Shown here: one piece after another, positions 1 through 36,398 of the stretch | Numbering within the stretch: the stretch's first letter is position 1 | How the letters are laid out: each line of letters starts with the position of its first letter | IMG/VR virus record: IMGVR_UViG_2537562173_000010 | Source: a virus | Taxonomy: Duplodnaviria > Heunggongvirae > Uroviricota > Caudoviricetes | Length of the DNA: 36,398 nt | Reading direction: 5' to 3' (one strand) | Made by a program: the position numbers and the translations under genes | Notes under the pieces: generated by a model | What the model saw: the letters and a program-made list of their open reading frames with translations, nothing else | Told to the model about the DNA's origin: nothing | Database searches by the model: none

Positions 1-1215
1 TTATTTTTCAACCTCTGACAGGGGTAAGTAATGAGATGTCTGTAATGTCAAACTCTCTATCTCAAAGGAAATGTTGCTGATATTTTGACCTGCAAATTGC
101 GGATGCCACTCAGCGCCAGGGAATAACATTTCCGCAGAAGTAGCAACTATAGGGTCAATAGCATTAAGATAATGTAACTTATCAGGTGCGCTGTGTAACA
201 GTAACCACTGCAACTCCACTGAAGGATTTGTAAAATGTTCTAATAAATGAAAGTTATTATGTAGTACGCTTAGTAAAAAACTGGTTTCGTATACTTCCGT
301 TACATATTTCCACCCCTGATATTCAGGTGTATTTTCATAAACAATACCCATACCTTCACAATCACTATGTCGAACTGCTTGTGGTGATAATAGTTGCAAA
401 AGAGACAAAACATCGTCCGCATATTTTTTAACTGGATGACGATTTTGCTTACCTTTTATTTGATCAATTTCAAGTGAATCACCAACAACATTGAGAGCAA
501 TAGTAACATGAGGAATATTATTATTATCACGCAAACTGAATAACCGTAATTTATGTTGCTCAATTTGATTTGCATAATACTCACCATAACCACCGGTAAG
601 ATTTTTTCGATCATCAAACTGGCCTACGCAATGTTGCATATGCCATGATTCATAAGCCATTTCACGACGAAGGTTCGAATGACTGGCATCAAACTCAACA
701 ATTTTTCCGTCTGGCACATCAAGTATTGACTTTACAGTATTTTGTTCACTCGGCTGCCACCCTTTCTCGCGTCGTTGAAGCATCTTTTCATGCTCTTCTT
801 CACGCATTCTGAACGCAACGTAGCAGGTTATGCGCTGTAGTTTTGATTCCAGACGGGTACCACATTTCCTGGAAAGAAATTCCACCAACTCCCGTTCTTT
901 GGTTAATATTTGTTGATGATCGGTTTCGATATAATAAAGTGTCGCAGTTGATACTGAGGCAGTATTAAACTTCGATACCAGCCATTCCGGGATTACATCA
1001 TCATTTTTATTAAACAGTGAATATTCTGCAAGCGAGTTAATTTGTTGCACCATTGGAAAGTCACTAATTAGCCATCGATAAAAATGGTTGAGTAACCATT
1101 TTTGGATGGTCTCATTATCCTGGCGAAACAGACTTCTTTGCAAAATTGCTGTTTTTACTTCCGGGGCATTAATTACATCCCTTGCATTATAATTCTGGTG
1201 AATATTTCCAGTCAT
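1..1215 (-). CDS. hypothetical protein (404 aa), AT-rich, outside the prophage
   Basis: Complete minus-strand ORF (ATG 1213-1215, stop 1-3). Visibly AT-rich, unlike the adjacent yegQ. No motif I can assign with confidence. Confidence 0.6.
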   Translation of the reverse strand: MTGNIHQNYNARDVINAPEVKTAILQRSLFRQDNETIQKWLLNHFYRWLISDFPMVQQINSLAEYSLFNKNDDVIPEWLVSKFNTASVSTATLYYIETDHQQILTKERELVEFLSRKCGTRLESKLQRITCYVAFRMREEEHEKMLQRREKGWQPSEQNTVKSILDVPDGKIVEFDASHSNLRREMAYESWHMQHCVGQFDDRKNLTGGYGEYYANQIEQHKLRLFSLRDNNNIPHVTIALNVVGDSLEIDQIKGKQNRHPVKKYADDVLSLLQLLSPQAVRHSDCEGMGIVYENTPEYQGWKYVTEVYETSFLLSVLHNNFHLLEHFTNPSVELQWLLLHSAPDKLHYLNAIDPIVATSAEMLFPGAEWHPQFAGQNISNISFEIESLTLQTSHYLPLSEVEK

Positions 1216-1702
1216 AACATCCGCCCGTGTTTATTATATCACTCAAAGCAATAATTGTTGACTATAGATTTTTTATCTAAATCAGCATGGTTGCAGGTAC
1301 ATACTCAAGTAAGCCACTCAAGAAAATAACGTAAACTCAATAGTGGCAGCGTCACAAACTTTGGAAATTATGTCTTATATTTGCAGTTTATTTTAGTGAA
1401 TAATTGAGATAAATGACATTATTTTACATCCTCAATAATTCAGGCTGTAAGAGGACGGCAAATACATTCATAATTATCAGGGGATGAACATTCAGGAAAG
1501 TAGTCAGTATCGTCAACTTTTTCTTTTATCACTACATGAAGATTTCGTGTAGATACTCCCATCTCTGCCACTTCTCCCCTCACATTTACACTGGAGCTAA
1601 ACCCGCCGATTGCGCTACAATGCCCGCCCTTAAAGTGGGGGCACTCCCCTAACCGCTTCATCAGGTGAAGCGGCTCTGACCTGTCATCAGAACGAGAGAA
1701 TT

Positions 1703-3064
1703 ATGTTTAAACCGGAACTCCTTTCCCCGGCGGGAACGCTGAAAAATATGCGTTACGCTTTCGCTTATGGCGCAGATGCTGTTTATGCGGGCCAGCCGCG
1801 TTACTCCCTGCGTGTACGCAACAACGAATTCAACCACGAAAATCTTCAGCTCGGCATCAATGAAGCCCACGCGCTGGGGAAAAAGTTTTATGTCGTGGTC
1901 AACATTGCACCGCACAACGCCAAGCTGAAAACCTTTATCCGTGACCTGAAACCGGTGGTGGAAATGGGGCCGGATGCGCTGATTATGTCCGATCCAGGGC
2001 TGATTATGCTGGTGCGTGAACACTTCCCGGAAATGCCAATCCACCTCTCGGTACAGGCTAACGCCGTAAACTGGGCGACGGTGAAATTCTGGCAGCAAAT
2101 GGGTCTGACCCGCGTGATCCTCTCTCGCGAACTGTCACTGGAAGAGATTGAAGAGATCCGCAATCAGGTGCCGGATATGGAGATCGAAATCTTCGTTCAC
2201 GGCGCGCTGTGCATGGCCTACTCCGGTCGCTGCCTGCTCTCTGGCTATATCAACAAGCGCGACCCGAACCAGGGCACCTGCACCAACGCCTGCCGCTGGG
2301 AGTACAATGTCCAGGAAGGGAAAGAAGATGACGTCGGCAACATCGTACACAAGTACGAGCCGATTCCGGTGCAAAATGTTGAGCCGACGCTGGGTATCGG
2401 CGCGCCAACCGACAAAGTGTTTATGATCGAAGAAGCCCAGCGTCCGGGCGAGTATATGACCGCGTTTGAAGATGAGCACGGCACTTACATCATGAACTCG
2501 AAAGATCTGCGCGCCATCGCCCATGTTGAACGCCTGACCAAAATGGGCGTGCATTCGCTGAAAATCGAAGGCCGTACCAAATCTTTCTACTATTGCGCAC
2601 GCACCGCGCAGGTTTACCGTAAAGCTATCGATGACGCCGCTGCGGGCAAACCGTTCGATACCAGCCTGCTGGAAACGCTGGAAGGTCTGGCGCATCGTGG
2701 CTATACCGAAGGTTTCCTGCGTCGTCATACCCACGACGATTATCAGAACTACGAATACGGTTATTCGGTTTCTGACCGCCAGCAGTTTGTTGGTGAGTTT
2801 ACCGGTGAGCGCAAGGGGGAGCTCGCGGCGGTAGCGGTGAAAAATAAATTCTCCGTTGGCGACAGCCTTGAGCTGATGACGCCGCAAGGCAACATTAACT
2901 TTACCCTTGAGCATATGGAAAACGCCAAAGGTGAAGCGATGCCGGTCGCACCAGGCGATGGTTATACTGTGTGGCTCCCGGTGCCGCAGGATCTTGAGCT
3001 AAATTACGCGCTGCTGATGCGTAATTTCTCCGGGGAAACCACGCGTAACCCCCACGGTAAGTGA
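1703..3064 (+). CDS. yegQ: peptidase U32-family protein YegQ (TrhP-type tRNA hydroxylation protein)
   Basis: 453-aa ORF whose translation I recognise as E. coli YegQ. ATG at 1703 preceded by a purine-rich RBS-like stretch. Confidence 0.85.
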   Translation: MFKPELLSPAGTLKNMRYAFAYGADAVYAGQPRYSLRVRNNEFNHENLQLGINEAHALGKKFYVVVNIAPHNAKLKTFIRDLKPVVEMGPDALIMSDPGLIMLVREHFPEMPIHLSVQANAVNWATVKFWQQMGLTRVILSRELSLEEIEEIRNQVPDMEIEIFVHGALCMAYSGRCLLSGYINKRDPNQGTCTNACRWEYNVQEGKEDDVGNIVHKYEPIPVQNVEPTLGIGAPTDKVFMIEEAQRPGEYMTAFEDEHGTYIMNSKDLRAIAHVERLTKMGVHSLKIEGRTKSFYYCARTAQVYRKAIDDAAAGKPFDTSLLETLEGLAHRGYTEGFLRRHTHDDYQNYEYGYSVSDRQQFVGEFTGERKGELAAVAVKNKFSVGDSLELMTPQGNINFTLEHMENAKGEAMPVAPGDGYTVWLPVPQDLELNYALLMRNFSGETTRNPHGK

Positions 3065-3148
3065 TTAATTTCGATTATTTTTCCCGGATGGAAAATTCTT
3101 AGAAACCGATCACATACAGCTGCATTTATTAAGGTTATCATCCGTTTC

Positions 3149-3235
3149 GCTGAAAAACATAACCCATAAAATGCTAGCTGTACCAGGAACCACCTCCTTA
3201 GCCTGTGTAATCTCCCTTACGCAGGCTTATTTTTT
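3149..3235 (+). ncRNA. cyaR: CyaR (RyeE) Hfq-dependent small RNA
   Basis: Sequence GCTGAAAAACATAACCCATAAAATGCTAGCTGTACCAGGAACCACCTCCTTAGCCTGTGTAATCTCCCTTAC...GGCTTATTTTTT matches my recollection of E. coli cyaR. It ends in a hairpin (GCCTGTGTAA / TTACGCAGGC) followed by a T-run, and its 3' end overlaps attL. Confidence 0.8.
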
Positions 3236-3236
3236 A
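3209..3236. repeat. attL core (28-bp direct repeat, left prophage boundary)
   Basis: AATCTCCCTTACGCAGGCTTATTTTTTA at 3209-3236 recurs as AATCTCCCTTACACGGGCTTATTTTTTA at 35726-35753 (26/28 identical). The right copy matches the P2 attP core as I remember it. Confidence 0.75.
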
Positions 3237-3296
3237 CGCGTAACACAATGAAATAAAAGGATTTATTTCTGGTCACGTCCACACATTGACCACATC

Positions 3297-3324
3297 GACA
3301 AAAAAGCCCCTCGACTGAGGGGCT
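3297..3324 (-). terminator. rho-independent terminator downstream of ogr
   Basis: 8-bp perfect stem AGCCCCTC / GAGGGGCT (3305-3312 / 3317-3324) followed on the minus strand by a T-run (A-run 3299-3305 on plus). Confidence 0.6.
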
Positions 3325-3336
3325 TCCTGTTTGTAA

Positions 3337-3555
3337 TTACATCCACATAATTTGCTGCCCTGACGGCAACGGGTGCGGTCTTACGGCGTGGACTTCTCCC
3401 GGCTTCACGATGTATCGCTGTACCGACTCATAAGTGATGAATGTGGCGCTGCAATTCACGTTCTGACACTGGTGATAACGCTCTTTTGTCGTGTCAGTGA
3501 TATAGCGGCTTGTACGCGCATGTGCGGCATGCTGGCATAAAGGACAATGAAACAT
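3337..3555 (-). CDS. ogr: late transcription activator Ogr (zinc-finger)
   Basis: 72 aa from the internal Met (MFHCPLCQHAAHARTSRYITDTTKERYHQCQNVNCSATF...), with the Cys4 zinc-finger pattern and P2 Ogr length. The longer 93-aa ORF-track start is rejected. Confidence 0.9.
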   Translation of the reverse strand: MFHCPLCQHAAHARTSRYITDTTKERYHQCQNVNCSATFITYESVQRYIVKPGEVHAVRPHPLPSGQQIMWM

Positions 3556-3636
3556 CGCGAGCACCTCTTCCGGTTTTGTTGATGGTGCTATTTTAGTTAA
3601 TTTATCCTTATAAAACAAATAGATAAAATAAAAACA

Positions 3637-4800
3637 TCACTCATCATCTTCTGTTTCGTACTCCACATCAGAAAGCCTGACCTCAAGCTCCAAGGACGTC
3701 GTGAAGCCGCTATTATTCAGAAAATGTGTCACCTTAGTGATTGTCCAGTCCTGCTCGTCTATGACGCGCTTAAAGCCTGACACTTTAACCGGTGTTTCCG
3801 TGTAAATATCTGCCCGACCGGTAGCCAGGCTGATGGAGAACTCCGCAACGCCCCGTTGCAGCTTATCCCACTTCGCCTGAGCGGCGCGCATGGCCTGCGC
3901 TTTCGTGGCATATACCGCGGTCAGGGCAAAAACATTGTCAGCCTCACCTGCCATGTATTCACCTTCGCGCGCTTCCGGTACTTTTGGCGCTTTCTTCTGC
4001 GTGACTGGTTTCGCTTTCGGGTGCTCCAGTGCGCGCAGGTGTTTCTCTTTCTTTTTGCGTTTCAGTTTTACCTTCTGCTTTTGTGGCTTCGGGTCTTTGG
4101 TGTGTAACCACTTTGCCGTTACGCCGGTATAGGCTCCACGGTCAGCAATCGCAAAATGATGGCGGTCGCCGTCGCTGCGGGTGATGGTAATCTGCGGGAT
4201 TTTTTTACCGCTGGCCGTCACCCCCTGCCCCGCCTTGAGAAACAACAGTTTTCCCATTTTTACCGACACCTCACCGCCGTTGCGTTCAGCAAGGCGGGTC
4301 AGGAATTTTGCATCAGACTCCTGCGACTGGTCGATGTGCGGGATTTTAATTCCGGCCAGTGACGGAGCGACACTGGCTTCCAGCCTGTTACGGGAGGCTA
4401 TCGCTTCAACAATCGCACCGAGCGTGGTGTCATGCCAGGAGCCTTCACGGCGGGAATTGAGCGTCCCGCGAAAATCTGCACTCCGGGCGCGGATGGTGAC
4501 CACATCCGGTGCGCCCCGGTGTTCAACCTCATCAACGGTAAATTTCCCTTTGCATACCAGGGCAAAACCTTTCCAGCCGATATACACCGTCAGGACAGCG
4601 CCACGAACCGGCAGCCCGACCTGCCCGTCGGCATCGTTCAGTTCAATATCAAGCTGGTCAGCCTCAAAGCCCCGGTTATCCGTCAGGGTCATGCTCATCA
4701 GACGGTCGCTGATATTGCCGGTAATATCCCTGTTGTCGAGCATCAGCATGTAATCCGGCGTCAGCGTACTGCCTGCATCAAATGTCAGTGCATCCAGCAT
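3637..4800 (-). CDS. D: tail protein D
   Basis: 387 aa, the P2 gpD length, in the D position next to ogr. Confidence 0.85.
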   Translation of the reverse strand: MLDALTFDAGSTLTPDYMLMLDNRDITGNISDRLMSMTLTDNRGFEADQLDIELNDADGQVGLPVRGAVLTVYIGWKGFALVCKGKFTVDEVEHRGAPDVVTIRARSADFRGTLNSRREGSWHDTTLGAIVEAIASRNRLEASVAPSLAGIKIPHIDQSQESDAKFLTRLAERNGGEVSVKMGKLLFLKAGQGVTASGKKIPQITITRSDGDRHHFAIADRGAYTGVTAKWLHTKDPKPQKQKVKLKRKKKEKHLRALEHPKAKPVTQKKAPKVPEAREGEYMAGEADNVFALTAVYATKAQAMRAAQAKWDKLQRGVAEFSISLATGRADIYTETPVKVSGFKRVIDEQDWTITKVTHFLNNSGFTTSLELEVRLSDVEYETEDDE

Positions 4801-5279
4801 TATCCCGCCCCCGTCATATCCGTGAATTTAGTCGCCATACTGCCAGCCTTACCGATGAGCGATTCTGCCTGTTTACCGATATCGCCATAAAGCGCGGCCA
4901 GTGATTCATCAACGCGGGTGAGCGACAGCGTAAAATCAATTTTCCGGGGTGTGCCGTCTGCAAAGAAAATACTCCCTGTTTCACTCACCCTGCTGATGAC
5001 ATACATGCCGTAAATCATGCCGGTGCCATCCAGCAACGGCCACGCCCGGCCTTCCTCAGCCATCAGCCTGAGCGTGGTCATCGTCAGCTTGCCGCCGGTC
5101 AGTTCGGGATAAAGCACACCGGCAAGCGTGATATTTTCCTCGCCAACACCGAGAAACTGAAAGGCATCCCGTTTGCCGATACGGGAATTTGACGCCCAGC
5201 GATAATCTGATTCACGCTGCATGGTCTGGTGTGGCAGCGTCTGGCGCATAAAAACAAACATACCTAACGCGAGCATCAT
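4800..5279 (-). CDS. U: tail protein U
   Basis: 159 aa, the P2 gpU length and position. Confidence 0.85.
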   Translation of the reverse strand: MMLALGMFVFMRQTLPHQTMQRESDYRWASNSRIGKRDAFQFLGVGEENITLAGVLYPELTGGKLTMTTLRLMAEEGRAWPLLDGTGMIYGMYVISRVSETGSIFFADGTPRKIDFTLSLTRVDESLAALYGDIGKQAESLIGKAGSMATKFTDMTGAG

Positions 5280-5293
5280 TTTTCGTCACCTCC

Positions 5294-7741
5294 TTAACCG
5301 TCATGCATCATGCTGGCACGGGCGCGCGCACGTTTATCCCGCTCGTATTTTTCGAGCGCATCCTGTAACTGGCGGTCAAGCTGTGTCCCCGGCGCAGTAC
5401 CACCCGTCAGGCTGATGTGATATTCGTTTTTACTCTGGTCCACATAAGAGCGGCCAGCCGGTGCCGTGACCGGCTGATAAGCCTGATAGCCTGCATAAGA
5501 GCTGGTCGCCGGAATATAACCACCGGTGCCATACGTGGCGGCATGAGTTCTGGCGGCGGTCTGGTCAAGTGTGTCTGACTCTTTGTTGATAACACCGAGT
5601 TTTTCCAGTACCCAGTCAATACCGCTGCGCAGTTTGTTGAACGCATTAAGCGGCAGCATCAGCGCGTCAGCCAGTGCCTGCCCGAACATGACGCCCGTGT
5701 CACGGCAACGGTTCAGGGTGTCCCGGGTGGCTTTAACCGGAGCAATCAGGTTTGTAAACCACTGCCACGCGGCCTGTAACTTTTCGCCCAGCCAGTCAAA
5801 CACCGGCTTAAGTGGCGTGAACAGCTCCCCCACCGGCGCAAATGCCGCTTTCAGCCCTTCAACCACACCGCCAAAGAATGCGCTGACAGGCTCCCAGTAT
5901 TTACGGATAAGCAACGCCCCGGCGACAATGGCAGCCACCACGGCCACAACCGGCCAGCTAATCGCCCCGATGGCCGTCATAACAGCACTGCCAACCGTCG
6001 TGAAGATTGCCCCCATTGCGCCTGCTGCCGCGATAATAGCATTGATGCCGGTGATAACCGGCCAGGCTACGAGGCCAATGGCACCAATGATGCCAGTCAG
6101 CGCCAGTGCACCACCGGCAATTAGGCCAATGGTTAACGCCAGTGATTTGTTTTTCTGGATCCAGCCGTCGAGTTTTAACACATACTTTGTGGCCGTCTGC
6201 GTGAGCTTACGCAGTGCGCCTTCCTGCTGGTCAAACAGGTCAGTCCCCACCGCCTCATAAGCGGACTGAAACTCCTTAAAGTCACCGCCGAGGTTGTCCT
6301 GCATGATATTTACCAGTTCTGCGGTCTTTCCGTCTGAGGCTTTAAACGCAGCGGTCAGTTTGTCCAGCTTTCCGGTTGAGGCGGCAGTCATCAGCACGGC
6401 GGCGGCTGAACTGGCCTCCTCCCCGAAAATGGTTTTCATGTATTCAGCCTGCTGGGCAGTACCGAGCCGGTTTTTCTCAAAACTGGCCTGCATTTCTTTC
6501 AGAATGGTAAATACTGGTCGGGTGTTTCCCTTACTGTCTGAGGTTTTCACACCAAGCTCTTTGAGTGCATCCCATGCTTTTCCCGTCGGTGCCTGCAGGC
6601 GGCTTAACACGGCACGGCTTCCCGTTCCCGCCATTGAACCGGTAATTTTTGCATCATGCAGCGCCCCGACCATTGCGGCTGTTTCTTCAATGCTGACACC
6701 GGCATTTTTTGCCACAGGTGCGGCATAGGTCAGCGCATCGCTCATACCGTCAAAATCGGCGGCGGTTTTGTTCATCGTCATGGAGAGAACATCCCCGATA
6801 TGAGCGACCTTATCGTTTGAAAGCTGAAAGGCGGATTTCATCCCCATCAGCAGGGCGGCGTTTTCTTCCATCGTGCGGCGGTTCGCCAGCGCCATATTCA
6901 GCGTGACCGGCGTTGCCGCCTGAATGGCATCAACATCCCCACCGGCTTTCGCAATGATAATCTGCGCACCGGCAGCATCATCCGCCGAGGCGGCTGTGTT
7001 GTCGCCGAGCTGGCGCGCCTGTTTGCGTAGCGCGGCCATTTCGGCAGAATCTTTTGCCACACCGAGCACGGCCTGTAATTCTGAGTTTTTCTGCGCAAAC
7101 TCATAACCGGGCATCAGCAGCTTAACACCGGCCATCGTTCCCGCCGCCGCAATCCCCACACCGGCAGCGCCCACTGAGGCCATATTTCCGGCCAGTTCCT
7201 TTCCGGCCTGATAACGCTGTTTGACTGCGTTAAGTTTTGCCTGTTGCGCACTGACACGCGCCAGCGCGTCACGCTGCCGGTTAAGCTGGGCGGTGGTTTC
7301 ACTGATACGGTTTTTCAGTCCCTGCTCATCATGTGCAAGATTGCGGGTATTAATTCCCACAGCGGCCAGTTCCCGCTGCTGGCGTTTAACGGAATCTGTC
7401 AGGCGGTTATATTTCGCCTGTAAGTCCTCCGCCGCACGCTTTGCGGATTCCAGCACTTTCGCCTGAGCACGGGTCGGGCGTTCGGTGTTTTTAAACTGTG
7501 TGGCAAGGGCTTCGGCCTGCTGCCGTGCCTTTTCAAGTGCATGACCAGTCACGGCGAGCTGTGCACTGGTCTTGCGGAATCCCTCAATACGGGATGCGTG
7601 ACCGTTCAGCTCGCGCAGTGATTTTTGTGTTTCCCGGATATCCCCCGACAGCAACTTACTCGCTGTGCGGATGGATTTAAACGGGCGGGACGCCTGGTCA
7701 ACAGCCCTGAGCAATACCTGTAATTTTACATTGTTACTCAT
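5294..7741 (-). CDS. T: tail tape-measure protein T
   Basis: 815 aa, Ala/Gly-rich with long coiled-coil and hydrophobic segments; P2 gpT length and position. Confidence 0.9.
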   Translation of the reverse strand: MSNNVKLQVLLRAVDQASRPFKSIRTASKLLSGDIRETQKSLRELNGHASRIEGFRKTSAQLAVTGHALEKARQQAEALATQFKNTERPTRAQAKVLESAKRAAEDLQAKYNRLTDSVKRQQRELAAVGINTRNLAHDEQGLKNRISETTAQLNRQRDALARVSAQQAKLNAVKQRYQAGKELAGNMASVGAAGVGIAAAGTMAGVKLLMPGYEFAQKNSELQAVLGVAKDSAEMAALRKQARQLGDNTAASADDAAGAQIIIAKAGGDVDAIQAATPVTLNMALANRRTMEENAALLMGMKSAFQLSNDKVAHIGDVLSMTMNKTAADFDGMSDALTYAAPVAKNAGVSIEETAAMVGALHDAKITGSMAGTGSRAVLSRLQAPTGKAWDALKELGVKTSDSKGNTRPVFTILKEMQASFEKNRLGTAQQAEYMKTIFGEEASSAAAVLMTAASTGKLDKLTAAFKASDGKTAELVNIMQDNLGGDFKEFQSAYEAVGTDLFDQQEGALRKLTQTATKYVLKLDGWIQKNKSLALTIGLIAGGALALTGIIGAIGLVAWPVITGINAIIAAAGAMGAIFTTVGSAVMTAIGAISWPVVAVVAAIVAGALLIRKYWEPVSAFFGGVVEGLKAAFAPVGELFTPLKPVFDWLGEKLQAAWQWFTNLIAPVKATRDTLNRCRDTGVMFGQALADALMLPLNAFNKLRSGIDWVLEKLGVINKESDTLDQTAARTHAATYGTGGYIPATSSYAGYQAYQPVTAPAGRSYVDQSKNEYHISLTGGTAPGTQLDRQLQDALEKYERDKRARARASMMHDG

Positions 7742-8161
7742 TCGTGTTTCCGCTTCGCCTGAGCGCCTTTTCGCGCCATGTGATGAGTTCGGTCAGGCTC
7801 ATGGGATACAGTTCTGATGGCGGCCAGTGAAATATCACTGCCACATCCGCCATCAGGTCATCGACCGACAGATTTTTCGGAAGCGTCACTGCACCGAGTT
7901 CGGCGACAAAAAACCGACCACCTTACCGGCCAGCGCCACAAGGTCAGGCAGTTCCAGCGCGGCGACTTCCTGCTCGGTCAGCATCGGTGCCGTCATGCGC
8001 GGCAGCACCTTAATCAGTGCATCGACTTCGGAGTTCGCGACCGCAGCCAGACTGACACCGCGCAGCGTCCCGGCATTAGGTTTCATCAGCGTGACCTGTT
8101 CGATAACCTGCTCACCACGCTTGACCGGATTGTCCAGGGTAATCACATTTTCTTTGTTCAT
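7734..8161 (-). CDS. tail assembly chaperone E' (E+E' product of a programmed -1 frameshift)
   Basis: Slippery heptamer T-TTT-TTG (minus strand; plus coordinates 7907-7913) inside codons GGT-TTT-TTG of E. The -1 frame stays open to a TAA at 7734-7736, overlapping the T start. Confidence 0.7.
7886..8161 (-). CDS. E: tail assembly chaperone E
   Basis: 91 aa, the P2 gpE length. The ORF ends ...GKVVGFLSPNSVQ and contains the slippery run. Confidence 0.85.
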   Translation of the reverse strand: MNKENVITLDNPVKRGEQVIEQVTLMKPNAGTLRGVSLAAVANSEVDALIKVLPRMTAPMLTEQEVAALELPDLVALAGKVVGFLSPNSVQ

Positions 8162-8217
8162 GGTTTTCTCACTTCTGAATCGGGGTTAACCGGTCAGCCA
8201 GGCTGACCGGATGAAAA

Positions 8218-8736
8218 TCACAGGCCGATATTGCGGCGGTGTTGCTCCAGCCGGTCGACGCCGTTCACCTTCTCAATCATGTTGATGGTGTCGATTTCGA
8301 CCAGCTCCTTACCGTCCATCGTCAGCCGGAAATAGGTGCAGACCACGGAGATTTTCGACTCGGTGTCTTCTCCCTGTTTGCCCTCGCCGGTGTCGATTTC
8401 TTTCTGACGTCCACGCATGACCACCTCGACGGCCACCGTTTCGCCGGTATCGTCGCGCTGGTAAGAGCCTGCAAAACGAATCGGTACGGAATCCACACCG
8501 GTTGCGGCGTAAAGCTCCCAGATAACCGAATCCGGGAAGCCACCGAGCGACCACTCCATTGACAGCGCATCGTCATCAAGGCCGAGGTCTACCGGTGCGC
8601 TGCCGTTCATCCCCGCACCGCGATAGTTTTCGAGCTTACGGGTCAGTTTTGGTAGCGTGACGGACTTCGCGACGCCCTGATAGCTGTAGCCGTTCAGAAA
8701 GACGTTCATTAACTTGAGTTTGCGCGGCATTGCCAT
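8218..8736 (-). CDS. FII: tail tube protein FII
   Basis: 172 aa (MAMPRKLKLMNVFLNGYSYQG...), the P2 gpFII length. Confidence 0.9.
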   Translation of the reverse strand: MAMPRKLKLMNVFLNGYSYQGVAKSVTLPKLTRKLENYRGAGMNGSAPVDLGLDDDALSMEWSLGGFPDSVIWELYAATGVDSVPIRFAGSYQRDDTGETVAVEVVMRGRQKEIDTGEGKQGEDTESKISVVCTYFRLTMDGKELVEIDTINMIEKVNGVDRLEQHRRNIGL

Positions 8737-9941
8737 CGGTCAGGCTCCTTATAATTGCTGTTAACCGAGGTGACCAGATTTGCCAGGTATTTATTGGTAA
8801 TACGCTGGCGCAGGGTCAGGTTTTCAAGAGGAGGCACCGGTGTATAGTCGTAGTCGATATACAGTTTTCCGGCCTTGAGGGTTTCCGCATCGTTGGATTC
8901 TTCGCTGAACCAGCAGGTCGCATCCACGATATAGCCGTTTGTTTTCAGCTCACGGAATTTGGCATTGATGCCGTCAACGATGTCGCGAATCAGCGTTGCG
9001 GTGATGGGCTTGTCCACCGCCCACATGTGCGCCTCAGCCATCGTGTCAGCCAGTACCTGCGCGGTGCGGGTGTAGTTTTCAAAGAGGAACAGCGGGTCAT
9101 CAGAGCAGGTACGGTTACCCCAGAATCGGAAACCGTCGCGGCGAATCAGCGTAGTGACGCCTGACTCGTTAAGCAGGTCAGCATCGGTGCCGGACTCCTG
9201 CAAATCCCAGAATACAGATGCGCTGATGCCGGTAACACCGTTTACCCCGACGTTGGACAGCGTTTTATGCCAGCCCTGCTCCTGGTCGATTTTAGCGCGC
9301 AGACCCAGCGCACGGGCGGTGGCATACGCGGTAGCGGTGGTACTGGTGACCGTATCCCATGCGAGGAAATCCGGCCAGATGACCATCAGCTCACGCTGGC
9401 TGAAATTCTGGCGGTAGGCTTTCACCTCGGAAATGGTCTTACAGCCCCATGCGCTGATATATCCGAAAGCGCGCAGCTTCTGACAGACGGATGCCAGTGC
9501 AACAGCCACCTCTTTGGTATCCAGTCCCGGCACACCGAGAATACGCGGTTTAACACCGGTTACCGACTCCGCCGCCAGCAGGGCTTTTAGTCCGGTGTAC
9601 TGACCGTTTTCGTCGGTGGTGCCGATGATATTGGAAACGGTCTGCGCGAGTTTCGTTTCCTCGTCATCACCGGTGCAGTCTTCCACGCGCACGACAACGG
9701 TGACCGGTTTTGACTGGTCAGCGATGGCCTGCAACGATGCCGCCAGCGTGCCTTTTTTACCGGCCTTTGCAATTGCGCTTTGCACATTGGTAATCAGCAC
9801 CGGTTTATTGAGGGGGAAGGTTTCCGCATCCGCATCGCTGGCCGTGCAGACCATGCCGACAATGGCAGTGGATACGGTGGAAATGACGCGGGTGCCGTCG
9901 TTAATCTCCAGCACCTGCACGCCATGATGATAGTCACTCAT
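8709..9941 (-). CDS. FI: contractile tail sheath protein FI
   Basis: 410 aa (MSDYHHGVQVLEINDGTRV...), sheath position upstream of FII. About 14 aa longer than my recollection of P2 FI. Confidence 0.85.
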   Translation of the reverse strand: MSDYHHGVQVLEINDGTRVISTVSTAIVGMVCTASDADAETFPLNKPVLITNVQSAIAKAGKKGTLAASLQAIADQSKPVTVVVRVEDCTGDDEETKLAQTVSNIIGTTDENGQYTGLKALLAAESVTGVKPRILGVPGLDTKEVAVALASVCQKLRAFGYISAWGCKTISEVKAYRQNFSQRELMVIWPDFLAWDTVTSTTATAYATARALGLRAKIDQEQGWHKTLSNVGVNGVTGISASVFWDLQESGTDADLLNESGVTTLIRRDGFRFWGNRTCSDDPLFLFENYTRTAQVLADTMAEAHMWAVDKPITATLIRDIVDGINAKFRELKTNGYIVDATCWFSEESNDAETLKAGKLYIDYDYTPVPPLENLTLRQRITNKYLANLVTSVNSNYKEPDRWQCRANSS

Positions 9942-10045
9942 CCGTTTAACTCCGTGGTTAATGGGTACAACTATTTTCTGTTGTGCAGAGCATAAGACGC
10001 TATTTGACCTGGCTGGTCAGTGGATGAAACAACAGATAAAGAAAA

Positions 10046-10064
10046 GGCGGGCAATTCGCCCGCC
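10046..10064 (-). terminator. hairpin terminator between the cargo island and FI
   Basis: Perfect 7-bp stem GGCGGGC / GCCCGCC with loop AATTC; on the minus strand it is followed by TTTTCTTTATCTG. Confidence 0.5.
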
Positions 10065-10120
10065 TGTCCTGATTTGTACTCACTCATTTTCCGCCTGACA
10101 ATTTACATAGCCCAAATGCT

Positions 10121-10144
10121 ATCAAACCTGACAGTCTGCTTTGA
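10121..10144 (+). repeat. site A: 23-bp near-palindromic repeat on the left flank of the cargo cassette
   Basis: ATCAAACCTGACAGTCTGCTTTGA; 21/23 identical to site B at 12431-12454 in direct orientation. Internally an imperfect palindrome (TCAAAC...CTTTGA). Confidence 0.65.
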
Positions 10145-10271
10145 GCGAAAAGTGGACATTAGAGTTACAAAAGCAAGTTTAAATCATCCAAAATATTACA
10201 ATGTCCTTATCTATCTGATATCGTTATGATAAAAAGCTCCTGAATATAATCGATAGTAGGTGGTTATTTCC

Positions 10272-10649
10272 ATGAAATCAATTTTAGAGGTCTTTACTCA
10301 AGGAAATACTAAAGAAAAACTGGCTGTTATCGCCGATCTCACAACCATTGCGGGAATATCGATTGCAACTATTATTGCTGGTTTGTTAACCCTAGTTGCA
10401 AAAACAGATAAACTAGATGTTGGAAATCTGTTTGGAGTTGTCATAATATCTCTGCTCGGATTGGCTGGTGTTTGCTGTTTTGTGGCCTTATTTATTTGGG
10501 TTATAACCCAAATGTCTAAACCATGGGGAACACCTCGGGGGGTTCAGCCCTTAGTTAAGTGTGCTATTTCCCTTATCTTTATCTGTATGTTTTTGCTGGC
10601 TGTCTTTACATTTTATGAGTTTATTTCTTCGATGAGCATACGCTATTGA
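10272..10649 (+). CDS. small integral membrane protein (about 125 aa, 3-4 predicted TM helices)
   Basis: ATG at 10272 with AGGTGG RBS 9 nt upstream (the ORF track starts at GTG 10260). Highly hydrophobic, AT-rich, in the Z/fun position and oriented opposite to the tail genes. Confidence 0.55.
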   Translation: MKSILEVFTQGNTKEKLAVIADLTTIAGISIATIIAGLLTLVAKTDKLDVGNLFGVVIISLLGLAGVCCFVALFIWVITQMSKPWGTPRGVQPLVKCAISLIFICMFLLAVFTFYEFISSMSIRY

Positions 10650-10671
10650 ATATAAAATCAGCCCCCATAAC

Positions 10672-11256
10672 TTAAAAGAGACCTTCTATATCGACTTCAA
10701 TGCCCAAATAACGGACTGTGCTTTCCAGTTTCTTATGGCCCAACAGAAGTTGGATCACCCGGAGACTCTTGGTTTTCTTGTAGATTAAGTAAGGTTTTGT
10801 TCTTCTCATGGAATGTGTGCTGTACAGCGAATCTTCGAGACCAAGCTTTTCTACCCACCCATGAAAAATTCGGTTGTATTGCCGGGTTGATATATGGTGG
10901 GTAGTTCCGACCCGAGAGCGGAACAGGAAGCCTTTACTATGCCAGTTGCCGAGCTTTATCAATGCAGTAACCGCTTCCCTTGTCCCTTTGGTTATCTCAA
11001 ATTGGACAGGGCTGCCGGTTTTCTGTTGCAACACCGTTGCTCTGCTTGAGACAGAACTGCCATATGCAGCATCTGATACTTTGAGTTTGACCAAATCACA
11101 GCCCCGTAGCTTAGTGTCCAAAGCCATGTTGAACAGAGCTAGATCGCGTGTTTTACCTTCCAACTCAAGTCTAATCCGGATCCCCCAGATATGAAATATC
11201 TGAAGTGGCCTTTTTTGACCGATGGTACGGTCTTTATTCCACGGTGACGTTTTCAT
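10672..11256 (-). CDS. small tyrosine recombinase, FimB/FimE-like (catalytic domain only, about 194 aa)
   Basis: Tyrosine-recombinase boxes: TKLRGCDLVKLKVSD (box I Arg), HSMRRT (H-x-x-R), LLGHKKLESTVRYLGIE (catalytic RY). No N-terminal core-binding domain. Start taken at internal Met MKTSPWNK with GGAG RBS; the ORF track's 228-aa extension is rejected. Confidence 0.75.
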   Translation of the reverse strand: MKTSPWNKDRTIGQKRPLQIFHIWGIRIRLELEGKTRDLALFNMALDTKLRGCDLVKLKVSDAAYGSSVSSRATVLQQKTGSPVQFEITKGTREAVTALIKLGNWHSKGFLFRSRVGTTHHISTRQYNRIFHGWVEKLGLEDSLYSTHSMRRTKPYLIYKKTKSLRVIQLLLGHKKLESTVRYLGIEVDIEGLF

Positions 11257-11362
11257 ATTCAAATCTCCTGCAATGTGGGAGATTTGAGTATGGTTGTCTC
11301 TCAAGAGCGAAAATAAGTCAACTATCACTAGTTGTTGCGCATGTACGTATTCTGTCAATTAA

Positions 11363-12205
11363 TTATTGACAATCATCAATTCTGGAATGATCAAAATCAT
11401 CATATCGAATTATAGTCTGGTTGACTGTATCTATTGTTGGTGTCATTTCTGTTATAATATCCTGATAACCTAAAGAGTTAAATACATTTACTAAGGCCTC
11501 ACACCGAAGGGCCGTAGCAATTACAAAATTATAAATTGCCAGCCGTTTATTTTCTTGTTTAACTGCAAGAATGAATTCGATAGCAGTATTTTCATCACTT
11601 TGGATTGCATTATATAGAGATACTATATTTACCATATCATCAGAGAATGTATGTATTGAATCACAAAGGGGAACGTAATGGGCATGATAGTGTGTTTCCC
11701 AGCCAATTAATTCAAAAAGTCTTCTGGTTCCTGGATATTCAGGTGTATTTGGCCACAATCTATTAAATAGATCAGTTAGTTCTTTTCCCATGCGAATCCT
11801 TTCATTTGCTGCTGGATTAGTCATTCCTTTGGATTTTAAACACTCCAGCCACCGTTTTCCATTACTATGAACTAATTTCTTACTAGCCTTGAGTAATGCT
11901 TGTGCATTTTCGCCATCATCTATTGCTATATAAAATTGATTGGCAGCCTGTTCTATTATAACCCTAGCTAATACTTCCGATGCTGAAAAGGCTCCTATAT
12001 TCAAAGAAGAGATAGCCTGATTACTAAGTTCATTCAGTACATTAAAGTACTGTAAGACCATCAATTTTTGTTCCACACCCTTTAGGTTGTCTATTTTATT
12101 TTTATGCTCCTCAAATTTTGCATGGATATATTTATTTATCGCGGCTATTTTTTTTACATCTTCGTCAAGATCAAACGGGCAACGTCCAAACAATTCTTTT
12201 TTCAT
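11363..12205 (-). CDS. hypothetical protein (280 aa), AT-rich cargo
   Basis: ORF with strong RBS (AGGAGA 6 nt upstream of the ATG). Very AT-rich. No P-loop or nuclease motif I recognise. Co-oriented with and 106 bp upstream of the recombinase gene. Confidence 0.65.
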   Translation of the reverse strand: MKKELFGRCPFDLDEDVKKIAAINKYIHAKFEEHKNKIDNLKGVEQKLMVLQYFNVLNELSNQAISSLNIGAFSASEVLARVIIEQAANQFYIAIDDGENAQALLKASKKLVHSNGKRWLECLKSKGMTNPAANERIRMGKELTDLFNRLWPNTPEYPGTRRLFELIGWETHYHAHYVPLCDSIHTFSDDMVNIVSLYNAIQSDENTAIEFILAVKQENKRLAIYNFVIATALRCEALVNVFNSLGYQDIITEMTPTIDTVNQTIIRYDDFDHSRIDDCQ

Positions 12206-12430
12206 ATATTTCTCCTGTTGTACAAGCTTCCATAAGTTGGCAGATTATACACTGAAGATTACCTATAAATAGCTGTGCGGGATAGCAGATCAGTGCAAGA
12301 AGTACAACCAAGTGAACTGTGCGTATTCAGATACCTGGCCTAACGTTCGCGATAGCCGTCCCCTGCACGAAGCCATATATTAGATGTATTAGCTCAGACC
12401 TTATCTGACAGGTTGAGTAGGTAGAATCTA

Positions 12431-12454
12431 ATCAAAGCTGACAGTCTGGTTTGG
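12431..12454 (+). repeat. site B: 23-bp near-palindromic repeat on the right flank of the cargo cassette
   Basis: ATCAAAGCTGACAGTCTGGTTTGG; shares the exact core CTGACAGTCTG with site A in direct orientation. Confidence 0.65.
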
Positions 12455-12550
12455 ACTGTGAGTTCAACCGATGGATGCAACACACAGCGATCTACGGACA
12501 TTACTAGCATAGCTGTGTATTAATCATCGGGAAGCAGGTCAGTCCGCTCC

Positions 12551-12592
12551 TAGCACAGAGCAGACTGTCAGATTAGGCTTTACTCTGTGCTA
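12551..12592. repeat. hairpin with 10-bp perfect stem carrying an inverted copy (site C) of the recombinase-site core
   Basis: TAGCACAGAG (12551-12560) pairs with CTCTGTGCTA (12583-12592). The loop contains CAGACTGTCAG, the reverse complement of the A/B core; the extended match to A is 13 bp (ATCTGACAGTCTGCT). Confidence 0.6.
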
Positions 12593-12626
12593 TAGATACG
12601 TTAGCTCACTCCAGAGATCATACAAC

Positions 12627-13154
12627 TTATTGCGGCATTTCCGGCCATTCAGGATTTGCAGGATCCACACGGCTGACCAGAACACTGTAGCGTTCCCATG
12701 CTTCCAGTCGGCTACGCTCCTCATCTGTTGCCATATTCAGTCTGACAGAGCGTTCCAGTGGCTGAATGATAGTTTCAGCTTCGGAAAGCAAAGCTGACTT
12801 CTGTAATTCCGCCAGTTGCAGCTGTTCGTCTGCCGTATAAATCCGCTTAATCACGGCACCATCCTTAAACATCCATTTACCTGAGTCATCAGCACGTCGG
12901 TTGGCGGTAATATCAGGAACCTCGACAACGCTAAAACCTTCAGGGTTGAGCGTTGAAGCATCTCTGGTGATGCCGACAATTATATTATTCTCATCGTAAA
13001 CAATCTTTATCGTGTCTTCCTGAAAATTACTTACTTCCTCATACCAGTTTTTTCCCTCTTCGGACCATAACCAGATAACATCAAAATTTTTTGTCAGTTG
13101 ATATTGGGCAACAGTTTTTGGATTACCCGCAGTAATATTTTTTAAATGCTGCAT
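12627..13154 (-). CDS. G: tail fibre assembly protein G
   Basis: 175 aa, the P2 gpG length, immediately downstream of H. Confidence 0.85.
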
Positions 13155-13157
13155 AAA

Positions 13158-15887
13158 TTACACCTGTGCGACGTTATACCATGTGCCATTGATGTATTTT
13201 TGTATTGGTCTGAATACTGCGGGGTCATCACCATCGACTTCACCGACAATACCAAGCCCGGTAATTACGTGCCCTGCTTTCTCATACATCACCCCTTTCT
13301 GCATGGTCTGGACAACACGTGTGCCAAGTCTGACATCTCTCACATAGCGGGAATCAAAGTTACCGTAATCCGAGGGATTAACACGCCCCGTAATATTTAT
13401 GGTTTTATTACTTTGAACGCTTCCGGAGACAAAGCGCATAACATGGACGCTATTAGCATAAACATCCAGATTACCATCACCATTTTGTTTAAAGCCCGTG
13501 TCATTATCACCCAAAACAATCGAATTACCGCCAAGAGCACTGGATGTTCCTATACCCAGAGCACCATTCAATTGACCACCAGATAACGGCAGTGCACCGA
13601 CATCTCCCGCTGTAGGTTTTCGCGTTGTGGTATAAAACTCAGACCAGTCAGCCTCGAATCCGTAACCGTCACGAGCAGAACGATAAAAAATACCACCGTT
13701 CTTATAATTAACGCGAAACTGGGCGGCGGGACAACTTCCTTCCCCGATATTAAAATGAAGAATTAACGTTGATGCCCCACCAATAGTTGCGTTATAGGCT
13801 CCGCTACTCCAGTTCCATCCAACGGCTTTATCATTCGCAACGGTGTCTCCTGTTTTTCCTGAAGCAAATGCACCAATATTTTTCGGCGTCAGGTTAATAT
13901 CTGATGTTCCATCAAACGAAACGTTATTAATTTTACGGGCTGTTTTCAGCTTTGTTGCTGTCGCCGCATTGCCGGACAGTTCACCAGAAAGGCCAGCACT
14001 GAATGTCTGTTTCGCGCCCCATGTCTGGGCTTCGTCGATAATTGGCACACGTCTTGTCGTGATCGTGCGGCTTCCCGGATTTCCTGAAATACGCACCATA
14101 AAAAAGCGGTAGTTGGCTTTACTTACAGTGCTGCGCCATACATGCATTGAGCGTCCCGAACCAGAATCATCACTCGGACCGACTGAGATGTTTATCAGGT
14201 TGCCATCAATGACGCCCCAGTCCATACCGTCGGGAATATTGGTCATGTTATCCAGCCGAACGGTTATCAGACTGCCCGGCACAAAATCGTATGTCTGCCA
14301 GTCCAGGCTGGTGAGTTTTGCCACTGCGCCACCGATACCCAACTCTAACGGCAAAGAGTTTGAGTTATAAATCTGTCGCCACTCCCCCCACGCGTTAAAT
14401 GAGCCACCAAGAAACACTCGCTCATATAAACGGTCTTTTGTAGCTGCGCTGGTTCCTGTGGTCGTGTAACGTTGCAAAACATAGACACCATCCTTGCGCC
14501 TGATGACTTCCAGAAAACCAGACTGCCCCTGGATTGGGGTGTGGGTCGCTTTGCCTGTCACACTGTAAATACCTGGAGACATCAAATCATCCAGGTCATC
14601 CTCATAGAAGGTACTACTGGTCTGATAACCAATTTGGATCCAGTCTTCCCACTGTGGATTTTCTGCATCCCATTTGGCTGTCAGGCCGCGAATATACATA
14701 GTCCCGTTACGGGTTGTATAACGCTGTGTGCGTCCATATAGCCCACCTTCGAAAATTTCCAGAATGCCCTGCGCGTCTCCTCCCTGCTCGGGGTAATGTC
14801 GTTCAAAAGAAGCTATTGCTGAACTGCTGTTTCTCCATAGACCTAAATGTTCTGCGCCACCGAGAGAGTTAAGGTCAATGGTCGTACTTAGAGCTCGCGT
14901 TACAGCCTGAACATGGCGCCATGCTCCCCATGGTCCATCATTACCATTCCATGTTCCAATGAGTTTGCGGATATACAAATTTCCGTCACGTGTGGTATAG
15001 CGTTGCGTGCCTGCAAAATTGCCGCCAGTAAAAACCTCAAGCACACCGACAGCATTATCTTCAGGGAAGTTTTTCTCCAGTGTTGCGTTGGTGGACGTTG
15101 CTTTAGACCAGATACCTGAATAAGCCTTAACAGAACCAAACGTATTCAGATCAGCATCAACCGGCATTTCGCCATTGTTTTTCATAAACGTCAGGCTGGT
15201 AACGCCAACATTGTCCAGAAAAGCTGATTTATCCTGGATATCTGCACCATTCTGATTTTTCGCCAGACGTGAATTTGCGTTGTCATTTGCTGCCTTGACC
15301 GCTTTTGGCGTTGCTGCCAATGACTCACTGGTGCTGTTTGTTGCACTGCTTAACTGAGTAAAACCTTTTTCTGTCAGCGTGGCGTCAGGATGGCGGCGGG
15401 ACTGCTCATGCTCTGCGATTTTGTCATCGACGTAATCCTGCGTCGCCATCACTGTGCTGGCATCAATACTCAGCTCAACGGACGCCACGTTACTGACAAT
15501 AATAACCATGCGGCAGGTCTGCGCACGCCCGGAGCCTTCAGCCAGTTCTGGCTTATAGCTTTCAGCCATGTTGGATACCGCAATCAGTGTTCCGGCATCG
15601 TCATACAGACCAAGCTCACGCATCCAGAAGCCGCCCACTTCGGGCGGTACAACCAGTTCAGCCACGATATAGTTTTTATTCTTGTTATCCACGCTGACTT
15701 TATTCAGAGCGTGACGCCAGACCTCATGCACCAGTTTCGTCTGACCGGCATCCGGCACCGGCAATTTGCCATTACCGTCACCCACGGCCATTGCAGACAG
15801 GGTTACTTTTTTCCCGCCGGGGACAGTGGCGGCTGCCAGCTTTGCGGCTCCGGCAGTAGTGATAACGGTTTTAAATTTCGTGCTCAT
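13158..15887 (-). CDS. H: tail fibre protein H (expanded, 909 aa)
   Basis: N-terminus MSTKFKTVITTAGAAKLAAA... is P2 H-like. Three internal repeats of the ...QRYTTR.G..YIR... module. Longer than P2 H (about 669 aa from memory). Confidence 0.85.
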   Translation of the reverse strand: MSTKFKTVITTAGAAKLAAATVPGGKKVTLSAMAVGDGNGKLPVPDAGQTKLVHEVWRHALNKVSVDNKNKNYIVAELVVPPEVGGFWMRELGLYDDAGTLIAVSNMAESYKPELAEGSGRAQTCRMVIIVSNVASVELSIDASTVMATQDYVDDKIAEHEQSRRHPDATLTEKGFTQLSSATNSTSESLAATPKAVKAANDNANSRLAKNQNGADIQDKSAFLDNVGVTSLTFMKNNGEMPVDADLNTFGSVKAYSGIWSKATSTNATLEKNFPEDNAVGVLEVFTGGNFAGTQRYTTRDGNLYIRKLIGTWNGNDGPWGAWRHVQAVTRALSTTIDLNSLGGAEHLGLWRNSSSAIASFERHYPEQGGDAQGILEIFEGGLYGRTQRYTTRNGTMYIRGLTAKWDAENPQWEDWIQIGYQTSSTFYEDDLDDLMSPGIYSVTGKATHTPIQGQSGFLEVIRRKDGVYVLQRYTTTGTSAATKDRLYERVFLGGSFNAWGEWRQIYNSNSLPLELGIGGAVAKLTSLDWQTYDFVPGSLITVRLDNMTNIPDGMDWGVIDGNLINISVGPSDDSGSGRSMHVWRSTVSKANYRFFMVRISGNPGSRTITTRRVPIIDEAQTWGAKQTFSAGLSGELSGNAATATKLKTARKINNVSFDGTSDINLTPKNIGAFASGKTGDTVANDKAVGWNWSSGAYNATIGGASTLILHFNIGEGSCPAAQFRVNYKNGGIFYRSARDGYGFEADWSEFYTTTRKPTAGDVGALPLSGGQLNGALGIGTSSALGGNSIVLGDNDTGFKQNGDGNLDVYANSVHVMRFVSGSVQSNKTINITGRVNPSDYGNFDSRYVRDVRLGTRVVQTMQKGVMYEKAGHVITGLGIVGEVDGDDPAVFRPIQKYINGTWYNVAQV

Positions 15888-15897
15888 TGTTTCTCAC

Positions 15898-16428
15898 TTA
15901 TCCGGGATAAACAGTAATAACATCACCATCACAGACCACACCGCCTGTATACAGACAGCCGGGAATGTCCTGGATAATGTTCAGACCGATAAGGTGGCGA
16001 CTTGCGGGTTTGGCATCGGCAATAAGCCGTTCCATTTCCAGATACATCTCCTCCGTGATGCCGCTTTCCAGCACACCGATATCAAGGCGAAAGGTTCCGG
16101 GCGGGTCGTTTGTCTCCCACCATTCCTTTACGTTAATGAGATAGCCGAGCGGCTCCACCACACGCCGGATTGCGCCTATAGTGCCCTTATGGCAGTGAAT
16201 GAAATACGCATCGCGGATAACGGCGCGTTTTGTTGCTTCCGGCCACTTTTCATCCCACCTGTCAACAGAAAACGCCCACGCCAGCCACGGCAGCAGATTT
16301 GCCGGACAGGTGTCCGGGTTCCACAGCTCACGAATACTGACCGGCGTTTTTTCAATTTCCGCACAGGCTTTTGCGGCGGCAACTTCAAGCGGTGATGAGC
16401 CGGTCGGCAGCAGGCGCGAATCACTCAT
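15898..16428 (-). CDS. I: baseplate assembly protein I
   Basis: 176 aa, the P2 gpI length and position. Confidence 0.85.
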   Translation of the reverse strand: MSDSRLLPTGSSPLEVAAAKACAEIEKTPVSIRELWNPDTCPANLLPWLAWAFSVDRWDEKWPEATKRAVIRDAYFIHCHKGTIGAIRRVVEPLGYLINVKEWWETNDPPGTFRLDIGVLESGITEEMYLEMERLIADAKPASRHLIGLNIIQDIPGCLYTGGVVCDGDVITVYPG

Positions 16429-17329
16429 CAGAGCCTCCGGTCACGACGCGGTATTCGGTACAGAAAGACGCCTGCGTACTGTTGAGCACGATGTCGGCCA
16501 GCGGTGCAGTCAGTTCGACACGCTGCACGCCTTCCACATGCAAAGCGGCATAAATGGCAGACAGACGGATGTCGCGCCCCAGCCGGTGCTGTGCCGTGAT
16601 ATACGCTTCCAGTTTTTTTACTGCGGCCGCGCGGATGGGTTCGCTTTCGGGACCAGGGTAAAGGTAAAGCGTGGCGTTTATCTGGTATTCAACGATGGCG
16701 GCAGACTGCACGGTCACGCGGTCAGCCACCGGCCTGACATCCTCGCCATTAAGGGCGTTACGTACCACCGCCAGCAGGTCTTCGGATGCCACACCGTTAT
16801 TCTCACGTGACAGCACAGAGATGGTGACGCAGGCCGGAGACGGACTGGTGACAGAGATATCCGCGACACGCCCGTCGGCACTGCGGCCATGATACTGATA
16901 GGCACCCACCGACCCGGCGACGCTTAAGCCTTCAAACGCCTGCTGAATACGCAGCCGGTAATCGGTGTCAGACTCCATCACTGCCGGTGTCGGCGGGATA
17001 GTCGAATCATCTGCCGGGGTGATAATCAGGCGCGTGGTGTTGTAATTGGCACCAATCACATCAAGGTCATTACCGGCAGCACAGGCCAGCATCACCGCCC
17101 GTGCGGCCTCATTCACACGCTGACGCCAGATAAGTTCACGATAAGCATTTTCCTCCAGCAGTTTGACGAGAGGCTCGGATTCCAGCGTCAGGGTACGGGC
17201 GACCGCCTCCTGCTGGTCTTCCGGGTAAAGGGAAATCAGTGTCGCCTTGCGTTCGGCAAGAATGGTTTCAAAGTCCAGCTCCTCGACCACATCCGGTGCG
17301 GGTAGCTGGTTCAGGTCGATAATCGGCAT
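16421..17329 (-). CDS. J: baseplate protein J
   Basis: 302 aa, the P2 gpJ length and position. Confidence 0.85.
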   Translation of the reverse strand: MPIIDLNQLPAPDVVEELDFETILAERKATLISLYPEDQQEAVARTLTLESEPLVKLLEENAYRELIWRQRVNEAARAVMLACAAGNDLDVIGANYNTTRLIITPADDSTIPPTPAVMESDTDYRLRIQQAFEGLSVAGSVGAYQYHGRSADGRVADISVTSPSPACVTISVLSRENNGVASEDLLAVVRNALNGEDVRPVADRVTVQSAAIVEYQINATLYLYPGPESEPIRAAAVKKLEAYITAQHRLGRDIRLSAIYAALHVEGVQRVELTAPLADIVLNSTQASFCTEYRVVTGGSDE

Positions 17330-17333
17330 GGTT

Positions 17334-17681
17334 TCAACTCACAGGGATGGTTAACGAAAGTGGCTGGCCGGTGTCGTTGTGCTGACCGGTTAACGTGACC
17401 GTCATTCGCCCGTCAAAACTGCGCTCAGTGGTGACGGATGACAGGGTGACGCGGGGTTCCCATTTCAGCACCGCCATGTAACAGGCGACCTTAATCTGCA
17501 ACTCAAGCGCCGGAGTCTGCGGCTGGTCAATCATTGACGCCAGCAACGAGCCGTAATCACGACGCATCACCCGCGAGCCGACCGGTGTGCGCAGGATATC
17601 GCCGATACTCTGGCTGATATGCTCAAGGTCAGTGACAGTCAGGCCATCACTGCGATTCATTCCGAGATAACGCGCAGTCAT
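17334..17681 (-). CDS. W: baseplate protein W
   Basis: 115 aa, the P2 gpW length. Its ATG overlaps the V stop (ATGA). Confidence 0.85.
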   Translation of the reverse strand: MTARYLGMNRSDGLTVTDLEHISQSIGDILRTPVGSRVMRRDYGSLLASMIDQPQTPALELQIKVACYMAVLKWEPRVTLSSVTTERSFDGRMTVTLTGQHNDTGQPLSLTIPVS

Positions 17682-17904
17682 AGAGGTCCCCCGGTTGTGC
17701 CGCCGCTGTCGCCGGGGTGTTTATGGGTATGCAGTACCTTACCGTTTGATGAGAGTTCACCGCCGGTGTGTTCAATGTTGCCGCGCATCGTCCCGCCCTT
17801 CTGCACTTCCAGCGTGCGTTAAGGTCGGTTTCGACGATAATGCCGGTGCGGATCATGTTGCGCAGTGCGCGCGCGAGTTCCTGAATATTTGCGAGAGTGT
17901 TCAT
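17678..17904 (-). pseudogene. V: baseplate spike protein V, internally deleted and frameshifted
   Basis: Only 227 nt between the V ATG (17902-17904) and the V stop (17678-17680), against about 636 nt expected. The first 30 codons are V-like (MNTLANIQELARALRNMIRTGIIVETDLNA). The last 44 codons, in another frame, read RTLEVQKGGTMRGNIEHTGGELSSNGKVLHTHKHPGDSGGTTGGPL. The frames differ by 1 at about 17815-17820. Confidence 0.7.
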
Positions 17905-17970
17905 AACGGGAAGGATGCCGTCGGGTCATACCGGCGGCAATGTGACGATGAGGTGTCGGGAATGGCACAA

Positions 17971-18423
17971 CTAACGGTCGAGGTGAGCCAGGATAATCTC
18001 TTCAATCATCTGCACATCCTCACCGGTAAAGCCGAGCAGAGGACGCGCCGGATAATCAATTTTCTTACCGTCTTTCCGGTTTTCTTCCGACAGACCGAAC
18101 TGATGCACGCTGGCAATTTTCGGTGACTTCCCGCCGTAAAACTCCATTGATGCCTGTTCCGGGCTGGCGCGGATATGCAAAAAACGACTGGTGATAAGTT
18201 TCGCAAACATTTTTCGCTTAACGCGACCGGTCTTTTTTCTGGCGCTCTGCTGCTGGCGTGGTGCGTAGGGTGTGCCGTCCGGGGCTTTCTGTGCCATCAC
18301 CCGGCGCTGCTGACTCTGCCGCAGACGTTTCGCCAGTTCGGAGCTCAGTCGCCGACGCCCTGACGGTGACAGCGATTCAGTCAGTCCGGTCAGCCGGTCT
18401 TCAAAACGCTTAAACTCATTCAT
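17971..18423 (-). CDS. S: tail completion protein S
   Basis: 150 aa, the P2 gpS length and position. Confidence 0.85.
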   Translation of the reverse strand: MNEFKRFEDRLTGLTESLSPSGRRRLSSELAKRLRQSQQRRVMAQKAPDGTPYAPRQQQSARKKTGRVKRKMFAKLITSRFLHIRASPEQASMEFYGGKSPKIASVHQFGLSEENRKDGKKIDYPARPLLGFTGEDVQMIEEIILAHLDR

Positions 18424-18883
18424 CCCACTTACTCACCAGTTCGCCATTGATATAAAGCTCCATCGGGCGGGTGACCGGCTCCGGCGGCGGAGGTTCCGGG
18501 ATATTCTTCACATGCAGCGCACCGTCAACCTCACTGACCAGCGTGCGCTCGGTCAGCATCAGGCTGATGCTGATATCAAAGCTGCTGTCATTGTTGATGT
18601 CCGCATAAAACGTGAAGCCCTTTTTCTGGCCTTCGTCGGTGGTCATGATGTCGGGCTGATTTTCCCGCAGCCACGCCAGCACCGGCACGATGAGCAGGTC
18701 AAAATCACCGGTAAAGTCGGTCACAATGACATTGAGCGTGTAACGCTTTTCGAATGACAGCGACGTCGCCAGTGTGGAGGCAATACTCCCGTTATCCACG
18801 AATATCCGCAGCATATCGGGGTTAGTTTTCAGCACCGTGACGGCATCAGTCAGCGCCCTGCGCAGGCTGTCGGGTTTGAGCAT
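18416..18883 (-). CDS. R: tail completion protein R
   Basis: 155 aa, the P2 gpR length and position. Confidence 0.85.
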   Translation of the reverse strand: MLKPDSLRRALTDAVTVLKTNPDMLRIFVDNGSIASTLATSLSFEKRYTLNVIVTDFTGDFDLLIVPVLAWLRENQPDIMTTDEGQKKGFTFYADINNDSSFDISISLMLTERTLVSEVDGALHVKNIPEPPPPEPVTRPMELYINGELVSKWDE

Positions 18884-19136
18884 CGTTTTCGTCCTGACAG
18901 TGTTTAATCATTTTTACCTGGCTGGCACAGCGTGCCAGCGCGTTCTCAAGCTGCCGGATATCGGCACTTAAATCGCCGTTCGTCTGCGGGTCACTGCCCG
19001 GCATCGGGCAAAGGCTCACTTTCGGGCAGGCGTTGGCGACAATCACTGGCGTCAGTGCAGGCCGGACGCTGGTGCAACCGGCGCACAGCATCAGGCAGGT
19101 CAGCGCCATACCAGCGGCGAAAATCCTCGTTTTCAT
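18846..19136 (-). CDS. lysC: LysC (Rz1-like outer-membrane lipoprotein spanin), embedded out of frame in lysB
   Basis: 96 aa from the internal Met. Lipoprotein signal MKTRIFAAGMALTCLMLCAGC (lipobox LCAGC), Pro-rich mature part. Overlaps the 3' part of lysB in another frame. Confidence 0.75.
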   Translation of the reverse strand: MKTRIFAAGMALTCLMLCAGCTSVRPALTPVIVANACPKVSLCPMPGSDPQTNGDLSADIRQLENALARCASQVKMIKHCQDENDAQTRQPAQGAD

Positions 19137-19416
19137 TAAGTAACCTCGTGATGGTTTTCTCGCGCTGTGCTTCACGTTTCGCGGCGTTCTCCAGTTCCTG
19201 ACGCAGTGCCACCTGCGCCAGCTCGTTTTTGTCTGCCCTGGTAAGGGCAACATGAAGCTGGTTTTTCAGCATGGTGATGGTCGTCTGCTGTTCACTGGCG
19301 ACGTTGTTCGCCCTGTCCAGCGAGGCGCGCAGGCTGGCATTTTTATGTTTCACCAGAAACAGACCGGCCACCGCCAGCGATAACAACACGACCAGCACAA
19401 TCATCAGCTTTGACAT
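18991..19416 (-). CDS. lysB: LysB (Rz-like inner-membrane spanin)
   Basis: 141 aa, N-terminal TM helix then coiled-coil; P2 LysB length. Confidence 0.8.
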   Translation of the reverse strand: MSKLMIVLVVLLSLAVAGLFLVKHKNASLRASLDRANNVASEQQTTITMLKNQLHVALTRADKNELAQVALRQELENAAKREAQREKTITRLLNENEDFRRWYGADLPDAVRRLHQRPACTDASDCRQRLPESEPLPDAGQ

Positions 19417-19829
19417 AGTTCCCGCCCCTCAAGACGCTGACGACAGGCTTTACGTATCAGCCGGAAAAACAGCGACGCCACAAGATAAATCAGCGCGGTA
19501 AAAATCCACCCGGCAGCGACCAGCGAGATAAACGTCGCCACCATCACCACCAGAGCCGCCGCCCGTCTGCGCCACGGCACCGGCTGCAAAAACAGCGACG
19601 TGACAATCTTCACGGCCAGCGATTCCGGCGGCAGCCCCCGCCCCGAGCGTTCCAGCACATACTCCGTGGCATACACGCCGACACTACCGGCAACCACACA
19701 GATAACCGTCGCCAGAATCGCCCAGGTGGCGACAAAACTGACGGCCACGCTCTGCGGGTAAATCAGGGACAGTGCCAGCATCAGCGCCAGCGACACGTTC
19801 AGCATCAGTGAAAGGGATAATTTCTTCAT
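19404..19829 (-). CDS. lysA: LysA (membrane protein affecting lysis timing)
   Basis: 141 aa, multiple TM segments; P2 LysA length and position. Confidence 0.75.
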   Translation of the reverse strand: MKKLSLSLMLNVSLALMLALSLIYPQSVAVSFVATWAILATVICVVAGSVGVYATEYVLERSGRGLPPESLAVKIVTSLFLQPVPWRRRAAALVVMVATFISLVAAGWIFTALIYLVASLFFRLIRKACRQRLEGRELCQS

Positions 19830-19843
19830 GGTGTTTACTCCGT

Positions 19844-20341
19844 TTAAGCCGGTACGCCGCCAGCGGTACGCCAGACGGTGACCAGTTTTTCCAGTGAATG
19901 CTCACGCTGACCGTAACCGGCACCCGGCAGGGACGCCCAGATATTGCGACAGCGTGAAATGGCGCGCTCAATACGTCCCGCCCGGACGTCATCCAGTGCA
20001 CCGCGTTCGCGGATCAACTGAATGGCAAGTCTGTCCTGTGACAACGGACTGAAATCCGGCAGGGCAAGCTGTTTGCGGTAATGCGGCCAGAACAGGTAAA
20101 GCTGCTGATAGCGACCGGAGGCCGTGGATTTTTCACCGCGACGGTTAAACACCTTCGCCGGTCGGCCATGCGCGAACGGGTGGTCACTGTAGTCGGTGAA
20201 AATTTCCGGCTTTCCGTCCAGTCCGGTGACTATCACGTCATAGCCCCGGTTTTTCGTCAGCGGATGGTTCGCCGTCCCTTCGGACACTGCCAGCATGTCG
20301 AGAAAGGCGGCGATATTCTGATGCGTGTTAATTACCGGCAT
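19844..20341 (-). CDS. K: endolysin K (lysozyme)
   Basis: 165 aa (MPVINTHQNIAAFLDMLAVSEGT...), lambda R-like lysozyme; P2 gpK length. Confidence 0.9.
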   Translation of the reverse strand: MPVINTHQNIAAFLDMLAVSEGTANHPLTKNRGYDVIVTGLDGKPEIFTDYSDHPFAHGRPAKVFNRRGEKSTASGRYQQLYLFWPHYRKQLALPDFSPLSQDRLAIQLIRERGALDDVRAGRIERAISRCRNIWASLPGAGYGQREHSLEKLVTVWRTAGGVPA

Positions 20342-20622
20342 TACGGTTTCCCCCTGCCCTTAAAGCGGCGCTGAATGGCAATCTCAATCACCTGATAACC
20401 GGCGATACCCAGCATGGAGCCGATGCCGCACACCGCAGGCAGTGACAGGTCAGGAAACTGCACCAGAACAACACCGGCAACCATCGAGACAAAACCACCG
20501 AGCAACATGCCCCCGATAAACAGACGCGGGGTGATGGGTTCACCACCGGCAAGCACCTTGCCGACAACAATCAGCACCCCAATCATGAAAAGCGACAGGA
20601 CGCTTTTTTCTTCTGCTGTCAT
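20341..20622 (-). CDS. Y: holin Y
   Basis: 93 aa, three TM segments and a charged C-terminus; P2 gpY length. Confidence 0.85.
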   Translation of the reverse strand: MTAEEKSVLSLFMIGVLIVVGKVLAGGEPITPRLFIGGMLLGGFVSMVAGVVLVQFPDLSLPAVCGIGSMLGIAGYQVIEIAIQRRFKGRGKP

Positions 20623-20625
20623 GCG

Positions 20626-20829
20626 TTACTCCCACAGATTGACAGTTTCAGCCACGGGCGCGGTCTGAACGTCGGGCTGTTCGACGGCGGAGCCATGTGG
20701 CAGCACCGCACCCAGTTCAGCCCGTCCCGGATTTGCGGCGAGCACGGTCTCAACCACGCCCTCAGTGCGCCCGTAATACCGGACACAAATGGCGTCGAGC
20801 GTGTCGCCCTGTAGCGCAAAGGTCTTCAT
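20626..20829 (-). CDS. X: tail protein X
   Basis: 67 aa from the internal Met (MKTFALQGDTLDAICVRYYGRTEG...). ATG 20827-20829 overlaps the L stop. Confidence 0.85.
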   Translation of the reverse strand: MKTFALQGDTLDAICVRYYGRTEGVVETVLAANPGRAELGAVLPHGSAVEQPDVQTAPVAETVNLWE

Positions 20830-21338
20830 CAGATTTGACTCACGATGCAGCGCGGCTTGTCCTGGATGCGCGCCACTGCCCAGCGCATATCCCGCCACAG
20901 CTCATCAATGGTGCTGTCAATGCTGTCGGCCTTCTTGTCTCCTTTCGCACTGGCATCCACGCCGCGGTAACGCTCATAAAGCGACGCGGTCGCCATCGCA
21001 CACACGGCGCGCTCGTAGTAAAAAACTTTGATACTTTCACCGTCGATATCGTCCGCCGGAACGTCCGCCAGACGCGTAAAACCGGCGGCAATTTTCTGTT
21101 CGCGGTACTCGTACAGCTCCGCATTTGTTTCCGCCATGCCTGACTTGATGGCCTCACGCAGACGGGCGGGGGCGACGGTCTGCTCAAGGCGCATACGTTC
21201 CCGGACGCGCTTCGGGTCGATATCGGGAAAAAAGAACGTGTTTTTAATCACCGGCTCGTCGCCTGCCGGTTGCGGGATGACCACCGTACCCTCACCGGAC
21301 ACGGGAGCCTCCTTTCGCGGAATAATCAGCGTCATCAT
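20829..21338 (-). CDS. L: head completion protein L
   Basis: 169 aa from the internal MMTLIIPRKEAP...; P2 gpL length. Confidence 0.85.
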   Translation of the reverse strand: MMTLIIPRKEAPVSGEGTVVIPQPAGDEPVIKNTFFFPDIDPKRVRERMRLEQTVAPARLREAIKSGMAETNAELYEYREQKIAAGFTRLADVPADDIDGESIKVFYYERAVCAMATASLYERYRGVDASAKGDKKADSIDSTIDELWRDMRWAVARIQDKPRCIVSQI

Positions 21339-21437
21339 GACTACCTCTGAAAAGTCGGGCGGTGGACGCCGGTGCAGTGTCAGGTGATTCACCCTCACTG
21401 ACCGGCGTGCCGCCCTGGCGCGGGGCGCATTCGGTTG

Positions 21438-22181
21438 TTAAATGGCTTTCTTTTTCGGGCGTCCACGTTTTGCCGGTGTCACGCTCCGGGTCTTACGCGT
21501 GGCACGTGTGGCCGCTTTGGGTTGCGGCTCCGGCTTAGGTTTCAGCTCCCGCTCCAGTCGCTCAATCTCTTTTTTGACGCCTGCCTGACAGTCGAGCTGT
21601 GTCGCACGTTGCAGGTGAGCCAGCGCACCGGCGGCATCACCACCGTCACGCAGAAACAGACCGGTGATTTTGTGCAGCTTTGCGCGCACTTCATCAGGCA
21701 TGTCAGCAGCGGCAGTCAGTTCAAGGGTCTCCGTCAGCAGGCGGGTATCCACAGACTCACCGGCCGCGTGGGCGCGCATGGCCGTGAGCGCGACCTCCTC
21801 GGTGAACATATACGGCGGGGTGCGGCGGTGTTTACCCGGCATGGTCAGACCGTATTTCAGGGCATAACGGGCAATCTCCAGCGCACCGGCAATATCGCCG
21901 GTATCCAGACGCCACAGCATGACCGTCATCAGAATGTCATCCTGTGCGCCTTTGCCCTGCTCCAGCACGCCGTTCACCCACGGCAACCAGAACGGCAGCA
22001 GTTCGCGCTTTTTCGCGGCCTTCAGCTCTTTTGAATAAATCGCTTTCAGTGTGCGCTGGTCTGCGGCCAGCTTGACCAGCATCTGCTCATAGACAGTTGC
22101 ATGTCGCAGCGGGGCGGCTTCCCGCTGCGCGGTCATCGCTGCCGAGACCCGCATCATGTGGCGCTGTGCGGGACTCGTCAT
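21438..22181 (-). CDS. M: terminase small (endonuclease) subunit M
   Basis: 247 aa, the P2 gpM length and position. Confidence 0.85.
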   Translation of the reverse strand: MTSPAQRHMMRVSAAMTAQREAAPLRHATVYEQMLVKLAADQRTLKAIYSKELKAAKKRELLPFWLPWVNGVLEQGKGAQDDILMTVMLWRLDTGDIAGALEIARYALKYGLTMPGKHRRTPPYMFTEEVALTAMRAHAAGESVDTRLLTETLELTAAADMPDEVRAKLHKITGLFLRDGGDAAGALAHLQRATQLDCQAGVKKEIERLERELKPKPEPQPKAATRATRKTRSVTPAKRGRPKKKAI

Positions 22182-22184
22182 CGG

Positions 22185-23258
22185 TTACGCTCCCGGCTCT
22201 GCGGTCGCCTTAGCCGGTGTGGAGAAATCACCGACCTTAATTTTTTCCGCCAGACAACCGGCGGCGTAGTCTTCCACCACGTAATCAATGTTCATTGACT
22301 CGTAGTTCTCCACGCGGTCGAGTTTCGGGTTTTCCACAATCACGCGGCGATGGCTGTCATCCATGTAGTAGATGGACAGGTTTTCCAGCTTCGTGATGAG
22401 CATCGCATCCGCCGGGAAGTACGGGACGCGTACCGCCGGCAGGTTACCGATGCGTTTCTGGCTGATGATGACGTCAGCGGCCAGCATTTCGCTGTTGTCC
22501 TGCTCCTTGTTAACGATGGGGAAATACTTGTCCGCCAGTAGCTGACGCCCCACAATCACCACAAGGTCAGGGTCTTCCTGATACCACGGTTCAATCAGGT
22601 TGTTGGTCGCATCCATCACCAGTGCATCAAGGCTGGCATAATCACCGCCCTTACCCACGCGGATGACCTCAGAGGTCGTGTGACCTTCCTCGTCAGTGAC
22701 CTTGCTCATCACACGCGCCGGGGCTTCATTGCGGTATTTCTGCAGCCAGCCGACCGCCACATCCTGCAACATCGGATTACTGTTGCGGTCAGAGGTTTCT
22801 GCACGCTTCACGCCGTTAAAACCGGCCATGATGAAATCAAGGGACTGGCGTTTGATAATGGCGTTACGGATACGGAGCTGGAAATCCTGATAACGCGCCC
22901 ACAGGTCCAGCGTTTTGTAGCGGATATAAAAATCGAAGTTAATCTGGTCGCATTCGTACTTGTTAGACGCCAGCTTCGAGAAGTCCTTCGGCTGACGCTC
23001 GGTGCCACCGGCGGTGTCGGTGGTGCTGGCGATGGAGCCGGTGACACCGATACCAATTTTTTCCCCTTTCATTTCGCTGACCGGCACAATGTTGATGCGG
23101 GTCAGAAAGTCAGAGGACTCCTGCATGGTGTTCATCAGGGTCTGGGTGACCGACGGTTCAACGGTGAATTTTTTCGACACATCACCGGCGTCGATGCCGT
23201 TCAGCTCGGCAACACGGGACAGGTAGGCATTAAATTTAAAGCGGGTTTCCTGGCGCAT
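22185..23258 (-). CDS. N: major capsid protein N
   Basis: 357 aa, the P2 gpN length and position. Confidence 0.9.
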   Translation of the reverse strand: MRQETRFKFNAYLSRVAELNGIDAGDVSKKFTVEPSVTQTLMNTMQESSDFLTRINIVPVSEMKGEKIGIGVTGSIASTTDTAGGTERQPKDFSKLASNKYECDQINFDFYIRYKTLDLWARYQDFQLRIRNAIIKRQSLDFIMAGFNGVKRAETSDRNSNPMLQDVAVGWLQKYRNEAPARVMSKVTDEEGHTTSEVIRVGKGGDYASLDALVMDATNNLIEPWYQEDPDLVVIVGRQLLADKYFPIVNKEQDNSEMLAADVIISQKRIGNLPAVRVPYFPADAMLITKLENLSIYYMDDSHRRVIVENPKLDRVENYESMNIDYVVEDYAAGCLAEKIKVGDFSTPAKATAEPGA

Positions 23259-23316
23259 AGTTTTTCCTGAAATTAAGGGTTAATCGTGAAGGTTTTCCCG
23301 GACTGACTGACGCCGG

Positions 23317-24171
23317 TCAGCAGTTCGTCATCAGGGCGTCACCGCCACCACCGGTGGCCTTGCTGCGGCGCTGCTGGGTCAGACTTTCGGTGTGGTCGAG
23401 ACTGTTTTTCAGGCGGGTGAATGCCTGGCTGGTTTCATCCGCCCTGTCAGTCACCTCCTGCTTAAGTGCGGAAAAGGCGGTTTCCATCTCAGCGAGGCGC
23501 TGCTCAGTGGCGCTCAGTTTTTCCTGCACATGTTCAGCAACAGCGGTCACCGCTTCATGCACGTCATTCAGACGGGCATCATCGCTGGCCTGTTTGCGGC
23601 CAAAAATGGACTTCACCTTTTCGGTCAGGACGGTGAACACTGTTTCAGGCAGGTCTTCAAATTCCAGCTCAACAGGCGTTGCCACTGAAATCAGGTTTTC
23701 AGGGCTTAATTTGAAGCGGTTCAGGGGGTTGTGTTTTGCCGTGCGGCAGAATTCCAGGTATTCCGTGCCGAGGCTTGCCGGGTCATCGGTGACGGCCAGA
23801 CCCACCAGATAACATTTGCCGGTGTTGGCAAAGTTCGGCTGAATTTCCATTGAGGTGTAGACCTTCTGCGCGGCCTTGTTCATCGCGATAAGGTCATCGG
23901 TCGGGGTGATTTTCGCAAACAGCGCCCATTTGCCTTTCAGCGCCGAATCATCGTCAATCTTTTCGGCCTTAAGTTCGGCCACATCGCCATAACGTTTAAA
24001 AATACCGTCAGGCAGGATGCCGCGCAGATGTTCCAGGTTAATGCGGCAACCGTAGACACGCGGGTCAAAGGTTTCAGCCATTTCCTGAATATCCTGCGCA
24101 CTGATGACACGCCCGTCACAGGTGTCACCCTCAACGCCGATACGAAAGAATTTTGAGACTTTTTTTGCCAT
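23317..24171 (-). CDS. O: capsid scaffolding protein O
   Basis: 284 aa from the internal Met (MAKKVSKFFRIGVEG...); P2 gpO length. Confidence 0.85.
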   Translation of the reverse strand: MAKKVSKFFRIGVEGDTCDGRVISAQDIQEMAETFDPRVYGCRINLEHLRGILPDGIFKRYGDVAELKAEKIDDDSALKGKWALFAKITPTDDLIAMNKAAQKVYTSMEIQPNFANTGKCYLVGLAVTDDPASLGTEYLEFCRTAKHNPLNRFKLSPENLISVATPVELEFEDLPETVFTVLTEKVKSIFGRKQASDDARLNDVHEAVTAVAEHVQEKLSATEQRLAEMETAFSALKQEVTDRADETSQAFTRLKNSLDHTESLTQQRRSKATGGGGDALMTNC

Positions 24172-24344
24172 TGTCAGGAGTCCTGAATAGTGATTAGAGG
24201 AGTCACATGTCGGCATCAGTTTCCCGACGATGCGCATCCTCCGCCATCAGTCCCGGATGGCTTATCACTGACACAACAGCACCTTAGCGAATCGCAGGGC
24301 GCGACTCAGTAGCCTTGCCGTGTATTCATCACGGCGAGGTATTC

Positions 24345-25786
24345 ATGACCATCACCACAGACACCACTCTTTTACACGACCCGCGTCGTCAGGCGGCGCT
24401 GCTGTACTGGCAGGGATTTTCCGTGCCGCAGATTGCCGCCATGTTGCAGATGAAACGCCCGACAGTGCAGAGCTGGAAACAGCGCGACGGCTGGGACAAC
24501 GTTGCCCCCATCAGCCGTGTCGAAATGAGCCTGGAAGCGCGGCTGACCCAGCTCATCATCAAACCGCAGAAAACCGGCGGGGGGTTCAAGGAAATTGACC
24601 TGCTGGGACGCCAGATTGAACGACTGGCACGGGTAAATCGTTACAGCCAGACCGGCAACGAGGCAGACCTTAATCCGAACGTCGCTAACCGCAACAAAGG
24701 CGGGCGGCGCAAACCGAAAAAAAATTTTTTCAGTGACGAGGCCATCGAAAAGCTGGAGCAGATTTTCTTTGAGCAGTCTTTCGACTATCAGTTGCACTGG
24801 TATCGCGCCGGGCTTGAGCACCGCATCCGCGATATCCTGAAATCCCGCCAGATTGGCGCGACGTTTTATTTTTCCCGCGAGGCGCTGCTGCGCGCCCTGA
24901 AAACCGGCCATAACCAGATTTTTCTGTCGGCCAGTAAAACGCAGGCGTATGTGTTCCGCGAATACATCATCGCCTTTGCCCGGCTGGTTGACGTTGACCT
25001 GACCGGTGACCCGATTGTCCTGGGCAATAACGGCGCAAAACTGATTTTTCTCGGCACCAACTCCAACACCGCACAGAGCCATAACGGCGACCTGTACGTC
25101 GACGAGATTTTCTGGATCCCGAATTTTCAGGTACTGCGTAAGGTGGCATCAGGTATGGCCTCACAGAGTCACCTGCGCTCGACCTATTTCTCCACCCCGT
25201 CCACGCTGGCGCACGACGCCTACCCGTTCTGGTCAGGTGAACTGTTCAACCGGGGACGCGCCAGCGCCGCCGAACGCGTGGAAATCGACGTCAGTCATAA
25301 CGCCCTTGCCGGTGGGCTTCTCTGTGCGGACGGCCAGTGGCGGCAGATTGTCACCATTGAGGACGCCCTGAAAGGTGGCTGCACGCTGTTCGACATTGAA
25401 CAGCTCAAACGCGAAAACAGCGCCGACGATTTTAAAAACCTGTTCATGTGTGAATTTGTTGACGACAAGGCGTCGGTGTTCCCGTTCGAGGAGCTGCAAC
25501 GCTGCATGGTCGACACGCTGGAAGAATGGGAAGACTATGCGCCGTTTGCCGCCAATCCGTTCGGCTCCCGCCCGGTCTGGATTGGTTACGACCCGTCACA
25601 CCGTGGCGACAGCGCCGGATGAAGACCATGACCAGCAGCGGACGCAGCGCCACTTATGAGGCCAGCCGCAGCGAGGAAGCCAGCCACGCCGACCTCGCCT
25701 GGGCGACCATGCACGCCCTGTTAAATGAGCCACTCACCGCCGGTATCAGCACCCCGCTGACATCCACCATTCTGGAGTTTTACTGA
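24345..25786 (+). pseudogene. P: terminase large (ATPase) subunit P, internally deleted and frameshifted
   Basis: ATG 24345 (GAGG RBS) to the stop overlapping the Q start spans only 1442 nt, against about 1770 expected for 590-aa gpP. Reading frame breaks at about 25620 (...YDPSHRGDSAG*), and the C-terminal ...KTMTSSGRSATYEASRSEEASHADLAWATMHALLNEPLTAGISTPLTSTILEFY is in another frame. Confidence 0.65.
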
Positions 25787-26820
25787 TGAGCAAGAAAAAA
25801 GGGAAAACACCGCAACCTGCGGCAAAAAAAATGACCGCCAGCGCCCCGAAAATGGAGGCATTCACCTTTGGTGAGCCGGTGCCGGTACTCGACCGCCGTG
25901 ACATTCTGGATTACGTCGAGTGCATCAGTAACGGCAGATGGTATGAGCCGCCGGTCAGCTTTACCGGTCTGGCGAAAAGCCTGCGTGCTGCCGTGCATCA
26001 CAGCTCACCGATTTACGTTAAACGCAATATTCTGGCCTCGACATTTATCCCGCATCCGTGGCTTTCGCAACAGGATTTCAGCCGCTTTGTGCTGGATTTT
26101 CTGGTGTTCGGTAATGCGTTTCTGGAAAAGCGTTACAGCACCACCGGTAAGATCATCAGACTGGAAACCTCACCGGCAAAATATACCCGCCGTGGCGTGG
26201 AGGAGGATGTTTACTGGTGGGTGCCGTCCTTCAACGAGCCGACACCTTTCGCGCCCGGTTCCGTGTTTCACCTGCTGGAGCCGGATATTAATCAGGAGCT
26301 GTACGGCCTGCCGGAATATCTCAGCGCCCTTAACTCTGCCTGGCTGAATGAGTCGGCCACGCTGTTCCGCCGCAAGTATTACGAAAACGGCGCGCATGCC
26401 GGATACATCATGTACGTCACCGATGCCGTGCAGGACCGCAACGATATCGAAATGCTTCGCGAAAACATGGTGAAGTCGAAAGGCCGCAATAACTTTAAAA
26501 ACCTGTTTCTCTATGCCCCACAGGGGAAAGCCGACGGCATTAAAATTATCCCGCTCAGTGAAGTGGCGACGAAGGACGATTTTTTTAATATCAAAAAAGC
26601 CAGCGCCGTTGACCTGCTGGATGCGCACCGCATCCCCTTTCAGTTGATGGGCGGCAAGCCGGAAAACGTCGGGTCTCTGGGTGATATTGAGAAAGTGGCA
26701 AAGGTCTTTGTCCGCAATGAACTTATCCCGCTACAGGACAGGATTCGGGAAATAAACGGCTGGCTCGGTCAGGAGGTCATCCGCTTTAAAAACTACTCAC
26801 TGGACACTGACAACGGCTGA
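25786..26820 (+). CDS. Q: portal protein Q
   Basis: 344 aa, the P2 gpQ length. ATG overlaps the P stop (TGATG). Confidence 0.9.
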   Translation: MSKKKGKTPQPAAKKMTASAPKMEAFTFGEPVPVLDRRDILDYVECISNGRWYEPPVSFTGLAKSLRAAVHHSSPIYVKRNILASTFIPHPWLSQQDFSRFVLDFLVFGNAFLEKRYSTTGKIIRLETSPAKYTRRGVEEDVYWWVPSFNEPTPFAPGSVFHLLEPDINQELYGLPEYLSALNSAWLNESATLFRRKYYENGAHAGYIMYVTDAVQDRNDIEMLRENMVKSKGRNNFKNLFLYAPQGKADGIKIIPLSEVATKDDFFNIKKASAVDLLDAHRIPFQLMGGKPENVGSLGDIEKVAKVFVRNELIPLQDRIREINGWLGQEVIRFKNYSLDTDNG

Positions 26821-26989
26821 ACATCGCCGCCTGCGGGCGGCTTTTTTACACCCCGTCATCACGCCCTCACACGCTCACCACCGCACAAAACACCCCGCAG
26901 ACACACCAGCGCCTCAACGGGCAGACTAAGCGCCGTCACGACGCGCTGAGACGCTGAAAAAATAAAATCAGCACCACCGCCAGCGCGCA

Positions 26990-27008
26990 GTGCTTTCCCC
27001 GCCTCGCC
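26990..27008. other. cos site (19-nt cohesive-end sequence)
   Basis: GTGCTTTCCCCGCCTCGCC is the reverse complement of GGCGAGGCGGGGAAAGCAC, which I recall as the P2/186 cohesive end. It lies about 170 bp past Q, as in P2. Confidence 0.6.
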
Positions 27009-27323
27009 CGCCCGCTTCATGGGGCGGTTTTAATGCAGTTGCATGATGAAACTGAAATCACATCAGCACTGACCGAAACTGACAAAAAGAATAGTATCTG
27101 ACACATGCAAAAACACGCACTTAATATACGCCTATCTATAGCTCCTACAGGATTGTCAAAAAACGACCAACTCGTCATAGCGTAAACACATTTGGCTCAA
27201 CGAACACTTACGTTATATGCCTCTTGAACATATCAAAGTCTTAAGGTAGATCTTTACCACTAAGTGGCTATATTAAGCTGCTTTTTTACATACAATAAAA
27301 GCTTTATCGTATGAGGCATAAAA

Positions 27324-27875
27324 ATGGAACTTAGATTAAAAAATGTTACCAGTTATAAGAAAGACGCCTTCACAATACTGAATCTTGAAAAAAGAGTAAA
27401 CATACTATACGGCCAAAATGGTTGTGGCAAATCTACCATTTCAAATTATTTCTACGACTCTACACACACAGATTATAACGAGTGTGAATGTACCCTTCTT
27501 GACAATTACAAACCTCTTGTTTACAACACTAAATTTATTGAAGATAACTTCTATAATGCACAGGAACAAAAAGGTGTTTTTACATTAAGTAAAGAAAATG
27601 CAGATATTGAAAAACAATTAATTGAAAAAGAAGCAATTAAACAGCAACTCACAGAGCAATATAGACAAAAAAAAGGAGTGTTATTGAAATTAGAAGCAGA
27701 AATGGAAAAAAAAGAAAATGAATACATCGAATCGATCTGGAAAAAAACAGAACCAATCAGAAACTCTGTACTAAAAACCTTAATGAAAGGTAAAGTTGGC
27801 TATAAAAGACCTTTTTTTGAGATGATAAAATCATCCTCACCAATCACCTTTATTAATTTAAATGATATATATTAA
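27324..27875 (+). CDS. N-terminal fragment (183 aa) of a split Rad50/SMC-like ABC ATPase
   Basis: Walker A GQNGCGKST (codons 30-38, 27411-27437), then coiled-coil-like K/E-rich sequence. GAGG RBS 7 nt upstream of the ATG. Ends ...SPITFINLNDIY* inside the 19-bp duplication. AT-rich. Confidence 0.7.
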   Translation: MELRLKNVTSYKKDAFTILNLEKRVNILYGQNGCGKSTISNYFYDSTHTDYNECECTLLDNYKPLVYNTKFIEDNFYNAQEQKGVFTLSKENADIEKQLIEKEAIKQQLTEQYRQKKGVLLKLEAEMEKKENEYIESIWKKTEPIRNSVLKTLMKGKVGYKRPFFEMIKSSSPITFINLNDIY

Positions 27876-27889
27876 TTTAAATGATATAG
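27852..27889 (+). repeat. exact 19-bp tandem duplication at the junction of the two ATPase ORFs
   Basis: ATTAATTTAAATGATATAT (27852-27870) followed by ATTAATTTAAATGATATAG (27871-27889), 18/19 identical. Removing one unit fuses the two ORFs in frame (...SPITF-INLNDIAKEY...). Confidence 0.85.
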
Positions 27890-29559
27890 CAAAAGAATAC
27901 TCTATACTATTAGAAAATAGAAACAATGAAACCGCATTAATAACTCCTTTACATCCATATACCCCATCAATTGATGATGTAAATACATTAGCAACACCTA
28001 TAATAGATACAAGCAATAGCTATTTATCAGAAACCATTAATAAACTTCATAATCTTGACTGGGTAAAAAAAGGTAAAGAACATTATTTAGACGGTTCTAC
28101 ATGTCCGTTTTGTCAGGAAAAAACTATTAGTCACGAATTTTTAAATGCCCTTAAATCAATATTTGACGAAAGTTATTCAAAGAAAGTAAAACAGCTCTCA
28201 GATATAAAGTCAGTTTATGAGAAAAATACCATATATCATTTTAACGAAATACAAAACAATATATCATCATGTGCACTAATCAATGAGAAAGATAAAGAGA
28301 ACATTATTTCCAATATTAAAATATTGCAAAACATTGCAGAAAAAAATTTAATAAACATTATTGATAAGATCAACAATCCATCAACATGCGTTACATTAGA
28401 AATTGATAAAGAACTAGAAAATCATGTTCAGGAAAGCATAGGCGCTGTTAACAAGAAAATAAGAGACATAAATGATAAGGTTAAAAAACTCAAAGAGTAT
28501 GAGAATAAAATCGGAAAACAAGTTTGGGGGGCTCTCCATGCTTTTTGCAGCGATGATTTAGAGAATTTATCCAAACACAAAGAAAAATTCTTTGATATCA
28601 AAAAGAAAGTTCATGATGAATTAAATAATATTGAGCAACAAGGAAAAGAAAATAATCTCACAATAAAAGCATTGCGAGATAAAATATCTAACATTGATTC
28701 TACGATAGACTCAATAAACACCCATTTAAAAAATCTAGGGATCTCTGGTTTTTGTATTGAAAAACATGCAGAAAGAAAAGATATGTACATTATATCTCGA
28801 CCAGGGCATACAAAAAACCAAAATGTTTATAGATCTCTTAGCGAAGGTGAAAAAACACTAATAACGTTTCTTTATTTTTTAGAGTGCTGTAAAGGTAAAA
28901 CCGATAAAAATGATACCGATAGCAGGGATATTTTTATTGTTATTGACGATCCAATATCTAGTCTATCGCAAAACTATGTCTACGACATCGCATCAATTAT
29001 TCATCACCACATTATAAAAAATGAATTAACAAAGAAGGTATTAATCCTTACTCACAATCTTTATTTCTTTCATGAACTTATTAAGCTATCTCCTAAAAGC
29101 AGAGAAGACAAACTATTTAAGAAAAACTATTATCTAGGTAGAGTAACGAAAAATGATTTTAGTATAATTACTGAAATACAAAAAAACAGCATACAGAATG
29201 AATATCAATCTTTGTGGCAAATATTAAAAGATGCAAAAGATGGCAAAGCAAACAAAATCATAATACCGAATATTATGAGAAACATACTAGAATATTATTT
29301 TGCATTTGTTCATAGAACAGATGCTCTACAAGATGAATTAACAAAGTTGGCACGCGACGATAGCAACAGTGATTTCAAAGCATTCTACAGATACATTAAC
29401 AGAGGTTCTCACTCTGATGCGGTAAATATTACTGATATGGGCGACATAGACCCAGATAAATACCTAAAACAATTGAGAACAATATTTTCAGCTACTGGTG
29501 ACGAAATGCATTATTTAAAAATGATGGACGAACTAGAAGAGGAAAACGTTACCGCTTAG
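27862..29559 (+). CDS. C-terminal fragment (565 aa) of the split Rad50/SMC-like ABC ATPase, with a possible HEPN-like C-terminal domain
   Basis: CPFC (28102-28113) within the coiled-coil region; ABC signature-like LSEGEK; Walker B DIFIVIDDP with D-loop SSLS; H-loop LILTHN. The C-terminal 170 aa contain R-x3-E (RNILE) and RYINRGSH. AT-rich. Confidence 0.7.
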   Translation: MIYINLNDIAKEYSILLENRNNETALITPLHPYTPSIDDVNTLATPIIDTSNSYLSETINKLHNLDWVKKGKEHYLDGSTCPFCQEKTISHEFLNALKSIFDESYSKKVKQLSDIKSVYEKNTIYHFNEIQNNISSCALINEKDKENIISNIKILQNIAEKNLINIIDKINNPSTCVTLEIDKELENHVQESIGAVNKKIRDINDKVKKLKEYENKIGKQVWGALHAFCSDDLENLSKHKEKFFDIKKKVHDELNNIEQQGKENNLTIKALRDKISNIDSTIDSINTHLKNLGISGFCIEKHAERKDMYIISRPGHTKNQNVYRSLSEGEKTLITFLYFLECCKGKTDKNDTDSRDIFIVIDDPISSLSQNYVYDIASIIHHHIIKNELTKKVLILTHNLYFFHELIKLSPKSREDKLFKKNYYLGRVTKNDFSIITEIQKNSIQNEYQSLWQILKDAKDGKANKIIIPNIMRNILEYYFAFVHRTDALQDELTKLARDDSNSDFKAFYRYINRGSHSDAVNITDMGDIDPDKYLKQLRTIFSATGDEMHYLKMMDELEEENVTA

Positions 29560-29587
29560 GCCGCATATTATCGTTTTGGGTAAGAAC

Positions 29588-29607
29588 GACGGTGCTTACG
29601 CACCGTC
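29588..29607. terminator. hairpin between the convergent ATPase and A genes
   Basis: Perfect 8-bp stem GACGGTGC / GCACCGTC with loop TTAC. No clear T-tract on either strand, so the terminator call is weak. Confidence 0.35.
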
Positions 29608-29782
29608 TCCCAACGCCCAAAGCGGTAGCGGTTGTACTGGCGTACATTCACTAGCTTTAACATGAGGCAATCTCCATGCCAGCACTATTGTTGCCAATAG
29701 CAGCCTTTATACCCTTTGTACAAAGCTAATACCAAGAGTAATGCAAAGTAGATGTCCCAAGCGGTAACGGGGCTATTCTATG

Positions 29783-32116
29783 TCAAACACAGAAAAAATC
29801 AAAGCGCCCTATGAATCCCCCCCAACCATCAGCGACCGGATACGTGAATTTTTTCCCGTCATAATTTACGGTCGCTCCACGCGCCAGCGCCTCAAGCTCC
29901 CATCGCTGCGGCATGATACCGTTCTGAGCAAGGTCAACGCGGATACGGGTGATTTGCAATCGTTCAGACCTGGTCAGTCTGGCAGATGGTGCAATTTCAT
30001 GCGGTTTTAACGGGCTTCCGTTTCTTTGCTGACGGTTTGGCGTTCTCAGGTCGTATTTTAATGCGCCCCTGAGCGCCCTCACGACCTCCGGTTCATTCCA
30101 TTCAATAACACCGTCATCAACCAGATTAAGCACTGCTGCGGCGTGCTCAGAAGGTGTGGGAGCCGGTAACGAAGTATCACCACCGGTGAGCTTTCCACAG
30201 TTATTGACAGGACTCCGAGGCGCGGCGATGCCGCTTTTTAAAGTCAAAGGCTCAACGACCGGAACTTTCGGCACAATGCGCCAGTCCGTCGTTCTGGTGA
30301 TATGAATATGACGCGCGCCGAGATGCGGCGCGTAAATGCCGACCACTCTCTCGACTTCTTCCTCGTACTCGTTAACGTCATCCGACGGGCTACGGGCAAC
30401 CCTGACAGTCTGACAATCGCGCGGGACATTTGCCCCCCCCTGCGCGCTGATATACAACGCAAAATCACCACTGTCTGCGGCAGCGCGAGCAGCCTCGACG
30501 CGTTCGTCAAACTCATCAGCAATACTGACGCCGCGAGGCAATTTGCGTAGTTCACGGTAAGCCCCCATTGTCGGCAGGCCAACCGTTTTAAATTGCGGAA
30601 TTCGCCACGTTGACGCCCATGCGGTAACAGCCGCAGCAGTATCTTTCAGCGGCCTGCCGGTATCATTATCGAGCTGACCATCCAGTGCATAGCCATCGAT
30701 GTTTTTTGAGATGTATTTTGCGATATACCCCGCAGCACCGCCCCGGTTAAGATGTTTTGCCTGAAAACGGTTTCGCGCGGCTCCTCTTTCGTCGCCATCC
30801 TCTTTGAGCGCATAGCGACGCATGATTTCGATAATCTGGTTACGCTGGCGTGGATTACAAAAAAGCATCATATGCCAGTGCGGCGTTCCGTCGTGGTGTG
30901 GCTCGACGACACGCAAACCGTAGACCTGTAAATCATTATCCTTGAATGCCGTGCGCATCAGGCTCCAGATATGGCAGAGATAACGCTGCGCATCCTTTGG
31001 ATTAAATGCCTCATCGTTCCAGCCGTGATTTAGCTGGACGGTTTTACTTTCGCCTTTTCCGACCTGACGTGTCGGGTGATACTTTGACGGCGCGGTAAGC
31101 GTGATAAACATCCCCACATCACCCTCTGCGGCGGCGTAACGCTCAATACCGGCAATGGTGTTCATCAGCTCCATCCGGCGAATTTCAGGATTAGAAATAC
31201 TGCCCATCACCTTACTGATAAGGTCGATGCGTTCGCCGGTTTCCCTGTTTTCAAGGTCACACGATTTAAGAAATTCCAGATTTGCCTGGCGGCGTGCACG
31301 CACATCACGAATGGCATGTTTACTGGCATAAGGTGAACGGTCTTTATTGACCTCCCCGACAGCAATCAGTAACGCCTCATGCCAGCGCATACGCTGGCCT
31401 TTAAGCTGACTAATCCACCACTCATCGTTAAACAGGCGGGCAATGGCAGAATATGCCTGCCTCGTGGTCATCTGTCCTTTACGGTATTTTTTCCAGTAGA
31501 GCGGGGAAATATTGAAAGCACGTGCAGCGCCAGCAACATGACCATAGAGGTGAGCCTGCGCCTCATCCGTAAACAGCGATTCTTTTTCGCCATGCGCATC
31601 CACCCAGGCATCGCAGAGTTCCTCATACATCATGAAAAGCTGCGATGAGATACGGGCGGCAAACTTTTTCAGCTCCTTATCATTCATCCCCGGCAGACGC
31701 GCATAATGGTCACGCTCTGCCAGAAACAGCAACGACGCGTCGGTGTTCATTTCATGGCGCTGATTCACACGCTCAATGCGCGGCCATAAACGACGCTGAA
31801 AAGTGGATGTGAGGAAATAAAACCCGTGCACCGGGCTTTTATTGCGCCGGATGTAGTCATAGCGTGAAGTAAACAGCGAGCGCAAAAAGTAAGGCAGGCG
31901 GTTAATCGTGGATAAAACACCTTGCACCTGACGCATCTCGTCACGTGTAAGGGGTCTTTCGCGCCCGACGGCCTCGCGTGGCGCGTTCCATGCATAAGCA
32001 CCGGTAAACGTCTTACCGGTGCCTGCGGTAAATGCTGACGGAGGGACAAAACGCCCGGAGGCTTTAACGGCCATATGAGCCAAAAGCCTCTGAACAACGC
32101 TTGCTGAGTTGCTCAA
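29783..32116 (-). CDS. A: replication initiation protein A (rolling-circle nickase)
   Basis: 777 aa in the P2 gpA position (P2 gpA is about 761 aa from memory); large basic protein adjacent to the early-operon ORFs. Confidence 0.85.
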   Translation of the reverse strand: MSNSASVVQRLLAHMAVKASGRFVPPSAFTAGTGKTFTGAYAWNAPREAVGRERPLTRDEMRQVQGVLSTINRLPYFLRSLFTSRYDYIRRNKSPVHGFYFLTSTFQRRLWPRIERVNQRHEMNTDASLLFLAERDHYARLPGMNDKELKKFAARISSQLFMMYEELCDAWVDAHGEKESLFTDEAQAHLYGHVAGAARAFNISPLYWKKYRKGQMTTRQAYSAIARLFNDEWWISQLKGQRMRWHEALLIAVGEVNKDRSPYASKHAIRDVRARRQANLEFLKSCDLENRETGERIDLISKVMGSISNPEIRRMELMNTIAGIERYAAAEGDVGMFITLTAPSKYHPTRQVGKGESKTVQLNHGWNDEAFNPKDAQRYLCHIWSLMRTAFKDNDLQVYGLRVVEPHHDGTPHWHMMLFCNPRQRNQIIEIMRRYALKEDGDERGAARNRFQAKHLNRGGAAGYIAKYISKNIDGYALDGQLDNDTGRPLKDTAAAVTAWASTWRIPQFKTVGLPTMGAYRELRKLPRGVSIADEFDERVEAARAAADSGDFALYISAQGGANVPRDCQTVRVARSPSDDVNEYEEEVERVVGIYAPHLGARHIHITRTTDWRIVPKVPVVEPLTLKSGIAAPRSPVNNCGKLTGGDTSLPAPTPSEHAAAVLNLVDDGVIEWNEPEVVRALRGALKYDLRTPNRQQRNGSPLKPHEIAPSARLTRSERLQITRIRVDLAQNGIMPQRWELEALARGATVNYDGKKFTYPVADGWGGFIGRFDFFCV

Positions 32117-32339
32117 CCTGTGCGTTTAAATCAGCAAAAGACTTTGCGCTTCCGGTCAGAATATCGTGATGCATCAGGCCGGAAACGAGCTGGCTTAATT
32201 TCGGGTAATAACCAACCACCGCCAGCCATTCCTGACCGGCGTTTTTACCGCTTTCCGCTCTCTTTTTCTCGTGGAGAATAAACTGAAAGCTGTCACTGGT
32301 AACGACATAACGTTCGCCAATTTCAATACGAATACTCAT
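32064..32339 (-). CDS. hypothetical early-operon protein (91 aa, orf83-like position)
   Basis: ORF in the P2 early operon between A and the zinc-finger ORF; assigned by position only. Confidence 0.5.
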   Translation of the reverse strand: MSIRIEIGERYVVTSDSFQFILHEKKRAESGKNAGQEWLAVVGYYPKLSQLVSGLMHHDILTGSAKSFADLNAQVEQLSKRCSEAFGSYGR

Positions 32340-32560
32340 GCCGTTCTCCGGTAATGTTTGTTTTTTGCTTCAAAGACTGACTGACAGGAAACACAACGCG
32401 TGGCTGACGGATAAGCCGCACGACGGGCAGCAGGTATTGGCGCGTCACACTCTTCGCAAACCAGCGCAGAAGCACCGCAATGTTTTACCCTTGCCGCGTT
32501 AATCTGGCGCTCCAGTAATTCAGCCTGTTGTTCCTGAATAAAATCTACGTTGTCCGGCAT
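32336..32560 (-). CDS. TraR/DksA-type C4 zinc-finger protein (74 aa, orf82-like)
   Basis: CxxC...CxxC motif (VCEECDAPIPAARRAAYPSATRCVSCQ). Overlapping start/stop with its neighbours. Confidence 0.6.
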   Translation of the reverse strand: MPDNVDFIQEQQAELLERQINAARVKHCGASALVCEECDAPIPAARRAAYPSATRCVSCQSVFEAKNKHYRRTA

Positions 32561-32562
32561 TA

Positions 32563-32865
32563 TCAGCTCCTTTTATCGTTAAGTTTCCTGGATACATCAG
32601 CGCAATAACTGGCAAGTTCTGTCGTTAATTTTGTCAGTTCATCCACTGAGGAAATTTGCTTGTGGAATACAGCGCGTTTAACAAGTAAATTGACCACATC
32701 AGACAGGAGGTTTAATTCATTCTGATAAATCGCGATAACAGATTCAGTGATGTCGCGTTTTTCTTTATCAAGACAAAGTTGAATAAGAGACAAATCGCCA
32801 TTTTTCATAACGGCGATTTTTAAGGCGTTATTCAGTAATACAACTGAATGAGAACAGGACATCAA
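32563..32865 (-). CDS. hypothetical early-operon protein (100 aa), AT-rich
   Basis: ORF in the early operon, noticeably more AT-rich than its neighbours. Confidence 0.5.
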
Positions 32866-33086
32866 AGTACCTCCCCGCGAGACAATCCGATATTGTGAAA
32901 TTTTTCCGACTCCTGACTGAGCAGCTCGACTATCTCCACGCGGGATAACTCCGCCTTTGTGATATGGCGAATCATGGCGTCAAGATGAGAAGAAAAGCGC
33001 GTCGCAGCGTCGGCCTGTGCTTCGGTTCTGGCCTGTTGCAGCAGTAATGCGTATTTACCGCACTGATTTTCAGAAACTGTATGCAT
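32862..33086 (-). CDS. hypothetical early-operon protein (74 aa, orf80-like position)
   Basis: ORF in the early operon with 4-bp overlap to the downstream gene; assigned by position only. Confidence 0.5.
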
Positions 33087-33149
33087 GACTTTCTCCGGGC
33101 AAAAAGAAGCCCCGCACGATTAAGCGCGTTAAAAACTCTGGTTAATTAC

Positions 33150-33656
33150 TTAATGCAGATATTGCTCTGGTTTTACCCACGTCAGAATTGTCGGTGCATA
33201 CTCAAACAGACTGAATAATTCACGTAATGCACGGAATAAAGCATCACGCCAGTAACATGATTCCTCATTAATTCGCCAGTATGGCTGGTTAAATTCTTTT
33301 TCTGTCAGTCGTGCGTGCATAAATAAAGTGCGACGCTGACTGACTGTTAAAAAACTAATATATGCATACTCACTTGCGCCAACCTGACGGCGTTTTGAGA
33401 ATGCCCCACGCAACTCATCAATTGCACATACCAGTCGTTCACGTTCGACGTCGTTCATTTCTTCAAAACGCATCGTTGCGTGACGCTGTTTTAACTGCGC
33501 ATGAAAGCAAACCGTTAGCCGTTCGCGCTCCATCATCTGATTATAATAATCACATGTATCCTGCCAGCGAGGAACGGCAAGATGCTTACCAATTATCCGG
33601 CGCATAGCTGCTGGCTGTTTTTCAACGAGATTGAGCGTCATCACTGTCATTTCCAT
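33150..33656 (-). CDS. B: replication protein B (lagging-strand synthesis / helicase loading)
   Basis: 168 aa in the B position between cox/orf78 and A (P2 gpB is about 166 aa from memory). Confidence 0.6.
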   Translation of the reverse strand: MEMTVMTLNLVEKQPAAMRRIIGKHLAVPRWQDTCDYYNQMMERERLTVCFHAQLKQRHATMRFEEMNDVERERLVCAIDELRGAFSKRRQVGASEYAYISFLTVSQRRTLFMHARLTEKEFNQPYWRINEESCYWRDALFRALRELFSLFEYAPTILTWVKPEQYLH

Positions 33657-33841
33657 ACCCTCCGGCTTTTCAGAAAGGTCAGAGCCTTTTTTAACGGACT
33701 CTGTTTTTTGGTGCGGATAATGATTCCCTTACGCCCCTTACCGTGGGTGATGGTGAAGTCAATCGCCCTGGGGCTTTCGTTACGCAATAACTGAGCAATA
33801 CAACGAGGCTCGTTCATACGGTTCTCCTTAACGTGGTTCAC
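33647..33841 (-). CDS. hypothetical early protein (64 aa, orf78-like position)
   Basis: Small basic ORF between cox and B; assigned by position only. Confidence 0.45.
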   Translation of the reverse strand: MNHVKENRMNEPRCIAQLLRNESPRAIDFTITHGKGRKGIIIRTKKQSPLKKALTFLKSRRVWK

Positions 33842-34103
33842 CGAGACCTAACCACATCAACCAGCCGTCACGAATCTCTTTAGGGCGGCTTTCATAAGCC
33901 AGTTTTAGTCCGTTATTCCATGCCGGAAGGTATACCCAATATTCACCTGCACGACCTGAAGCTGATTGTGGATCGGTCATATCAATTACAGGCAGCTTTC
34001 CTTTATCGATCATCCGACGAACCGCTCCTGTCGATTTTCCTATTAGTTTTGCGAACTCCTGATAAGGAATCGCATCAGTCATGAGTGTTACTTGCTTGCT
34101 CAT
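33828..34103 (-). CDS. cox: Cox (excisionase and repressor of the lysogenic promoter)
   Basis: 91 aa (MSKQVTLMTDAIPYQEFAKLIGKSTGAVRRMIDKGKLPVI...), matching P2 Cox as I recall it; divergent from C. Confidence 0.85.
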   Translation of the reverse strand: MSKQVTLMTDAIPYQEFAKLIGKSTGAVRRMIDKGKLPVIDMTDPQSASGRAGEYWVYLPAWNNGLKLAYESRPKEIRDGWLMWLGLGEPR

Positions 34104-34130
34104 GTCGTCCCCCAGCCCTCATGAATTGCG

Positions 34131-34160
34131 TTTAATGCCTTATAATGCCTTTTAGTGCCC
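34131..34160. promoter_or_regulatory. direct repeats in the cox–C switch region (candidate C-repressor operator half-sites)
   Basis: TAATGCCTT at 34133-34141 and 34143-34151, then TTAGTGCCC; also ATCTAAAC repeated at 34184-34191 and 34206-34213, just upstream of C. Confidence 0.4.
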
Positions 34161-34217
34161 ACATCCAAGCACTAAACAATCTACATCTAAACTAAATACT
34201 ATTGAGATCTAAACACC

Positions 34218-34517
34218 ATGTCAAACACGATAAGCGAGAAGATAGTCTTAATGCGAAAATCAGAGTATTTGAGCAGACAACAACTTGCTGATTTAACAGG
34301 GGTTCCGTATGGCACGCTGAGTTACTATGAAAGCGGTCGTTCAACACCTCCAACAGATGTCATGATGAACATCCTGCAGACCCCACAATTCACCAAATAC
34401 ACTTTATGGTTCATGACCAATCAGGTCGCTCCTGAGTCCGGGCAAATTGCGCCCGCTCTCGCACACTTTGGGCAAAACGAAACAACGTCGCCCCACTCCG
34501 GTCAAAAGACTGGTTAA
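34218..34517 (+). CDS. C: immunity repressor C
   Basis: 99 aa (MSNTISEKIVLMRKSEYLSRQQLADLTGVPYGTLSYYESGRSTPP...), HTH; P2 C length; divergent from cox. Confidence 0.85.
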   Translation: MSNTISEKIVLMRKSEYLSRQQLADLTGVPYGTLSYYESGRSTPPTDVMMNILQTPQFTKYTLWFMTNQVAPESGQIAPALAHFGQNETTSPHSGQKTG

Positions 34518-34632
34518 CAATTTATCGTGAATATATTCATCACAAGTGCCTACTATTGGTGGCTAAATTTCAGCCACCACGAAAAAAGCGATTAGTAGTA
34601 GCAAAAAAAAGTACCACTCGGAGGGTTTTCTG

Positions 34633-35646
34633 ATGGCAATCAAAAAACTCGATGATGGTCGATATGAAGTGGACATCCGCCCTACTGGACGTAACGGAAA
34701 ACGCATCCGTAGGAAGTTTGATAAGAAAAGCGAAGCTGTCGCTTTCGAAAAATACACGTTGTACAACCACCACAATAAAGAATGGCTATCAAAACCAACA
34801 GACAAACGACGTCTGTCGGAACTGACACAGATCTGGTGGGATTTAAAGGGTAAACACGAAGAGCATGGGAAATCTAATCTTGGAAAAATTGAAATCTTCA
34901 CAAAAATAACGAATGACCCATGCGCATTTCAAATCACGAAATCCCTTATCAGCCAGTACTGCGCCACCCGAAGAAGCCAGGGTATTAAACCTTCGAGTAT
35001 CAATCGTGATTTAACATGTATTAGCGGCATGTTTACAGCCCTGATTGAAGCGGAGTTATTCTTTGGTGAGCACCCTATCAGAGGGACAAAGAGGCTTAAG
35101 GAGGAAAAACCAGAAACAGGCTATCTCACACAGGAAGAAATTGCCTTACTGCTTGCAGCACTTGACGGCGACAATAAAAAGATTGCGATTCTTTGCCTGA
35201 GTACAGGAGCACGTTGGGGAGAAGCAGCTCGTTTGAAAGCAGAAAATATCATCCATAACCGCGTCACGTTTGTTAAAACGAAAACAAACAAACCACGCAC
35301 CGTCCCGATTTCAGAGGCTGTTGCCAAAATGATCGCGGATAACAAACGAGGTTTTTTATTCCCTGATGCTGATTACCCTCGCTTCAGACGAACAATGAAA
35401 GCAATAAAACCGGATTTGCCAATGGGGCAAGCCACACATGCACTAAGGCACAGCTTTGCCACTCATTTCATGATTAATGGAGGAAGTATTATCACGCTAC
35501 AACGGATACTAGGTCACACGCGGATTGAGCAAACTATGGTTTACGCTCATTTTGCGCCAGAGTACCTTCAGGACGCCATTTCTCTTAATCCGCTAAGAGG
35601 TGGTACTGAGGCCGAGAGTGTCCACACAGTGTCCACAGTAGAGTAA
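34633..35646 (+). CDS. int: integrase (tyrosine recombinase)
   Basis: 337 aa (MAIKKLDDGRYEVDIRPTG...) with HALRHSFATHF and LGHTRIEQTMVYAH boxes; P2 Int length; adjacent to attR. Confidence 0.9.
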   Translation: MAIKKLDDGRYEVDIRPTGRNGKRIRRKFDKKSEAVAFEKYTLYNHHNKEWLSKPTDKRRLSELTQIWWDLKGKHEEHGKSNLGKIEIFTKITNDPCAFQITKSLISQYCATRRSQGIKPSSINRDLTCISGMFTALIEAELFFGEHPIRGTKRLKEEKPETGYLTQEEIALLLAALDGDNKKIAILCLSTGARWGEAARLKAENIIHNRVTFVKTKTNKPRTVPISEAVAKMIADNKRGFLFPDADYPRFRRTMKAIKPDLPMGQATHALRHSFATHFMINGGSIITLQRILGHTRIEQTMVYAHFAPEYLQDAISLNPLRGGTEAESVHTVSTVE

Positions 35647-35725
35647 CGTTTAAGGGCTTTCAGTGGTAATTTATGCCGCTCAAACCCGCATTGTACCGTT
35701 GAAAGCCCCTACTGGTGACACCCTA

Positions 35726-35753
35726 AATCTCCCTTACACGGGCTTATTTTTTA
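35726..35753. repeat. attR core (28-bp direct repeat, right prophage boundary)
   Basis: AATCTCCCTTACACGGGCTTATTTTTTA; its reverse complement matches the P2 attP core AAAAAATAAGCCCGTGTAAGGGAGATT as I recall it. Confidence 0.75.
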
Positions 35754-36080
35754 TGCATAAGCCCTATCCCTGGTCACCGTCTTCCATTGACCACATCGAT
35801 AGAATCCTCCTTCATAGCACGATGCTTTTCACTTATCGACATCGTGCTCGCACAGGTTCCGGTTACGCACAGCCAGAACGCGCATGTTTGACGCTTACCA
35901 AAAAATGAACCTAAAGCATTGGAACATTTTTGACATCATTTTCTGATGGCTGCATAAAATAAAAATTCTGCTTTAGTTTCATCTATCTGTTTGTCATTAT
36001 TACTCACATTCAATAATGGTGTTGAAGAATATCCCATCACAGATAAAATAAATATGTGCATGGTAGTCTTGAATCTATTC

Positions 36081-36398
36081 TCACTCTCCACATTTGAATG
36101 TCAGACGAGCGACGCCATGTAATCCTGCACCTTCTGTCTTCAGGTCAACTATCTGCATTTTTTTGCCCTGAGTAACACAGAAATGAACTGCATCATTTTT
36201 TACTATATTTTCTGCACCAGATATTCTACCCCTGGCTAAAGAAGCTTCGGCTTCGGTGTAGTATTGGTTATCGAGTTTACGCTGAATATTACTTTTATAT
36301 GCAAGACCAAATTTACCGATACTTGTCTCATCATTATGTACAGCACACCCAGACATAAGAAAAACACTAATTAATGATATAGCAGCTATCTTTTTCAT
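36081..36398 (-). CDS. yegR: small lipoprotein (105 aa), probably YegR
   Basis: Signal peptide plus lipobox (LMSGC). Complete ORF with ATG at the window end. Position right of the prophage corresponds to yegR in the K-12 yegQ–cyaR–ogrK–yegZ–yegR arrangement (from memory). Confidence 0.5.
   Translation of the reverse strand: MKKIAAISLISVFLMSGCAVHNDETSIGKFGLAYKSNIQRKLDNQYYTEAEASLARGRISGAENIVKNDAVHFCVTQGKKMQIVDLKTEGAGLHGVARLTFKCGE

Follow-up and report, generated by a model that had tools for sequence, protein, structure and literature searches.

P2 prophage at the 3′ end of cyaR

The window, that is the whole stretch of 36,398 nucleotides analysed here (IMG/VR record IMGVR_UViG_2537562173_000010), contains at positions 3209–35753 what is, by its sequence, a P2 prophage of 32.5 kb in the 3′ end of the small RNA gene cyaR. 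The 5′ 62–67 nt of cyaR in this lysogen appear to be host DNA, and the 3′ end, from about 3214–3220 onwards, appears to be supplied by the prophage. We consider the account as a whole, P2 at locI, in the 3′ end of cyaR, with a variant 3′ terminator arm brought by the phage, to be highly probable. The genes, the cyaR terminator and the two recombined cores are located as follows.

1703–3064 (+): yegQ (trhP), host gene 5′ of cyaR; open reading frame, annotated in UTI89, K-12 and APEC O1
3147–3235 (+): cyaR (ryeE) sRNA gene; Rfam RF00112 to 3232, end of the T-run at 3235
3201–3226 (+): CyaR intrinsic terminator hairpin, by folding; terminator scan match at 3200–3227
3209–3236 (+): attL core; the P2 27-bp core corresponds to 3209–3235, variant bases G3221 and A3223
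3337–3555 (−): ogr, late-gene activator and first prophage gene; P2 ogr CDS at 829–1047 of the P2 locus L001, Pfam Ogr_Delta 2e-21
34633–35646 (+): int, P2 integrase (tyrosine recombinase); Pfam Int_N and Phage_integrase, 337/337 residues identical to P2 Int
35726–35753 (+): attR core, canonical; equal to P2 attP and to the majority attB of E. coli
36081–36398 (−): yegR, host gene 3′ of the site; open reading frame, annotated yegR, no Pfam family

RF00112 (CyaR/RyeE) is the sole Rfam family that scores above its gathering threshold in the whole window. The match, at 3147–3232 on the + strand, covers model positions 1–85 of 85 with 100.2 bits against a threshold of 47 (E 4.7e-19), which upholds the assignment to cyaR made in an earlier sequence-only reading of this DNA. 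The gene order, with yegQ ending at 3064 and cyaR starting at 3147, is that of UTI89, K-12, APEC O1 and Escherichia sp. E1V33.

The 28-mer AATCTCCCTTACGCAGGCTTATTTTTTA lies at 3209–3236, and a second copy at 35726–35753 is identical to it at 26 of 28 positions. The two copies differ at 3221 (G in attL, A in attR) and at 3223 (A in attL, G in attR). No further copy with up to three mismatches is present in the window, none of 100 shuffles matched the repeat, and the number of such pairs expected by chance is about 3e-5. The core shares 24 nt with cyaR when counted to the end of the Rfam match and 27 nt when counted to the end of the T-run; it takes in the last 2 nt of the terminator 5′ arm, the loop, the entire 3′ arm and the T-run. 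The P2 record AF063097 places its 27-bp attP core on exactly the repeated bases, with 27 of 27 positions identical in attR and 25 of 27 in attL. The sequence-only reading had proposed that the repeats are a P2-family att core, that the attR copy departs from attL at two positions, and that the core overlaps the last 27 nt or so of cyaR, including the 3′ half of the terminator and the T-run; our coordinates agree with all of this.

When the two host flanks are joined, they give the yegQ–cyaR–yegR empty site, and alignment with prophage-free strains bears out the insertion point: 700 of 700 positions are identical in UTI89, IHE3034, NU14 and others (UTI89 and at least 24 other genomes, with 882 genomes holding at least 80% of the sequence). 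Against the window itself, E. coli DSM 30083 / ATCC 11775 is identical at 701 of 701 positions. We give a negligible probability to the view that the repeats are due to chance or to an assembly artefact and that cyaR is mis-assigned. It conflicts with the Rfam score of 100 bits, with the rarity of such a repeat by chance and in shuffles, with the exact match to the annotated P2 attP core and with the successful reconstruction of the empty site.

The prophage begins on the left with ogr, followed by gene D, and ends on the right with int, which is transcribed toward the repeat and whose stop codon lies 79 nt from the attR core. Joining the int-side and ogr-side arms rebuilds an attP region that matches P2 at 98.0% over 800 nt in one ungapped piece; at this junction the prophage is nearer to Peduovirus P24C9 and phage 10W (99.1%) than to P2. 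The Int-arm, IHF and Cox regions of AF063097 transfer to the window without indels and are putative binding sites here.

3234–3267: putative IHF-binding region of the ogr-side arm, by P2 position; L001 726–759, within the ungapped 800-nt match
3271–3298: putative Int arm-type binding site, ogr side ("P arm" in the P2 record); L001 763–790, identical to P2
3303–3326 (−): Rho-independent terminator of ogr and the F operon; P2 annotation at L001 795–818, terminator scan at 3304–3325
35612–35638: putative Int arm-type sites, int side, with GTGTCCACA repeats ("P′ arm" in the P2 record); L001 587–613, identical to P2
35636–35709: putative Cox-binding region (Cox being the excision directionality factor); L001 611–684, identical to P2

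The likeness to P2 attP and locI thus extends to the integrase, the position of the 27-bp core, the Int-arm and Cox regions and the yegQ–yegR site. The IHF region is homologous, but six substitutions separate it from that of P2, all within its first 15 nt, just past the core. The other difference is in the core itself, where attL of the window reads ACGCAGG, two bases apart from the ACACGGG of P2 and E. coli.

Recurrent use of the site

The cyaR 3′ end is locI, the preferred chromosomal site of P2. The junction of cyaR, P2 arm and ogr is present in 1126 of 5426 complete E. coli genomes, and the recurrent use of the site by P2 that had been supposed from the sequence is thereby confirmed. The same reading had placed the insertion where K-12 carries its cryptic P2 remnant (ogrK/yegZ). 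This proved correct: K-12 has, at the same point and in the same orientation, cyaR, core, P2 arm, ogrK, D′ and yegR, with 97.5% identity to the window from yegQ through ogr into D. It differs in that only ogrK and about 210 nt of D are left and in that its attL core is canonical; the deletion ends within the old attR core. Barreiro and Haggard-Ljungquist reportedly described this remnant at locI in 1992.

The CyaR terminator in the lysogen

The terminator consists of the 5′ arm GCCTGTGTAA (3201–3210), the loop TCTCCC (3211–3216) and the 3′ arm TTACGCAGGC (3217–3226), followed by the T-run that ends at 3235. The predicted fold is an 11-bp stem with a 6-nt loop and a UUAUUUUUU tail, at −20.1 kcal/mol. 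The canonical E. coli sequence gives the same 11-bp hairpin at −19.8 kcal/mol, and a third allele, ACACAGG, gives −20.5 kcal/mol. Relative to the canonical hairpin, pair 4 is U-A in place of U.G, and pair 6 is U.G in place of U-A. The claim that the attL copy still pairs with the upstream arm, and that the terminator is rebuilt after integration, therefore stands as regards the predicted hairpin. The sRNA gene is intact after integration because attP bears a copy of the cyaR 3′ end. Judging from folding, CyaR 3′-end formation and termination, Hfq binding and stability would be unaltered in the lysogen.

The stem is free of mismatches in 47 of 48 distinct phage-supplied contexts, defined as a 3′ arm followed by a P2-type arm. 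We had considered that phage-supplied 3′ arms might destabilise the stem more than native ones do; this was rejected, as 111 of 116 native contexts are mismatch-free. The sole lysogen-type context with a mismatch in the stem is that of a Buttiauxella MAG, which has a C x A pair (GCCCGCGCAA/TTGCACGGGC).

On the + strand, the terminator of ogr also forms a terminator-like hairpin (scan match 3304–3325), 70 nt past the cyaR terminator. This hairpin could halt CyaR read-through before it enters ogr in antisense. Read-through of the CyaR terminator was 41% in a reporter (PMC9765468).

Mapping of strand exchange from natural recombinants

Alignment of five cores showed TTACACGGGC in four of them, namely window attR, P2 attP, P24C9 attP and UTI89 attB; TTACGCAGGC was found only in window attL, where it now forms the cyaR 3′ end. 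The arrangement in which attL would hold the canonical P2 core and attR the odd copy was discarded, since the alignment with P2, P24C9 and UTI89 gave the reverse.

Four natural recombinants carry both kinds of core. In the window, attL is variant and continues into the phage arm, and attR is canonical and continues into a flank identical to that of ST95-type relatives. E. coli O121 201805972 is the mirror image, with a canonical attL followed by the P2 arm and a variant attR whose flank is of the subtype that empty sites with the variant core also have. An E. albertii-type lysogen (IMG/VR 2713896897_000015) likewise has a canonical attL followed by the P2 arm, and a variant attR followed by the same relic as in the unoccupied site of the E. 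albertii type strain. The fourth, E. coli UTAK-6, carries a different P2-like phage. Its attL reads GTAATCT/CCCTTAC/GCAGGC and its attR AAAAACG/CCCTTAC/ACGGGC, so that CCCTTAC is the sole block common to both, with heterology on either side. Thus, in the four recombinants, bases 3221 and 3223 always move with the right-hand flank. Exchange would accordingly be confined to 3214–3220 for the UTAK-6 phage and to 3209–3220 for P2 Int itself, the 7-bp interval being that of a prophage with a different, non-P2 integrase.

3214–3220: CCCTTAC, inferred strand-exchange (overlap) segment, from the UTAK-6 heterologies and the three other recombinants

CCCTTAC has the size of a tyrosine-recombinase overlap region and falls within the terminator loop and the opening bases of the 3′ arm. 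We also considered that the variable bases might lie inside the overlap, where a heteroduplex could resolve to either outcome. This was rejected, as the block shared in UTAK-6 lies to the left of them and the four recombinants all agree. Integration into tRNA loops between symmetric stems is an analogue (PMC3448106), and the same point has been raised for hairpins in sRNA genes (PMC3603311).

Since bases 3221 and 3223 segregate with the right flank, the phage that gave rise to the window prophage would have had a variant attP core. A P2-identical integrase would then have joined cores with two mismatches, both just beyond the exchange segment. P2 Int tolerates core mismatches.

These observations suggest the following course of integration. 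P2 Int, a heterobivalent tyrosine recombinase, would join attP and attB, assisted at the ogr-side arm by IHF, and strand exchange would take place in or beside the terminator loop, within CCCTTAC. The host would contribute the body of CyaR and the 5′ arm of the terminator; the 3′ arm, the U-tract and everything downstream would come from the phage, and the host 3′ arm would be displaced to attR, beside yegR. The incoming core would have been ACGCAGG, the form that the cyaR 3′ arm takes in Salmonella, Citrobacter and E. albertii, and the expected attP core would be AATCTCCCTTACGCAGGC.

Distribution of the core alleles and origin of the variant bases

A variant attP core was not found among GenBank phages, in which all relatives have two mismatches to it; the phage origin that we propose for G3221 and A3223 is therefore drawn from lysogens only. 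In IMG/VR, 32 stretches contain the variant core, mostly after the cyaR 5′ arm GCCTGCGTAA and before P2-type ogr-side arms. This 5′ arm forms a perfect Watson-Crick stem with the variant 3′ arm. In two Salmonella-type loci, a prophage ogr-side arm nearly identical to that of P2 is found together with the variant core.

In a survey of hairpin types with one genome per species, the GCCTGCGTAA/TTACGCAGGC hairpin was present in 31 species (Citrobacter, Kosakonia, Phytobacter, Atlantibacter, Salmonella enterica diarizonae and others) and the GCCTGCGTAA/TTACGCGGGC hairpin in 18 species (Klebsiella, Enterobacter). The combination found in the window, GCCTGTGTAA/TTACGCAGGC, is the resident allele of Escherichia sp. 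E1V33, E. albertii, Pseudescherichia and Mangrovibacter, and in E1V33 and Pseudescherichia no prophage accompanies it. The canonical P2 3′ arm was perfectly paired only in Kluyvera (GCCCGTGTAA/TTACACGGGC). From the core comparison and this survey, cyaR of the lysogen is chimeric, with the 5′ arm of E. coli joined to a 3′ arm whose type belongs to other enterobacteria.

Within E. coli, ACACGGG is carried by at least 4835 of 5426 genomes. ACACAGG, a single step away from either of the other two alleles, is found at empty sites in about 560 genomes, or about 10% of complete genomes. The corresponding terminator, TTACACAGGC (for instance in strains S65EC and EC20), pairs perfectly with the E. coli 5′ arm. 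ACGCAGG following the E. coli 5′ arm occurs in 26 of the 5426 genomes; 22 of these continue into phage DNA and 4 are prophage-free. Of the IMG/VR lysogens whose 5′ arm is that of E. coli, 85 have the canonical core, 4 the variant and 1 a T-run variant.

In the four prophage-free genomes, E. coli 2018-11-1BCC and three more, ACGCAGG stands directly on the normal flank. If exchange occurs to the left of 3221, Int-mediated cycles of integration and excision cannot yield these sites. They may go back to an old allele of Escherichia, or a prophage may have been lost there by recombination at short homology within GGCTTATTTTTTA, leaving a scar.

The variant-bearing empty sites bear on a different reading of the window, in which the host attB was already ACGCAGG and a canonical P2 exchanged strands to the right of the variable bases; the variant in attL would then be host DNA and the canonical core in attR phage DNA. 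The four genomes show that such a host site exists, and every sequenced P2-type phage has the canonical core. However, the window flanks are 99.7–100% identical to UTI89, and the ST95-type strains with the 700/700 empty site all carry the canonical core. Moreover, in the three other recombinants the variable bases go with the right flank, and in UTAK-6 exchange lies at 3214–3220, to the left of them. We regard a variant host site as improbable, for both the variant in attL and the canonical core in attR.

Point mutation offers another origin for the two bases: they would have arisen in attL after integration of a canonical P2 and been retained since pairing is preserved. Both changes are transitions opposite U and structurally neutral, and the intermediate allele ACACAGG exists in about a tenth of E. 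coli genomes. Against this, the exact pair of bases is the native cyaR 3′ arm in many Enterobacteriaceae, where it also stands beside P2-type arms, and E. coli lysogens whose phage arm is unrelated (UTAK-6, L018) have the same combination. Mutation would have had to strike two particular bases within 3 nt and spare the adjoining arm. This explanation appears more improbable still than a variant host site, and we infer that G3221 and A3223 arrived with the phage.

The E. coli empty site as a possible prophage relic

The similarity between the two junctions does not end with the 28-bp core. It runs on for about 70 nt, and positions 3264–3303 match 35765–35804 at 75%.

35753–35810: host flank similar to the ogr-side arm of P2; 22 of 28 positions agree in the Int arm box, and 16 nt are deleted from the IHF region

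The local alignment of this flank with the arm has a score of 38, compared with a mean of 14.4 (sd 2.2) for shuffles, none of which reached 38 in 1000. Prophage-free UTI89 has this flank too. In Escherichia sp. E1V33, the upstream region of yegS comes immediately after cyaR, with no insert and no yegR between them. E. coli has about 970 bp extra between cyaR and yegS (UTI89, L002 1828–2796), and yegR lies inside. The right edge of this insert resembles the P2 int-side arm followed by a decayed core (CCATTGCAAGCTCCTGGTGGTAACCACTGAATCCTCCATAC and then TTTTTAT), and its end coincides with the exact break of the alignment, next to the ancestral yegS flank. For the arm and core at this edge, the pairwise score was reached by 5 of 1000 shuffles. 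An nhmmer profile of the int-side arm and core matched the insert edge in UTI89, K-12 and 2018-11-1BCC, with E values of 0.03–0.17 over about 220 kb searched with a small profile, and gave no match in 13 control loci. We also considered yegR as a phage gene and did not retain the idea: it belongs to no Pfam family, and its tblastn matches are only in "phage" records that include host flank.

The simplest reading, which is somewhat likely, perhaps fairly so, is that an ancient P2-type prophage entered cyaR in the E. coli lineage and then lost all but its arm boxes and yegR, and that the present 3′ end of E. coli cyaR is its attL. We lean, if only slightly, towards a wider proposal, that P2-family phages overwrite the 3′ half of the CyaR terminator and carry it between Enterobacteriaceae, the native E. 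coli end being itself phage-derived. If this is true, the alleles ACACGGG, ACACAGG and ACGCAGG record the co-evolution of phage and host at an sRNA terminator.

Relation to known attachment sites

Insertion at the 3′ end of cyaR is already described. Archer et al. 2011 (PMC3032704, Table 2) give "cyaR RNA" as the insertion site for three elements: the P2-type prophage Wphi2 in E. coli W, ogr-D′ in K-12 and P2*B in E. coli B. Citing Wassarman et al. 2001, Bobay et al. 2013 (PMC3603311) mention E. coli ryeE as "previously known to be targeted by phages". Full-text literature searches tying cyaR to integrase or attB returned nothing relevant. The details added here, a foreign-type attL core, a 7-bp exchange window, three terminator alleles and a relic empty site, are incremental.

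P2-like phages are also known in the 3′ ends of tRNA and tmRNA genes, 186 in tRNA-Ile and Fels-2 and SopE-phi in ssrA (PMC3448106), although P2-type integrases are still said there to insert "between other genes". The cyaR site resembles these in that attP duplicates the 3′ part of a structured RNA gene, in that exchange takes place in or beside the loop of a dyad-symmetric stem, and in that the gene is rebuilt at one junction with a dead 3′ fragment at the other. It differs in its target, which is the Rho-independent terminator of an Hfq-dependent sRNA and not a tRNA-like fold. Other sRNA genes that serve as att sites are rybB, for the P2-type Rybb* prophages (PMC3032704, Table 2), and ryeB/sdsR of Salmonella (cited in PMC3603311). 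There, too, temperate phages take a conserved sRNA hairpin as attB, but the sRNA, the core sequence and the integrase specificity are different.

For annotation, a prophage border may thus lie inside an sRNA gene without inactivating it, and the cyaR 3′ end of a lysogen is phage DNA. The P2-family exchange region could be mapped to 7 bp of a terminator loop from sequence alone. The data suggest that phages can horizontally replace sRNA terminators of enterobacteria, which is of importance wherever locI or the 3′ end of cyaR serves as a neutral marker, as a platform for integration or as a character in phylogeny.

Other features of the prophage

A single AAA_13 (PF13166) ATPase is spread over two adjacent open reading frames at 27324–29559 (+): the one of 183 aa holds the N-terminal part (profile positions 11–161 of 713) and the one of 565 aa the C-terminal part (211–713). 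The apparent split lies at a tandem duplication of ATTAATTTAAATGATATA (two copies), with the junction at about 27853–27890. The pair is probably a frameshifted cargo gene of defence type, at the position of old/tin in P2.

A second, small protein of the Phage_integrase family, 228 aa, is encoded at 10672–11358 (−). Together with the gene of a DUF5677 protein at 11363–12205 (−), it adjoins the tail-fibre assembly gene (12627–13154). Imperfect direct repeats of 49 nt, at 10095–10143 and 12405–12453, flank the small integrase and DUF5677 genes, and the region 10095–12453 could be a small inserted cassette or an inversion module.

Follow-up and report, generated by a model that had tools for sequence, protein, structure and literature searches.

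The P2 Z/fun hotspot as a probable docking site for an integron-like cassette-exchange system of small tyrosine recombinases

Comparative analysis of a 36,398-nt stretch of DNA from a P2-like prophage (Caudoviricetes; IMG/VR record IMGVR_UViG_2537562173_000010; hereafter the window) indicates that the P2 Z/fun hotspot is probably a docking site of a cassette-exchange system of ~200-aa, catalytic-domain-only tyrosine recombinases. Cassettes of one to three genes lie in chromosomal islands, prophages and plasmids, where 66-nt elements consisting of a facing L core and R core separate them, and the recombinase gene itself is placed between an L core and an R core. Recombination of L with L (or R with R) would excise a circle of a cassette and one 66-nt element, and in the reverse reaction any L or R core could take up the circle. 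P2-like phages have one R core (site C) past gene G and one L core (site A) ahead of the late terminator, with all hotspot cargo sitting between the two. Most P2 hotspots are without the recombinase gene, which is present in ~17% of complete E. coli genomes, and would need the recombinase in trans.

The AT-rich, 2.4-kb insert separates the P2 genes FI and G and contains three open reading frames, as described in the initial annotation, and the GC content changes from 0.53-0.59 outside to 0.31-0.48 across positions ~10000-12500 (Table 1). Alignments of the insert with P2, P2-EC58 and P2-EC67 place the cargo between G and the late terminator or FI, bounded by left and right inverted repeats, and the order '<R cargo L>' is found in nearly all of ~46 P2-like loci with both anchors, a few of the sites being degenerate. 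GenBank entries AJ512683 and AJ512685 annotate sites A and C as left and right inverted repeats, and their 'left inverted repeat' consists of the R site together with the conserved backbone that follows it up to the G stop codon. The rho-independent terminator is kept in the alignment of P2, EC58 and EC67 and is not part of the cassette system.

Table 1. Features of the insert and its flanks (positions in the window)
Feature	Position	Strand	Basis
FI sheath gene (flank)	8709-9941	-	
Rho-independent terminator of the P2 backbone, ending the V-G late operon and cargo read-through	10045-10065	-	terminator scan
Site A, L-type core site: GTCCACTTT-TCGCTCA-AAGCAGAC (minus strand)	10134-10157	-	nhmmer and site scan
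Site A, inner arm	10134-10141		
Site A, 7-bp crossover centre	10142-10148		
Site A, outer arm	10149-10157		
ORF125 cassette, truncated 3' end	10158-10690	+	match to complete cassette
ORF125, 125 aa, long hydrophobic stretches, phrog_4155	10272-10649	+	PHROG match
Tyrosine recombinase, 194 aa, catalytic-domain-only	10672-11256	-	Pfam PF00589
Hairpin, 14-15 bp, burying the recombinase Shine-Dalgarno and ATG	11254-11292	-	inverted repeat I6
Recombinase-proximal L-type site, degenerate: GACTTATTT-TCGCTCT-TGAGAGAC (minus strand)	11296-11319	-	alignment A3
DUF5677 protein, 280 aa, phrog_4167, all-helical bundle	11363-12205	-	DUF5677/PF18928, E=8e-10
Element B', including site B (12431-12454)	12395-12499	-	direct repeat D1
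Spacer, 41 nt, end of imported module	12500-12541	-	
Site C, R-type core site: GTCCGCTCC-TAGCACA-GAGCAGAC	12542-12565	+	nhmmer and site scan
Site C, outer arm	12542-12550		
Site C, centre	12551-12557		
Site C, inner arm	12558-12565		
Conserved P2 backbone, R site to G stop codon	12566-12626		alignment
G tail-fibre assembly protein gene (flank)	12627-13154	-	

Exact copies of CTGACAGTCTG lie at 10128 (+), 12438 (+) and 12561 (-), and a fourth copy at 30402 is within coding DNA; four copies compare with 0.27 expected, and none of 100 shuffles got to four. Sites A (10121-10143) and B (12431-12453) share 21 of 23 bases, and their likeness extends over 49 nt at 71% (direct repeat D1). A and C are the arms of a 33-nt inverted repeat with 79% complementarity (I1). 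The direct pair and the inverted third copy had been recognised correctly, but the meaningful unit is a 24-bp site and not the 23-bp TCAAAC/CTTTGA palindrome initially proposed. CTGACAGTCTG is composed of the inner arm of such a site (AGCAGAC) and neighbouring P2 backbone.

In the 24-bp core site, an outer arm of 9 bp (GTCCGCTNN) and an inner arm of 8 bp (NAGCRGAC) enclose a 7-bp centre, and the centre distinguishes two types of site, L with TCGCTCA and R with TGGCACA. The 9 + 7 + 8 bp division and the cleavage positions are predictions from sequence comparison, and the L and R types should not recombine with each other. An nhmmer profile made from the 66-nt elements adjoining recombinase genes in other species matches site A at model positions 1-40 (E=0.002) and site C at positions 28-66 (E=7e-4), in agreement with the initial proposal that these repeats serve a tyrosine recombinase as recombination sites. 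Site A has one mismatch to the L consensus, the centre of site C (TAGCACA) has one mismatch to TGGCACA, and in the site scan A and C are the sole two such sites in the window. The outer arm of site A moves with the cargo and that of site C arrived with it, and the inner arms of both are P2 backbone. Both sites are also present in P2, where they are degenerate, in P2-EC58, P2-EC67 and ~45 IMG/VR P2-like contigs, all without the recombinase. The insert is therefore not a unit bracketed by its own sites, as had been supposed. The concern raised with that supposition, that the motif is ordinary backbone, is borne out as to conservation but not as to ordinariness, since A and C are L- and R-type core sites.

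L and R sites flank a gene for a ~200-aa recombinase in 80 species, and 66-nt L+R palindromes lie between cassettes in arrays; these 80 loci come from different species-representative genomes of GTDB, except for a few that are second contigs of one genome. The distance from the L site to the downstream ATG is 63 nt in most of the loci, and the stop codon is followed by an R site in inverted orientation. A full element consists of two ends with 18 nt between them, and segments between full elements have a median length of 1355 nt. A shuffled control gave 0 site matches in 40 loci. The P2-like contigs, 974 kb in total, contain 101 sites, every one of them in the Z hotspot. No sites of the L/R consensus were found with the marine homologues (~79% identity).

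The recombinase in the window exceeds the PF00589 cutoff of 27.1 bits with a score of 64.3 (E=1.6e-17), and alignment A4 shows no variation at its catalytic residues R51, K79, H148, R151, H174 and Y183. Family homology starts at 10690. The window copy is without the near-invariant C-terminal 12 residues of the family, the C-terminal DDALEISESIEV being changed to DIEGLF and the sequence replaced from residue 190 on. The R-type site normally found 3' of the gene, which in other loci lies at +6630/6645, is deleted here, and the recombinase-proximal L site, with the family consensus GTCCGCTTT-TCGCTCA-TAAGGGAC, is degenerate and marks where the recombinase unit meets the DUF5677 cassette. The protein has 80-95% identity to family members. 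With its upstream L core degenerate, its downstream R core deleted and its tail replaced, the copy departs from the set of traits that defines the family; it is a truncated and probably inactive member and looks like a decayed passenger. The hairpin over the Shine-Dalgarno and ATG is conserved across the family, and distant homologues have Shine-Dalgarno-sequestering hairpins of other sequence. It probably blocks translation of read-through transcripts.

The initial assignment of this protein as FimB/FimE-like is not upheld, as NF007371 and NF007370, with cutoffs of 222 and 221 bits, give scores of 22.8 and 14.3. The IntI models NF011946 and TIGR02249 have cutoffs of 435 and 265 bits and give 18 bits here, and the proteins have 194-200 aa without an N-terminal domain. 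The XerC and XerD equivalog models give 43 and 25 bits against 335 and 330, and Xer-type recombinases are the best NCBIfam likeness. Membership of the RAYT family (HUH Y1 transposases) is rejected, the protein matching PF00589 and the Pfam scan giving no second family.

Site B lies in B', an L-type element that resembles A but has a 32-nt palindromic insert (12458-12490) breaking its core at TCGCT^CA, and is a disrupted internal site. B' accompanies the recombinase-DUF5677 module unchanged in a lambdoid prophage (L019) and in Buttiauxella (L023), and the same 32-nt insert is present in both orientations in Raoultella (L041). B' is part of the imported module and not of P2. The 41-nt spacer has a homologue upstream of the recombinase-proximal L site in some species (L028, L038 and, at 5896-5951, L101). 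The segment from 12565 to 10690 is 96.6% identical to a Buttiauxella array, with homology beginning within the R core; in the lambdoid prophage L019, no recognisable R site adjoins the module end.

The ORF125 cassette is 98.7% identical to a complete 857-nt cassette, the sole cargo in E. coli KSC207 (L105), and adjoins a DUF6650 cassette in L104, L148 and L154. Its homology to the KSC207 cassette stops at 10690, inside the loop of its own terminator hairpin. The insert is a fusion of two cassettes with separate histories, in which a recombinase-DUF5677 module derived from a Buttiauxella-like array is joined to a truncated ORF125 cassette. The ORF125 cassette would have been resident first in this prophage; the 41 nt, B', DUF5677 and the recombinase would then have entered via an R-core crossover, and a later deletion would have fused the recombinase gene, at its 3' end, with the terminator of ORF125.

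These features bear on the reading of the insert as a self-contained mobile or invertible cassette, in which A x B recombination excises it and A x C or B x C recombination inverts the insert or the 85-bp B-C segment as a switch. A and B in direct and C in inverted orientation all contain CTGACAGTCTG, and a tyrosine recombinase with intact catalytic residues is encoded between the sites. However, this reading is very unlikely, given that A and C belong to the backbone of phages without the recombinase, the core of B is broken by 32 nt, the recombinase tail is replaced, and two cassettes of separate history are fused in the insert. Since the centres of A and C differ (TCGCTCA and TAGCACA), the A x C inversion suggested initially should be blocked. 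The insert was compared with 36 E. coli genomes covering at least 80% of it, and the full-length copies listed are one colinear piece each, except for one with an IS3 insertion. Therefore, neither the inversion nor the excision anticipated in the initial annotation is seen as a variant among the full-length copies listed from the insert-bearing E. coli genomes.

Evidence for exchange comes from the cargo junctions. Across 30 P2 cargo types, the entropy is 0.5-0.8 bits in the outer arm, 1.3-1.4 at NN and ~0.2 from the 7-bp centre inward, with a step between site positions 9 and 10. Cargo variability ends exactly at the 7-bp centre, and the repeats mark the exact cargo boundaries, as had been predicted. 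Identical cassettes are found in unrelated contexts. The initial idea of cassette exchange is supported. A 984-nt cargo of a P2-like contig (L114) is 99.9% identical to positions 6646-7629 of an IncY plasmid (L103), directly past the R site of a recombinase, and the 1917-nt PD-T7-1 cargo of L164 is 99.1% identical to positions 7631-9547 of a lambdoid prophage (L018), directly before the L site of a recombinase. In both pairs the outer arm, NN and the 7-bp centre are within the identical stretch, which breaks off on reaching the inner arm. In every junction examined, NN stays with the cargo and the inner arm with the backbone, and the crossovers fall within ~7 bp, which is the signature of conservative site-specific recombination. 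The difference between L104 and L105 is the exact product expected of integration of a circle of DUF6650 and one 66-nt element via an L x L crossover in TGAGCGA. The cassette intermediates would be circular. By association, the recombinase family would be the catalyst.

It is also conceivable that the sites are passive palindromes (insulators, terminators or protein-binding sites), that cargo is swapped by homologous or Red-type recombination in short, conserved flanks and that the recombinase is an unrelated passenger or a decayed integrase. The absence of the recombinase from most P2 hotspots and the degenerate sites of P2 itself fit such a reading. Since the arms and the centre are conserved, short-homology crossovers would land there too. 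This explanation is unlikely, however, because the crossovers are confined to ~7 bp in all cases examined, with NN on the cargo side and the inner arm on the backbone side, and because there are two distinct, highly conserved centres in a strict orientation relative to the recombinase (L, 104 (+) to 6 (-); R, 2 (+) to 80 (-); together 184:8). Moreover, in 80 species the recombinase gene has an L core on one side and an R core on the other, cassettes directly abut the L and R cores of the recombinase itself, and the element length is fixed, 25 of 37 full elements being exactly 66 nt long.

The 66-nt elements could instead be MITE- or REPIN-like non-autonomous derivatives of a minimal, ~710-bp element (L end, recombinase, R end) that insert between genes, with the elements and not the cassettes moving. 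The gene does lie between inverted ends, a full element does contain both ends with the 18 nt between them, and remnant ends occur without the gene. Nevertheless, identical cassettes with exact end-to-end boundaries in unrelated replicons, hybrid sites that fit circle integration, and uniform orientation inside arrays make this quite improbable, as do the low copy number of the elements (median 1, maximum 6 per E. coli genome) and their confinement to islands.

A further explanation regards the recombinase-like protein and DUF5677 as a two-gene unit, for example an anti-phage one, with the recombinase fold as sensor or effector and no role in mobility. The pair is kept in three contexts (P2, a lambdoid prophage and the Buttiauxella chromosome), the intervening L site is degenerate, and DUF5677 is enriched beside serine recombinases in Bacillota (bioRxiv 10.1101/2025.10.07.681051). 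Yet the same recombinase (80-95% identity) adjoins dozens of unrelated genes, ORF125, the recombinase and DUF5677 have no match in PADLOC-DB 2.0 at E<=0.1, and the DUF5677 ORF tested in bioRxiv 10.1101/2025.10.07.681051 is not among the ORFs reported as defensive. This explanation is very unlikely.

Under the preferred reading, cassette exchange at L and R cores, the system would be a widespread, apparently undescribed and integron-like one. As in integrons, a tyrosine recombinase lies beside arrayed gene cassettes. The imperfect palindromes between the cassettes, 60-70 nt long, in a single orientation and flanked by ...AAC / GTT... in the manner of the attC R'' and R' boxes, may be analogues of attC sites. 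As with integron cassettes, identical copies occur in unrelated replicons, circular cassettes would account for the junctions, and the cargo includes anti-phage genes. Unlike in integrons, the recombinase is a 200-aa, catalytic-domain-only protein and not IntI, each element has two distinct core sites with differing centres, the recombinase gene is inside an element, and docking sites are embedded in phage genomes. In sequence and in their two-core structure, these elements would differ from attC sites as generally known. The locus maps show cassette genes pointing either way in arrays, so that no single upstream promoter could serve all of them, whereas integron cassettes are promoterless, co-oriented and expressed from Pc beside attI.

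Engineered cassette exchange with Cre/lox or FLP/FRT likewise uses cargo between two inverted sites with common arms and differing crossover regions, where like recombines only with like and the intervening segment can be swapped; the system here is natural, with arms of 8-9 bp and a 7-bp centre, and its heterospecificity is predicted. FimB/FimE invertases share the size of ~200 aa and the absence of an N-terminal core-binding domain, but the scores are far under the cutoffs and no invertible segment or orientation variant is seen among the copies listed. In REP/REPIN-RAYT systems, too, a palindromic repeat flanks the gene in inverted orientation and doublet palindromes are found elsewhere, but RAYTs are HUH enzymes whereas the enzyme here is of PF00589, and the repeats here are low-copy, restricted to islands and bound exchangeable cassettes. 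Xer modules (pdif modules, IMEX elements) are likewise exchangeable modules bounded by short tyrosine-recombinase core sites; by eye, the sites here lack the 11-6-11 dif-like architecture, and the element encodes its own recombinase. In the searchable literature, we found no description of the recombinase family or of its 24-bp core sites with their two kinds of centre, nor of 66-nt elements between cassettes or of recombinase-adjoining shared cassettes. An article on the Z/fun locus by Nilsson, Karlsson and Haggard-Ljungquist (2004, Mol Biol Evol 21:1) points in its title to a part for site-specific recombination in how these phages evolved.

Defence hotspots are well documented in P2-like phages and other prophages. 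Rousset et al. (2022, PMC9122126) showed that defence genes are carried at the P2 Z/fun hotspot, which is the same locus, with the same flanking repeats, as that of the 'left/right inverted repeats' of AJ512683 and AJ512685. Retron I-B, PARIS, PD-T7-1, PDC-S15 and a TIR protein are among its 31 cargo types, in keeping with the anti-phage cargo expected initially. No described mechanism for such precise cargo swapping at defence hotspots was found in the searchable literature. The present results point to a particular enzyme family and to a 24-bp site whose crossover region spans 7 bp, and account for inverted repeats noted around the P2 Z region 20 years ago.

On balance, we lean towards the broader proposal of a hitherto unrecognised, integron-like platform in Enterobacterales and some other Gammaproteobacteria, in which a 200-aa recombinase would move circular cassettes between L and R cores and docking sites would be kept by temperate phages (P2 Z/fun and lambdoid hotspots), plasmids (including IncY) and genomic islands. 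The L and R cores and 66-nt elements give a simple sequence rule for cassette limits that could be used to mine defence genes, as attC is. The validated PD-T7-1 system travels as a cassette between a P2-like phage and a lambdoid prophage, and, if the platform is real, it would provide a direct enzymatic route for the rapid turnover of anti-phage genes at phage 'hotspots'.

The prophage in the window is P2-like and carries an AT-rich insert between genes FI and G, and the three ORFs and the repeats described in the initial annotation are all present at their window coordinates. E. coli ATCC 11775 has the stretch from 9950 to 12640 at 100% identity, as do several further listed strains, APEC O1:K1:H7 isolates among them; S88 shares it at 99.7% identity, and at least 80% of the insert is present in 36 of 5426 complete E. 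coli genomes. The full-length copies listed are all colinear except for one with an IS3 insertion; the E. coli copy in NZ_CM160072.1 (hit H20) is broken by an IS3-family element. The FI sheath ORF encodes 410 residues, and most of 80 IMG/VR relatives, the close E. coli-type ones, align to residues 1-396 only, so that this prophage lineage has a 14-residue C-terminal extension overlapping the FII start.

Genes of the insert and its two neighbours in the window
Feature	Coordinates	Strand	Position
Sheath gene FI	8709-9941	-	left neighbour of insert
ORF125, 125 aa	10272-10649	+	insert ORF
PF00589 tyrosine recombinase, 194 aa	10672-11256	-	insert ORF
DUF5677 protein, 280 aa	11363-12205	-	insert ORF
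Tail-fibre assembly gene G	12627-13154	-	right neighbour of insert

The repeats designated A, B and C each contain the 11-mer CTGACAGTCTG, at 10128 (+), 12438 (+) and 12561 (-), against 0.27 copies expected. Sites A and B are identical at 21 of 23 positions, and A and C form the arms of a 33-nt inverted repeat. A fourth exact copy at 30402-30412 lies inside coding DNA with flanks devoid of similarity and is most likely due to chance. A megablast search against phage records aligns the two flanks only (about 11% of the query), and in comparison with P2, P2-EC58 and P2-EC67 the conserved backbone extends on the left to about 10157 and resumes on the right at about 12542; the cargo between these points is unrelated. 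A and C thus belong to the phage backbone and not to the cassette, an outcome that the initial annotation itself had named as refuting its reading; site B sits in variable DNA. An invertible switch had also been proposed, and this is contradicted by the absence of orientation variants in the 36 genomes and by the different centres of A and C. The same backbone stretches are annotated as 'right/left inverted repeat' in GenBank AJ512683 and AJ512685, records that presumably derive from Nilsson et al. 2004. That study reportedly described the repeats flanking the P2 Z region together with the idea of site-specific recombination there. It is a reference cited by PMC9122126.

Directly upstream of the recombinase gene lies a conserved region with TGAGCGAAAAGCGGAC as its distal end, which is identical to the P2 left-flank end at the cargo junction. 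In 80 loci, each taken from a separate GTDB species representative apart from a few second contigs of the same genome, the number of GTCCGCTTTTCGCTCA-like motifs per locus is 2-10, where about 0.1 would be expected. Two types of 24-bp core site, consisting of a 9-bp outer arm, a 7-bp centre and an 8-bp inner arm, have the consensus sequences GTCCGCTyy-TCGCTCA-nAGCrGAC (L) and GTCCGCTyy-TGGCACA-nAGCGGAC (R); 40 shuffled loci contain no L or R sites. Information content peaks in the central 7 bp and is lowest at positions 8-9 (NN). Relative to the recombinase, L sites are oriented 104(+):6(-) and R sites 2(+):80(-). Facing L and R cores form an imperfect palindrome, exactly 66 nt long in 25 of 37 cases, for which Rfam has no family in three array loci, nor has it one for the insert. 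The segments between palindromes, hereafter cassettes, have a median length of 1355 nt and contain from one to three genes, which lie on either strand; the recombinase gene itself lies inside an element in the order L, gene, inverted R. The upstream region also persists without the gene as remnants of 80-107 bp; those at L020 4001-4107, L021 4001-4076 and L022 4001-4081 comprise the recombinase 5' end and its L site, and gene-less remnants adjoin defence-like genes in prophages (one by an anti-phage dGTPase) and on a plasmid. The recombinase region is matched in 565 Klebsiella plasmids, most matches spanning less than 80% of it, and E. coli genomes contain a median of one element copy, with a maximum of six, a low number by which a genome-wide REP/ERIC-like repeat is ruled out.

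An nhmmer profile of full elements matches the window at 10157-10118 (model 1-40) and 12580-12542 (model 28-66), and the 36-kb window has no core sites beyond these two. P2-like IMG/VR contigs totalling 974 kb contain 101 sites, every one inside the Z hotspot, the variable cargo locus of P2-like phages, and nearly all of about 46 loci with both anchors have the order <R cargo L> on the late-gene strand. The 46 hotspot cargos fall into 31 clusters, and several hotspots hold two or three cassettes divided by full elements or solitary L cores. Entropy was computed over 30 cargo types: the outer arm has 0.5-0.8 bits and NN 1.3-1.4, with a drop to about 0.2 from the 7-bp centre inward, indicating that the true cargo boundary lies between site positions 9 and 10, at 10148|10149 and 12550|12551 in the window. 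The 31 cargo types include, in L121, L124, L164, L129 and L156, retron I-B (RT and ATPase-Toprim), PARIS (AriA/AriB), PD-T7-1, PDC-S15 and a TIR-domain protein. In phage P2 itself both Z/fun core sites are degenerate, with TTGTTCA as the L centre and TCTACTCC as the R outer arm, and so its cargo may be locked in place.

Identical cassettes have been found at unrelated loci. In the P2-like contig L114, the whole 984-nt cargo matches positions 6646-7629 of the IncY plasmid pZPK-H98 at 99.9% identity, a segment directly following the recombinase R site there. The 1917-nt PD-T7-1 cargo of L164 (PADLOC E=1.5e-156) is 99.1% identical end to end to positions 7631-9547 of a lambdoid prophage (L018), a segment bounded by the recombinase L site and the R site that follows. 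For both cargos the identity covers the outer arm together with NN and the centre and stops at the inner arm. E. coli NQ3 differs from KSC207 precisely as predicted for a circle with DUF6650 and one 66-nt element integrating by L x L recombination: the P2 inner arm and TGAGCGA are now joined to a new outer arm, and the old outer arm, AAAGTGGAC, stays on ORF125, now preceded by the inner arm of the circle. Crossovers within 7 bp between conserved arms are a hallmark of conservative site-specific recombination, and their confinement, as read from these sequence comparisons, would be hard to explain by homology-driven exchange.

Site anatomy, orientation rules and cargo boundaries are direct observations, as are the hybrid junctions and the shared cassettes; the following steps are proposed. 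The 200-aa recombinase would bind the 8-9-bp arms and exchange strands across the 7-bp centre, and L x R cross-reaction would be absent because the two centres differ at two positions. Recombination between like sites in direct repeat would release a circle of a cassette and one element, which could then integrate wherever a like site is present, for instance at the single L or R core of a P2-like phage.

The insert itself is a composite. The KSC207 hotspot, in which the cargo is the complete 857-nt ORF125 cassette alone, shares 98.7% identity with window 9942-10690. A Buttiauxella chromosome (L023) matches window 12565-10690 at 96.6% identity; there the same module follows a full element, and the homology begins within the R core. 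The module comprises 41 nt, element B' (12395-12499, containing site B), DUF5677, a degenerate L site and the recombinase, and a variant with 85-90% identity lies beside an AAA-ATPase/HNH pair in the lambdoid prophage L019, indicating that B travels with the module. The junction of the two parts is at 10690, within the ORF125 terminator loop, and it removes 323 nt of the ORF125 cassette, the recombinase R site and the last 12 recombinase codons, so that the C-terminal tail DDALEISESIEV, at least 90% conserved in the family, is replaced by DIEGLF. The L core of B is interrupted at TCGCT^CA by a 32-nt palindromic insert (12458-12490), which is also present in both orientations in a Raoultella array (L041 7654-7683 and 8851-8880) and may be the footprint of recombination at the crossover point. 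The centre of the window R site has one mismatch. The recombinase copy in this prophage is most likely a fossil.

The recombinase had been regarded as FimB/E-type, a claim not sustained by NCBIfam cutoffs, by which it is not an Xer or IntI member either; a PDB sequence search gives no match for it and noise alone for DUF5677. Homologues of about 200 residues with 75-95% identity occur in many Enterobacterales (Proteus, Providencia, Pantoea, Enterobacter, Klebsiella, Buttiauxella, Rahnella, Hafnia), with more distant ones in marine Gammaproteobacteria, and copies at 88-90% DNA identity are present in 942 of 5426 E. coli genomes, including Nissle 1917 and ATCC 25922. Full-length family members include WP_001305361 from Nissle 1917 and WP_001752951 from pZPK-H98. 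Their neighbours vary by locus and are often defence-like (AbiGi, TIR/SEFIR with HNH, ETEC_3214). The Shine-Dalgarno sequence and ATG lie inside a conserved 14-15-bp hairpin (11254-11292), and homologues with 60-73% identity (L076, L078, L079, L086, L095, just upstream of 6001) keep an SD-sequestering hairpin of different sequence, which suggests tight translational control repressing read-through transcripts, as in some insertion sequences. In marine metagenome or MAG contigs (L008-L011), 79%-identity homologues lie between the arsenic- and copper-resistance modules of an ICE-like element; sites of the enterobacterial consensus are undetectable there, and so any sites must differ. A recombinase-bearing cassette array adjoins a P1-type C4 antisense RNA and its targets at L070 9678-9860, and the system may also occur in P1-like phage DNA. 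The recombinase might be identical to the 'xerC' adjoining mcr-10 (PMC7067168); the loci compared all lack an MCR-like gene, and among the plasmid matches listed, which show no neighbouring genes, none points to an mcr-10 plasmid.

ORF125 (phrog_4155) has long hydrophobic stretches and the DUF5677 protein (phrog_4167) is all-helical, and none of the three insert proteins is matched by PADLOC. An Enterococcus DUF5677 ORF has been assayed and is not among the ORFs reported as defensive (bioRxiv 10.1101/2025.10.07.681051). A defence role of ORF125 and DUF5677 is plausible from their location only.

Searches of the openly accessible literature by keywords, accessions and site sequences gave no earlier account of this recombinase family, of its sites or of the shared cassettes. 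The closest analogue of this cassette system is the integron, from which it differs in its enzyme, its two-core elements, the recombinase gene inside an element and the varied gene orientations. The P2 Z repeats and the idea of site-specific recombination there have been known since 2004.

Follow-up and report, generated by a model that had tools for sequence, protein, structure and literature searches.

The window, by which we mean the whole stretch of DNA that was analysed (36,398 nucleotides, GC 49.8%), is a P2-like E. coli prophage, with its first 17.8 kb being 99.98% identical to a prophage of ATCC 11775, the type strain of E. coli, where the counterpart prophage adjoins yegQ/ogrK. On the minus strand at 11363–12205 lies a gene for a protein of 280 aa (32 kDa, pI 5.7), which is called the DUF5677 gene below after its Pfam family. 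The locus is flanked by the tail-fibre assembly gene G (12627–13154) and the sheath gene FI (ending at 9941), and the interval between G and FI here is the Z/fun hotspot, a second defence-enriched locus of P2-like phages, for which the occupants on record are fun and three PD systems. In this interval an AT-rich cassette of 2.4 kb holds the DUF5677 gene, a small tyrosine recombinase and a 125-aa membrane protein.

The DUF5677 ORF begins with ATG, has no internal stops and is preceded by the Shine-Dalgarno sequence AGGAG at 12212–12216 (minus strand), 6 nt 5' of the ATG. Its GC content is 34.2% and its GC3 is 24.6%, compared with 55.8% and 66.2% in the FI tail-sheath gene. The Walker A motif ([AG]xxxxGK[ST]) of P-loop NTPases is absent from the protein, and since the maximum 19-residue Kyte-Doolittle mean is only 1.35, with no window above 1.6, the protein has no membrane helix; with neither a transmembrane segment nor a signal peptide, it does not have the features of a membrane-acting exclusion protein. 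From its stop (11363) to the start of the co-oriented recombinase (11256) there are 106 nt, the DUF5677 gene being the upstream one. The first-pass annotation, which was made from the letters of this DNA, is thus borne out in its description of an intact 280-aa ORF with a strong ribosome-binding site, AT-rich codon usage foreign to the phage and no P-loop or transmembrane motif, lying directly upstream of and co-oriented with the recombinase in a locus where P2-like phages carry defence genes.

It is noted that the same annotation saw no family to which the protein could be assigned, and this statement has to be withdrawn. The protein scores 39.5 bits with Pfam PF18928 (DUF5677), for which the cutoff is 27.1 (E 8e-10), with an alignment of residues 50–194 to profile positions 4–158 of the 166, and the RefSeq name of the product (WP_000711883.1) is 'DUF5677 domain-containing protein'. 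The same model matches 64 of the 65 aligned relatives, and the protein resembles them in having the full domain above the gathering score in a single-domain architecture, all of them being about 270–300 aa long. A match over the full length was also found to PHROG 4167, which is annotated 'unknown', while NCBIfam gave no match. The search for remote homology, which had been suggested together with the annotation, therefore succeeded on the side of the family (Pfam) and gave nothing on the side of solved structures, with no match at E <0.1 in the sequence-profile search of the PDB. The DUF5677 family has few members: a word-indexed search gave ten relatives from 5.8 billion clusters, and a profile search that was run exhaustively over 1.84 billion representatives gave 82, nearly all of the latter being single-domain proteins of 260–330 aa. 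The named members come from single species or strains of Pseudomonas, Burkholderia, Reinekea, Leptospira and Erwiniaceae. The distribution of DUF5677 is patchy and rare, and the proteins from enterobacterial prophages form only a minor clade in the family.

The AF2 model made with 8 sequences was mediocre (pLDDT 77), while the model made with 65 sequences has a pLDDT of 95.3 and a pTM of 0.92 and consists of ten helices and no strands. Based on this model, the protein is predicted to be a soluble, cytoplasmic, all-helical bundle. Foldseek searches gave nothing significant, either against the PDB, where the poorer 8-sequence model was used, or against viral structures, so that structure prediction, which had been proposed as a check, provides a confident ten-helix model but no convincing solved neighbour. 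In the 65 diverse members there is no conserved peptide stretch. The polar positions E77, R81, E85, N89, E170, D182, S183, H185, E/D189, D190, N193 and E218 are conserved, with E77 being E or D in 100% and R81 being present in 100% of the sequences. R81, E85 and N89 have the i, i+4, i+8 spacing in helix 3 and the segment D182–N193 spans the junction of helices 7 and 8. Judged by conservation, the invariant cluster of carboxylates, His, Arg and Asn (E77, R81, E85, N89; D182, H185, E/D189, D190, N193; E218) points to an enzyme that depends on metal and not to a protein that merely binds. If so, the cluster would work as a metal-dependent active site, and as a guess we would name a nucleic acid or a nucleotide as the substrate of the candidate enzyme.

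The protein might alternatively be a HEPN-type RNase toxin that aborts the infection via RNA cleavage, but we regard this as improbable. The HEPN proteins AF0298 (2hsb) and TT1696 (1ufb) are half the size of the DUF5677 protein, in which an Rx4-6H motif is not conserved, and other helical bundles score as well as the HEPN structures against it. Membership in HEPN is rejected by the motif: the sole instance, R267-x5-H273, is not conserved, R267 being replaced by Q in close relatives, and Rx4-6H is absent from the conservation list of the 65 sequences.

In each context where it is found, the DUF5677 gene is accompanied by the 220 nt of DNA upstream of it (12206–12425, minus strand), with the homology to locus L047 starting at 12425 and that to loci L009 and L046 further upstream. 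This region contains a perfect −10 hexamer, TATAAT, at 12244–12249, with a good −35 missing, and a full promoter was not found in the consensus scan upstream of the ORF. The region is presumed to be the gene's own promoter region. Moreover, a strong intrinsic terminator is predicted at 10045–10065 (minus strand), between the cassette and the FI operon, and because this terminator sits past the cassette, late read-through from the G operon would also transcribe the DUF5677 gene. The lysogen would be expected to make the DUF5677 protein. The Rfam scan of the 2.8-kb cassette region 9900–12700, including the 420-nt gap upstream of the ORF, gave zero RNAs at E up to 1. The same gap contains no ORF and the downstream neighbour is the recombinase, which speaks against a type II toxin-antitoxin pair; an overlapping ORF (82 aa) is seen only in the Pseudomonas homologue.

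The boundaries of the cassette are marked by two 24-bp palindromic sites, both with an 8-8-8 layout. The type-1 site, at 12542–12565 on the side of gene G, reads GTCTGCTC-TGTGCTAG-GAGCGGAC on the minus strand and is supported by the pattern match together with the breakpoint of homology to a Buttiauxella copy; the type-2 site, at 10134–10157 on the FI side, reads GTCCACTT-TTCGCTCA-AAGCAGAC on the minus strand and is supported by the pattern match together with the breakpoint of homology to P2-EC58 at 10151. The spacers are about TGTGCYAG in type 1 and about YTCGCTCW in type 2. The pattern GTCYRYT-N9-10-ARYRGAC has exactly these two matches in the window, compared with 0.01 expected from simulations. 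Next to the type-1 site, on the cassette side, lies a conserved cassette-end element of about 55 nt (12486–12541, minus strand), which ends in TAATGTCCG, has matches in loci L014, L017 and L042, and is adjoined by one breakpoint of lambdoid homology (locus L009, 12490). Further inside, at 12405–12453 (minus strand), the repeat comparison shows an inner repeat with the core CAGACTGTCAG, which is a direct repeat of 10095–10143. Note that the 11-mer CAGACTGTCAG occurs once more, as a fourth exact copy, at 30402–30412, far from the cassette, the other three being at the cassette repeats; allowing up to one mismatch, 0.39 matches to it would be expected in the window by chance.

The recombinase (10672–11256, minus strand) has 194 aa and consists of the catalytic domain only, with the R, HxxR, H and Y residues in place (Pfam Phage_integrase, E 2e-17). 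Neither the Xer models nor the invertase and integron models give it a score anywhere near their cutoffs, as detailed below. Of 5426 complete E. coli genomes, 869 (16%) have relatives with 85–90% nucleotide identity, which are located in lambdoid prophages, islands and plasmids (22 plasmid records). The 3' end of the gene in the window differs from every relative past 10690, which suggests a junction within the last codons. The recombinase's ribosome-binding site (GGAG) and ATG are covered by a hairpin (11254–11292, minus strand; arms of 15 bp, loop of 9 nt) that is kept in all recombinase loci examined; it may be a translational brake or a binding site. The 125-aa membrane protein (10272–10649) is encoded on the plus strand, opposite to DUF5677, and is the second cargo gene of the cassette, being a RefSeq CDS that belongs to PHROG 4155. 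It has multiple strongly hydrophobic stretches, with a Kyte-Doolittle maximum of 2.84, and had no match in Pfam or PADLOC. It is missing from the lambdoid and Buttiauxella versions of the cassette and is therefore a separate cargo piece, possibly an exclusion protein.

The same sites recur at other loci. Seven loci with related recombinases were examined (L014–L017 and L022–L024), corresponding to five distinct loci, and five of the seven share the 24-bp sites; by comparison, none of the sites was found at the eight loci of distant DUF5677 homologues. Taken together, the sites are recorded for the window and for loci L014, L015, L016, L022, L024, L046, L047 and L001. The order in a cassette is the type-1 site, then the genes, then the type-2 site, and at a cassette junction two sites stand in tandem, a type-2 site being followed, after about 18 nt, by a type-1 site. 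When the window is compared with the Buttiauxella copy, which is 96.6% identical, the homology begins within the type-1 spacer, with the cassette and the right arm in common and the left arms different. This is the pattern that would be expected as the signature of site-specific exchange. Across the loci compared, the breakpoints of homology are located in the spacers of the sites.

The cargo beside the related recombinases includes genes that are themselves validated or candidate anti-phage genes, namely PD-T7-1 (E 7e-157), PD-T7-5 (E 8e-102) and, at two loci, HEC-08/DUF3644 (E 1e-173), as well as a dynamin-like protein with weak similarity to LeoBC and several unknown proteins. In their cassettes, PD-T7-1 and PD-T7-5 (Vassallo et al., 2022) and HEC-08 take the place that DUF5677 has here, next to a recombinase that is 85–90% identical and between the same 24-bp sites. 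They differ from the present case in that their proteins are unrelated to DUF5677 (hhalign probability 0.2% or less) and that their genes are divergent from the recombinase, while the DUF5677 gene is co-oriented with it. In the E. coli 042 prophage, PD-T7-1 with an intact recombinase is located in the nin region, at the same place as the lambdoid alleles of DUF5677 that are described below.

It is noted that the sites also flank Z/fun cargo where there is no recombinase. The recombinase-less cargo of P2-EC58 has a perfect type-1 site on one flank and a type-2 site on the other, which are given in GenBank as left and right inverted repeats. A review (PMC8987985) credits Nilsson et al. (2004) with the statement that inverted repeats lie on both sides of fun and enable site-specific recombination. 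The pair of sites in the window, like the same pair around the P2-EC58 cargo, is of this inverted-repeat kind. P2 Fun(Z), the T5-exclusion gene, shares with the DUF5677 gene the G/FI locus, the kind of inverted-repeat sites and the character of AT-rich foreign cargo; it differs in that it lies alone, with no recombinase, and the two proteins have no similarity (BLASTP E 14, hhalign probability 0.6%).

The cassette resembles those of integrons in having promoter-poor cargo, short imperfect palindromic sites and a tyrosine recombinase. The pdif (Xer) modules of Acinetobacter plasmids are likewise promoter-poor cargo units between short imperfect palindromic sites and are moved by a tyrosine recombinase. 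Unlike in these two, the recombinase here has 194–200 aa, consists of the catalytic domain only and is carried inside the cassette. The integron-integrase models, with cutoffs of 265 and 435, give 17.6 bits, and the Xer models, with a cutoff of 335, give 42.6 bits. With no score at the level of IntI, and with 24-bp 8-8-8 palindromes that are unlike attC or dif, identity with an integron is rejected. In its length of about 200 aa and in having no separate N-terminal core-binding domain, the recombinase is similar to the DNA invertases of FimB/FimE type, and the 'tyrosine-type DNA invertase' model gives a weak match (E 9e-5, 22 bits against a cutoff of 222). Unlike with FimB/FimE, there is no sign of inversion, because all 36 full-length copies of the cassette have a single orientation, and an element that is inverted by recombination between its inverted sites is rejected on the same count.

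Since the DUF5677 gene lies 106 nt upstream of the recombinase in the same orientation, it could be argued that its product is an accessory of the mobility or maintenance of the cassette, such as a directionality or architectural factor or an addiction module. Lambdoid phages and a Buttiauxella genome have received the two genes as a pair, and DUF5677 is statistically enriched beside serine recombinases in Bacillota. Against this, the DUF5677 gene is retained in the lambdoid prophages where the recombinase has a 74-bp deletion and frameshifts, it is intact in the P2-like contig L034, where a 1-kb deletion takes out the recombinase, and in locus L047, which has no recombinase, and the distant homologues have no adjacent recombinase. 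Thus the gene stays intact with a broken recombinase and also with none at all, be it deleted or absent, and is cargo rather than a partner of the recombinase. Moreover, in the sister cassettes with the same recombinase unrelated genes fill the same position, and the Pfam search detected no DNA-binding motif in the protein. We therefore consider a mobility accessory to be an unlikely identity for it. Together with some 220 nt of the DNA upstream of it, the DUF5677 gene has travelled among at least four kinds of mobile context.

The gene is present in 57 of the 5426 complete E. coli genomes (about 1%), 38 of which have the P2 allele and 19 the lambdoid allele, the two being roughly 92% identical. 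Reference strains among the carriers include ATCC 11775, IHE3034 and E2348/69. This rarity, an IS3 insertion in one copy and a frameshift in one lambdoid copy could be taken to mean that the ORF is decaying or spurious and has no function. The damaged copies are a minority, however: except for the IS3 case, the frame is intact in the 57 E. coli genomes, and it is intact in other genera too, so that the concern about disruption in related copies applies to the frameshifted lambdoid copy and the IS3 case but not to the gene at large. Among alleles from four contexts dN/dS is 0.20–0.38, the DUF5677 gene being under purifying selection, and there are residues invariant across phyla and a fold predicted with very high confidence. 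A dead ORF is effectively refuted by these conservation data. Selection preserves the gene also in copies with a decayed recombinase.

The neighbours of the homologues give further indications. The lambdoid allele directly adjoins Septu (PtuA, E 1e-165; PtuB, E 1e-83), followed by hokD, rem, DUF968, rusA and Q. In the lambdoid prophages of loci L008–L013 and L035–L044, an 86–87% identical allele is located in the nin-region hotspot, upstream of hokD and rem. The Erwiniaceae homologue (41% identity) lies behind the replication genes in a lambdoid prophage and has DUF4365, NADAR with PRTase-CE, and GAPS4 as neighbours, while another prophage copy has a HAD hydrolase, a methylase and an AAA_15/21 ATPase nearby. 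The Leptospira copy is accompanied by a C5 methylase, HATPase_c_3, Vsr and an integrase, and the Burkholderia copy by SLATT_5 and a reverse transcriptase. In Bacterium BS0013 (L047, 5676–8480), the DUF5677 gene (94% identity) and a gene for a 423-aa PLD-family nuclease form one site-bounded cassette by guaA, which may be a two-gene variant. The Buttiauxella cassette adjoins a Tn3-family transposon, one homologue is on a conjugative element near TrbL, and two, at the P0005 locus and the Pseudomonas locus, lie in ordinary-looking chromosome. From this survey it follows that most of the independent contexts are mobile or defence islands.

Based on these data, we propose for DUF5677, carried as cargo of a hotspot cassette, the role of a single-gene anti-phage factor that has an enzymatic centre, and we give this reading, the most likely one, a probability of about one half. 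The proposal can be described as follows. The DUF5677 gene is the main cargo of the 2.4-kb cassette inserted into the Z/fun hotspot, this cassette having two 24-bp palindromic boundaries and bringing along a minimal tyrosine recombinase; this recombinase and these sites also delimit other E. coli cassettes, those with validated or candidate anti-phage genes; and the protein made in the lysogen would act by exclusion or abortive infection. A defence role is likely because of the defence neighbours, the purifying selection and the sister cassettes with PD-T7-1, PD-T7-5 and HEC-08. The figure is kept at about one half because the basis is contextual, because no defence model matches and because a member of the family from Bacillota is not among the reported protectors.

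With regard to the last two points, PADLOC-DB v2.0.0, searched at E up to 1, has no family for any of the three cassette proteins (DUF5677, recombinase, membrane protein), so that the annotation of defence systems, which had been named as a check of the first-pass reading, gives no match. A distant Bacillota DUF5677 gene that was challenged with six phages in E. faecalis is outside the five of nine genes reported as protective, and the published version of that Enterococcus study does not mention DUF5677; the supplements of two hotspot papers do not mention it either. The first-pass annotation had called the protein the candidate effector of the hotspot cassette. The context speaks for a horizontally acquired cargo that probably serves in defence or exclusion, while the term 'effector' goes beyond what is given by the defence models and by the Bacillota homologue.

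The same two points would also fit a moron with a role other than defence, such as counter-defence, host fitness or virulence, or the modulation of physiology during lysogeny. The carriers in E. coli are mostly ExPEC, APEC and EPEC, P2 hotspots are also known to carry partition systems and cytolethal distending toxin, and one homologue is near TrbL on a conjugative element and two are in plain chromosome. We consider such a moron the less probable explanation, perhaps half as credible as the anti-phage one: in most of the mobile contexts the immediate neighbours are defence genes, and a surface or secreted factor would be expected to have the signal peptide or membrane segment that the DUF5677 protein lacks. 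Counter-defence genes are common in virulent phages, and the presence of the DUF5677 gene in zero of the 50,697 phage records of the collection therefore does not speak for counter-defence. In plasmids the gene was found once in 72,556 records.

If DUF5677 does protect, it would be a new defence family, with a fold that is unsolved and probably with a new catalytic centre. The family name and the role of Z/fun as a cargo hotspot are already known. That all parts hold jointly, i.e., that the single DUF5677 gene encodes a new anti-phage enzyme, its fold having no solved relative, and that this is linked with the mobilisation of the cassette, we consider rather doubtful, though not far-fetched. 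Among the strains carrying DUF5677 are tractable reference strains. The anatomy of the cassette may outweigh the gene itself, with a small recombinase and two kinds of 24-bp sites delimiting the PD-T7-1, PD-T7-5, HEC-08 and DUF5677 units. According to a 2026 survey of P2 and P4 hotspots, the swapping of defence genes is still unexplained, and the cassette, if it works as described, would provide a concrete mobilisation mechanism for it. Since the 24-bp sites flank Z/fun cargo even when there is no recombinase, the hopping of defence genes between hotspots is directly testable.

Finally, we note several features of the prophage outside the cassette. In FI (8709–9941, minus strand), a 2-nt insertion at about 8750 relative to ATCC 11775 has led to the loss of the tail-sheath stop codon, and the ORF has 410 aa rather than 396 and extends into the start of the tail-tube gene. 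Compared with the ATCC 11775 prophage, 407 bp are missing at about 17816 (within that record's baseplate V gene) and 331 bp at about 25621 (near the terminase/portal boundary), and given both missing segments the prophage may be defective. In addition, a second strongly AT-rich island, with a GC content of 27–31%, is present at 27000–29500, at the position of the old/tin hotspot, and its counterpart in ATCC 11775 is an AAA family ATPase interrupted by ISEc12.

Follow-up and report, generated by a model that had tools for sequence, protein, structure and literature searches.

A 409-nt gap in the spike gene V of a P2-like Escherichia coli prophage is probably an error of a draft assembly

The stretch of DNA analysed here (the window, 36,398 nt) contains a P2-like prophage that extends approximately from position 3209 to position 35804 and lies between trhP/yegQ and yegR. 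It is bounded by imperfect direct repeats resembling att sites (3209–3303 and 35726–35804) and carries the P2 gene set, namely Q, P, O, N, M, L, X, Y, K, lysA/B/C, R, S, V, W, J, I, H, G, FI, FII, E, T, U, D and ogr, together with int, C, cox, B and A. The assignment was made from the annotation of collinear relatives and from Pfam marks on the source contig, and the collinear gene set and the att-like repeats place the element among the P2-like (Peduovirus) prophages. The tail genes are on the minus strand of the window. As deposited, the sequence is not that of a functional plaque-forming phage, V and the terminase gene P both being broken.

Our main subject is the region of the tail genes S, V and W. 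Gene S (17971..18423, minus strand), which encodes the tail completion or virion morphogenesis protein of 150 amino acids, is intact and without difference from its relatives, and so is the S–V intergenic region. Gene W (17334..17681, minus strand), which encodes the gp25-like baseplate wedge protein of 115 amino acids, is intact as well. Between them, the V start codon (ATG at 17904) and the V stop codon (TGA at 17680–17678) are separated by 227 nt from start to stop, and the stop codon overlaps the ATG of W (17681–17679) as ATGA. An intact V is 636 nt long in P2-like phages and in the nearest E. coli prophages. When the remnant is aligned to the 636-nt V of phage pro483 and of APEC E16002, whose chromosome is the closest relative, the difference consists of a single gap of 409 nt, which corresponds to V nucleotides 88/90 to 496/498 and to positions about 29818–30226 of the E16002 locus (L002). 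The junction lies at 17816–17817, where 2 nt (GC) can be assigned to either side, and reads CCTTAACGCACGCTGG. The 5′ remnant (17818..17904, minus strand) comprises V nucleotides 1–87, that is codons 1–29, or residues 1–30 with the junction bases, and is identical to pro483 and E16002. The 3′ remnant (17678..17815, minus strand) comprises V nucleotides 499–636, which encode T167–L211 and the stop codon and include the end of the beta-helix and the HTHKH apex.

Since 409 = 3 × 136 + 1, the two ends of V are out of frame with each other. The open reading frame that begins at the V start (17647..17904, minus strand, 85 amino acids) consists of 30 gpV residues (MNTLANIQELARALRNMIRTGIIVETDLNA) followed by 55 out-of-frame residues, and stops at 17647, 32 nt inside W. 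Downstream of the junction the original frame retains 45 codons (T167–L211), HTHKH included. A preliminary description of this DNA had proposed that S and W are full length, that V is reduced to 227 nt by an internal out-of-frame deletion of about 410 nt with its stop overlapping the W ATG, and that the first 30 and last 44 codons are V-like and lie in different frames. The alignment bears this out, with a single internal deletion of 409 nt that shifts the frame, except that the 3′ part holds 45 V codons and not 44.

Both flanks of the gap are 100% identical to intact relatives, and the two remnants are about 98% identical to phage pro483. The nucleotide homology and the conserved order S-V-W-J-I-H-G indicate descent from gene V and argue that the resemblance of the remnant to this gene is not due to chance. 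The comparison with P2 gpV that had been suggested at the outset agrees with this, the intact V of the relatives matching P2 gpV (PDB 3QR8) over residues 1–211 with E=6e-135. In an intact relative, Pfam recognizes the OB-fold domain Phage_base_V (PF04717) at residues about 19–86 with 70 bits. This domain, a hallmark of gpV-type spikes, is missing from the window, codons 31–166 being deleted, and there is no unbroken open reading frame of about 211 codons between S and W, as a spike of this type would have. The 85-aa frame from the V start has no Pfam match. What remains of the C-terminal part of the spike, namely the last 21 of the 53 positions of Phage_spike (PF18715) and the Apex HxH motif (PF18946), is in a frame that cannot be reached from the V start. 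It is contained in a 42-aa open reading frame (17678–17806) that begins with GTG inside the old V and that matches Phage_spike positions 33–53 of 53 (E=2.9e-7) and Apex (E=5.6e-5), both matches passing the Pfam thresholds.

The shortened arrangement was searched for in other genomes. A 111-nt query across the junction was unable to distinguish matches in one piece from matches in two pieces, and 50-mers were used instead, each half of which is shorter than the 28-nt megablast word, so that seeding requires a true junction; as a control, the V-junction 50-mer finds itself with the low-complexity filter on. Megablast with this 50-mer matched none of 5,426 complete E. coli genomes and none of 50,697 phage records, and an exact search found no copy of the junction in GTDB representative genomes, viral contigs or metagenome contigs. 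Likewise, the 85-aa frameshift product has no exact-protein record in the public collection. The S-V-W stretch itself is common, being present in about 1,600 of the 5,426 complete E. coli genomes and matched by 96 phage records, nearly all of them named P2-like. Among the 40 E. coli matches listed, all are full-span, and in these and the listed phage matches the S-V-W span is 1,610 nt, compared to 1,201 nt in the window. Five of the 40 are complete genomes with an intact V that are 100% identical to the window over the S-V-W stretch on both sides of the gap. As far as these sequence comparisons reach, the V deletion is private to one deposited sequence.

Comparison of the whole window with E16002 disclosed further lesions in the same prophage. 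The gene P for the terminase ATPase (24345..25622, plus strand) is truncated to 425 of 590 codons by a 331-nt deletion at 25621|25622. The join is blunt and shows no microhomology, a TGA is made at the junction, and according to Pfam the truncated product contains Terminase_5 and Terminase_6N only, everything past Terminase_6N being lost. At 27851..27888 (plus strand) there is a perfect 19-nt tandem duplication (TATTAATTTAAATGATATA, twice), which causes a frameshift in the gene of a 738-aa AAA ATPase and splits it into open reading frames of 183 and 565 amino acids. For both of these junctions the corresponding 50-mer has no match in the 5,426 complete E. coli genomes, the self-match control having been run for the duplication. 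The duplication resembles an unmerged overlap between contigs.

The ATPase gene (27324–29559, plus strand) is a cargo gene that follows the portal gene Q, the position of the old/tin region in P2, and lies in an island of 28–30% GC. Its product is a strong match (E=5e-254) to PDC-S06, a PADLOC candidate single-gene defence system, and has in addition a weaker PrrC-like match at the C-terminus. An intact copy is found in E16002 (L002, 40064–42280). In the E. coli type strain ATCC 11775 (NZ_CP033092.2) the PDC-S06 ATPase gene at the yegQ site is interrupted by the IS21-family element ISEc12, and this is a genuine and independently documented inactivation of the cargo gene. A second segment that is not found in P2 (10260–12205) is located between the sheath gene FI and the tail-fibre assembly gene G, the Z/fun position of P2; it encodes a 125-aa hypothetical protein, a short (194-aa) tyrosine recombinase and a DUF5677 protein, has no PADLOC match, and is kept in all relatives at the yegQ site.

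The origin of the sequence bears on how these lesions should be read. The truncated P, the 565-aa ATPase fragment and a variant RepB-like protein have exact-protein matches only in GCA_000233675.2, contig AEYT01000028.1. AEYT00000000 is the draft genome of the E. coli clone A isolate i1, a urinary isolate of ST95 (PMC3203180). The draft was produced in 2011 from paired-end Illumina GA IIx reads and consists of 56 scaffolds and 79 contigs with no finishing described, finishing or PCR checking in the same study being limited to the clone D genomes; APEC O1 is described there as very similar to i1 (PMC3203180). Other paired-end libraries of the same laboratory had inserts of 300–700 bp.

Small differences elsewhere in the prophage also bear on the nature of the gap. 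This prophage occupies the same site in four independent complete genomes (Korea, the USA and China), among which 2–7 substitutions separate any two over 37 kb; these substitutions comprise 7 transitions and 1 transversion. The window has 21 substitutions that are carried by none of the four, in addition to the 3 indels. The change at 8795 is a natural polymorphism present in many genomes; the remaining 20, located between 10901 and 34334, are unseen in close relatives and have an error-like context and spectrum, and for 15 of them a search of all complete E. coli genomes or of the exact-protein index found no copy. With 8795 excluded, 19 of the 20 substitutions are in coding sequence, and 14 of these 19 are nonsynonymous. 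Transitions account for 8 of the 20, compared to 70% of the natural differences between two P2-like prophages (p=0.006), and the new base is the same as the preceding plus-strand base in 11 of 20 cases (55%), compared to 19% of the natural differences (p=5e-4). Examples of such copying are GGTGAC>GGGGGG at 24579–24584 and CCCCACCC>CCCCCCCC at 30437; a further private change, CCCGTAGC>CCCCGAGC, amounts effectively to the gain of a C and the loss of a T. The private substitutions give rise to unique 'variant' database proteins of LysA, Y, X, M, N, P and the RepB-like protein.

Nakamura et al. (2011, PMC3141275) found that 49–64% of the sequence-specific errors of the Illumina Genome Analyzer repeat the base just before them, with T>G, A>C and G<>C changes in excess, and that these errors lead to dips in coverage and to gaps in assemblies. 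In the present contig the differences with this platform-typical pattern are confined to the stretch of an unfinished assembly that contains the lesions. Positions 1–3336 of the window hold no private change, a segment of 9,141 nt on this contig, which includes the integrase gene and 8 kb of host sequence lying outside the window, is 100.000% identical to E16002, and the host flank, about 12 kb in all, is identical to E16002. Poor quality of the draft genome-wide was considered as a cause and is ruled out for this 12 kb host flank with its 0 differences from E16002. We also considered that the substitutions had been acquired by recombination with another P2-like phage and rejected this, because an import would bring selected alleles that are seen elsewhere, and the private substitutions, which are mostly nonsynonymous, occur in none of about 1,800 copies found in complete genomes.

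Taken together, the sequence comparisons lead us to consider it probable that the 409 nt were lost from V through a local error in the draft assembly AEYT01000028.1, and that the bacterium itself does not carry the lesion. Ordinary descent cannot plausibly account for some 20 unselected substitutions together with two deletions and a duplication in 24 kb between unchanged flanks, and we infer that the indels share a cause with the substitutions. A possible sequence of events is that reads over part of the prophage were few or poor and that contigs broke there; scaffolding or gap closing would later have joined the broken contigs and left the missing sequence out. Joins over true gaps would have made V too short by 409 nt and P by 331 nt, and the join of two ends that truly overlapped would have produced the 19-nt tandem duplication, while the substitutions would be base-call errors admitted to a poorly supported consensus. 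Gaps of 409 and 331 nt are within the reach of inserts of 300–700 bp, and read pairs could therefore have bridged both. If this is correct, the real strain i1 probably has the intact 636-nt V of the relatives. Since PMC3203180 names no assembler, the mechanism of joining is offered as a conjecture.

The base composition of the affected sites fits this mechanism in part. The segment missing from V has the highest GC content of any 400-nt stretch in the prophage (62.8% GC, 99.8th percentile) and the 19-nt duplication is in its most AT-rich part, where GC is 28–30%; a coverage bias may be expected at these sites because library bias lowers coverage at both GC extremes. The missing P segment is unremarkable in composition (57% GC, 76th percentile), which counts against an assembly error, and so does the fact that 62.8% GC is not extreme for Illumina sequencing. 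Several other observations argue in the same direction. There are no Ns at any of the three indel sites, real deletions in prophage genes are common, a 2-nt microhomology is typical of real illegitimate recombination, and the confinement of the differences to about 24 kb of the prophage calls for an explanation, for which a second P2-like prophage is the obvious suspect, but no APEC O1-type alleles are present at the sites checked.

The principal alternative is that the deletion is real, and that illegitimate recombination at the 2-nt GC microhomology removed 409 nt in i1, with loss of residues 31–166 and a shift of the frame, so that no central baseplate spike would be left. Its merits are that the deposited contig is continuous at the site, that both flanks are error-free for hundreds of bases, and that junctions with microhomology are typical of real deletions. 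Prophage decay through small deletions is well known. Were the sequence right, the OB domain (residues 19–86) and most of the beta-helix would certainly be lost from a protein that is essential in P2. Against it stand the restriction of the lesion to one unfinished draft, the absence of the truncated products from any second isolate or independent assembly, and the need for three independent private indels and about 20 substitutions with the pattern of errors in 24 kb while 12 kb of flanking sequence remained unchanged. We therefore regard a genuine deletion as rather unlikely, and we are equally doubtful of its corollary that, with P truncated too, this is a P2-like prophage which was inactivated recently, by several lesions, and no longer propagates.

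Should the deletion nevertheless be real, the V allele would be null, with the OB domain and most of the beta-helix removed, and there would be no working terminase. Because the S–V intergenic region is the same as in the relatives, we infer that W-J-I-H-G could still be expressed. A uropathogenic ST95 strain would then hold a further defective P2-like prophage, a case of ordinary decay and not a new kind of element. The preliminary description had concluded, from the essential role of gpV in P2, that the prophage should not make infectious particles unless complemented. The premise is sound, as a P2 V amber mutant (Gln9am) fails to grow on a host without a suppressor (bioRxiv 10.1101/2023.02.25.529910). 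The conclusion holds for the sequence as written, in which V is null, but a defect founded on V is insecure, an assembly error, which that description had itself named as a refuting case, being better supported; furthermore, V alone would not rescue the prophage, the terminase gene P being truncated as well, and rescue could come only from a co-resident or superinfecting P2-like helper that supplies both V and P. The same description had recommended induction with mitomycin C as a check. P2-type prophages with a P2-like C repressor are not known to be SOS-inducible, and consequently this test is ill-suited to the question.

A third possibility takes all of the differences at face value and attributes them to a localised burst of mutagenesis over about 24 kb of one prophage, the flanking chromosome remaining unchanged. 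We find this very improbable. At least 19 mostly nonsynonymous substitutions that tend to copy a neighbouring base, similar to the dislocation errors of an error-prone polymerase, would have had to arise along with two deletions and a tandem duplication; error-prone replication or repair during an abortive induction is a possible cause. If such a burst did take place, the window would be a snapshot of very rapid prophage inactivation.

It is also very improbable that the contig is a chimeric assembly of the yegQ-site prophage and an APEC O1-type prophage at pflA/pflB, in which the collapse of repeats produced the gaps. Many ST95 genomes contain 2–3 P2-like prophages, the pflA/pflB prophage of APEC O1 shares 97.7% identity over 19 kb, and both the deletion in P and the duplication fall within a 6.3-kb stretch that is virtually identical between the two prophage types. 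However, the 409-nt V segment contains 21 sites that differ between the types, an overlap of 2 nt at the junction falls far below what a de Bruijn collapse would need, and the window has the APEC O1 allele at only 1 of 19 comparable differences from E16002 (27649), an allele that occurs in other yegQ-site prophages too. The ends of the deletion appear to match the ends of a cluster of differences between the prophages, which is not special, such differences occurring about every 45 nt throughout. Restriction and religation was considered as well, there being BsrFI-type RCCGGY sites at both ends of the segment, but was rejected since the junction is AACGCACGC and not the expected CCGG. Finally, a naturally short functional V, in which the 227-nt gene or the 42-aa apex frame would serve as a variant spike, has next to no probability: this case, named in advance as one of two that would overturn the deletion, is effectively refuted by the survey (0 of 50,697 phage records and 0 of 5,426 E. 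coli genomes), the halves are out of frame, the OB domain that caps the tube or hub in gpV-type spikes is gone, and the 42-aa frame, for all that it retains the apex HxH and passes the Pfam thresholds for Phage_spike and Apex, begins with a GTG inside the old gene.

The preferred reading, an error of assembly, has a practical side. Calls of pseudogenes or of a 'defective prophage' that are based on early short-read drafts can be assembly errors, and contig AEYT01000028.1 appears to be a case in point, with at least 3 frame-breaking indels and about 20 putative miscalls within 24 kb. Its products have entered the public protein collections as a unique 42-aa V fragment, a 425-aa terminase and a split PDC-S06 ATPase.

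Among known systems, the remnant is best likened to the central spike protein gpV of P2 (PDB 3QR8 for the full length, 3QR7 and 3AQJ for the C-terminal part; Phage_base_V, Phage_spike and Apex). It is like P2 gpV in that it lies within a collinear P2 late operon, flanked by S and W, and in its first 30 and last 45 codons, the iron-binding HTHKH apex included. Unlike P2 gpV, it is without residues 31–166, the OB domain and most of the beta-helix, and no gpV could be made from the window as written. At the level of the whole element, the intact P2-like prophages at trhP(yegQ)/yegR of ST95-type E. coli, such as those of APEC E16002 (NZ_CP126944.1, 1976000–2009100), FDAARGOS_1298, SF-468 and HS13-1, have the same site, gene order and cargo, with 99.8–99.99% identity to the window per aligned block and identical host flanks, whereas the window alone has the 409-nt gap in V, the 331-nt gap in P, the 19-nt duplication and about 20 substitutions. 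In APEC O1 (NC_008563.1, 915000–962000) the P2-like prophage is at pflA/pflB instead of yegQ; it is virtually identical to the yegQ-site type over the 6.3 kb of P-Q-ATPase-A, and its sheath gene is interrupted by ISEc12. The private differences of the window are in turn like the errors of Illumina GA drafts (PMC3141275), in that the proportion copying the preceding base, 55%, is inside the range of 49–64%, extensions of G or C runs and transversions are both in excess, indels co-localise with substitutions, and the platform and date of the source assembly fit.

Follow-up and report, generated by a model that had tools for sequence, protein, structure and literature searches.

The window analyzed here, a stretch of 36,398 nucleotides of DNA, originates from contig AEYT01000028.1 of Escherichia coli cloneA_i1 and carries a P2-like prophage located between yegQ/ogrK and yegR. 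Gene P, which encodes the large terminase gpP, is found in P2-type synteny within this prophage, where it is divergent from gene O and is followed by the portal gene Q. As deposited, gene P is a pseudogene, given that an intact orthologue is present in close relatives and that the reading frame here ends at a premature stop codon. The relevant features of the window are as follows.

24345 to 25622, plus strand: truncated gene P (large terminase), comprising 425 codons and a TGA created by the junction; the product includes the HTH domain, the ATPase domain, and 13 nuclease-domain residues.
25621 to 25622, no strand assigned: deletion junction, where 331 bp present in all relatives are missing; no microhomology.
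25619 to 25786, plus strand: 3′ remainder of P, read in the +1 frame; its ATG overlaps the P stop codon, and it has a weak C-terminal match to Terminase_6C.
25786 to 26820, plus strand: gene Q (portal), intact; no differences from SF-468 across 25622 to 27850.
24581 to 24584, no strand assigned: private substitution cluster in P, GGTGAC to GGGGGG (D80G); absent from 5,426 complete E. coli genomes.
17678 to 17816, minus strand: remnant of the baseplate spike gene V, with a 409-bp out-of-frame deletion.
27851 to 27888, plus strand: 19-bp tandem duplication, two copies of TATTAATTTAAATGATATA; breaks the AAA_13 (PDC-S06) gene.

The window prophage shares its integration site and gene order with near-identical, intact yegQ-yegR prophages of ST95 E. 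coli (SF-468, PE144, ATCC 11775, APEC E16002, and others). Unlike the window, these ST95 prophages carry a full-length P gene (1773 nt), a full-length V gene, and an unbroken gene for a 738-aa AAA_13 protein. The whole window aligns with SF-468 in three blocks of 99.8 to 99.98% identity each, whereas with PE144 the outer blocks are 99.99% and 99.87% identical and the middle block is 99.07% identical. Between the tail-fibre assembly gene G and the sheath gene FI, which is the position of the Z/fun hotspot, the window carries non-P2 cargo (10260 to 12205) encoding a DUF5677 protein, a short tyrosine-recombinase-like ORF, and a hypothetical protein. The same cargo is present in SF-468 and PE144, and its genes yielded no PADLOC match.

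The reading frame of P begins normally with an ATG at 24345, preceded by the sequence GAGG 6 nt upstream. According to both the ORF list and the raw sequence, the plus-strand frame that opens with MTITTDTTLLHDPRRQAALLYWQGF proceeds for 425 codons to a TGA at 25620 to 25622, instead of continuing uninterrupted for the ~590 codons of a P2-type gpP. An earlier sequence-only reading had placed the break at about 25620, and had estimated from an expected length of 590 aa that the P interval is short by about 330 nt. Both figures proved accurate. The P2 and P2_4C9 records each contain a contiguous 1773-nt P ORF encoding 590 aa, and global alignment of the window with the P genes of P2, P2_4C9, and the SF-468 prophage yields two blocks separated by one 331-bp gap in the window, positioned exactly at 25621|25622. 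The alignment with P2 gpP that the sequence-only reading had proposed maps the missing bases to nucleotides 1278 to 1608 of the 1773-nt gene, beginning at the third base of codon 426 and extending through codon 536 (of 590). Shifting the gap by a single base in either direction is not possible, and thus the P junction has 0 bp of microhomology.

Because 331 is equal to 3 × 110 + 1, the P sequence downstream of the junction is in the +1 frame. The surviving 3′ end in this frame includes the last 54 codons of P, ending with KTMTSSGRSATYEASRSEEASHADLAWATMHALLNEPLTAGISTPLTSTILEFY and a TGA at 25784 to 25786 that overlaps the ATG of Q, such that the P tail terminates in TGATG at the Q start. The conserved C-terminus therefore does continue in another frame up to a stop overlapping Q, as had been proposed. 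The premature TGA is generated by the junction sequence itself (GGATG|AAG), which also makes an ATGA stop-start overlap whose ATG, at 25619, shares the frame of the last 54 gpP codons. Termination-reinitiation at this ATGA could maintain translational coupling to Q, but the presence of the overlap is probably a coincidence.

The retained 1,277 nt of P are 98 to 99% identical to those of P2 and P2_4C9, and D80G is the sole difference between the truncated protein and SF-468 gpP over the first 425 residues. The stretch from 25622 to 27850, which includes Q, has zero differences from SF-468, and the O-P intergenic region is identical to that of the same prophage. An exact match to the P2 late-promoter dyad TGT-N12-ACA was not found in the O-P intergenic region, and the state of the promoter was therefore judged by the identity of this region to that of intact relatives.

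Pfam searches reveal which portions of gpP are retained. The truncated protein keeps the Terminase_5 HTH domain (PF06056; aa 12 to 69, E = 9.5e-28) and the Terminase_6N ATPase domain (PF03237; aa 164 to 386, E = 3.6e-60). The sequences SRQIGAT at position 167 and LYVDE at position 250, which by analogy with T4 gp17 are presumably the Walker A-like and Walker B motifs, are both present. In a full-length relative, the Terminase_6C domain (PF17289) matches aa 413 to 571 (E = 3.1e-47). Truncated gpP retains 13 of these ~159 nuclease-domain residues and does not contain a complete RNase H-like Terminase_6C domain. An 86-aa ORF in the next frame (25526 to 25786) matches a weak fragment of Terminase_6C, corresponding to profile positions 126 to 154 (E = 2e-5). 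By analogy with other RNase H-like terminase nucleases, the relevant acidic residues would be D416 (WIGYDPS), which is kept, D474 (IGIDATG), which is deleted, and D560 (HADLAWA), which is out of frame. A comparison of the gpP sequence with PDB chains for catalytic-residue mapping gave no match at E ≤ 1, and so the loss of the nuclease was deduced from the Pfam domain coordinates. By these coordinates, the 331-bp out-of-frame deletion takes out the core of the nuclease domain and would inactivate the large terminase as written. In phage P2, gpP and gpM together form the terminase responsible for cos cleavage and for driving packaging. Should the deletion be real, a nuclease-less gpP would be predicted to be unable to mature DNA.

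To establish how widely the truncated arrangement occurs, we searched 50,697 phage records by megablast with a 1,801-nt query (24200 to 26000). At least 80% of this query is covered by 98 phage records, and all 20 of the records listed span 2,132 nt in two pieces, which is 331 nt longer than the query. Likewise, a 300-nt probe centered on the junction matches 1,551 of 5,426 complete E. coli genomes. Both flanks are present in 1,522 of these genomes, and are located 331 bp apart in each of the 40 listed. The flanks are joined in 0 of these 60 listed records (40 E. coli genomes and 20 phages). A 50-mer composed of 25 nt from each side of the junction, which is unable to seed on intact copies, has no match in the 5,426 complete E. 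coli genomes and none in the 50,697 phage records. A junction 32-mer has no match in GTDB representative genomes or JGI metagenome contigs.

The protein look-ups yielded a similar picture. The exact 425-aa gpP is encoded on one public contig, AEYT01000028.1 (GCA_000233675.2), where it is annotated as ‘terminase, ATPase subunit [Escherichia coli cloneA_i1]’, and the version corrected to D80 is found nowhere by exact protein look-up. A separately called 52-aa ORF corresponding to the C-terminus of P occurs on 78 other contigs, some of which are genome-length, and many members of its cluster are partial proteins at contig ends. Public drafts also contain many ‘partial’ V proteins (41 to 65 aa) and P-tail proteins (40 to 54 aa) at contig ends. 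Short-read contigs thus commonly end within the conserved P2 genes V and P, presumably where a genome carries more than one P2-like prophage.

These findings bear directly on two readings in which nothing has been lost from gene P. The sequence-only reading had acknowledged that functional relatives might share the two-frame form, as would be expected if a programmed ribosomal frameshift or a split terminase were a normal feature of such phages. All that speaks for this view, and only on the surface, is that the conserved C-terminus goes on in a different frame to a stop that overlaps Q. However, the flanks are 331 bp apart in all 20 listed phages and all 40 listed E. coli genomes, and the junction is absent from the databases searched. 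Moreover, the missing piece corresponds to residues 426 to 536 of a continuous Terminase_6C match (413 to 571), and no slippery heptamer (X XXY YYZ) is evident at GCCGGATGAAGACC, where the junction reads GCC GGA TGA AGA CC by eye. The programmed arrangement is thereby refuted, and we assign it almost no probability. The length difference could also be viewed from the opposite direction, wherein the window is ancestral and the 331 bp are an insertion in its relatives (an intron, an intein-coding segment, or a mobile element). Nothing beyond the difference in length favors this proposal. The segment resides within conserved coding sequence for the nuclease domain, has a length not divisible by 3, and leaves a stop codon behind when it is missing. 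It is shared by all relatives that were examined, the classical phage P2 among them. The continuity of the domain refutes an insertion, which we consider just as improbable as a programmed frameshift.

Gene P is not the only damaged gene in this prophage. The V lesion that was noted earlier is present in the sequence as a 409-bp out-of-frame deletion at 17815|17816 relative to SF-468, with 2 bp of microhomology. A C-terminal remnant of 42 to 45 aa with Phage_spike and Apex motifs is left, and a 50-mer from the V junction has no match in the 5,426 complete E. coli genomes. The missing V segment has a GC content of 62.8% (99.8th percentile), making it the most GC-rich 409-bp stretch of the region. 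If the P deletion is real and V is also broken, infectious particles would be impossible without a helper.

A third anomaly is a perfect 19-bp tandem duplication (27851 to 27869 and 27870 to 27888) that splits the 738-aa AAA_13 gene (27324 to 29559, plus strand) into ORFs of 183 aa and 565 aa. This gene, with ~29% GC, lies on the cos side of Q, at the position of ‘old’ in P2. Its protein matches the PADLOC candidate single-gene defense system PDC-S06 (E = 1e-254) and has a PrrC-like C-terminus. The gene is present in only 44 of the 5,426 complete genomes, all 44 of which have a single copy of the 19-mer, and the 183-aa and 565-aa split products are found on the cloneA_i1 contig only.

We also cataloged single-nucleotide differences that are private to the window, using as references SF-468, PE144, and the APEC O1 prophage at pflA, and extending the comparison to the right by 7.25 kb along the same contig. 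Private substitutions, most of them nonsynonymous, occur at 19 positions, all within the prophage: one at 10901, 11 between 19636 and 22249, three between 24581 and 24584, and four between 30437 and 34334. The 11.3 kb of flanking chromosome contains 0 such sites, the left 17.8 kb of the prophage contains one, and none is located within 1 kb of the P junction. The 23 differences from SF-468 alter 18 codons, about 14 of them nonsynonymously, and include transitions and transversions in approximately equal numbers. A homopolymer run of at least three nucleotides is created or extended by 12 of these 23 differences and by 11 of the 19 private substitutions, with nearly all such runs composed of G or C (some of A). 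For random substitutions the mean is 3.5, and the value of 12 was reached in 0 of 5,000 simulations. Examples include GGTGAC to GGGGGG in P, CCCCACCC to CCCCCCCC in A, and CCCGTAG to CCCCGAG. The two substitution clusters tested are found in no complete E. coli genome (5,426), and the cluster at 24581 to 24584 is a probable base-calling or consensus error. Relaxed selection on a dead prophage would not predict such a spectrum, which resembles errors of base calling or consensus limited to this region.

The contig is part of a draft assembly of cloneA_i1 generated from paired-end Illumina GAIIx reads, consisting of 79 contigs that were reordered on APEC O1 (Reeves et al. 2011, PMC3203180). Checking by PCR and Sanger sequencing was reported for clone D isolates only and for none of clone A, and the assembler is unnamed (PMC3203180).

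Given this body of evidence, we lean modestly toward the interpretation that the P deletion is an assembly artefact, and rank it above a real strain-private deletion. The preference derives from the private nature of the lesions, the error-like substitutions, and the nature of the source, an early, unverified draft built from short reads that has unusually few contigs. Adjacent contigs may have been joined across an unassembled gap without Ns, dropping 331 bp from P. The same putative joining process would have lost 409 bp from V, would have failed to trim a 19-bp overlap between contigs that now reads as a tandem duplication, and would also have admitted low-quality consensus bases into the prophage. 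End-to-end contig joins would explain two dropped segments and one 19-bp overlap, and the three private structural anomalies indeed lie within 10 kb of one another, with 0 to 2 bp of microhomology at each. Furthermore, APEC O1, the closest named relative, carries two P2-like prophages, at pflA and yegQ, that share long stretches with the window prophage, and its pflA prophage is identical to the window prophage type from 24386 to ~33800. A two-prophage repeat of this sort, observed here for APEC O1 only, is of the kind that short reads of the era handled badly. As general context, the description of SOAPdenovo2 (PMC3626529) remarks that older gap-closing procedures could select the wrong one of several very similar repeats, and that structural and substitution errors were far more numerous in early versions. 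Against an artefact are the absence of Ns from the contig, which is continuous, the lack of private substitutions within 1 kb of the P junction, the negative results described below on chimerism, shared stretches, k-mer repeats, and GC content of the P segment, and the natural decay of a P2-like prophage at this locus in APEC O1.

Several specific routes to an assembly error were evaluated and rejected. The window is not a chimera with a pflA-type prophage, as it is yegQ-type at 150 of 151 informative sites and its private alleles are not pflA-type. The private substitutions do not preferentially overlap the stretches that are identical in both prophage types. A mis-join through a k-mer shared in a de Bruijn graph is not compatible with 0 and 2 bp of homology at the two deletion junctions. 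Loss of coverage due to GC content suits the V segment (62.8%), but is unconvincing for the P segment (57%, 76th percentile), and the duplication resides in DNA with 29% GC. Attribution to any specific gap-closing program is unsupported, the assembler being unnamed in PMC3203180.

The principal competing explanation, to which we give somewhat less than an even chance, is that the deletion is real, recent, and private to this strain, having arisen by illegitimate recombination without microhomology, in which case the prophage would be doubly defective for virions (P and V). A late P promoter would then express a 425-aa gpP with an HTH domain and an intact ATPase but no nuclease fold, and neither cos cutting nor the completion of packaging would be expected. 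The deposited sequence displays the P deletion cleanly, between a promoter region and a Q gene that are identical to those of intact relatives. P2-like prophages decay naturally, as exemplified by the yegQ-yegR copy of APEC O1 that has been heavily rearranged by ISEc12, and the near-neutral ratio of nonsynonymous to synonymous changes would fit relaxed selection on a dead prophage. The 52-aa P-tail ORF on 78 other contigs can be counted on the same side, with the qualification that many cluster members are partial at contig ends. However, a real origin would require three independent structural mutations, yet the left 17.8 kb of the prophage has acquired only one private substitution. So many structural changes per point mutation would be far above expectation. 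Likewise, no model of relaxed selection predicts a spectrum of substitutions that extends homopolymers, and the three lesions are absent from other genomes, in that the junction and protein look-ups match no second isolate or assembly.

The sequence-only reading had concluded that the prophage is decaying. The observations on which this conclusion was founded hold, in that P carries an out-of-frame deletion and V is disrupted, but the decay is not secure because the lesions are private to one draft from 2011. The same reading had named sequencing error at the junction as an alternative, and this receives circumstantial support from the private substitutions and the co-occurring lesions.

We also considered whether a real deletion might have been retained as useful. 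A nuclease-less but ATPase-proficient gpP might act as a prophage-encoded dominant-negative defense, which we regard as highly improbable. Under such a scheme, gpP would be produced solely upon activation of the late promoter by Ogr or delta, supplied by a P2-like phage or P4 satellite entering the cell. Once made, the truncated protein could poison the multimeric motor with which the invader packages its DNA, and the ATGA would keep Q translationally coupled.

If real, the deletion would be a further example of a prophage packaging gene inactivated in a single strain, and the yegQ-site prophage of this isolate could form no particles. This outcome carries little biological weight, with no implications beyond cloneA_i1. 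A point of caution is that prophage ‘decay’ observed in a single early short-read draft should not be counted without read-level support, for instance when prophage domestication or rates of pseudogene formation are surveyed. In the present case, three frameshifting lesions and ~19 odd substitutions are confined to one prophage in one assembly.

A comparison with known systems places gene P of the window in a familiar context. The gpP of phage P2 (Peduovirus), with its Terminase_5, Terminase_6N, and Terminase_6C domains, is matched by the window in the HTH domain, the ATPase domain, and the O-P-Q position. The window differs from P2 in that it is without nucleotides 1278 to 1608, encodes 425 aa, and has the C-terminal 54 codons out of frame. 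Natural decay of this phage family at the same locus is represented by the P2-like prophage of APEC O1 at yegQ-yegR and, we presume, by the ogrK remnant of E. coli K-12. The APEC O1 prophage has decayed through insertion or rearrangement involving an IS21-family element and has lost multiple kb, whereas the window prophage is otherwise complete and its lesions are small, blunt, and private. The two APEC O1 prophages, at pflA (909701 to 950331) and at yegQ-yegR (2243000 to 2292000), each have an ISEc12 element (IS21 family) abutting a truncated sheath gene, and the yegQ copy is without most head and tail genes. This pattern suggests IS-mediated exchange or inversion between the two prophages of that strain. 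A two-frame arrangement of a late gene is also known from P2 itself, where a programmed −1 frameshift yields the tail chaperone products E and E+E′. This arrangement is conserved across the family, with relatives annotating GpE as a separate short ORF, whereas that of P results from a deletion and is confined to a single assembly. Gene P of the window is a damaged copy of P2 gpP, and is neither a programmed frameshift nor a new terminase architecture. Whether the damage arose in the cell or in the assembly, it is of an ordinary kind.

What the first reader, a model, noticed from the sequence alone, without database searches (positions are those of the whole stretch)
27324..29559. Split 738-aa Rad50/SMC-like ATPase with CxxC hook and a putative HEPN-like C-terminus at the tin/old hotspot
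Between replication gene A and cos, where P2 carries tin and old, there is instead a visibly AT-rich gene. Its reconstructed product has Walker A GQNGCGKST, a long coiled-coil-like insert containing CPFC, an ABC signature-like LSEGEK, Walker B DIFIVIDDP and an H-loop (LILTHN). The roughly 170-aa C-terminal extension contains R-x3-E (RNILE) and RYINRGSH, reminiscent of HEPN-type RNase motifs. This architecture resembles RloC/PrrC-type anticodon nucleases, which have a Rad50-like head with zinc hook and a C-terminal ACNase. The resemblance is by motif only, so it may be a divergent or distinct single-protein abortive-infection system. As it stands the gene is interrupted.
Basis: partly seen in the sequence, partly recalled or inferred. 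Interest (0 to 1): 0.8.

Follow-up and report, generated by a model that had tools for sequence, protein, structure and literature searches.

The report
Broken prophage RloC-type tRNA nuclease gene
This is a copy, broken by a 19-base duplication, of an already catalogued prophage gene for an RloC-like suicide enzyme (a Rad50-like DNA-sensing ATPase fused to a tRNA-cutting nuclease), sitting in the known defence-gene slot of a P2-like prophage; it is a real and well-read feature, but not a new one.

Summary
ORFs 27324-27875 and 27862-29559 are one gene split by a perfect 19-bp tandem duplication. Removing one unit gives a 738-aa protein identical to RefSeq WP_000423308.1 of E. coli APEC O1. The gene lies 316 bp from cos, between portal gene Q and replication gene A, in the published P2 defence hotspot.

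Anantharaman et al. (2013) already described a prophage-borne "PrrC/RloC/APECO1_4465" ABC-HEPN group. Its prototype is an APEC O1 protein, very probably this one.

The split allele is on record once (E. coli cloneA_i1). The same prophage has also lost 331 bp of its terminase gene. I read the locus as a pseudogene of a known but never phage-tested defence gene. Interest is low.

The parts
26990..27008 (-). P2-type cos site (19-nt cohesive-end sequence). It marks the cos-proximal hotspot.
   Evidence: Exact match to GGCGAGGCGGGGAAAGCAC (sequence recalled from memory); 0.02 matches expected by chance.
27313..27316 (+). Shine-Dalgarno-like GAGG, 7 nt upstream of the ATG.
   Evidence: Read directly from the sequence.
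27324..27875 (+). N-terminal fragment ORF (183 aa): native residues 1-182 plus one frameshifted residue. It contains the N-lobe of the ABC head, with Walker A at 27411-27434, and the start of the coiled coil.
   Evidence: Identical to EHG00693.1 of E. coli cloneA_i1.
27851..27869 (+). First copy of the 19-bp tandem duplication.
   Evidence: Intact alleles have only one copy.
27870..27888 (+). Second copy of the 19-bp tandem duplication. The extra copy causes the frameshift.
27862..29559 (+). C-terminal fragment ORF (565 aa): 9 residues encoded within the duplicated repeat units, then native residues 183-738. It lacks Walker A. It starts at an ATG inside the repeat with no Shine-Dalgarno sequence, and overlaps the end of ORF1 by 14 nt.
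   Evidence: Identical to EHG00694.1.
27588..28737 (+). Helical/coiled-coil insert between the two lobes of the ATPase head (about residues 89-465 of the repaired protein).
   Evidence: The AF2 model has long helices at 90-141 and 403-448 and many helices in between. Best fold hits are Rad50 and SMC heads with coiled coils.
28102..28113 (+). CPFC: putative zinc-hook motif (C254, C257).
   Evidence: Both cysteines are invariant in 67/67 homologues; P255 is kept in 63/67 and F256 in 65/67.
28837..28851 (+). ABC signature LSEGE (residues 499-503).
   Evidence: G502 and E503 are invariant; L, S and E are kept in at least 65/67.
28933..28950 (+). Walker B / D-loop start FIVIDD (residues 531-536).
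   Evidence: D535, D536 and P537 are invariant.
29047..29058 (+). H-loop LTHN (residues 569-572; linchpin His571).
   Evidence: T570 and H571 are invariant.
29176..29559 (+). C-terminal all-helical domain (residues 612-738) plus the stop codon: the putative HEPN-type anticodon nuclease domain.
29278..29292 (+). R646-N-I-L-E650: the Arg and Glu of the putative catalytic triad.
   Evidence: R646 is kept in 67/67; E650 in 65/67 (Asp in the other 2); N643 is invariant. Matches the RloC rule R-X3-E.
29407..29412 (+). S689-H690: the putative catalytic His with the preceding Ser. R683-x6-H690 also fits the HEPN Rx4-6H pattern.
   Evidence: S689 is kept in 65/67, H690 in 66/67, R683 in 56/67. There are 39 residues between E650 and H690, inside the published 36-52 window.

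Best explanation
The locus is an inactivated copy of a single-gene, prophage-borne anticodon nuclease of the RloC type. It belongs to the ABC-ATPase-HEPN group 'PrrC/RloC/APECO1_4465' (Pfam AAA_13, PADLOC candidate PDC-S06) and is carried as cargo in the cos-proximal defence hotspot of a P2-like prophage, in the slot where P2 has old and tin. Inferred mechanism of the intact 738-aa protein, by homology with Geobacillus and Acinetobacter RloC: two lobes of a Rad50-like ABC ATPase head are separated by a helical or coiled-coil insert that carries a CPFC zinc hook. The head and hook keep the C-terminal HEPN-type RNase silent. DNA ends or breaks that appear during phage infection or genotoxic stress, together with ATP hydrolysis, switch the nuclease on. 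It then cuts tRNA anticodon loops through R646, E650 and H690. Translation stops and the infection aborts, which protects the lysogen population and the prophage from competing phages. In this window a 19-bp tandem duplication after codon 176 shifts the frame. The P-loop lobe (183 aa) is separated from the rest (565 aa, with no ribosome-binding site), so the gene is most probably dead. What is shown: the gene structure, the duplication, family membership, motif conservation, the Rad50-like predicted head, and the hotspot location. What is inferred: tRNA as the substrate, DNA ends as the trigger, anti-phage activity, and loss of function.
Confidence: 0.7

Rival explanations
1. The 19-bp duplication, and perhaps the 331-bp terminase deletion, is an assembly or sequencing artefact of the draft genome. 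In that case the real strain carries the ordinary intact gene.
For: The allele is on record on a single contig of one draft assembly, E. coli cloneA_i1 (EHG00693.1/EHG00694.1). Everything else in the 2.7-kb region is identical to APEC O1. Other 'split' annotations of this gene in complete genomes are homopolymer errors.
Against: A perfect 19-bp tandem duplication in non-homopolymer sequence is not a typical read-error type. It is shorter than a read, so assemblers do not create it. The same prophage shows a second independent lesion, which fits real decay. An unrelated real disruption of the same gene, by ISEc12, exists in the E. coli type strain.
Confidence: 0.12
2. The split gene still works. 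Either the 183-aa P-loop lobe and the 565-aa remainder are both made and reassemble into a two-chain Rad50-like head, or the duplication is a reversible off-switch, lost by slippage, for a toxic gene.
For: Rad50 head lobes are naturally separated by the coiled coil, and from general knowledge they can be co-expressed as two chains. The break falls at residue 177-183, just after the first long helix, and not inside a lobe. ORF2's ATG overlaps the end of ORF1 by 14 nt. Tandem duplications are genetically unstable.
Against: There is no Shine-Dalgarno sequence before the ORF2 ATG. The allele occurs in one assembly only, so there is no sign of recurrent switching. All 44 complete genomes with this allele lack it. 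The prophage is decaying elsewhere. In GkaRloC the ATPase must act in cis with the hook to activate the nuclease.
Confidence: 0.05
3. The intact protein is a defence ATPase-nuclease, but it does not work like RloC. It may have a different RNA target (mRNA or rRNA) or a different trigger (a phage protein rather than DNA ends), as a separate 'APECO1_4465' family.
For: [quoted passage not shown] Identity to the most RloC-sized relatives found (P0114-P0118) is only 17-21%. A 2025 preprint discusses an E. coli PDC-S06 protein as predicted antiphage by PADLOC and treats it as a possible true positive of its own predictor. I infer from this that DefenseFinder does not call it, but the paper does not say so. 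HEPN RNases vary widely in substrate.
Against: All RloC-defining motifs and their spacing are conserved, including Ser before His and the hook. IMG-type annotation places it in the RloC orthologous group. Like RloC, it stands alone.
Confidence: 0.2
4. It is a housekeeping or phage-lifecycle SMC/Rad50-type DNA-repair or DNA-handling ATPase, and not a defence toxin.
For: The best structural matches are Rad50 and SMC heads. One UniRef name in the family is 'DNA repair ATPase'.
Against: There is no Mre11/SbcD-type partner next to it. The C-terminal domain carries an invariant R...E...SH set typical of the PrrC/RloC nuclease. The gene is strongly AT-rich cargo in a hotspot where genes are swapped between otherwise near-identical prophages. 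It is dispensable: broken here and in the type strain.
Confidence: 0.03

Closest known systems
RloC (wobble nucleotide-excising anticodon nuclease; Geobacillus kaustophilus and Acinetobacter baylyi proteins characterised by Kaufmann's group)
   Same: Same overall architecture and similar size: ABC-ATPase head, helical or coiled-coil insert with a CXXC hook, and a C-terminal R-X3-E-X36-52-(S)H triad. Both are stand-alone genes without a linked R-M system, and both fall in Pfam AAA_13. One source gives this exact protein the RloC activity name.
   Different: It is only distantly related in sequence to RloC-sized relatives (about 20% identity) and shorter (738 aa; GkaRloC's triad sits at 692/696/737). 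It is carried by a P2-like prophage hotspot. Activity, substrate and trigger are untested.
APECO1_4465 family of prophage ABC-HEPN proteins (Anantharaman et al. 2013, Biology Direct 8:15)
   Same: The prototype is an E. coli APEC O1 protein found in prophages. The repaired protein here is 100% identical to the APEC O1 prophage protein WP_000423308.1, so this is very probably the same protein. Its predicted role is exclusion of other phages, independent of R-M.
   Different: I could not confirm the identity of gi 117623091 with the tools; the link rests on strain, context and my recollection of GI numbering. The window's copy is frameshifted.
PrrC (E. coli tRNA-Lys anticodon nuclease of the prr locus)
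   Same: An ABC-ATPase N-domain plus a C-terminal ACNase with an Arg-Glu-His triad. The PADLOC PrrC model matches residues 490-730 at E 1e-12.
   Different: PrrC is about 400 aa with no coiled-coil or hook insert, is always embedded in a type Ic R-M locus that silences it, and is triggered by the T4 Stp peptide. None of these features is present here.
P2 Old (ABC ATPase + TOPRIM), the gene that occupies this slot in P2 itself
   Same: Same genomic slot and orientation. Both are single proteins with an ABC-ATPase sensor fused to a nuclease effector. A 2026 preprint (10.64898/2026.07.10.737580) reports that Old is an abortive tRNase triggered by DNA substrates, which is the same logic as RloC.
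   Different: The effector here is a helical HEPN-type domain and not TOPRIM. The ATPase has a long Rad50-like insert with a hook. No sequence relationship was found beyond the ABC fold.
PADLOC candidate system PDC-S06
   Same: Full-length match to model PDLC04886 (E 1e-254, residues 2-730 against profile positions 4-724 of 727).
   Different: PDC-S06 is only a computational candidate. In the papers I could search, I found no experimental test of it.

Membership tests
RloC (definition of Davidov & Kaufmann 2008, PMC2610378) | [quoted passage not shown] | tested here: met
   G30-S37, LSEGE 499-503, FIVIDD 531-536 and H571 are present. K36, G502, E503, D535, D536 and H571 are invariant in 67 homologues.
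RloC (definition of Davidov & Kaufmann 2008, PMC2610378) | Largely helical coiled-coil insert in the ATPase domain with a central CXXC zinc-hook motif | tested here: met
   A helical insert of about 375 residues lies between the head lobes. C254 and C257 are invariant in 67/67. Rad50 heads with coiled coils are the best fold matches. Zinc binding and the apical position of the motif were not testable.
RloC (definition of Davidov & Kaufmann 2008, PMC2610378) | C-terminal Arg-X3-Glu-X36-52-His triad, with Ser often before His | tested here: met
   R646-X3-E650-X39-S689-H690. Conservation is 67/67, 65/67, 65/67 and 66/67. Spacing is 36-39 in most homologues.
RloC (definition of Davidov & Kaufmann 2008, PMC2610378) | Anticodon-nuclease activity that excises the wobble nucleotide, switched on by DNA ends plus ATP hydrolysis | not testable with these tools
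   Needs biochemistry. The mechanism is known only for GkaRloC and AbaRloC.
RloC (definition of Davidov & Kaufmann 2008, PMC2610378) | Direct sequence relationship to the characterised Geobacillus or Acinetobacter proteins | not tested
   Their sequences were not obtainable here. Indirect evidence: the shared Pfam AAA_13 family and the source name 'wobble nucleotide-excising tRNase' on this exact protein and on relatives.
PrrC | A protein of about 400 aa with an uninterrupted ABC-ATPase N-domain (no coiled-coil or hook insert) | tested here: not met
   The protein is 738 aa with a 375-residue insert carrying CPFC.
PrrC | Embedded in a type Ic restriction-modification (hsd/prr) locus | tested here: not met
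   The neighbours are the phage portal gene and replication gene A. There are no hsd genes.
PrrC | Match to a PrrC sequence profile, including the nuclease domain | tested here: inconclusive
   The full protein hits the PADLOC PrrC model at 1e-12 over residues 490-730, but the C-terminal domain alone gives no PrrC hit.
HEPN superfamily (Anantharaman et al. 2013) | All-alpha-helical bundle domain | tested here: met
   The AF2 domain model has pLDDT 82 and seven helices.
HEPN superfamily (Anantharaman et al. 2013) | Conserved Rx4-6H motif | tested here: met
   R683-x6-H690, with R683 kept in 56/67 and H690 in 66/67. The strictly invariant Arg is R646, which lies on an earlier helix.
HEPN superfamily (Anantharaman et al. 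2013) | Structural similarity to solved HEPN domains | tested here: inconclusive
Pfam AAA_13 / PADLOC PDC-S06 | Full-length profile match above the curated threshold | tested here: met
   AAA_13 scores 374 bits against a cutoff of 36, over residues 17-716. PDC-S06 scores 845 bits.
OLD / Gabija GajA / PARIS (ABC ATPase + TOPRIM) | A TOPRIM nuclease domain or partner protein | tested here: not met
   There is no TOPRIM hit in Pfam or PADLOC. Only a weak AriA match on the ATPase part (5e-6) was found, and there is no second gene.
Lamassu (LmuB SMC-like ATPase with LmuA effector and LmuC) | A multi-gene operon with a separate effector | tested here: not met
   The LmuB model matches only partially, at 2e-10. 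The gene stands alone.

The most novel reading that the evidence does not exclude
The 19-bp duplication is not simple decay. Either it is a reversible, slippage-prone off-switch for a toxic prophage tRNase, or it yields a working two-chain enzyme in which the P-loop lobe is supplied in trans. Either case would be a new way of regulating a Rad50-like defence ATPase.
Probability: 0.05. Interest if true: 0.5.

Novelty: already known. Interest (0 to 1): 0.22.

Why it matters
The practical value is modest. The reading shows that the P2 cos-proximal slot, which in P2 holds Old, can instead hold an RloC-type enzyme built on the same logic: an ABC-ATPase DNA sensor fused to an RNase. Old was recently reported to be a DNA-triggered abortive tRNase, so the hotspot appears to swap functionally analogous cassettes.

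The intact allele is common (793 contigs) and occurs in pathogenic E. coli lineages such as APEC O1. In the papers I could search, it has never been tested against phages. It is therefore a cheap, well-defined candidate for validation as a defence system and for studying how a Rad50-like head controls a HEPN nuclease.

The broken allele is one of the apparently rare defence pseudogenes in P2 hotspots. A 2026 preprint reports that only about 2% of P2 pseudogenes resemble defence genes. Here the pseudogene sits in a prophage that has also lost part of its terminase gene, which gives a small data point on how such cargo decays.

Tried and rejected
- Sequence search of the full protein and of the C-terminal domain profile against PDB chains gave nothing meaningful.
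- Foldseek of the C-terminal domain against the PDB returned only generic helical proteins, with a best E-value of 0.59.
- The PADLOC PrrC model run on the C-terminal domain alone gave no hit. The earlier PrrC match is therefore driven mainly by the ATPase C-lobe.
- I tried to bridge to genuine PrrC through PrrC-sized hits of the domain profile in the 1.84-billion-protein library. Those hits were N-terminally truncated fragments of the same subfamily, plus one form lacking the insert.
- I looked for the APECO1_4465 sequence in the supplement of PMC3710099; it is not held. The exact-sequence look-up did not return that locus tag either.
- I checked whether the 'split' annotations in other complete genomes indicate recurrent inactivation. 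They are ±1 homopolymer indels and probably sequencing errors, so I rejected them as evidence.
- The promoter and terminator scan around the gene gave counts no higher than in shuffled sequence for promoters (13 against 12.2), so no promoter is claimed.
- The phage-genome collection holds no close copy. The only hit is a 79%-identical partial match in Enterobacter phage ENT4.
- OLD, Gabija, Septu and Lamassu membership were considered and rejected: there is no TOPRIM or HNH domain and no partner gene.
Full report
**1. What is in the sequence**

On the + strand there are two overlapping ORFs, 27324..27875 (183 aa) and 27862..29559 (565 aa). They are separated by a perfect tandem duplication of the 19-bp unit TATTAATTTAAATGATATA, at 27851-27869 and 27870-27888 (Tandem Repeats Finder score 76, 100% matches).

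Deleting one unit gives a single 2217-nt ORF of 738 aa. That protein is 100% identical to the annotated 'AAA family ATPase' WP_000423308.1 of E. coli APEC O1. Across the 2.7 kb from 27100 to 29800, the only difference from APEC O1 is the extra 19 bp.

The gene has 29.5% GC in a window of 49.8%. A GAGG lies 7 nt upstream of the ATG.

**2. Where it sits**

The P2 cohesive-end 19-mer, which I recalled from memory, matches exactly at 26990-27008. Portal gene Q is at 25786-26820 (+) and replication gene A at 29783-32116 (-). The APEC O1 copy shows the same P2-type order: terminase, portal, this gene, gpA, then on to cox, C and integrase.

This is the Q-to-A, cos-proximal hotspot that Rousset et al. 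2022 showed to hold old/tin in P2 and many other defence cassettes in E. coli P2-like prophages (PMC9122126). A paralogue only 58% identical (P0034, 735 aa) occupies the same slot in another E. coli P2-like prophage (L005). More distant homologues in Serratia (65% identity) and Pseudomonas (32%) are stand-alone genes in chromosomal islands, with no restriction-modification neighbours.

**3. What the protein is**

- **Profile matches.** It matches Pfam AAA_13 (PF13166) over residues 17-716 at E 2e-111. It matches the PADLOC candidate single-gene system PDC-S06 at E 1e-254 over its full length, and the PADLOC PrrC model at 1e-12 over residues 490-730. It also matches an 'unknown function' phage orthologous group (phrog_2801) at near-identity. 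NCBIfam has no specific model for it.
- **Existing names.** Full-length homologues at 28-33% identity are named 'wobble nucleotide-excising tRNase' by their sources. That name is the RloC activity.
- **Published RloC definition.** Davidov & Kaufmann 2008 (PMC2610378) define RloC by ABC-ATPase motifs, a coiled-coil insert with a CXXC zinc hook, and a C-terminal Arg-X3-Glu-X36-52-His motif in which Ser often precedes His. Here these are G30-S37, LSEGE499-503, FIVIDD531-536, H571, C254PFC257 and R646-X3-E650-X39-S689-H690.
- **Conservation.** In an alignment of 67 homologues reaching down to 17% identity, K36, C254, C257, G502, E503, D535, D536, H571 and R646 are invariant. E650 (65/67, Asp in the other two), S689 (65/67) and H690 (66/67) are nearly so. 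The Glu-His spacing is 36-39 in most sequences.

**4. Predicted structure**

AlphaFold2 on the 67-sequence alignment gives mean pLDDT 84. The model shows a two-lobed alpha/beta head (residues 1-88 and about 466-611), long helices at 90-141 and 403-448 with a helical region between them, and a helical C-terminal domain.

Foldseek against the PDB puts Rad50 first (7zr1_C, E 9e-8; also 9q9h, 5da9, 3qkt), followed by SMC heads, Lamassu LmuB, AriA and PtuA. This supports the Rad50-like reading of the ATPase.

The domain is widespread. It occurs in 2,644 clusters at 50% identity in a 1.84-billion-protein library, 1,020 of them at E ≤ 1e-10. It is almost always at the C-terminus of 715-760-aa proteins, so the architecture is stable.

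**5. Prior knowledge**

Anantharaman et al. 2013 list a HEPN family 'PrrC/RloC/APECO1_4465', fused to ABC ATPases. They say the group prototyped by APECO1_4465 (gi 117623091) of avian pathogenic E. coli 'is frequently found in ... integrated prophages' and may prevent infection by other phages independently of R-M systems.

The repaired protein here is identical to the APEC O1 prophage protein. By my recollection of the GI numbering of NC_008563, gi 117623091 would be about the 796th protein of that genome, which fits a gene at 0.926 Mb. It is therefore very probably the named prototype. I could not verify that with the tools.

PADLOC lists the family as a candidate, and a 2025 preprint mentions an E. 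coli PDC-S06 ATPase as a likely true defence protein. I found no paper that tests it. Within the library I could search, the family is known computationally and untested experimentally.

**6. Most likely mechanism (inferred by homology)**

In GkaRloC the ATPase activates the nuclease, activation needs DNA, and zinc-hook mutations short-circuit the switch (PMC3458546). Linear DNA must stay bound for activity to continue, and DSB inducers activate RloC in vivo, cutting tRNA-Glu and tRNA-Gln in Acinetobacter (PMC3874168).

Transferred to this protein, the Rad50-like head and hook would hold the HEPN domain off. DNA ends generated during infection, plus ATP hydrolysis, would release it. Anticodon-loop cleavage would then stop translation and abort the infection.

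A 2026 preprint reports that P2 Old, the usual occupant of this slot, is itself an abortive tRNase triggered by DNA substrates, and it lists RloC among DNA-integrity-triggered systems. The hotspot therefore seems to exchange cassettes with the same logic.

**7. State of this copy**

The frameshift separates the P-loop lobe (native residues 1-182) from everything else. ORF2 starts at an ATG inside the repeat with no Shine-Dalgarno sequence and overlaps the end of ORF1 by 14 nt.

- The two fragments are exactly EHG00693.1 and EHG00694.1 of E. coli cloneA_i1, and each exact sequence is on record on a single contig.
- Of the 5,426 complete E. coli genomes, 44 carry this allele and none has the duplication. 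Thirty-eight carry one intact 2217-bp ORF.
- Four are annotated as split. In the three I examined, the differences are ±1 indels in A, T or G homopolymers, which are probably long-read errors.
- Two assemblies of the type strain ATCC 11775 have the gene cut by ISEc12 at about nt 1925, just before the R646 codon.
- The window's prophage also lacks 331 bp of terminase gene P, which truncates it from 590 to 425 aa.

Together this points to a decaying prophage with a dead defence gene. A 2026 preprint reports that defence pseudogenes are rare in P2 hotspots, so this is an uncommon but unremarkable case.

**8. Rivals**

- An assembly artefact is possible but unlikely, given the type of lesion. I put it at 0.12.
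- A functional two-chain enzyme or a reversible switch cannot be excluded, but nothing supports it (0.05).
- A defence protein of this architecture with a different target or trigger from RloC is a real possibility (0.2), given the distance from the characterised enzymes.
- A repair or housekeeping role is very unlikely (0.03).

**9. Verdict**

The feature is an already catalogued RloC-type ABC-HEPN prophage gene, present here as a pseudogene. Novelty is 'already known' and interest is low. The one useful lead is that the common intact allele is an easy, still untested candidate for validation as a defence system.

Noticed in passing
window 24345-25622 (junction 25621|25622): Terminase ATPase gene P lacks 331 bp compared with the APEC O1 prophage (L001 4192-4522). 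The ORF stops after 425 aa instead of 590, so the prophage is probably unable to package DNA.
   Followed up: partly
L009 (E. coli ATCC 11775, NZ_CP033092.2) 3001-7804: The same AAA_13 gene is interrupted by an IS21-family ISEc12 element at about nt 1925, immediately upstream of the R646 codon. This is an independent, real inactivation in the E. coli type strain.
   Followed up: partly
L002, L003, L004 (complete E. coli genomes): Copies of the gene annotated as two or three ORFs differ from the intact allele only by ±1 indels in A, T or G homopolymers. These are probably long-read sequencing errors and not biology.
   Followed up: yes
L005 6001-8208: A paralogue only 58% identical (735 aa, AAA_13) occupies the same portal-gpA slot in another E. 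coli P2-like prophage. At least two diverged alleles of this family circulate in the hotspot.
   Followed up: partly
protein P0229 (396 aa, from the representative library): This protein matches the PDC-S06 profile at its Walker A end and again from profile position 426 onward, but lacks the coiled-coil or hook insert. It is either a PrrC-like 'mini' form within the subfamily or an internal deletion.
   Followed up: no
window 10000-12500, - strand: This is a second low-GC island (36-43% GC), next to the 13158-15887 ORF that I take to be the tail-fibre gene. It holds a 228-aa tyrosine-recombinase-family ORF (10672-11358) and a 280-aa DUF5677 ORF (11363-12205). Neither has a PADLOC hit. It may be cargo of the second P2 hotspot (Z/fun position).
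   Followed up: partly
window 1-1500: A low-GC (34-40%) segment at the left end encodes a 404-aa PcfJ-like protein (1-1215, - strand). It lies next to a peptidase U32 gene (1703-3064) and appears to be outside the prophage.
   Followed up: no
window 27262-27283: A weak terminator-like hairpin followed by a T-run lies about 40 nt upstream of the gene's start codon, between the best promoter-like site (27098-27127) and the ATG. Its significance is unknown, and promoter-like sites in the region are no more frequent than in shuffled sequence.
   Followed up: no
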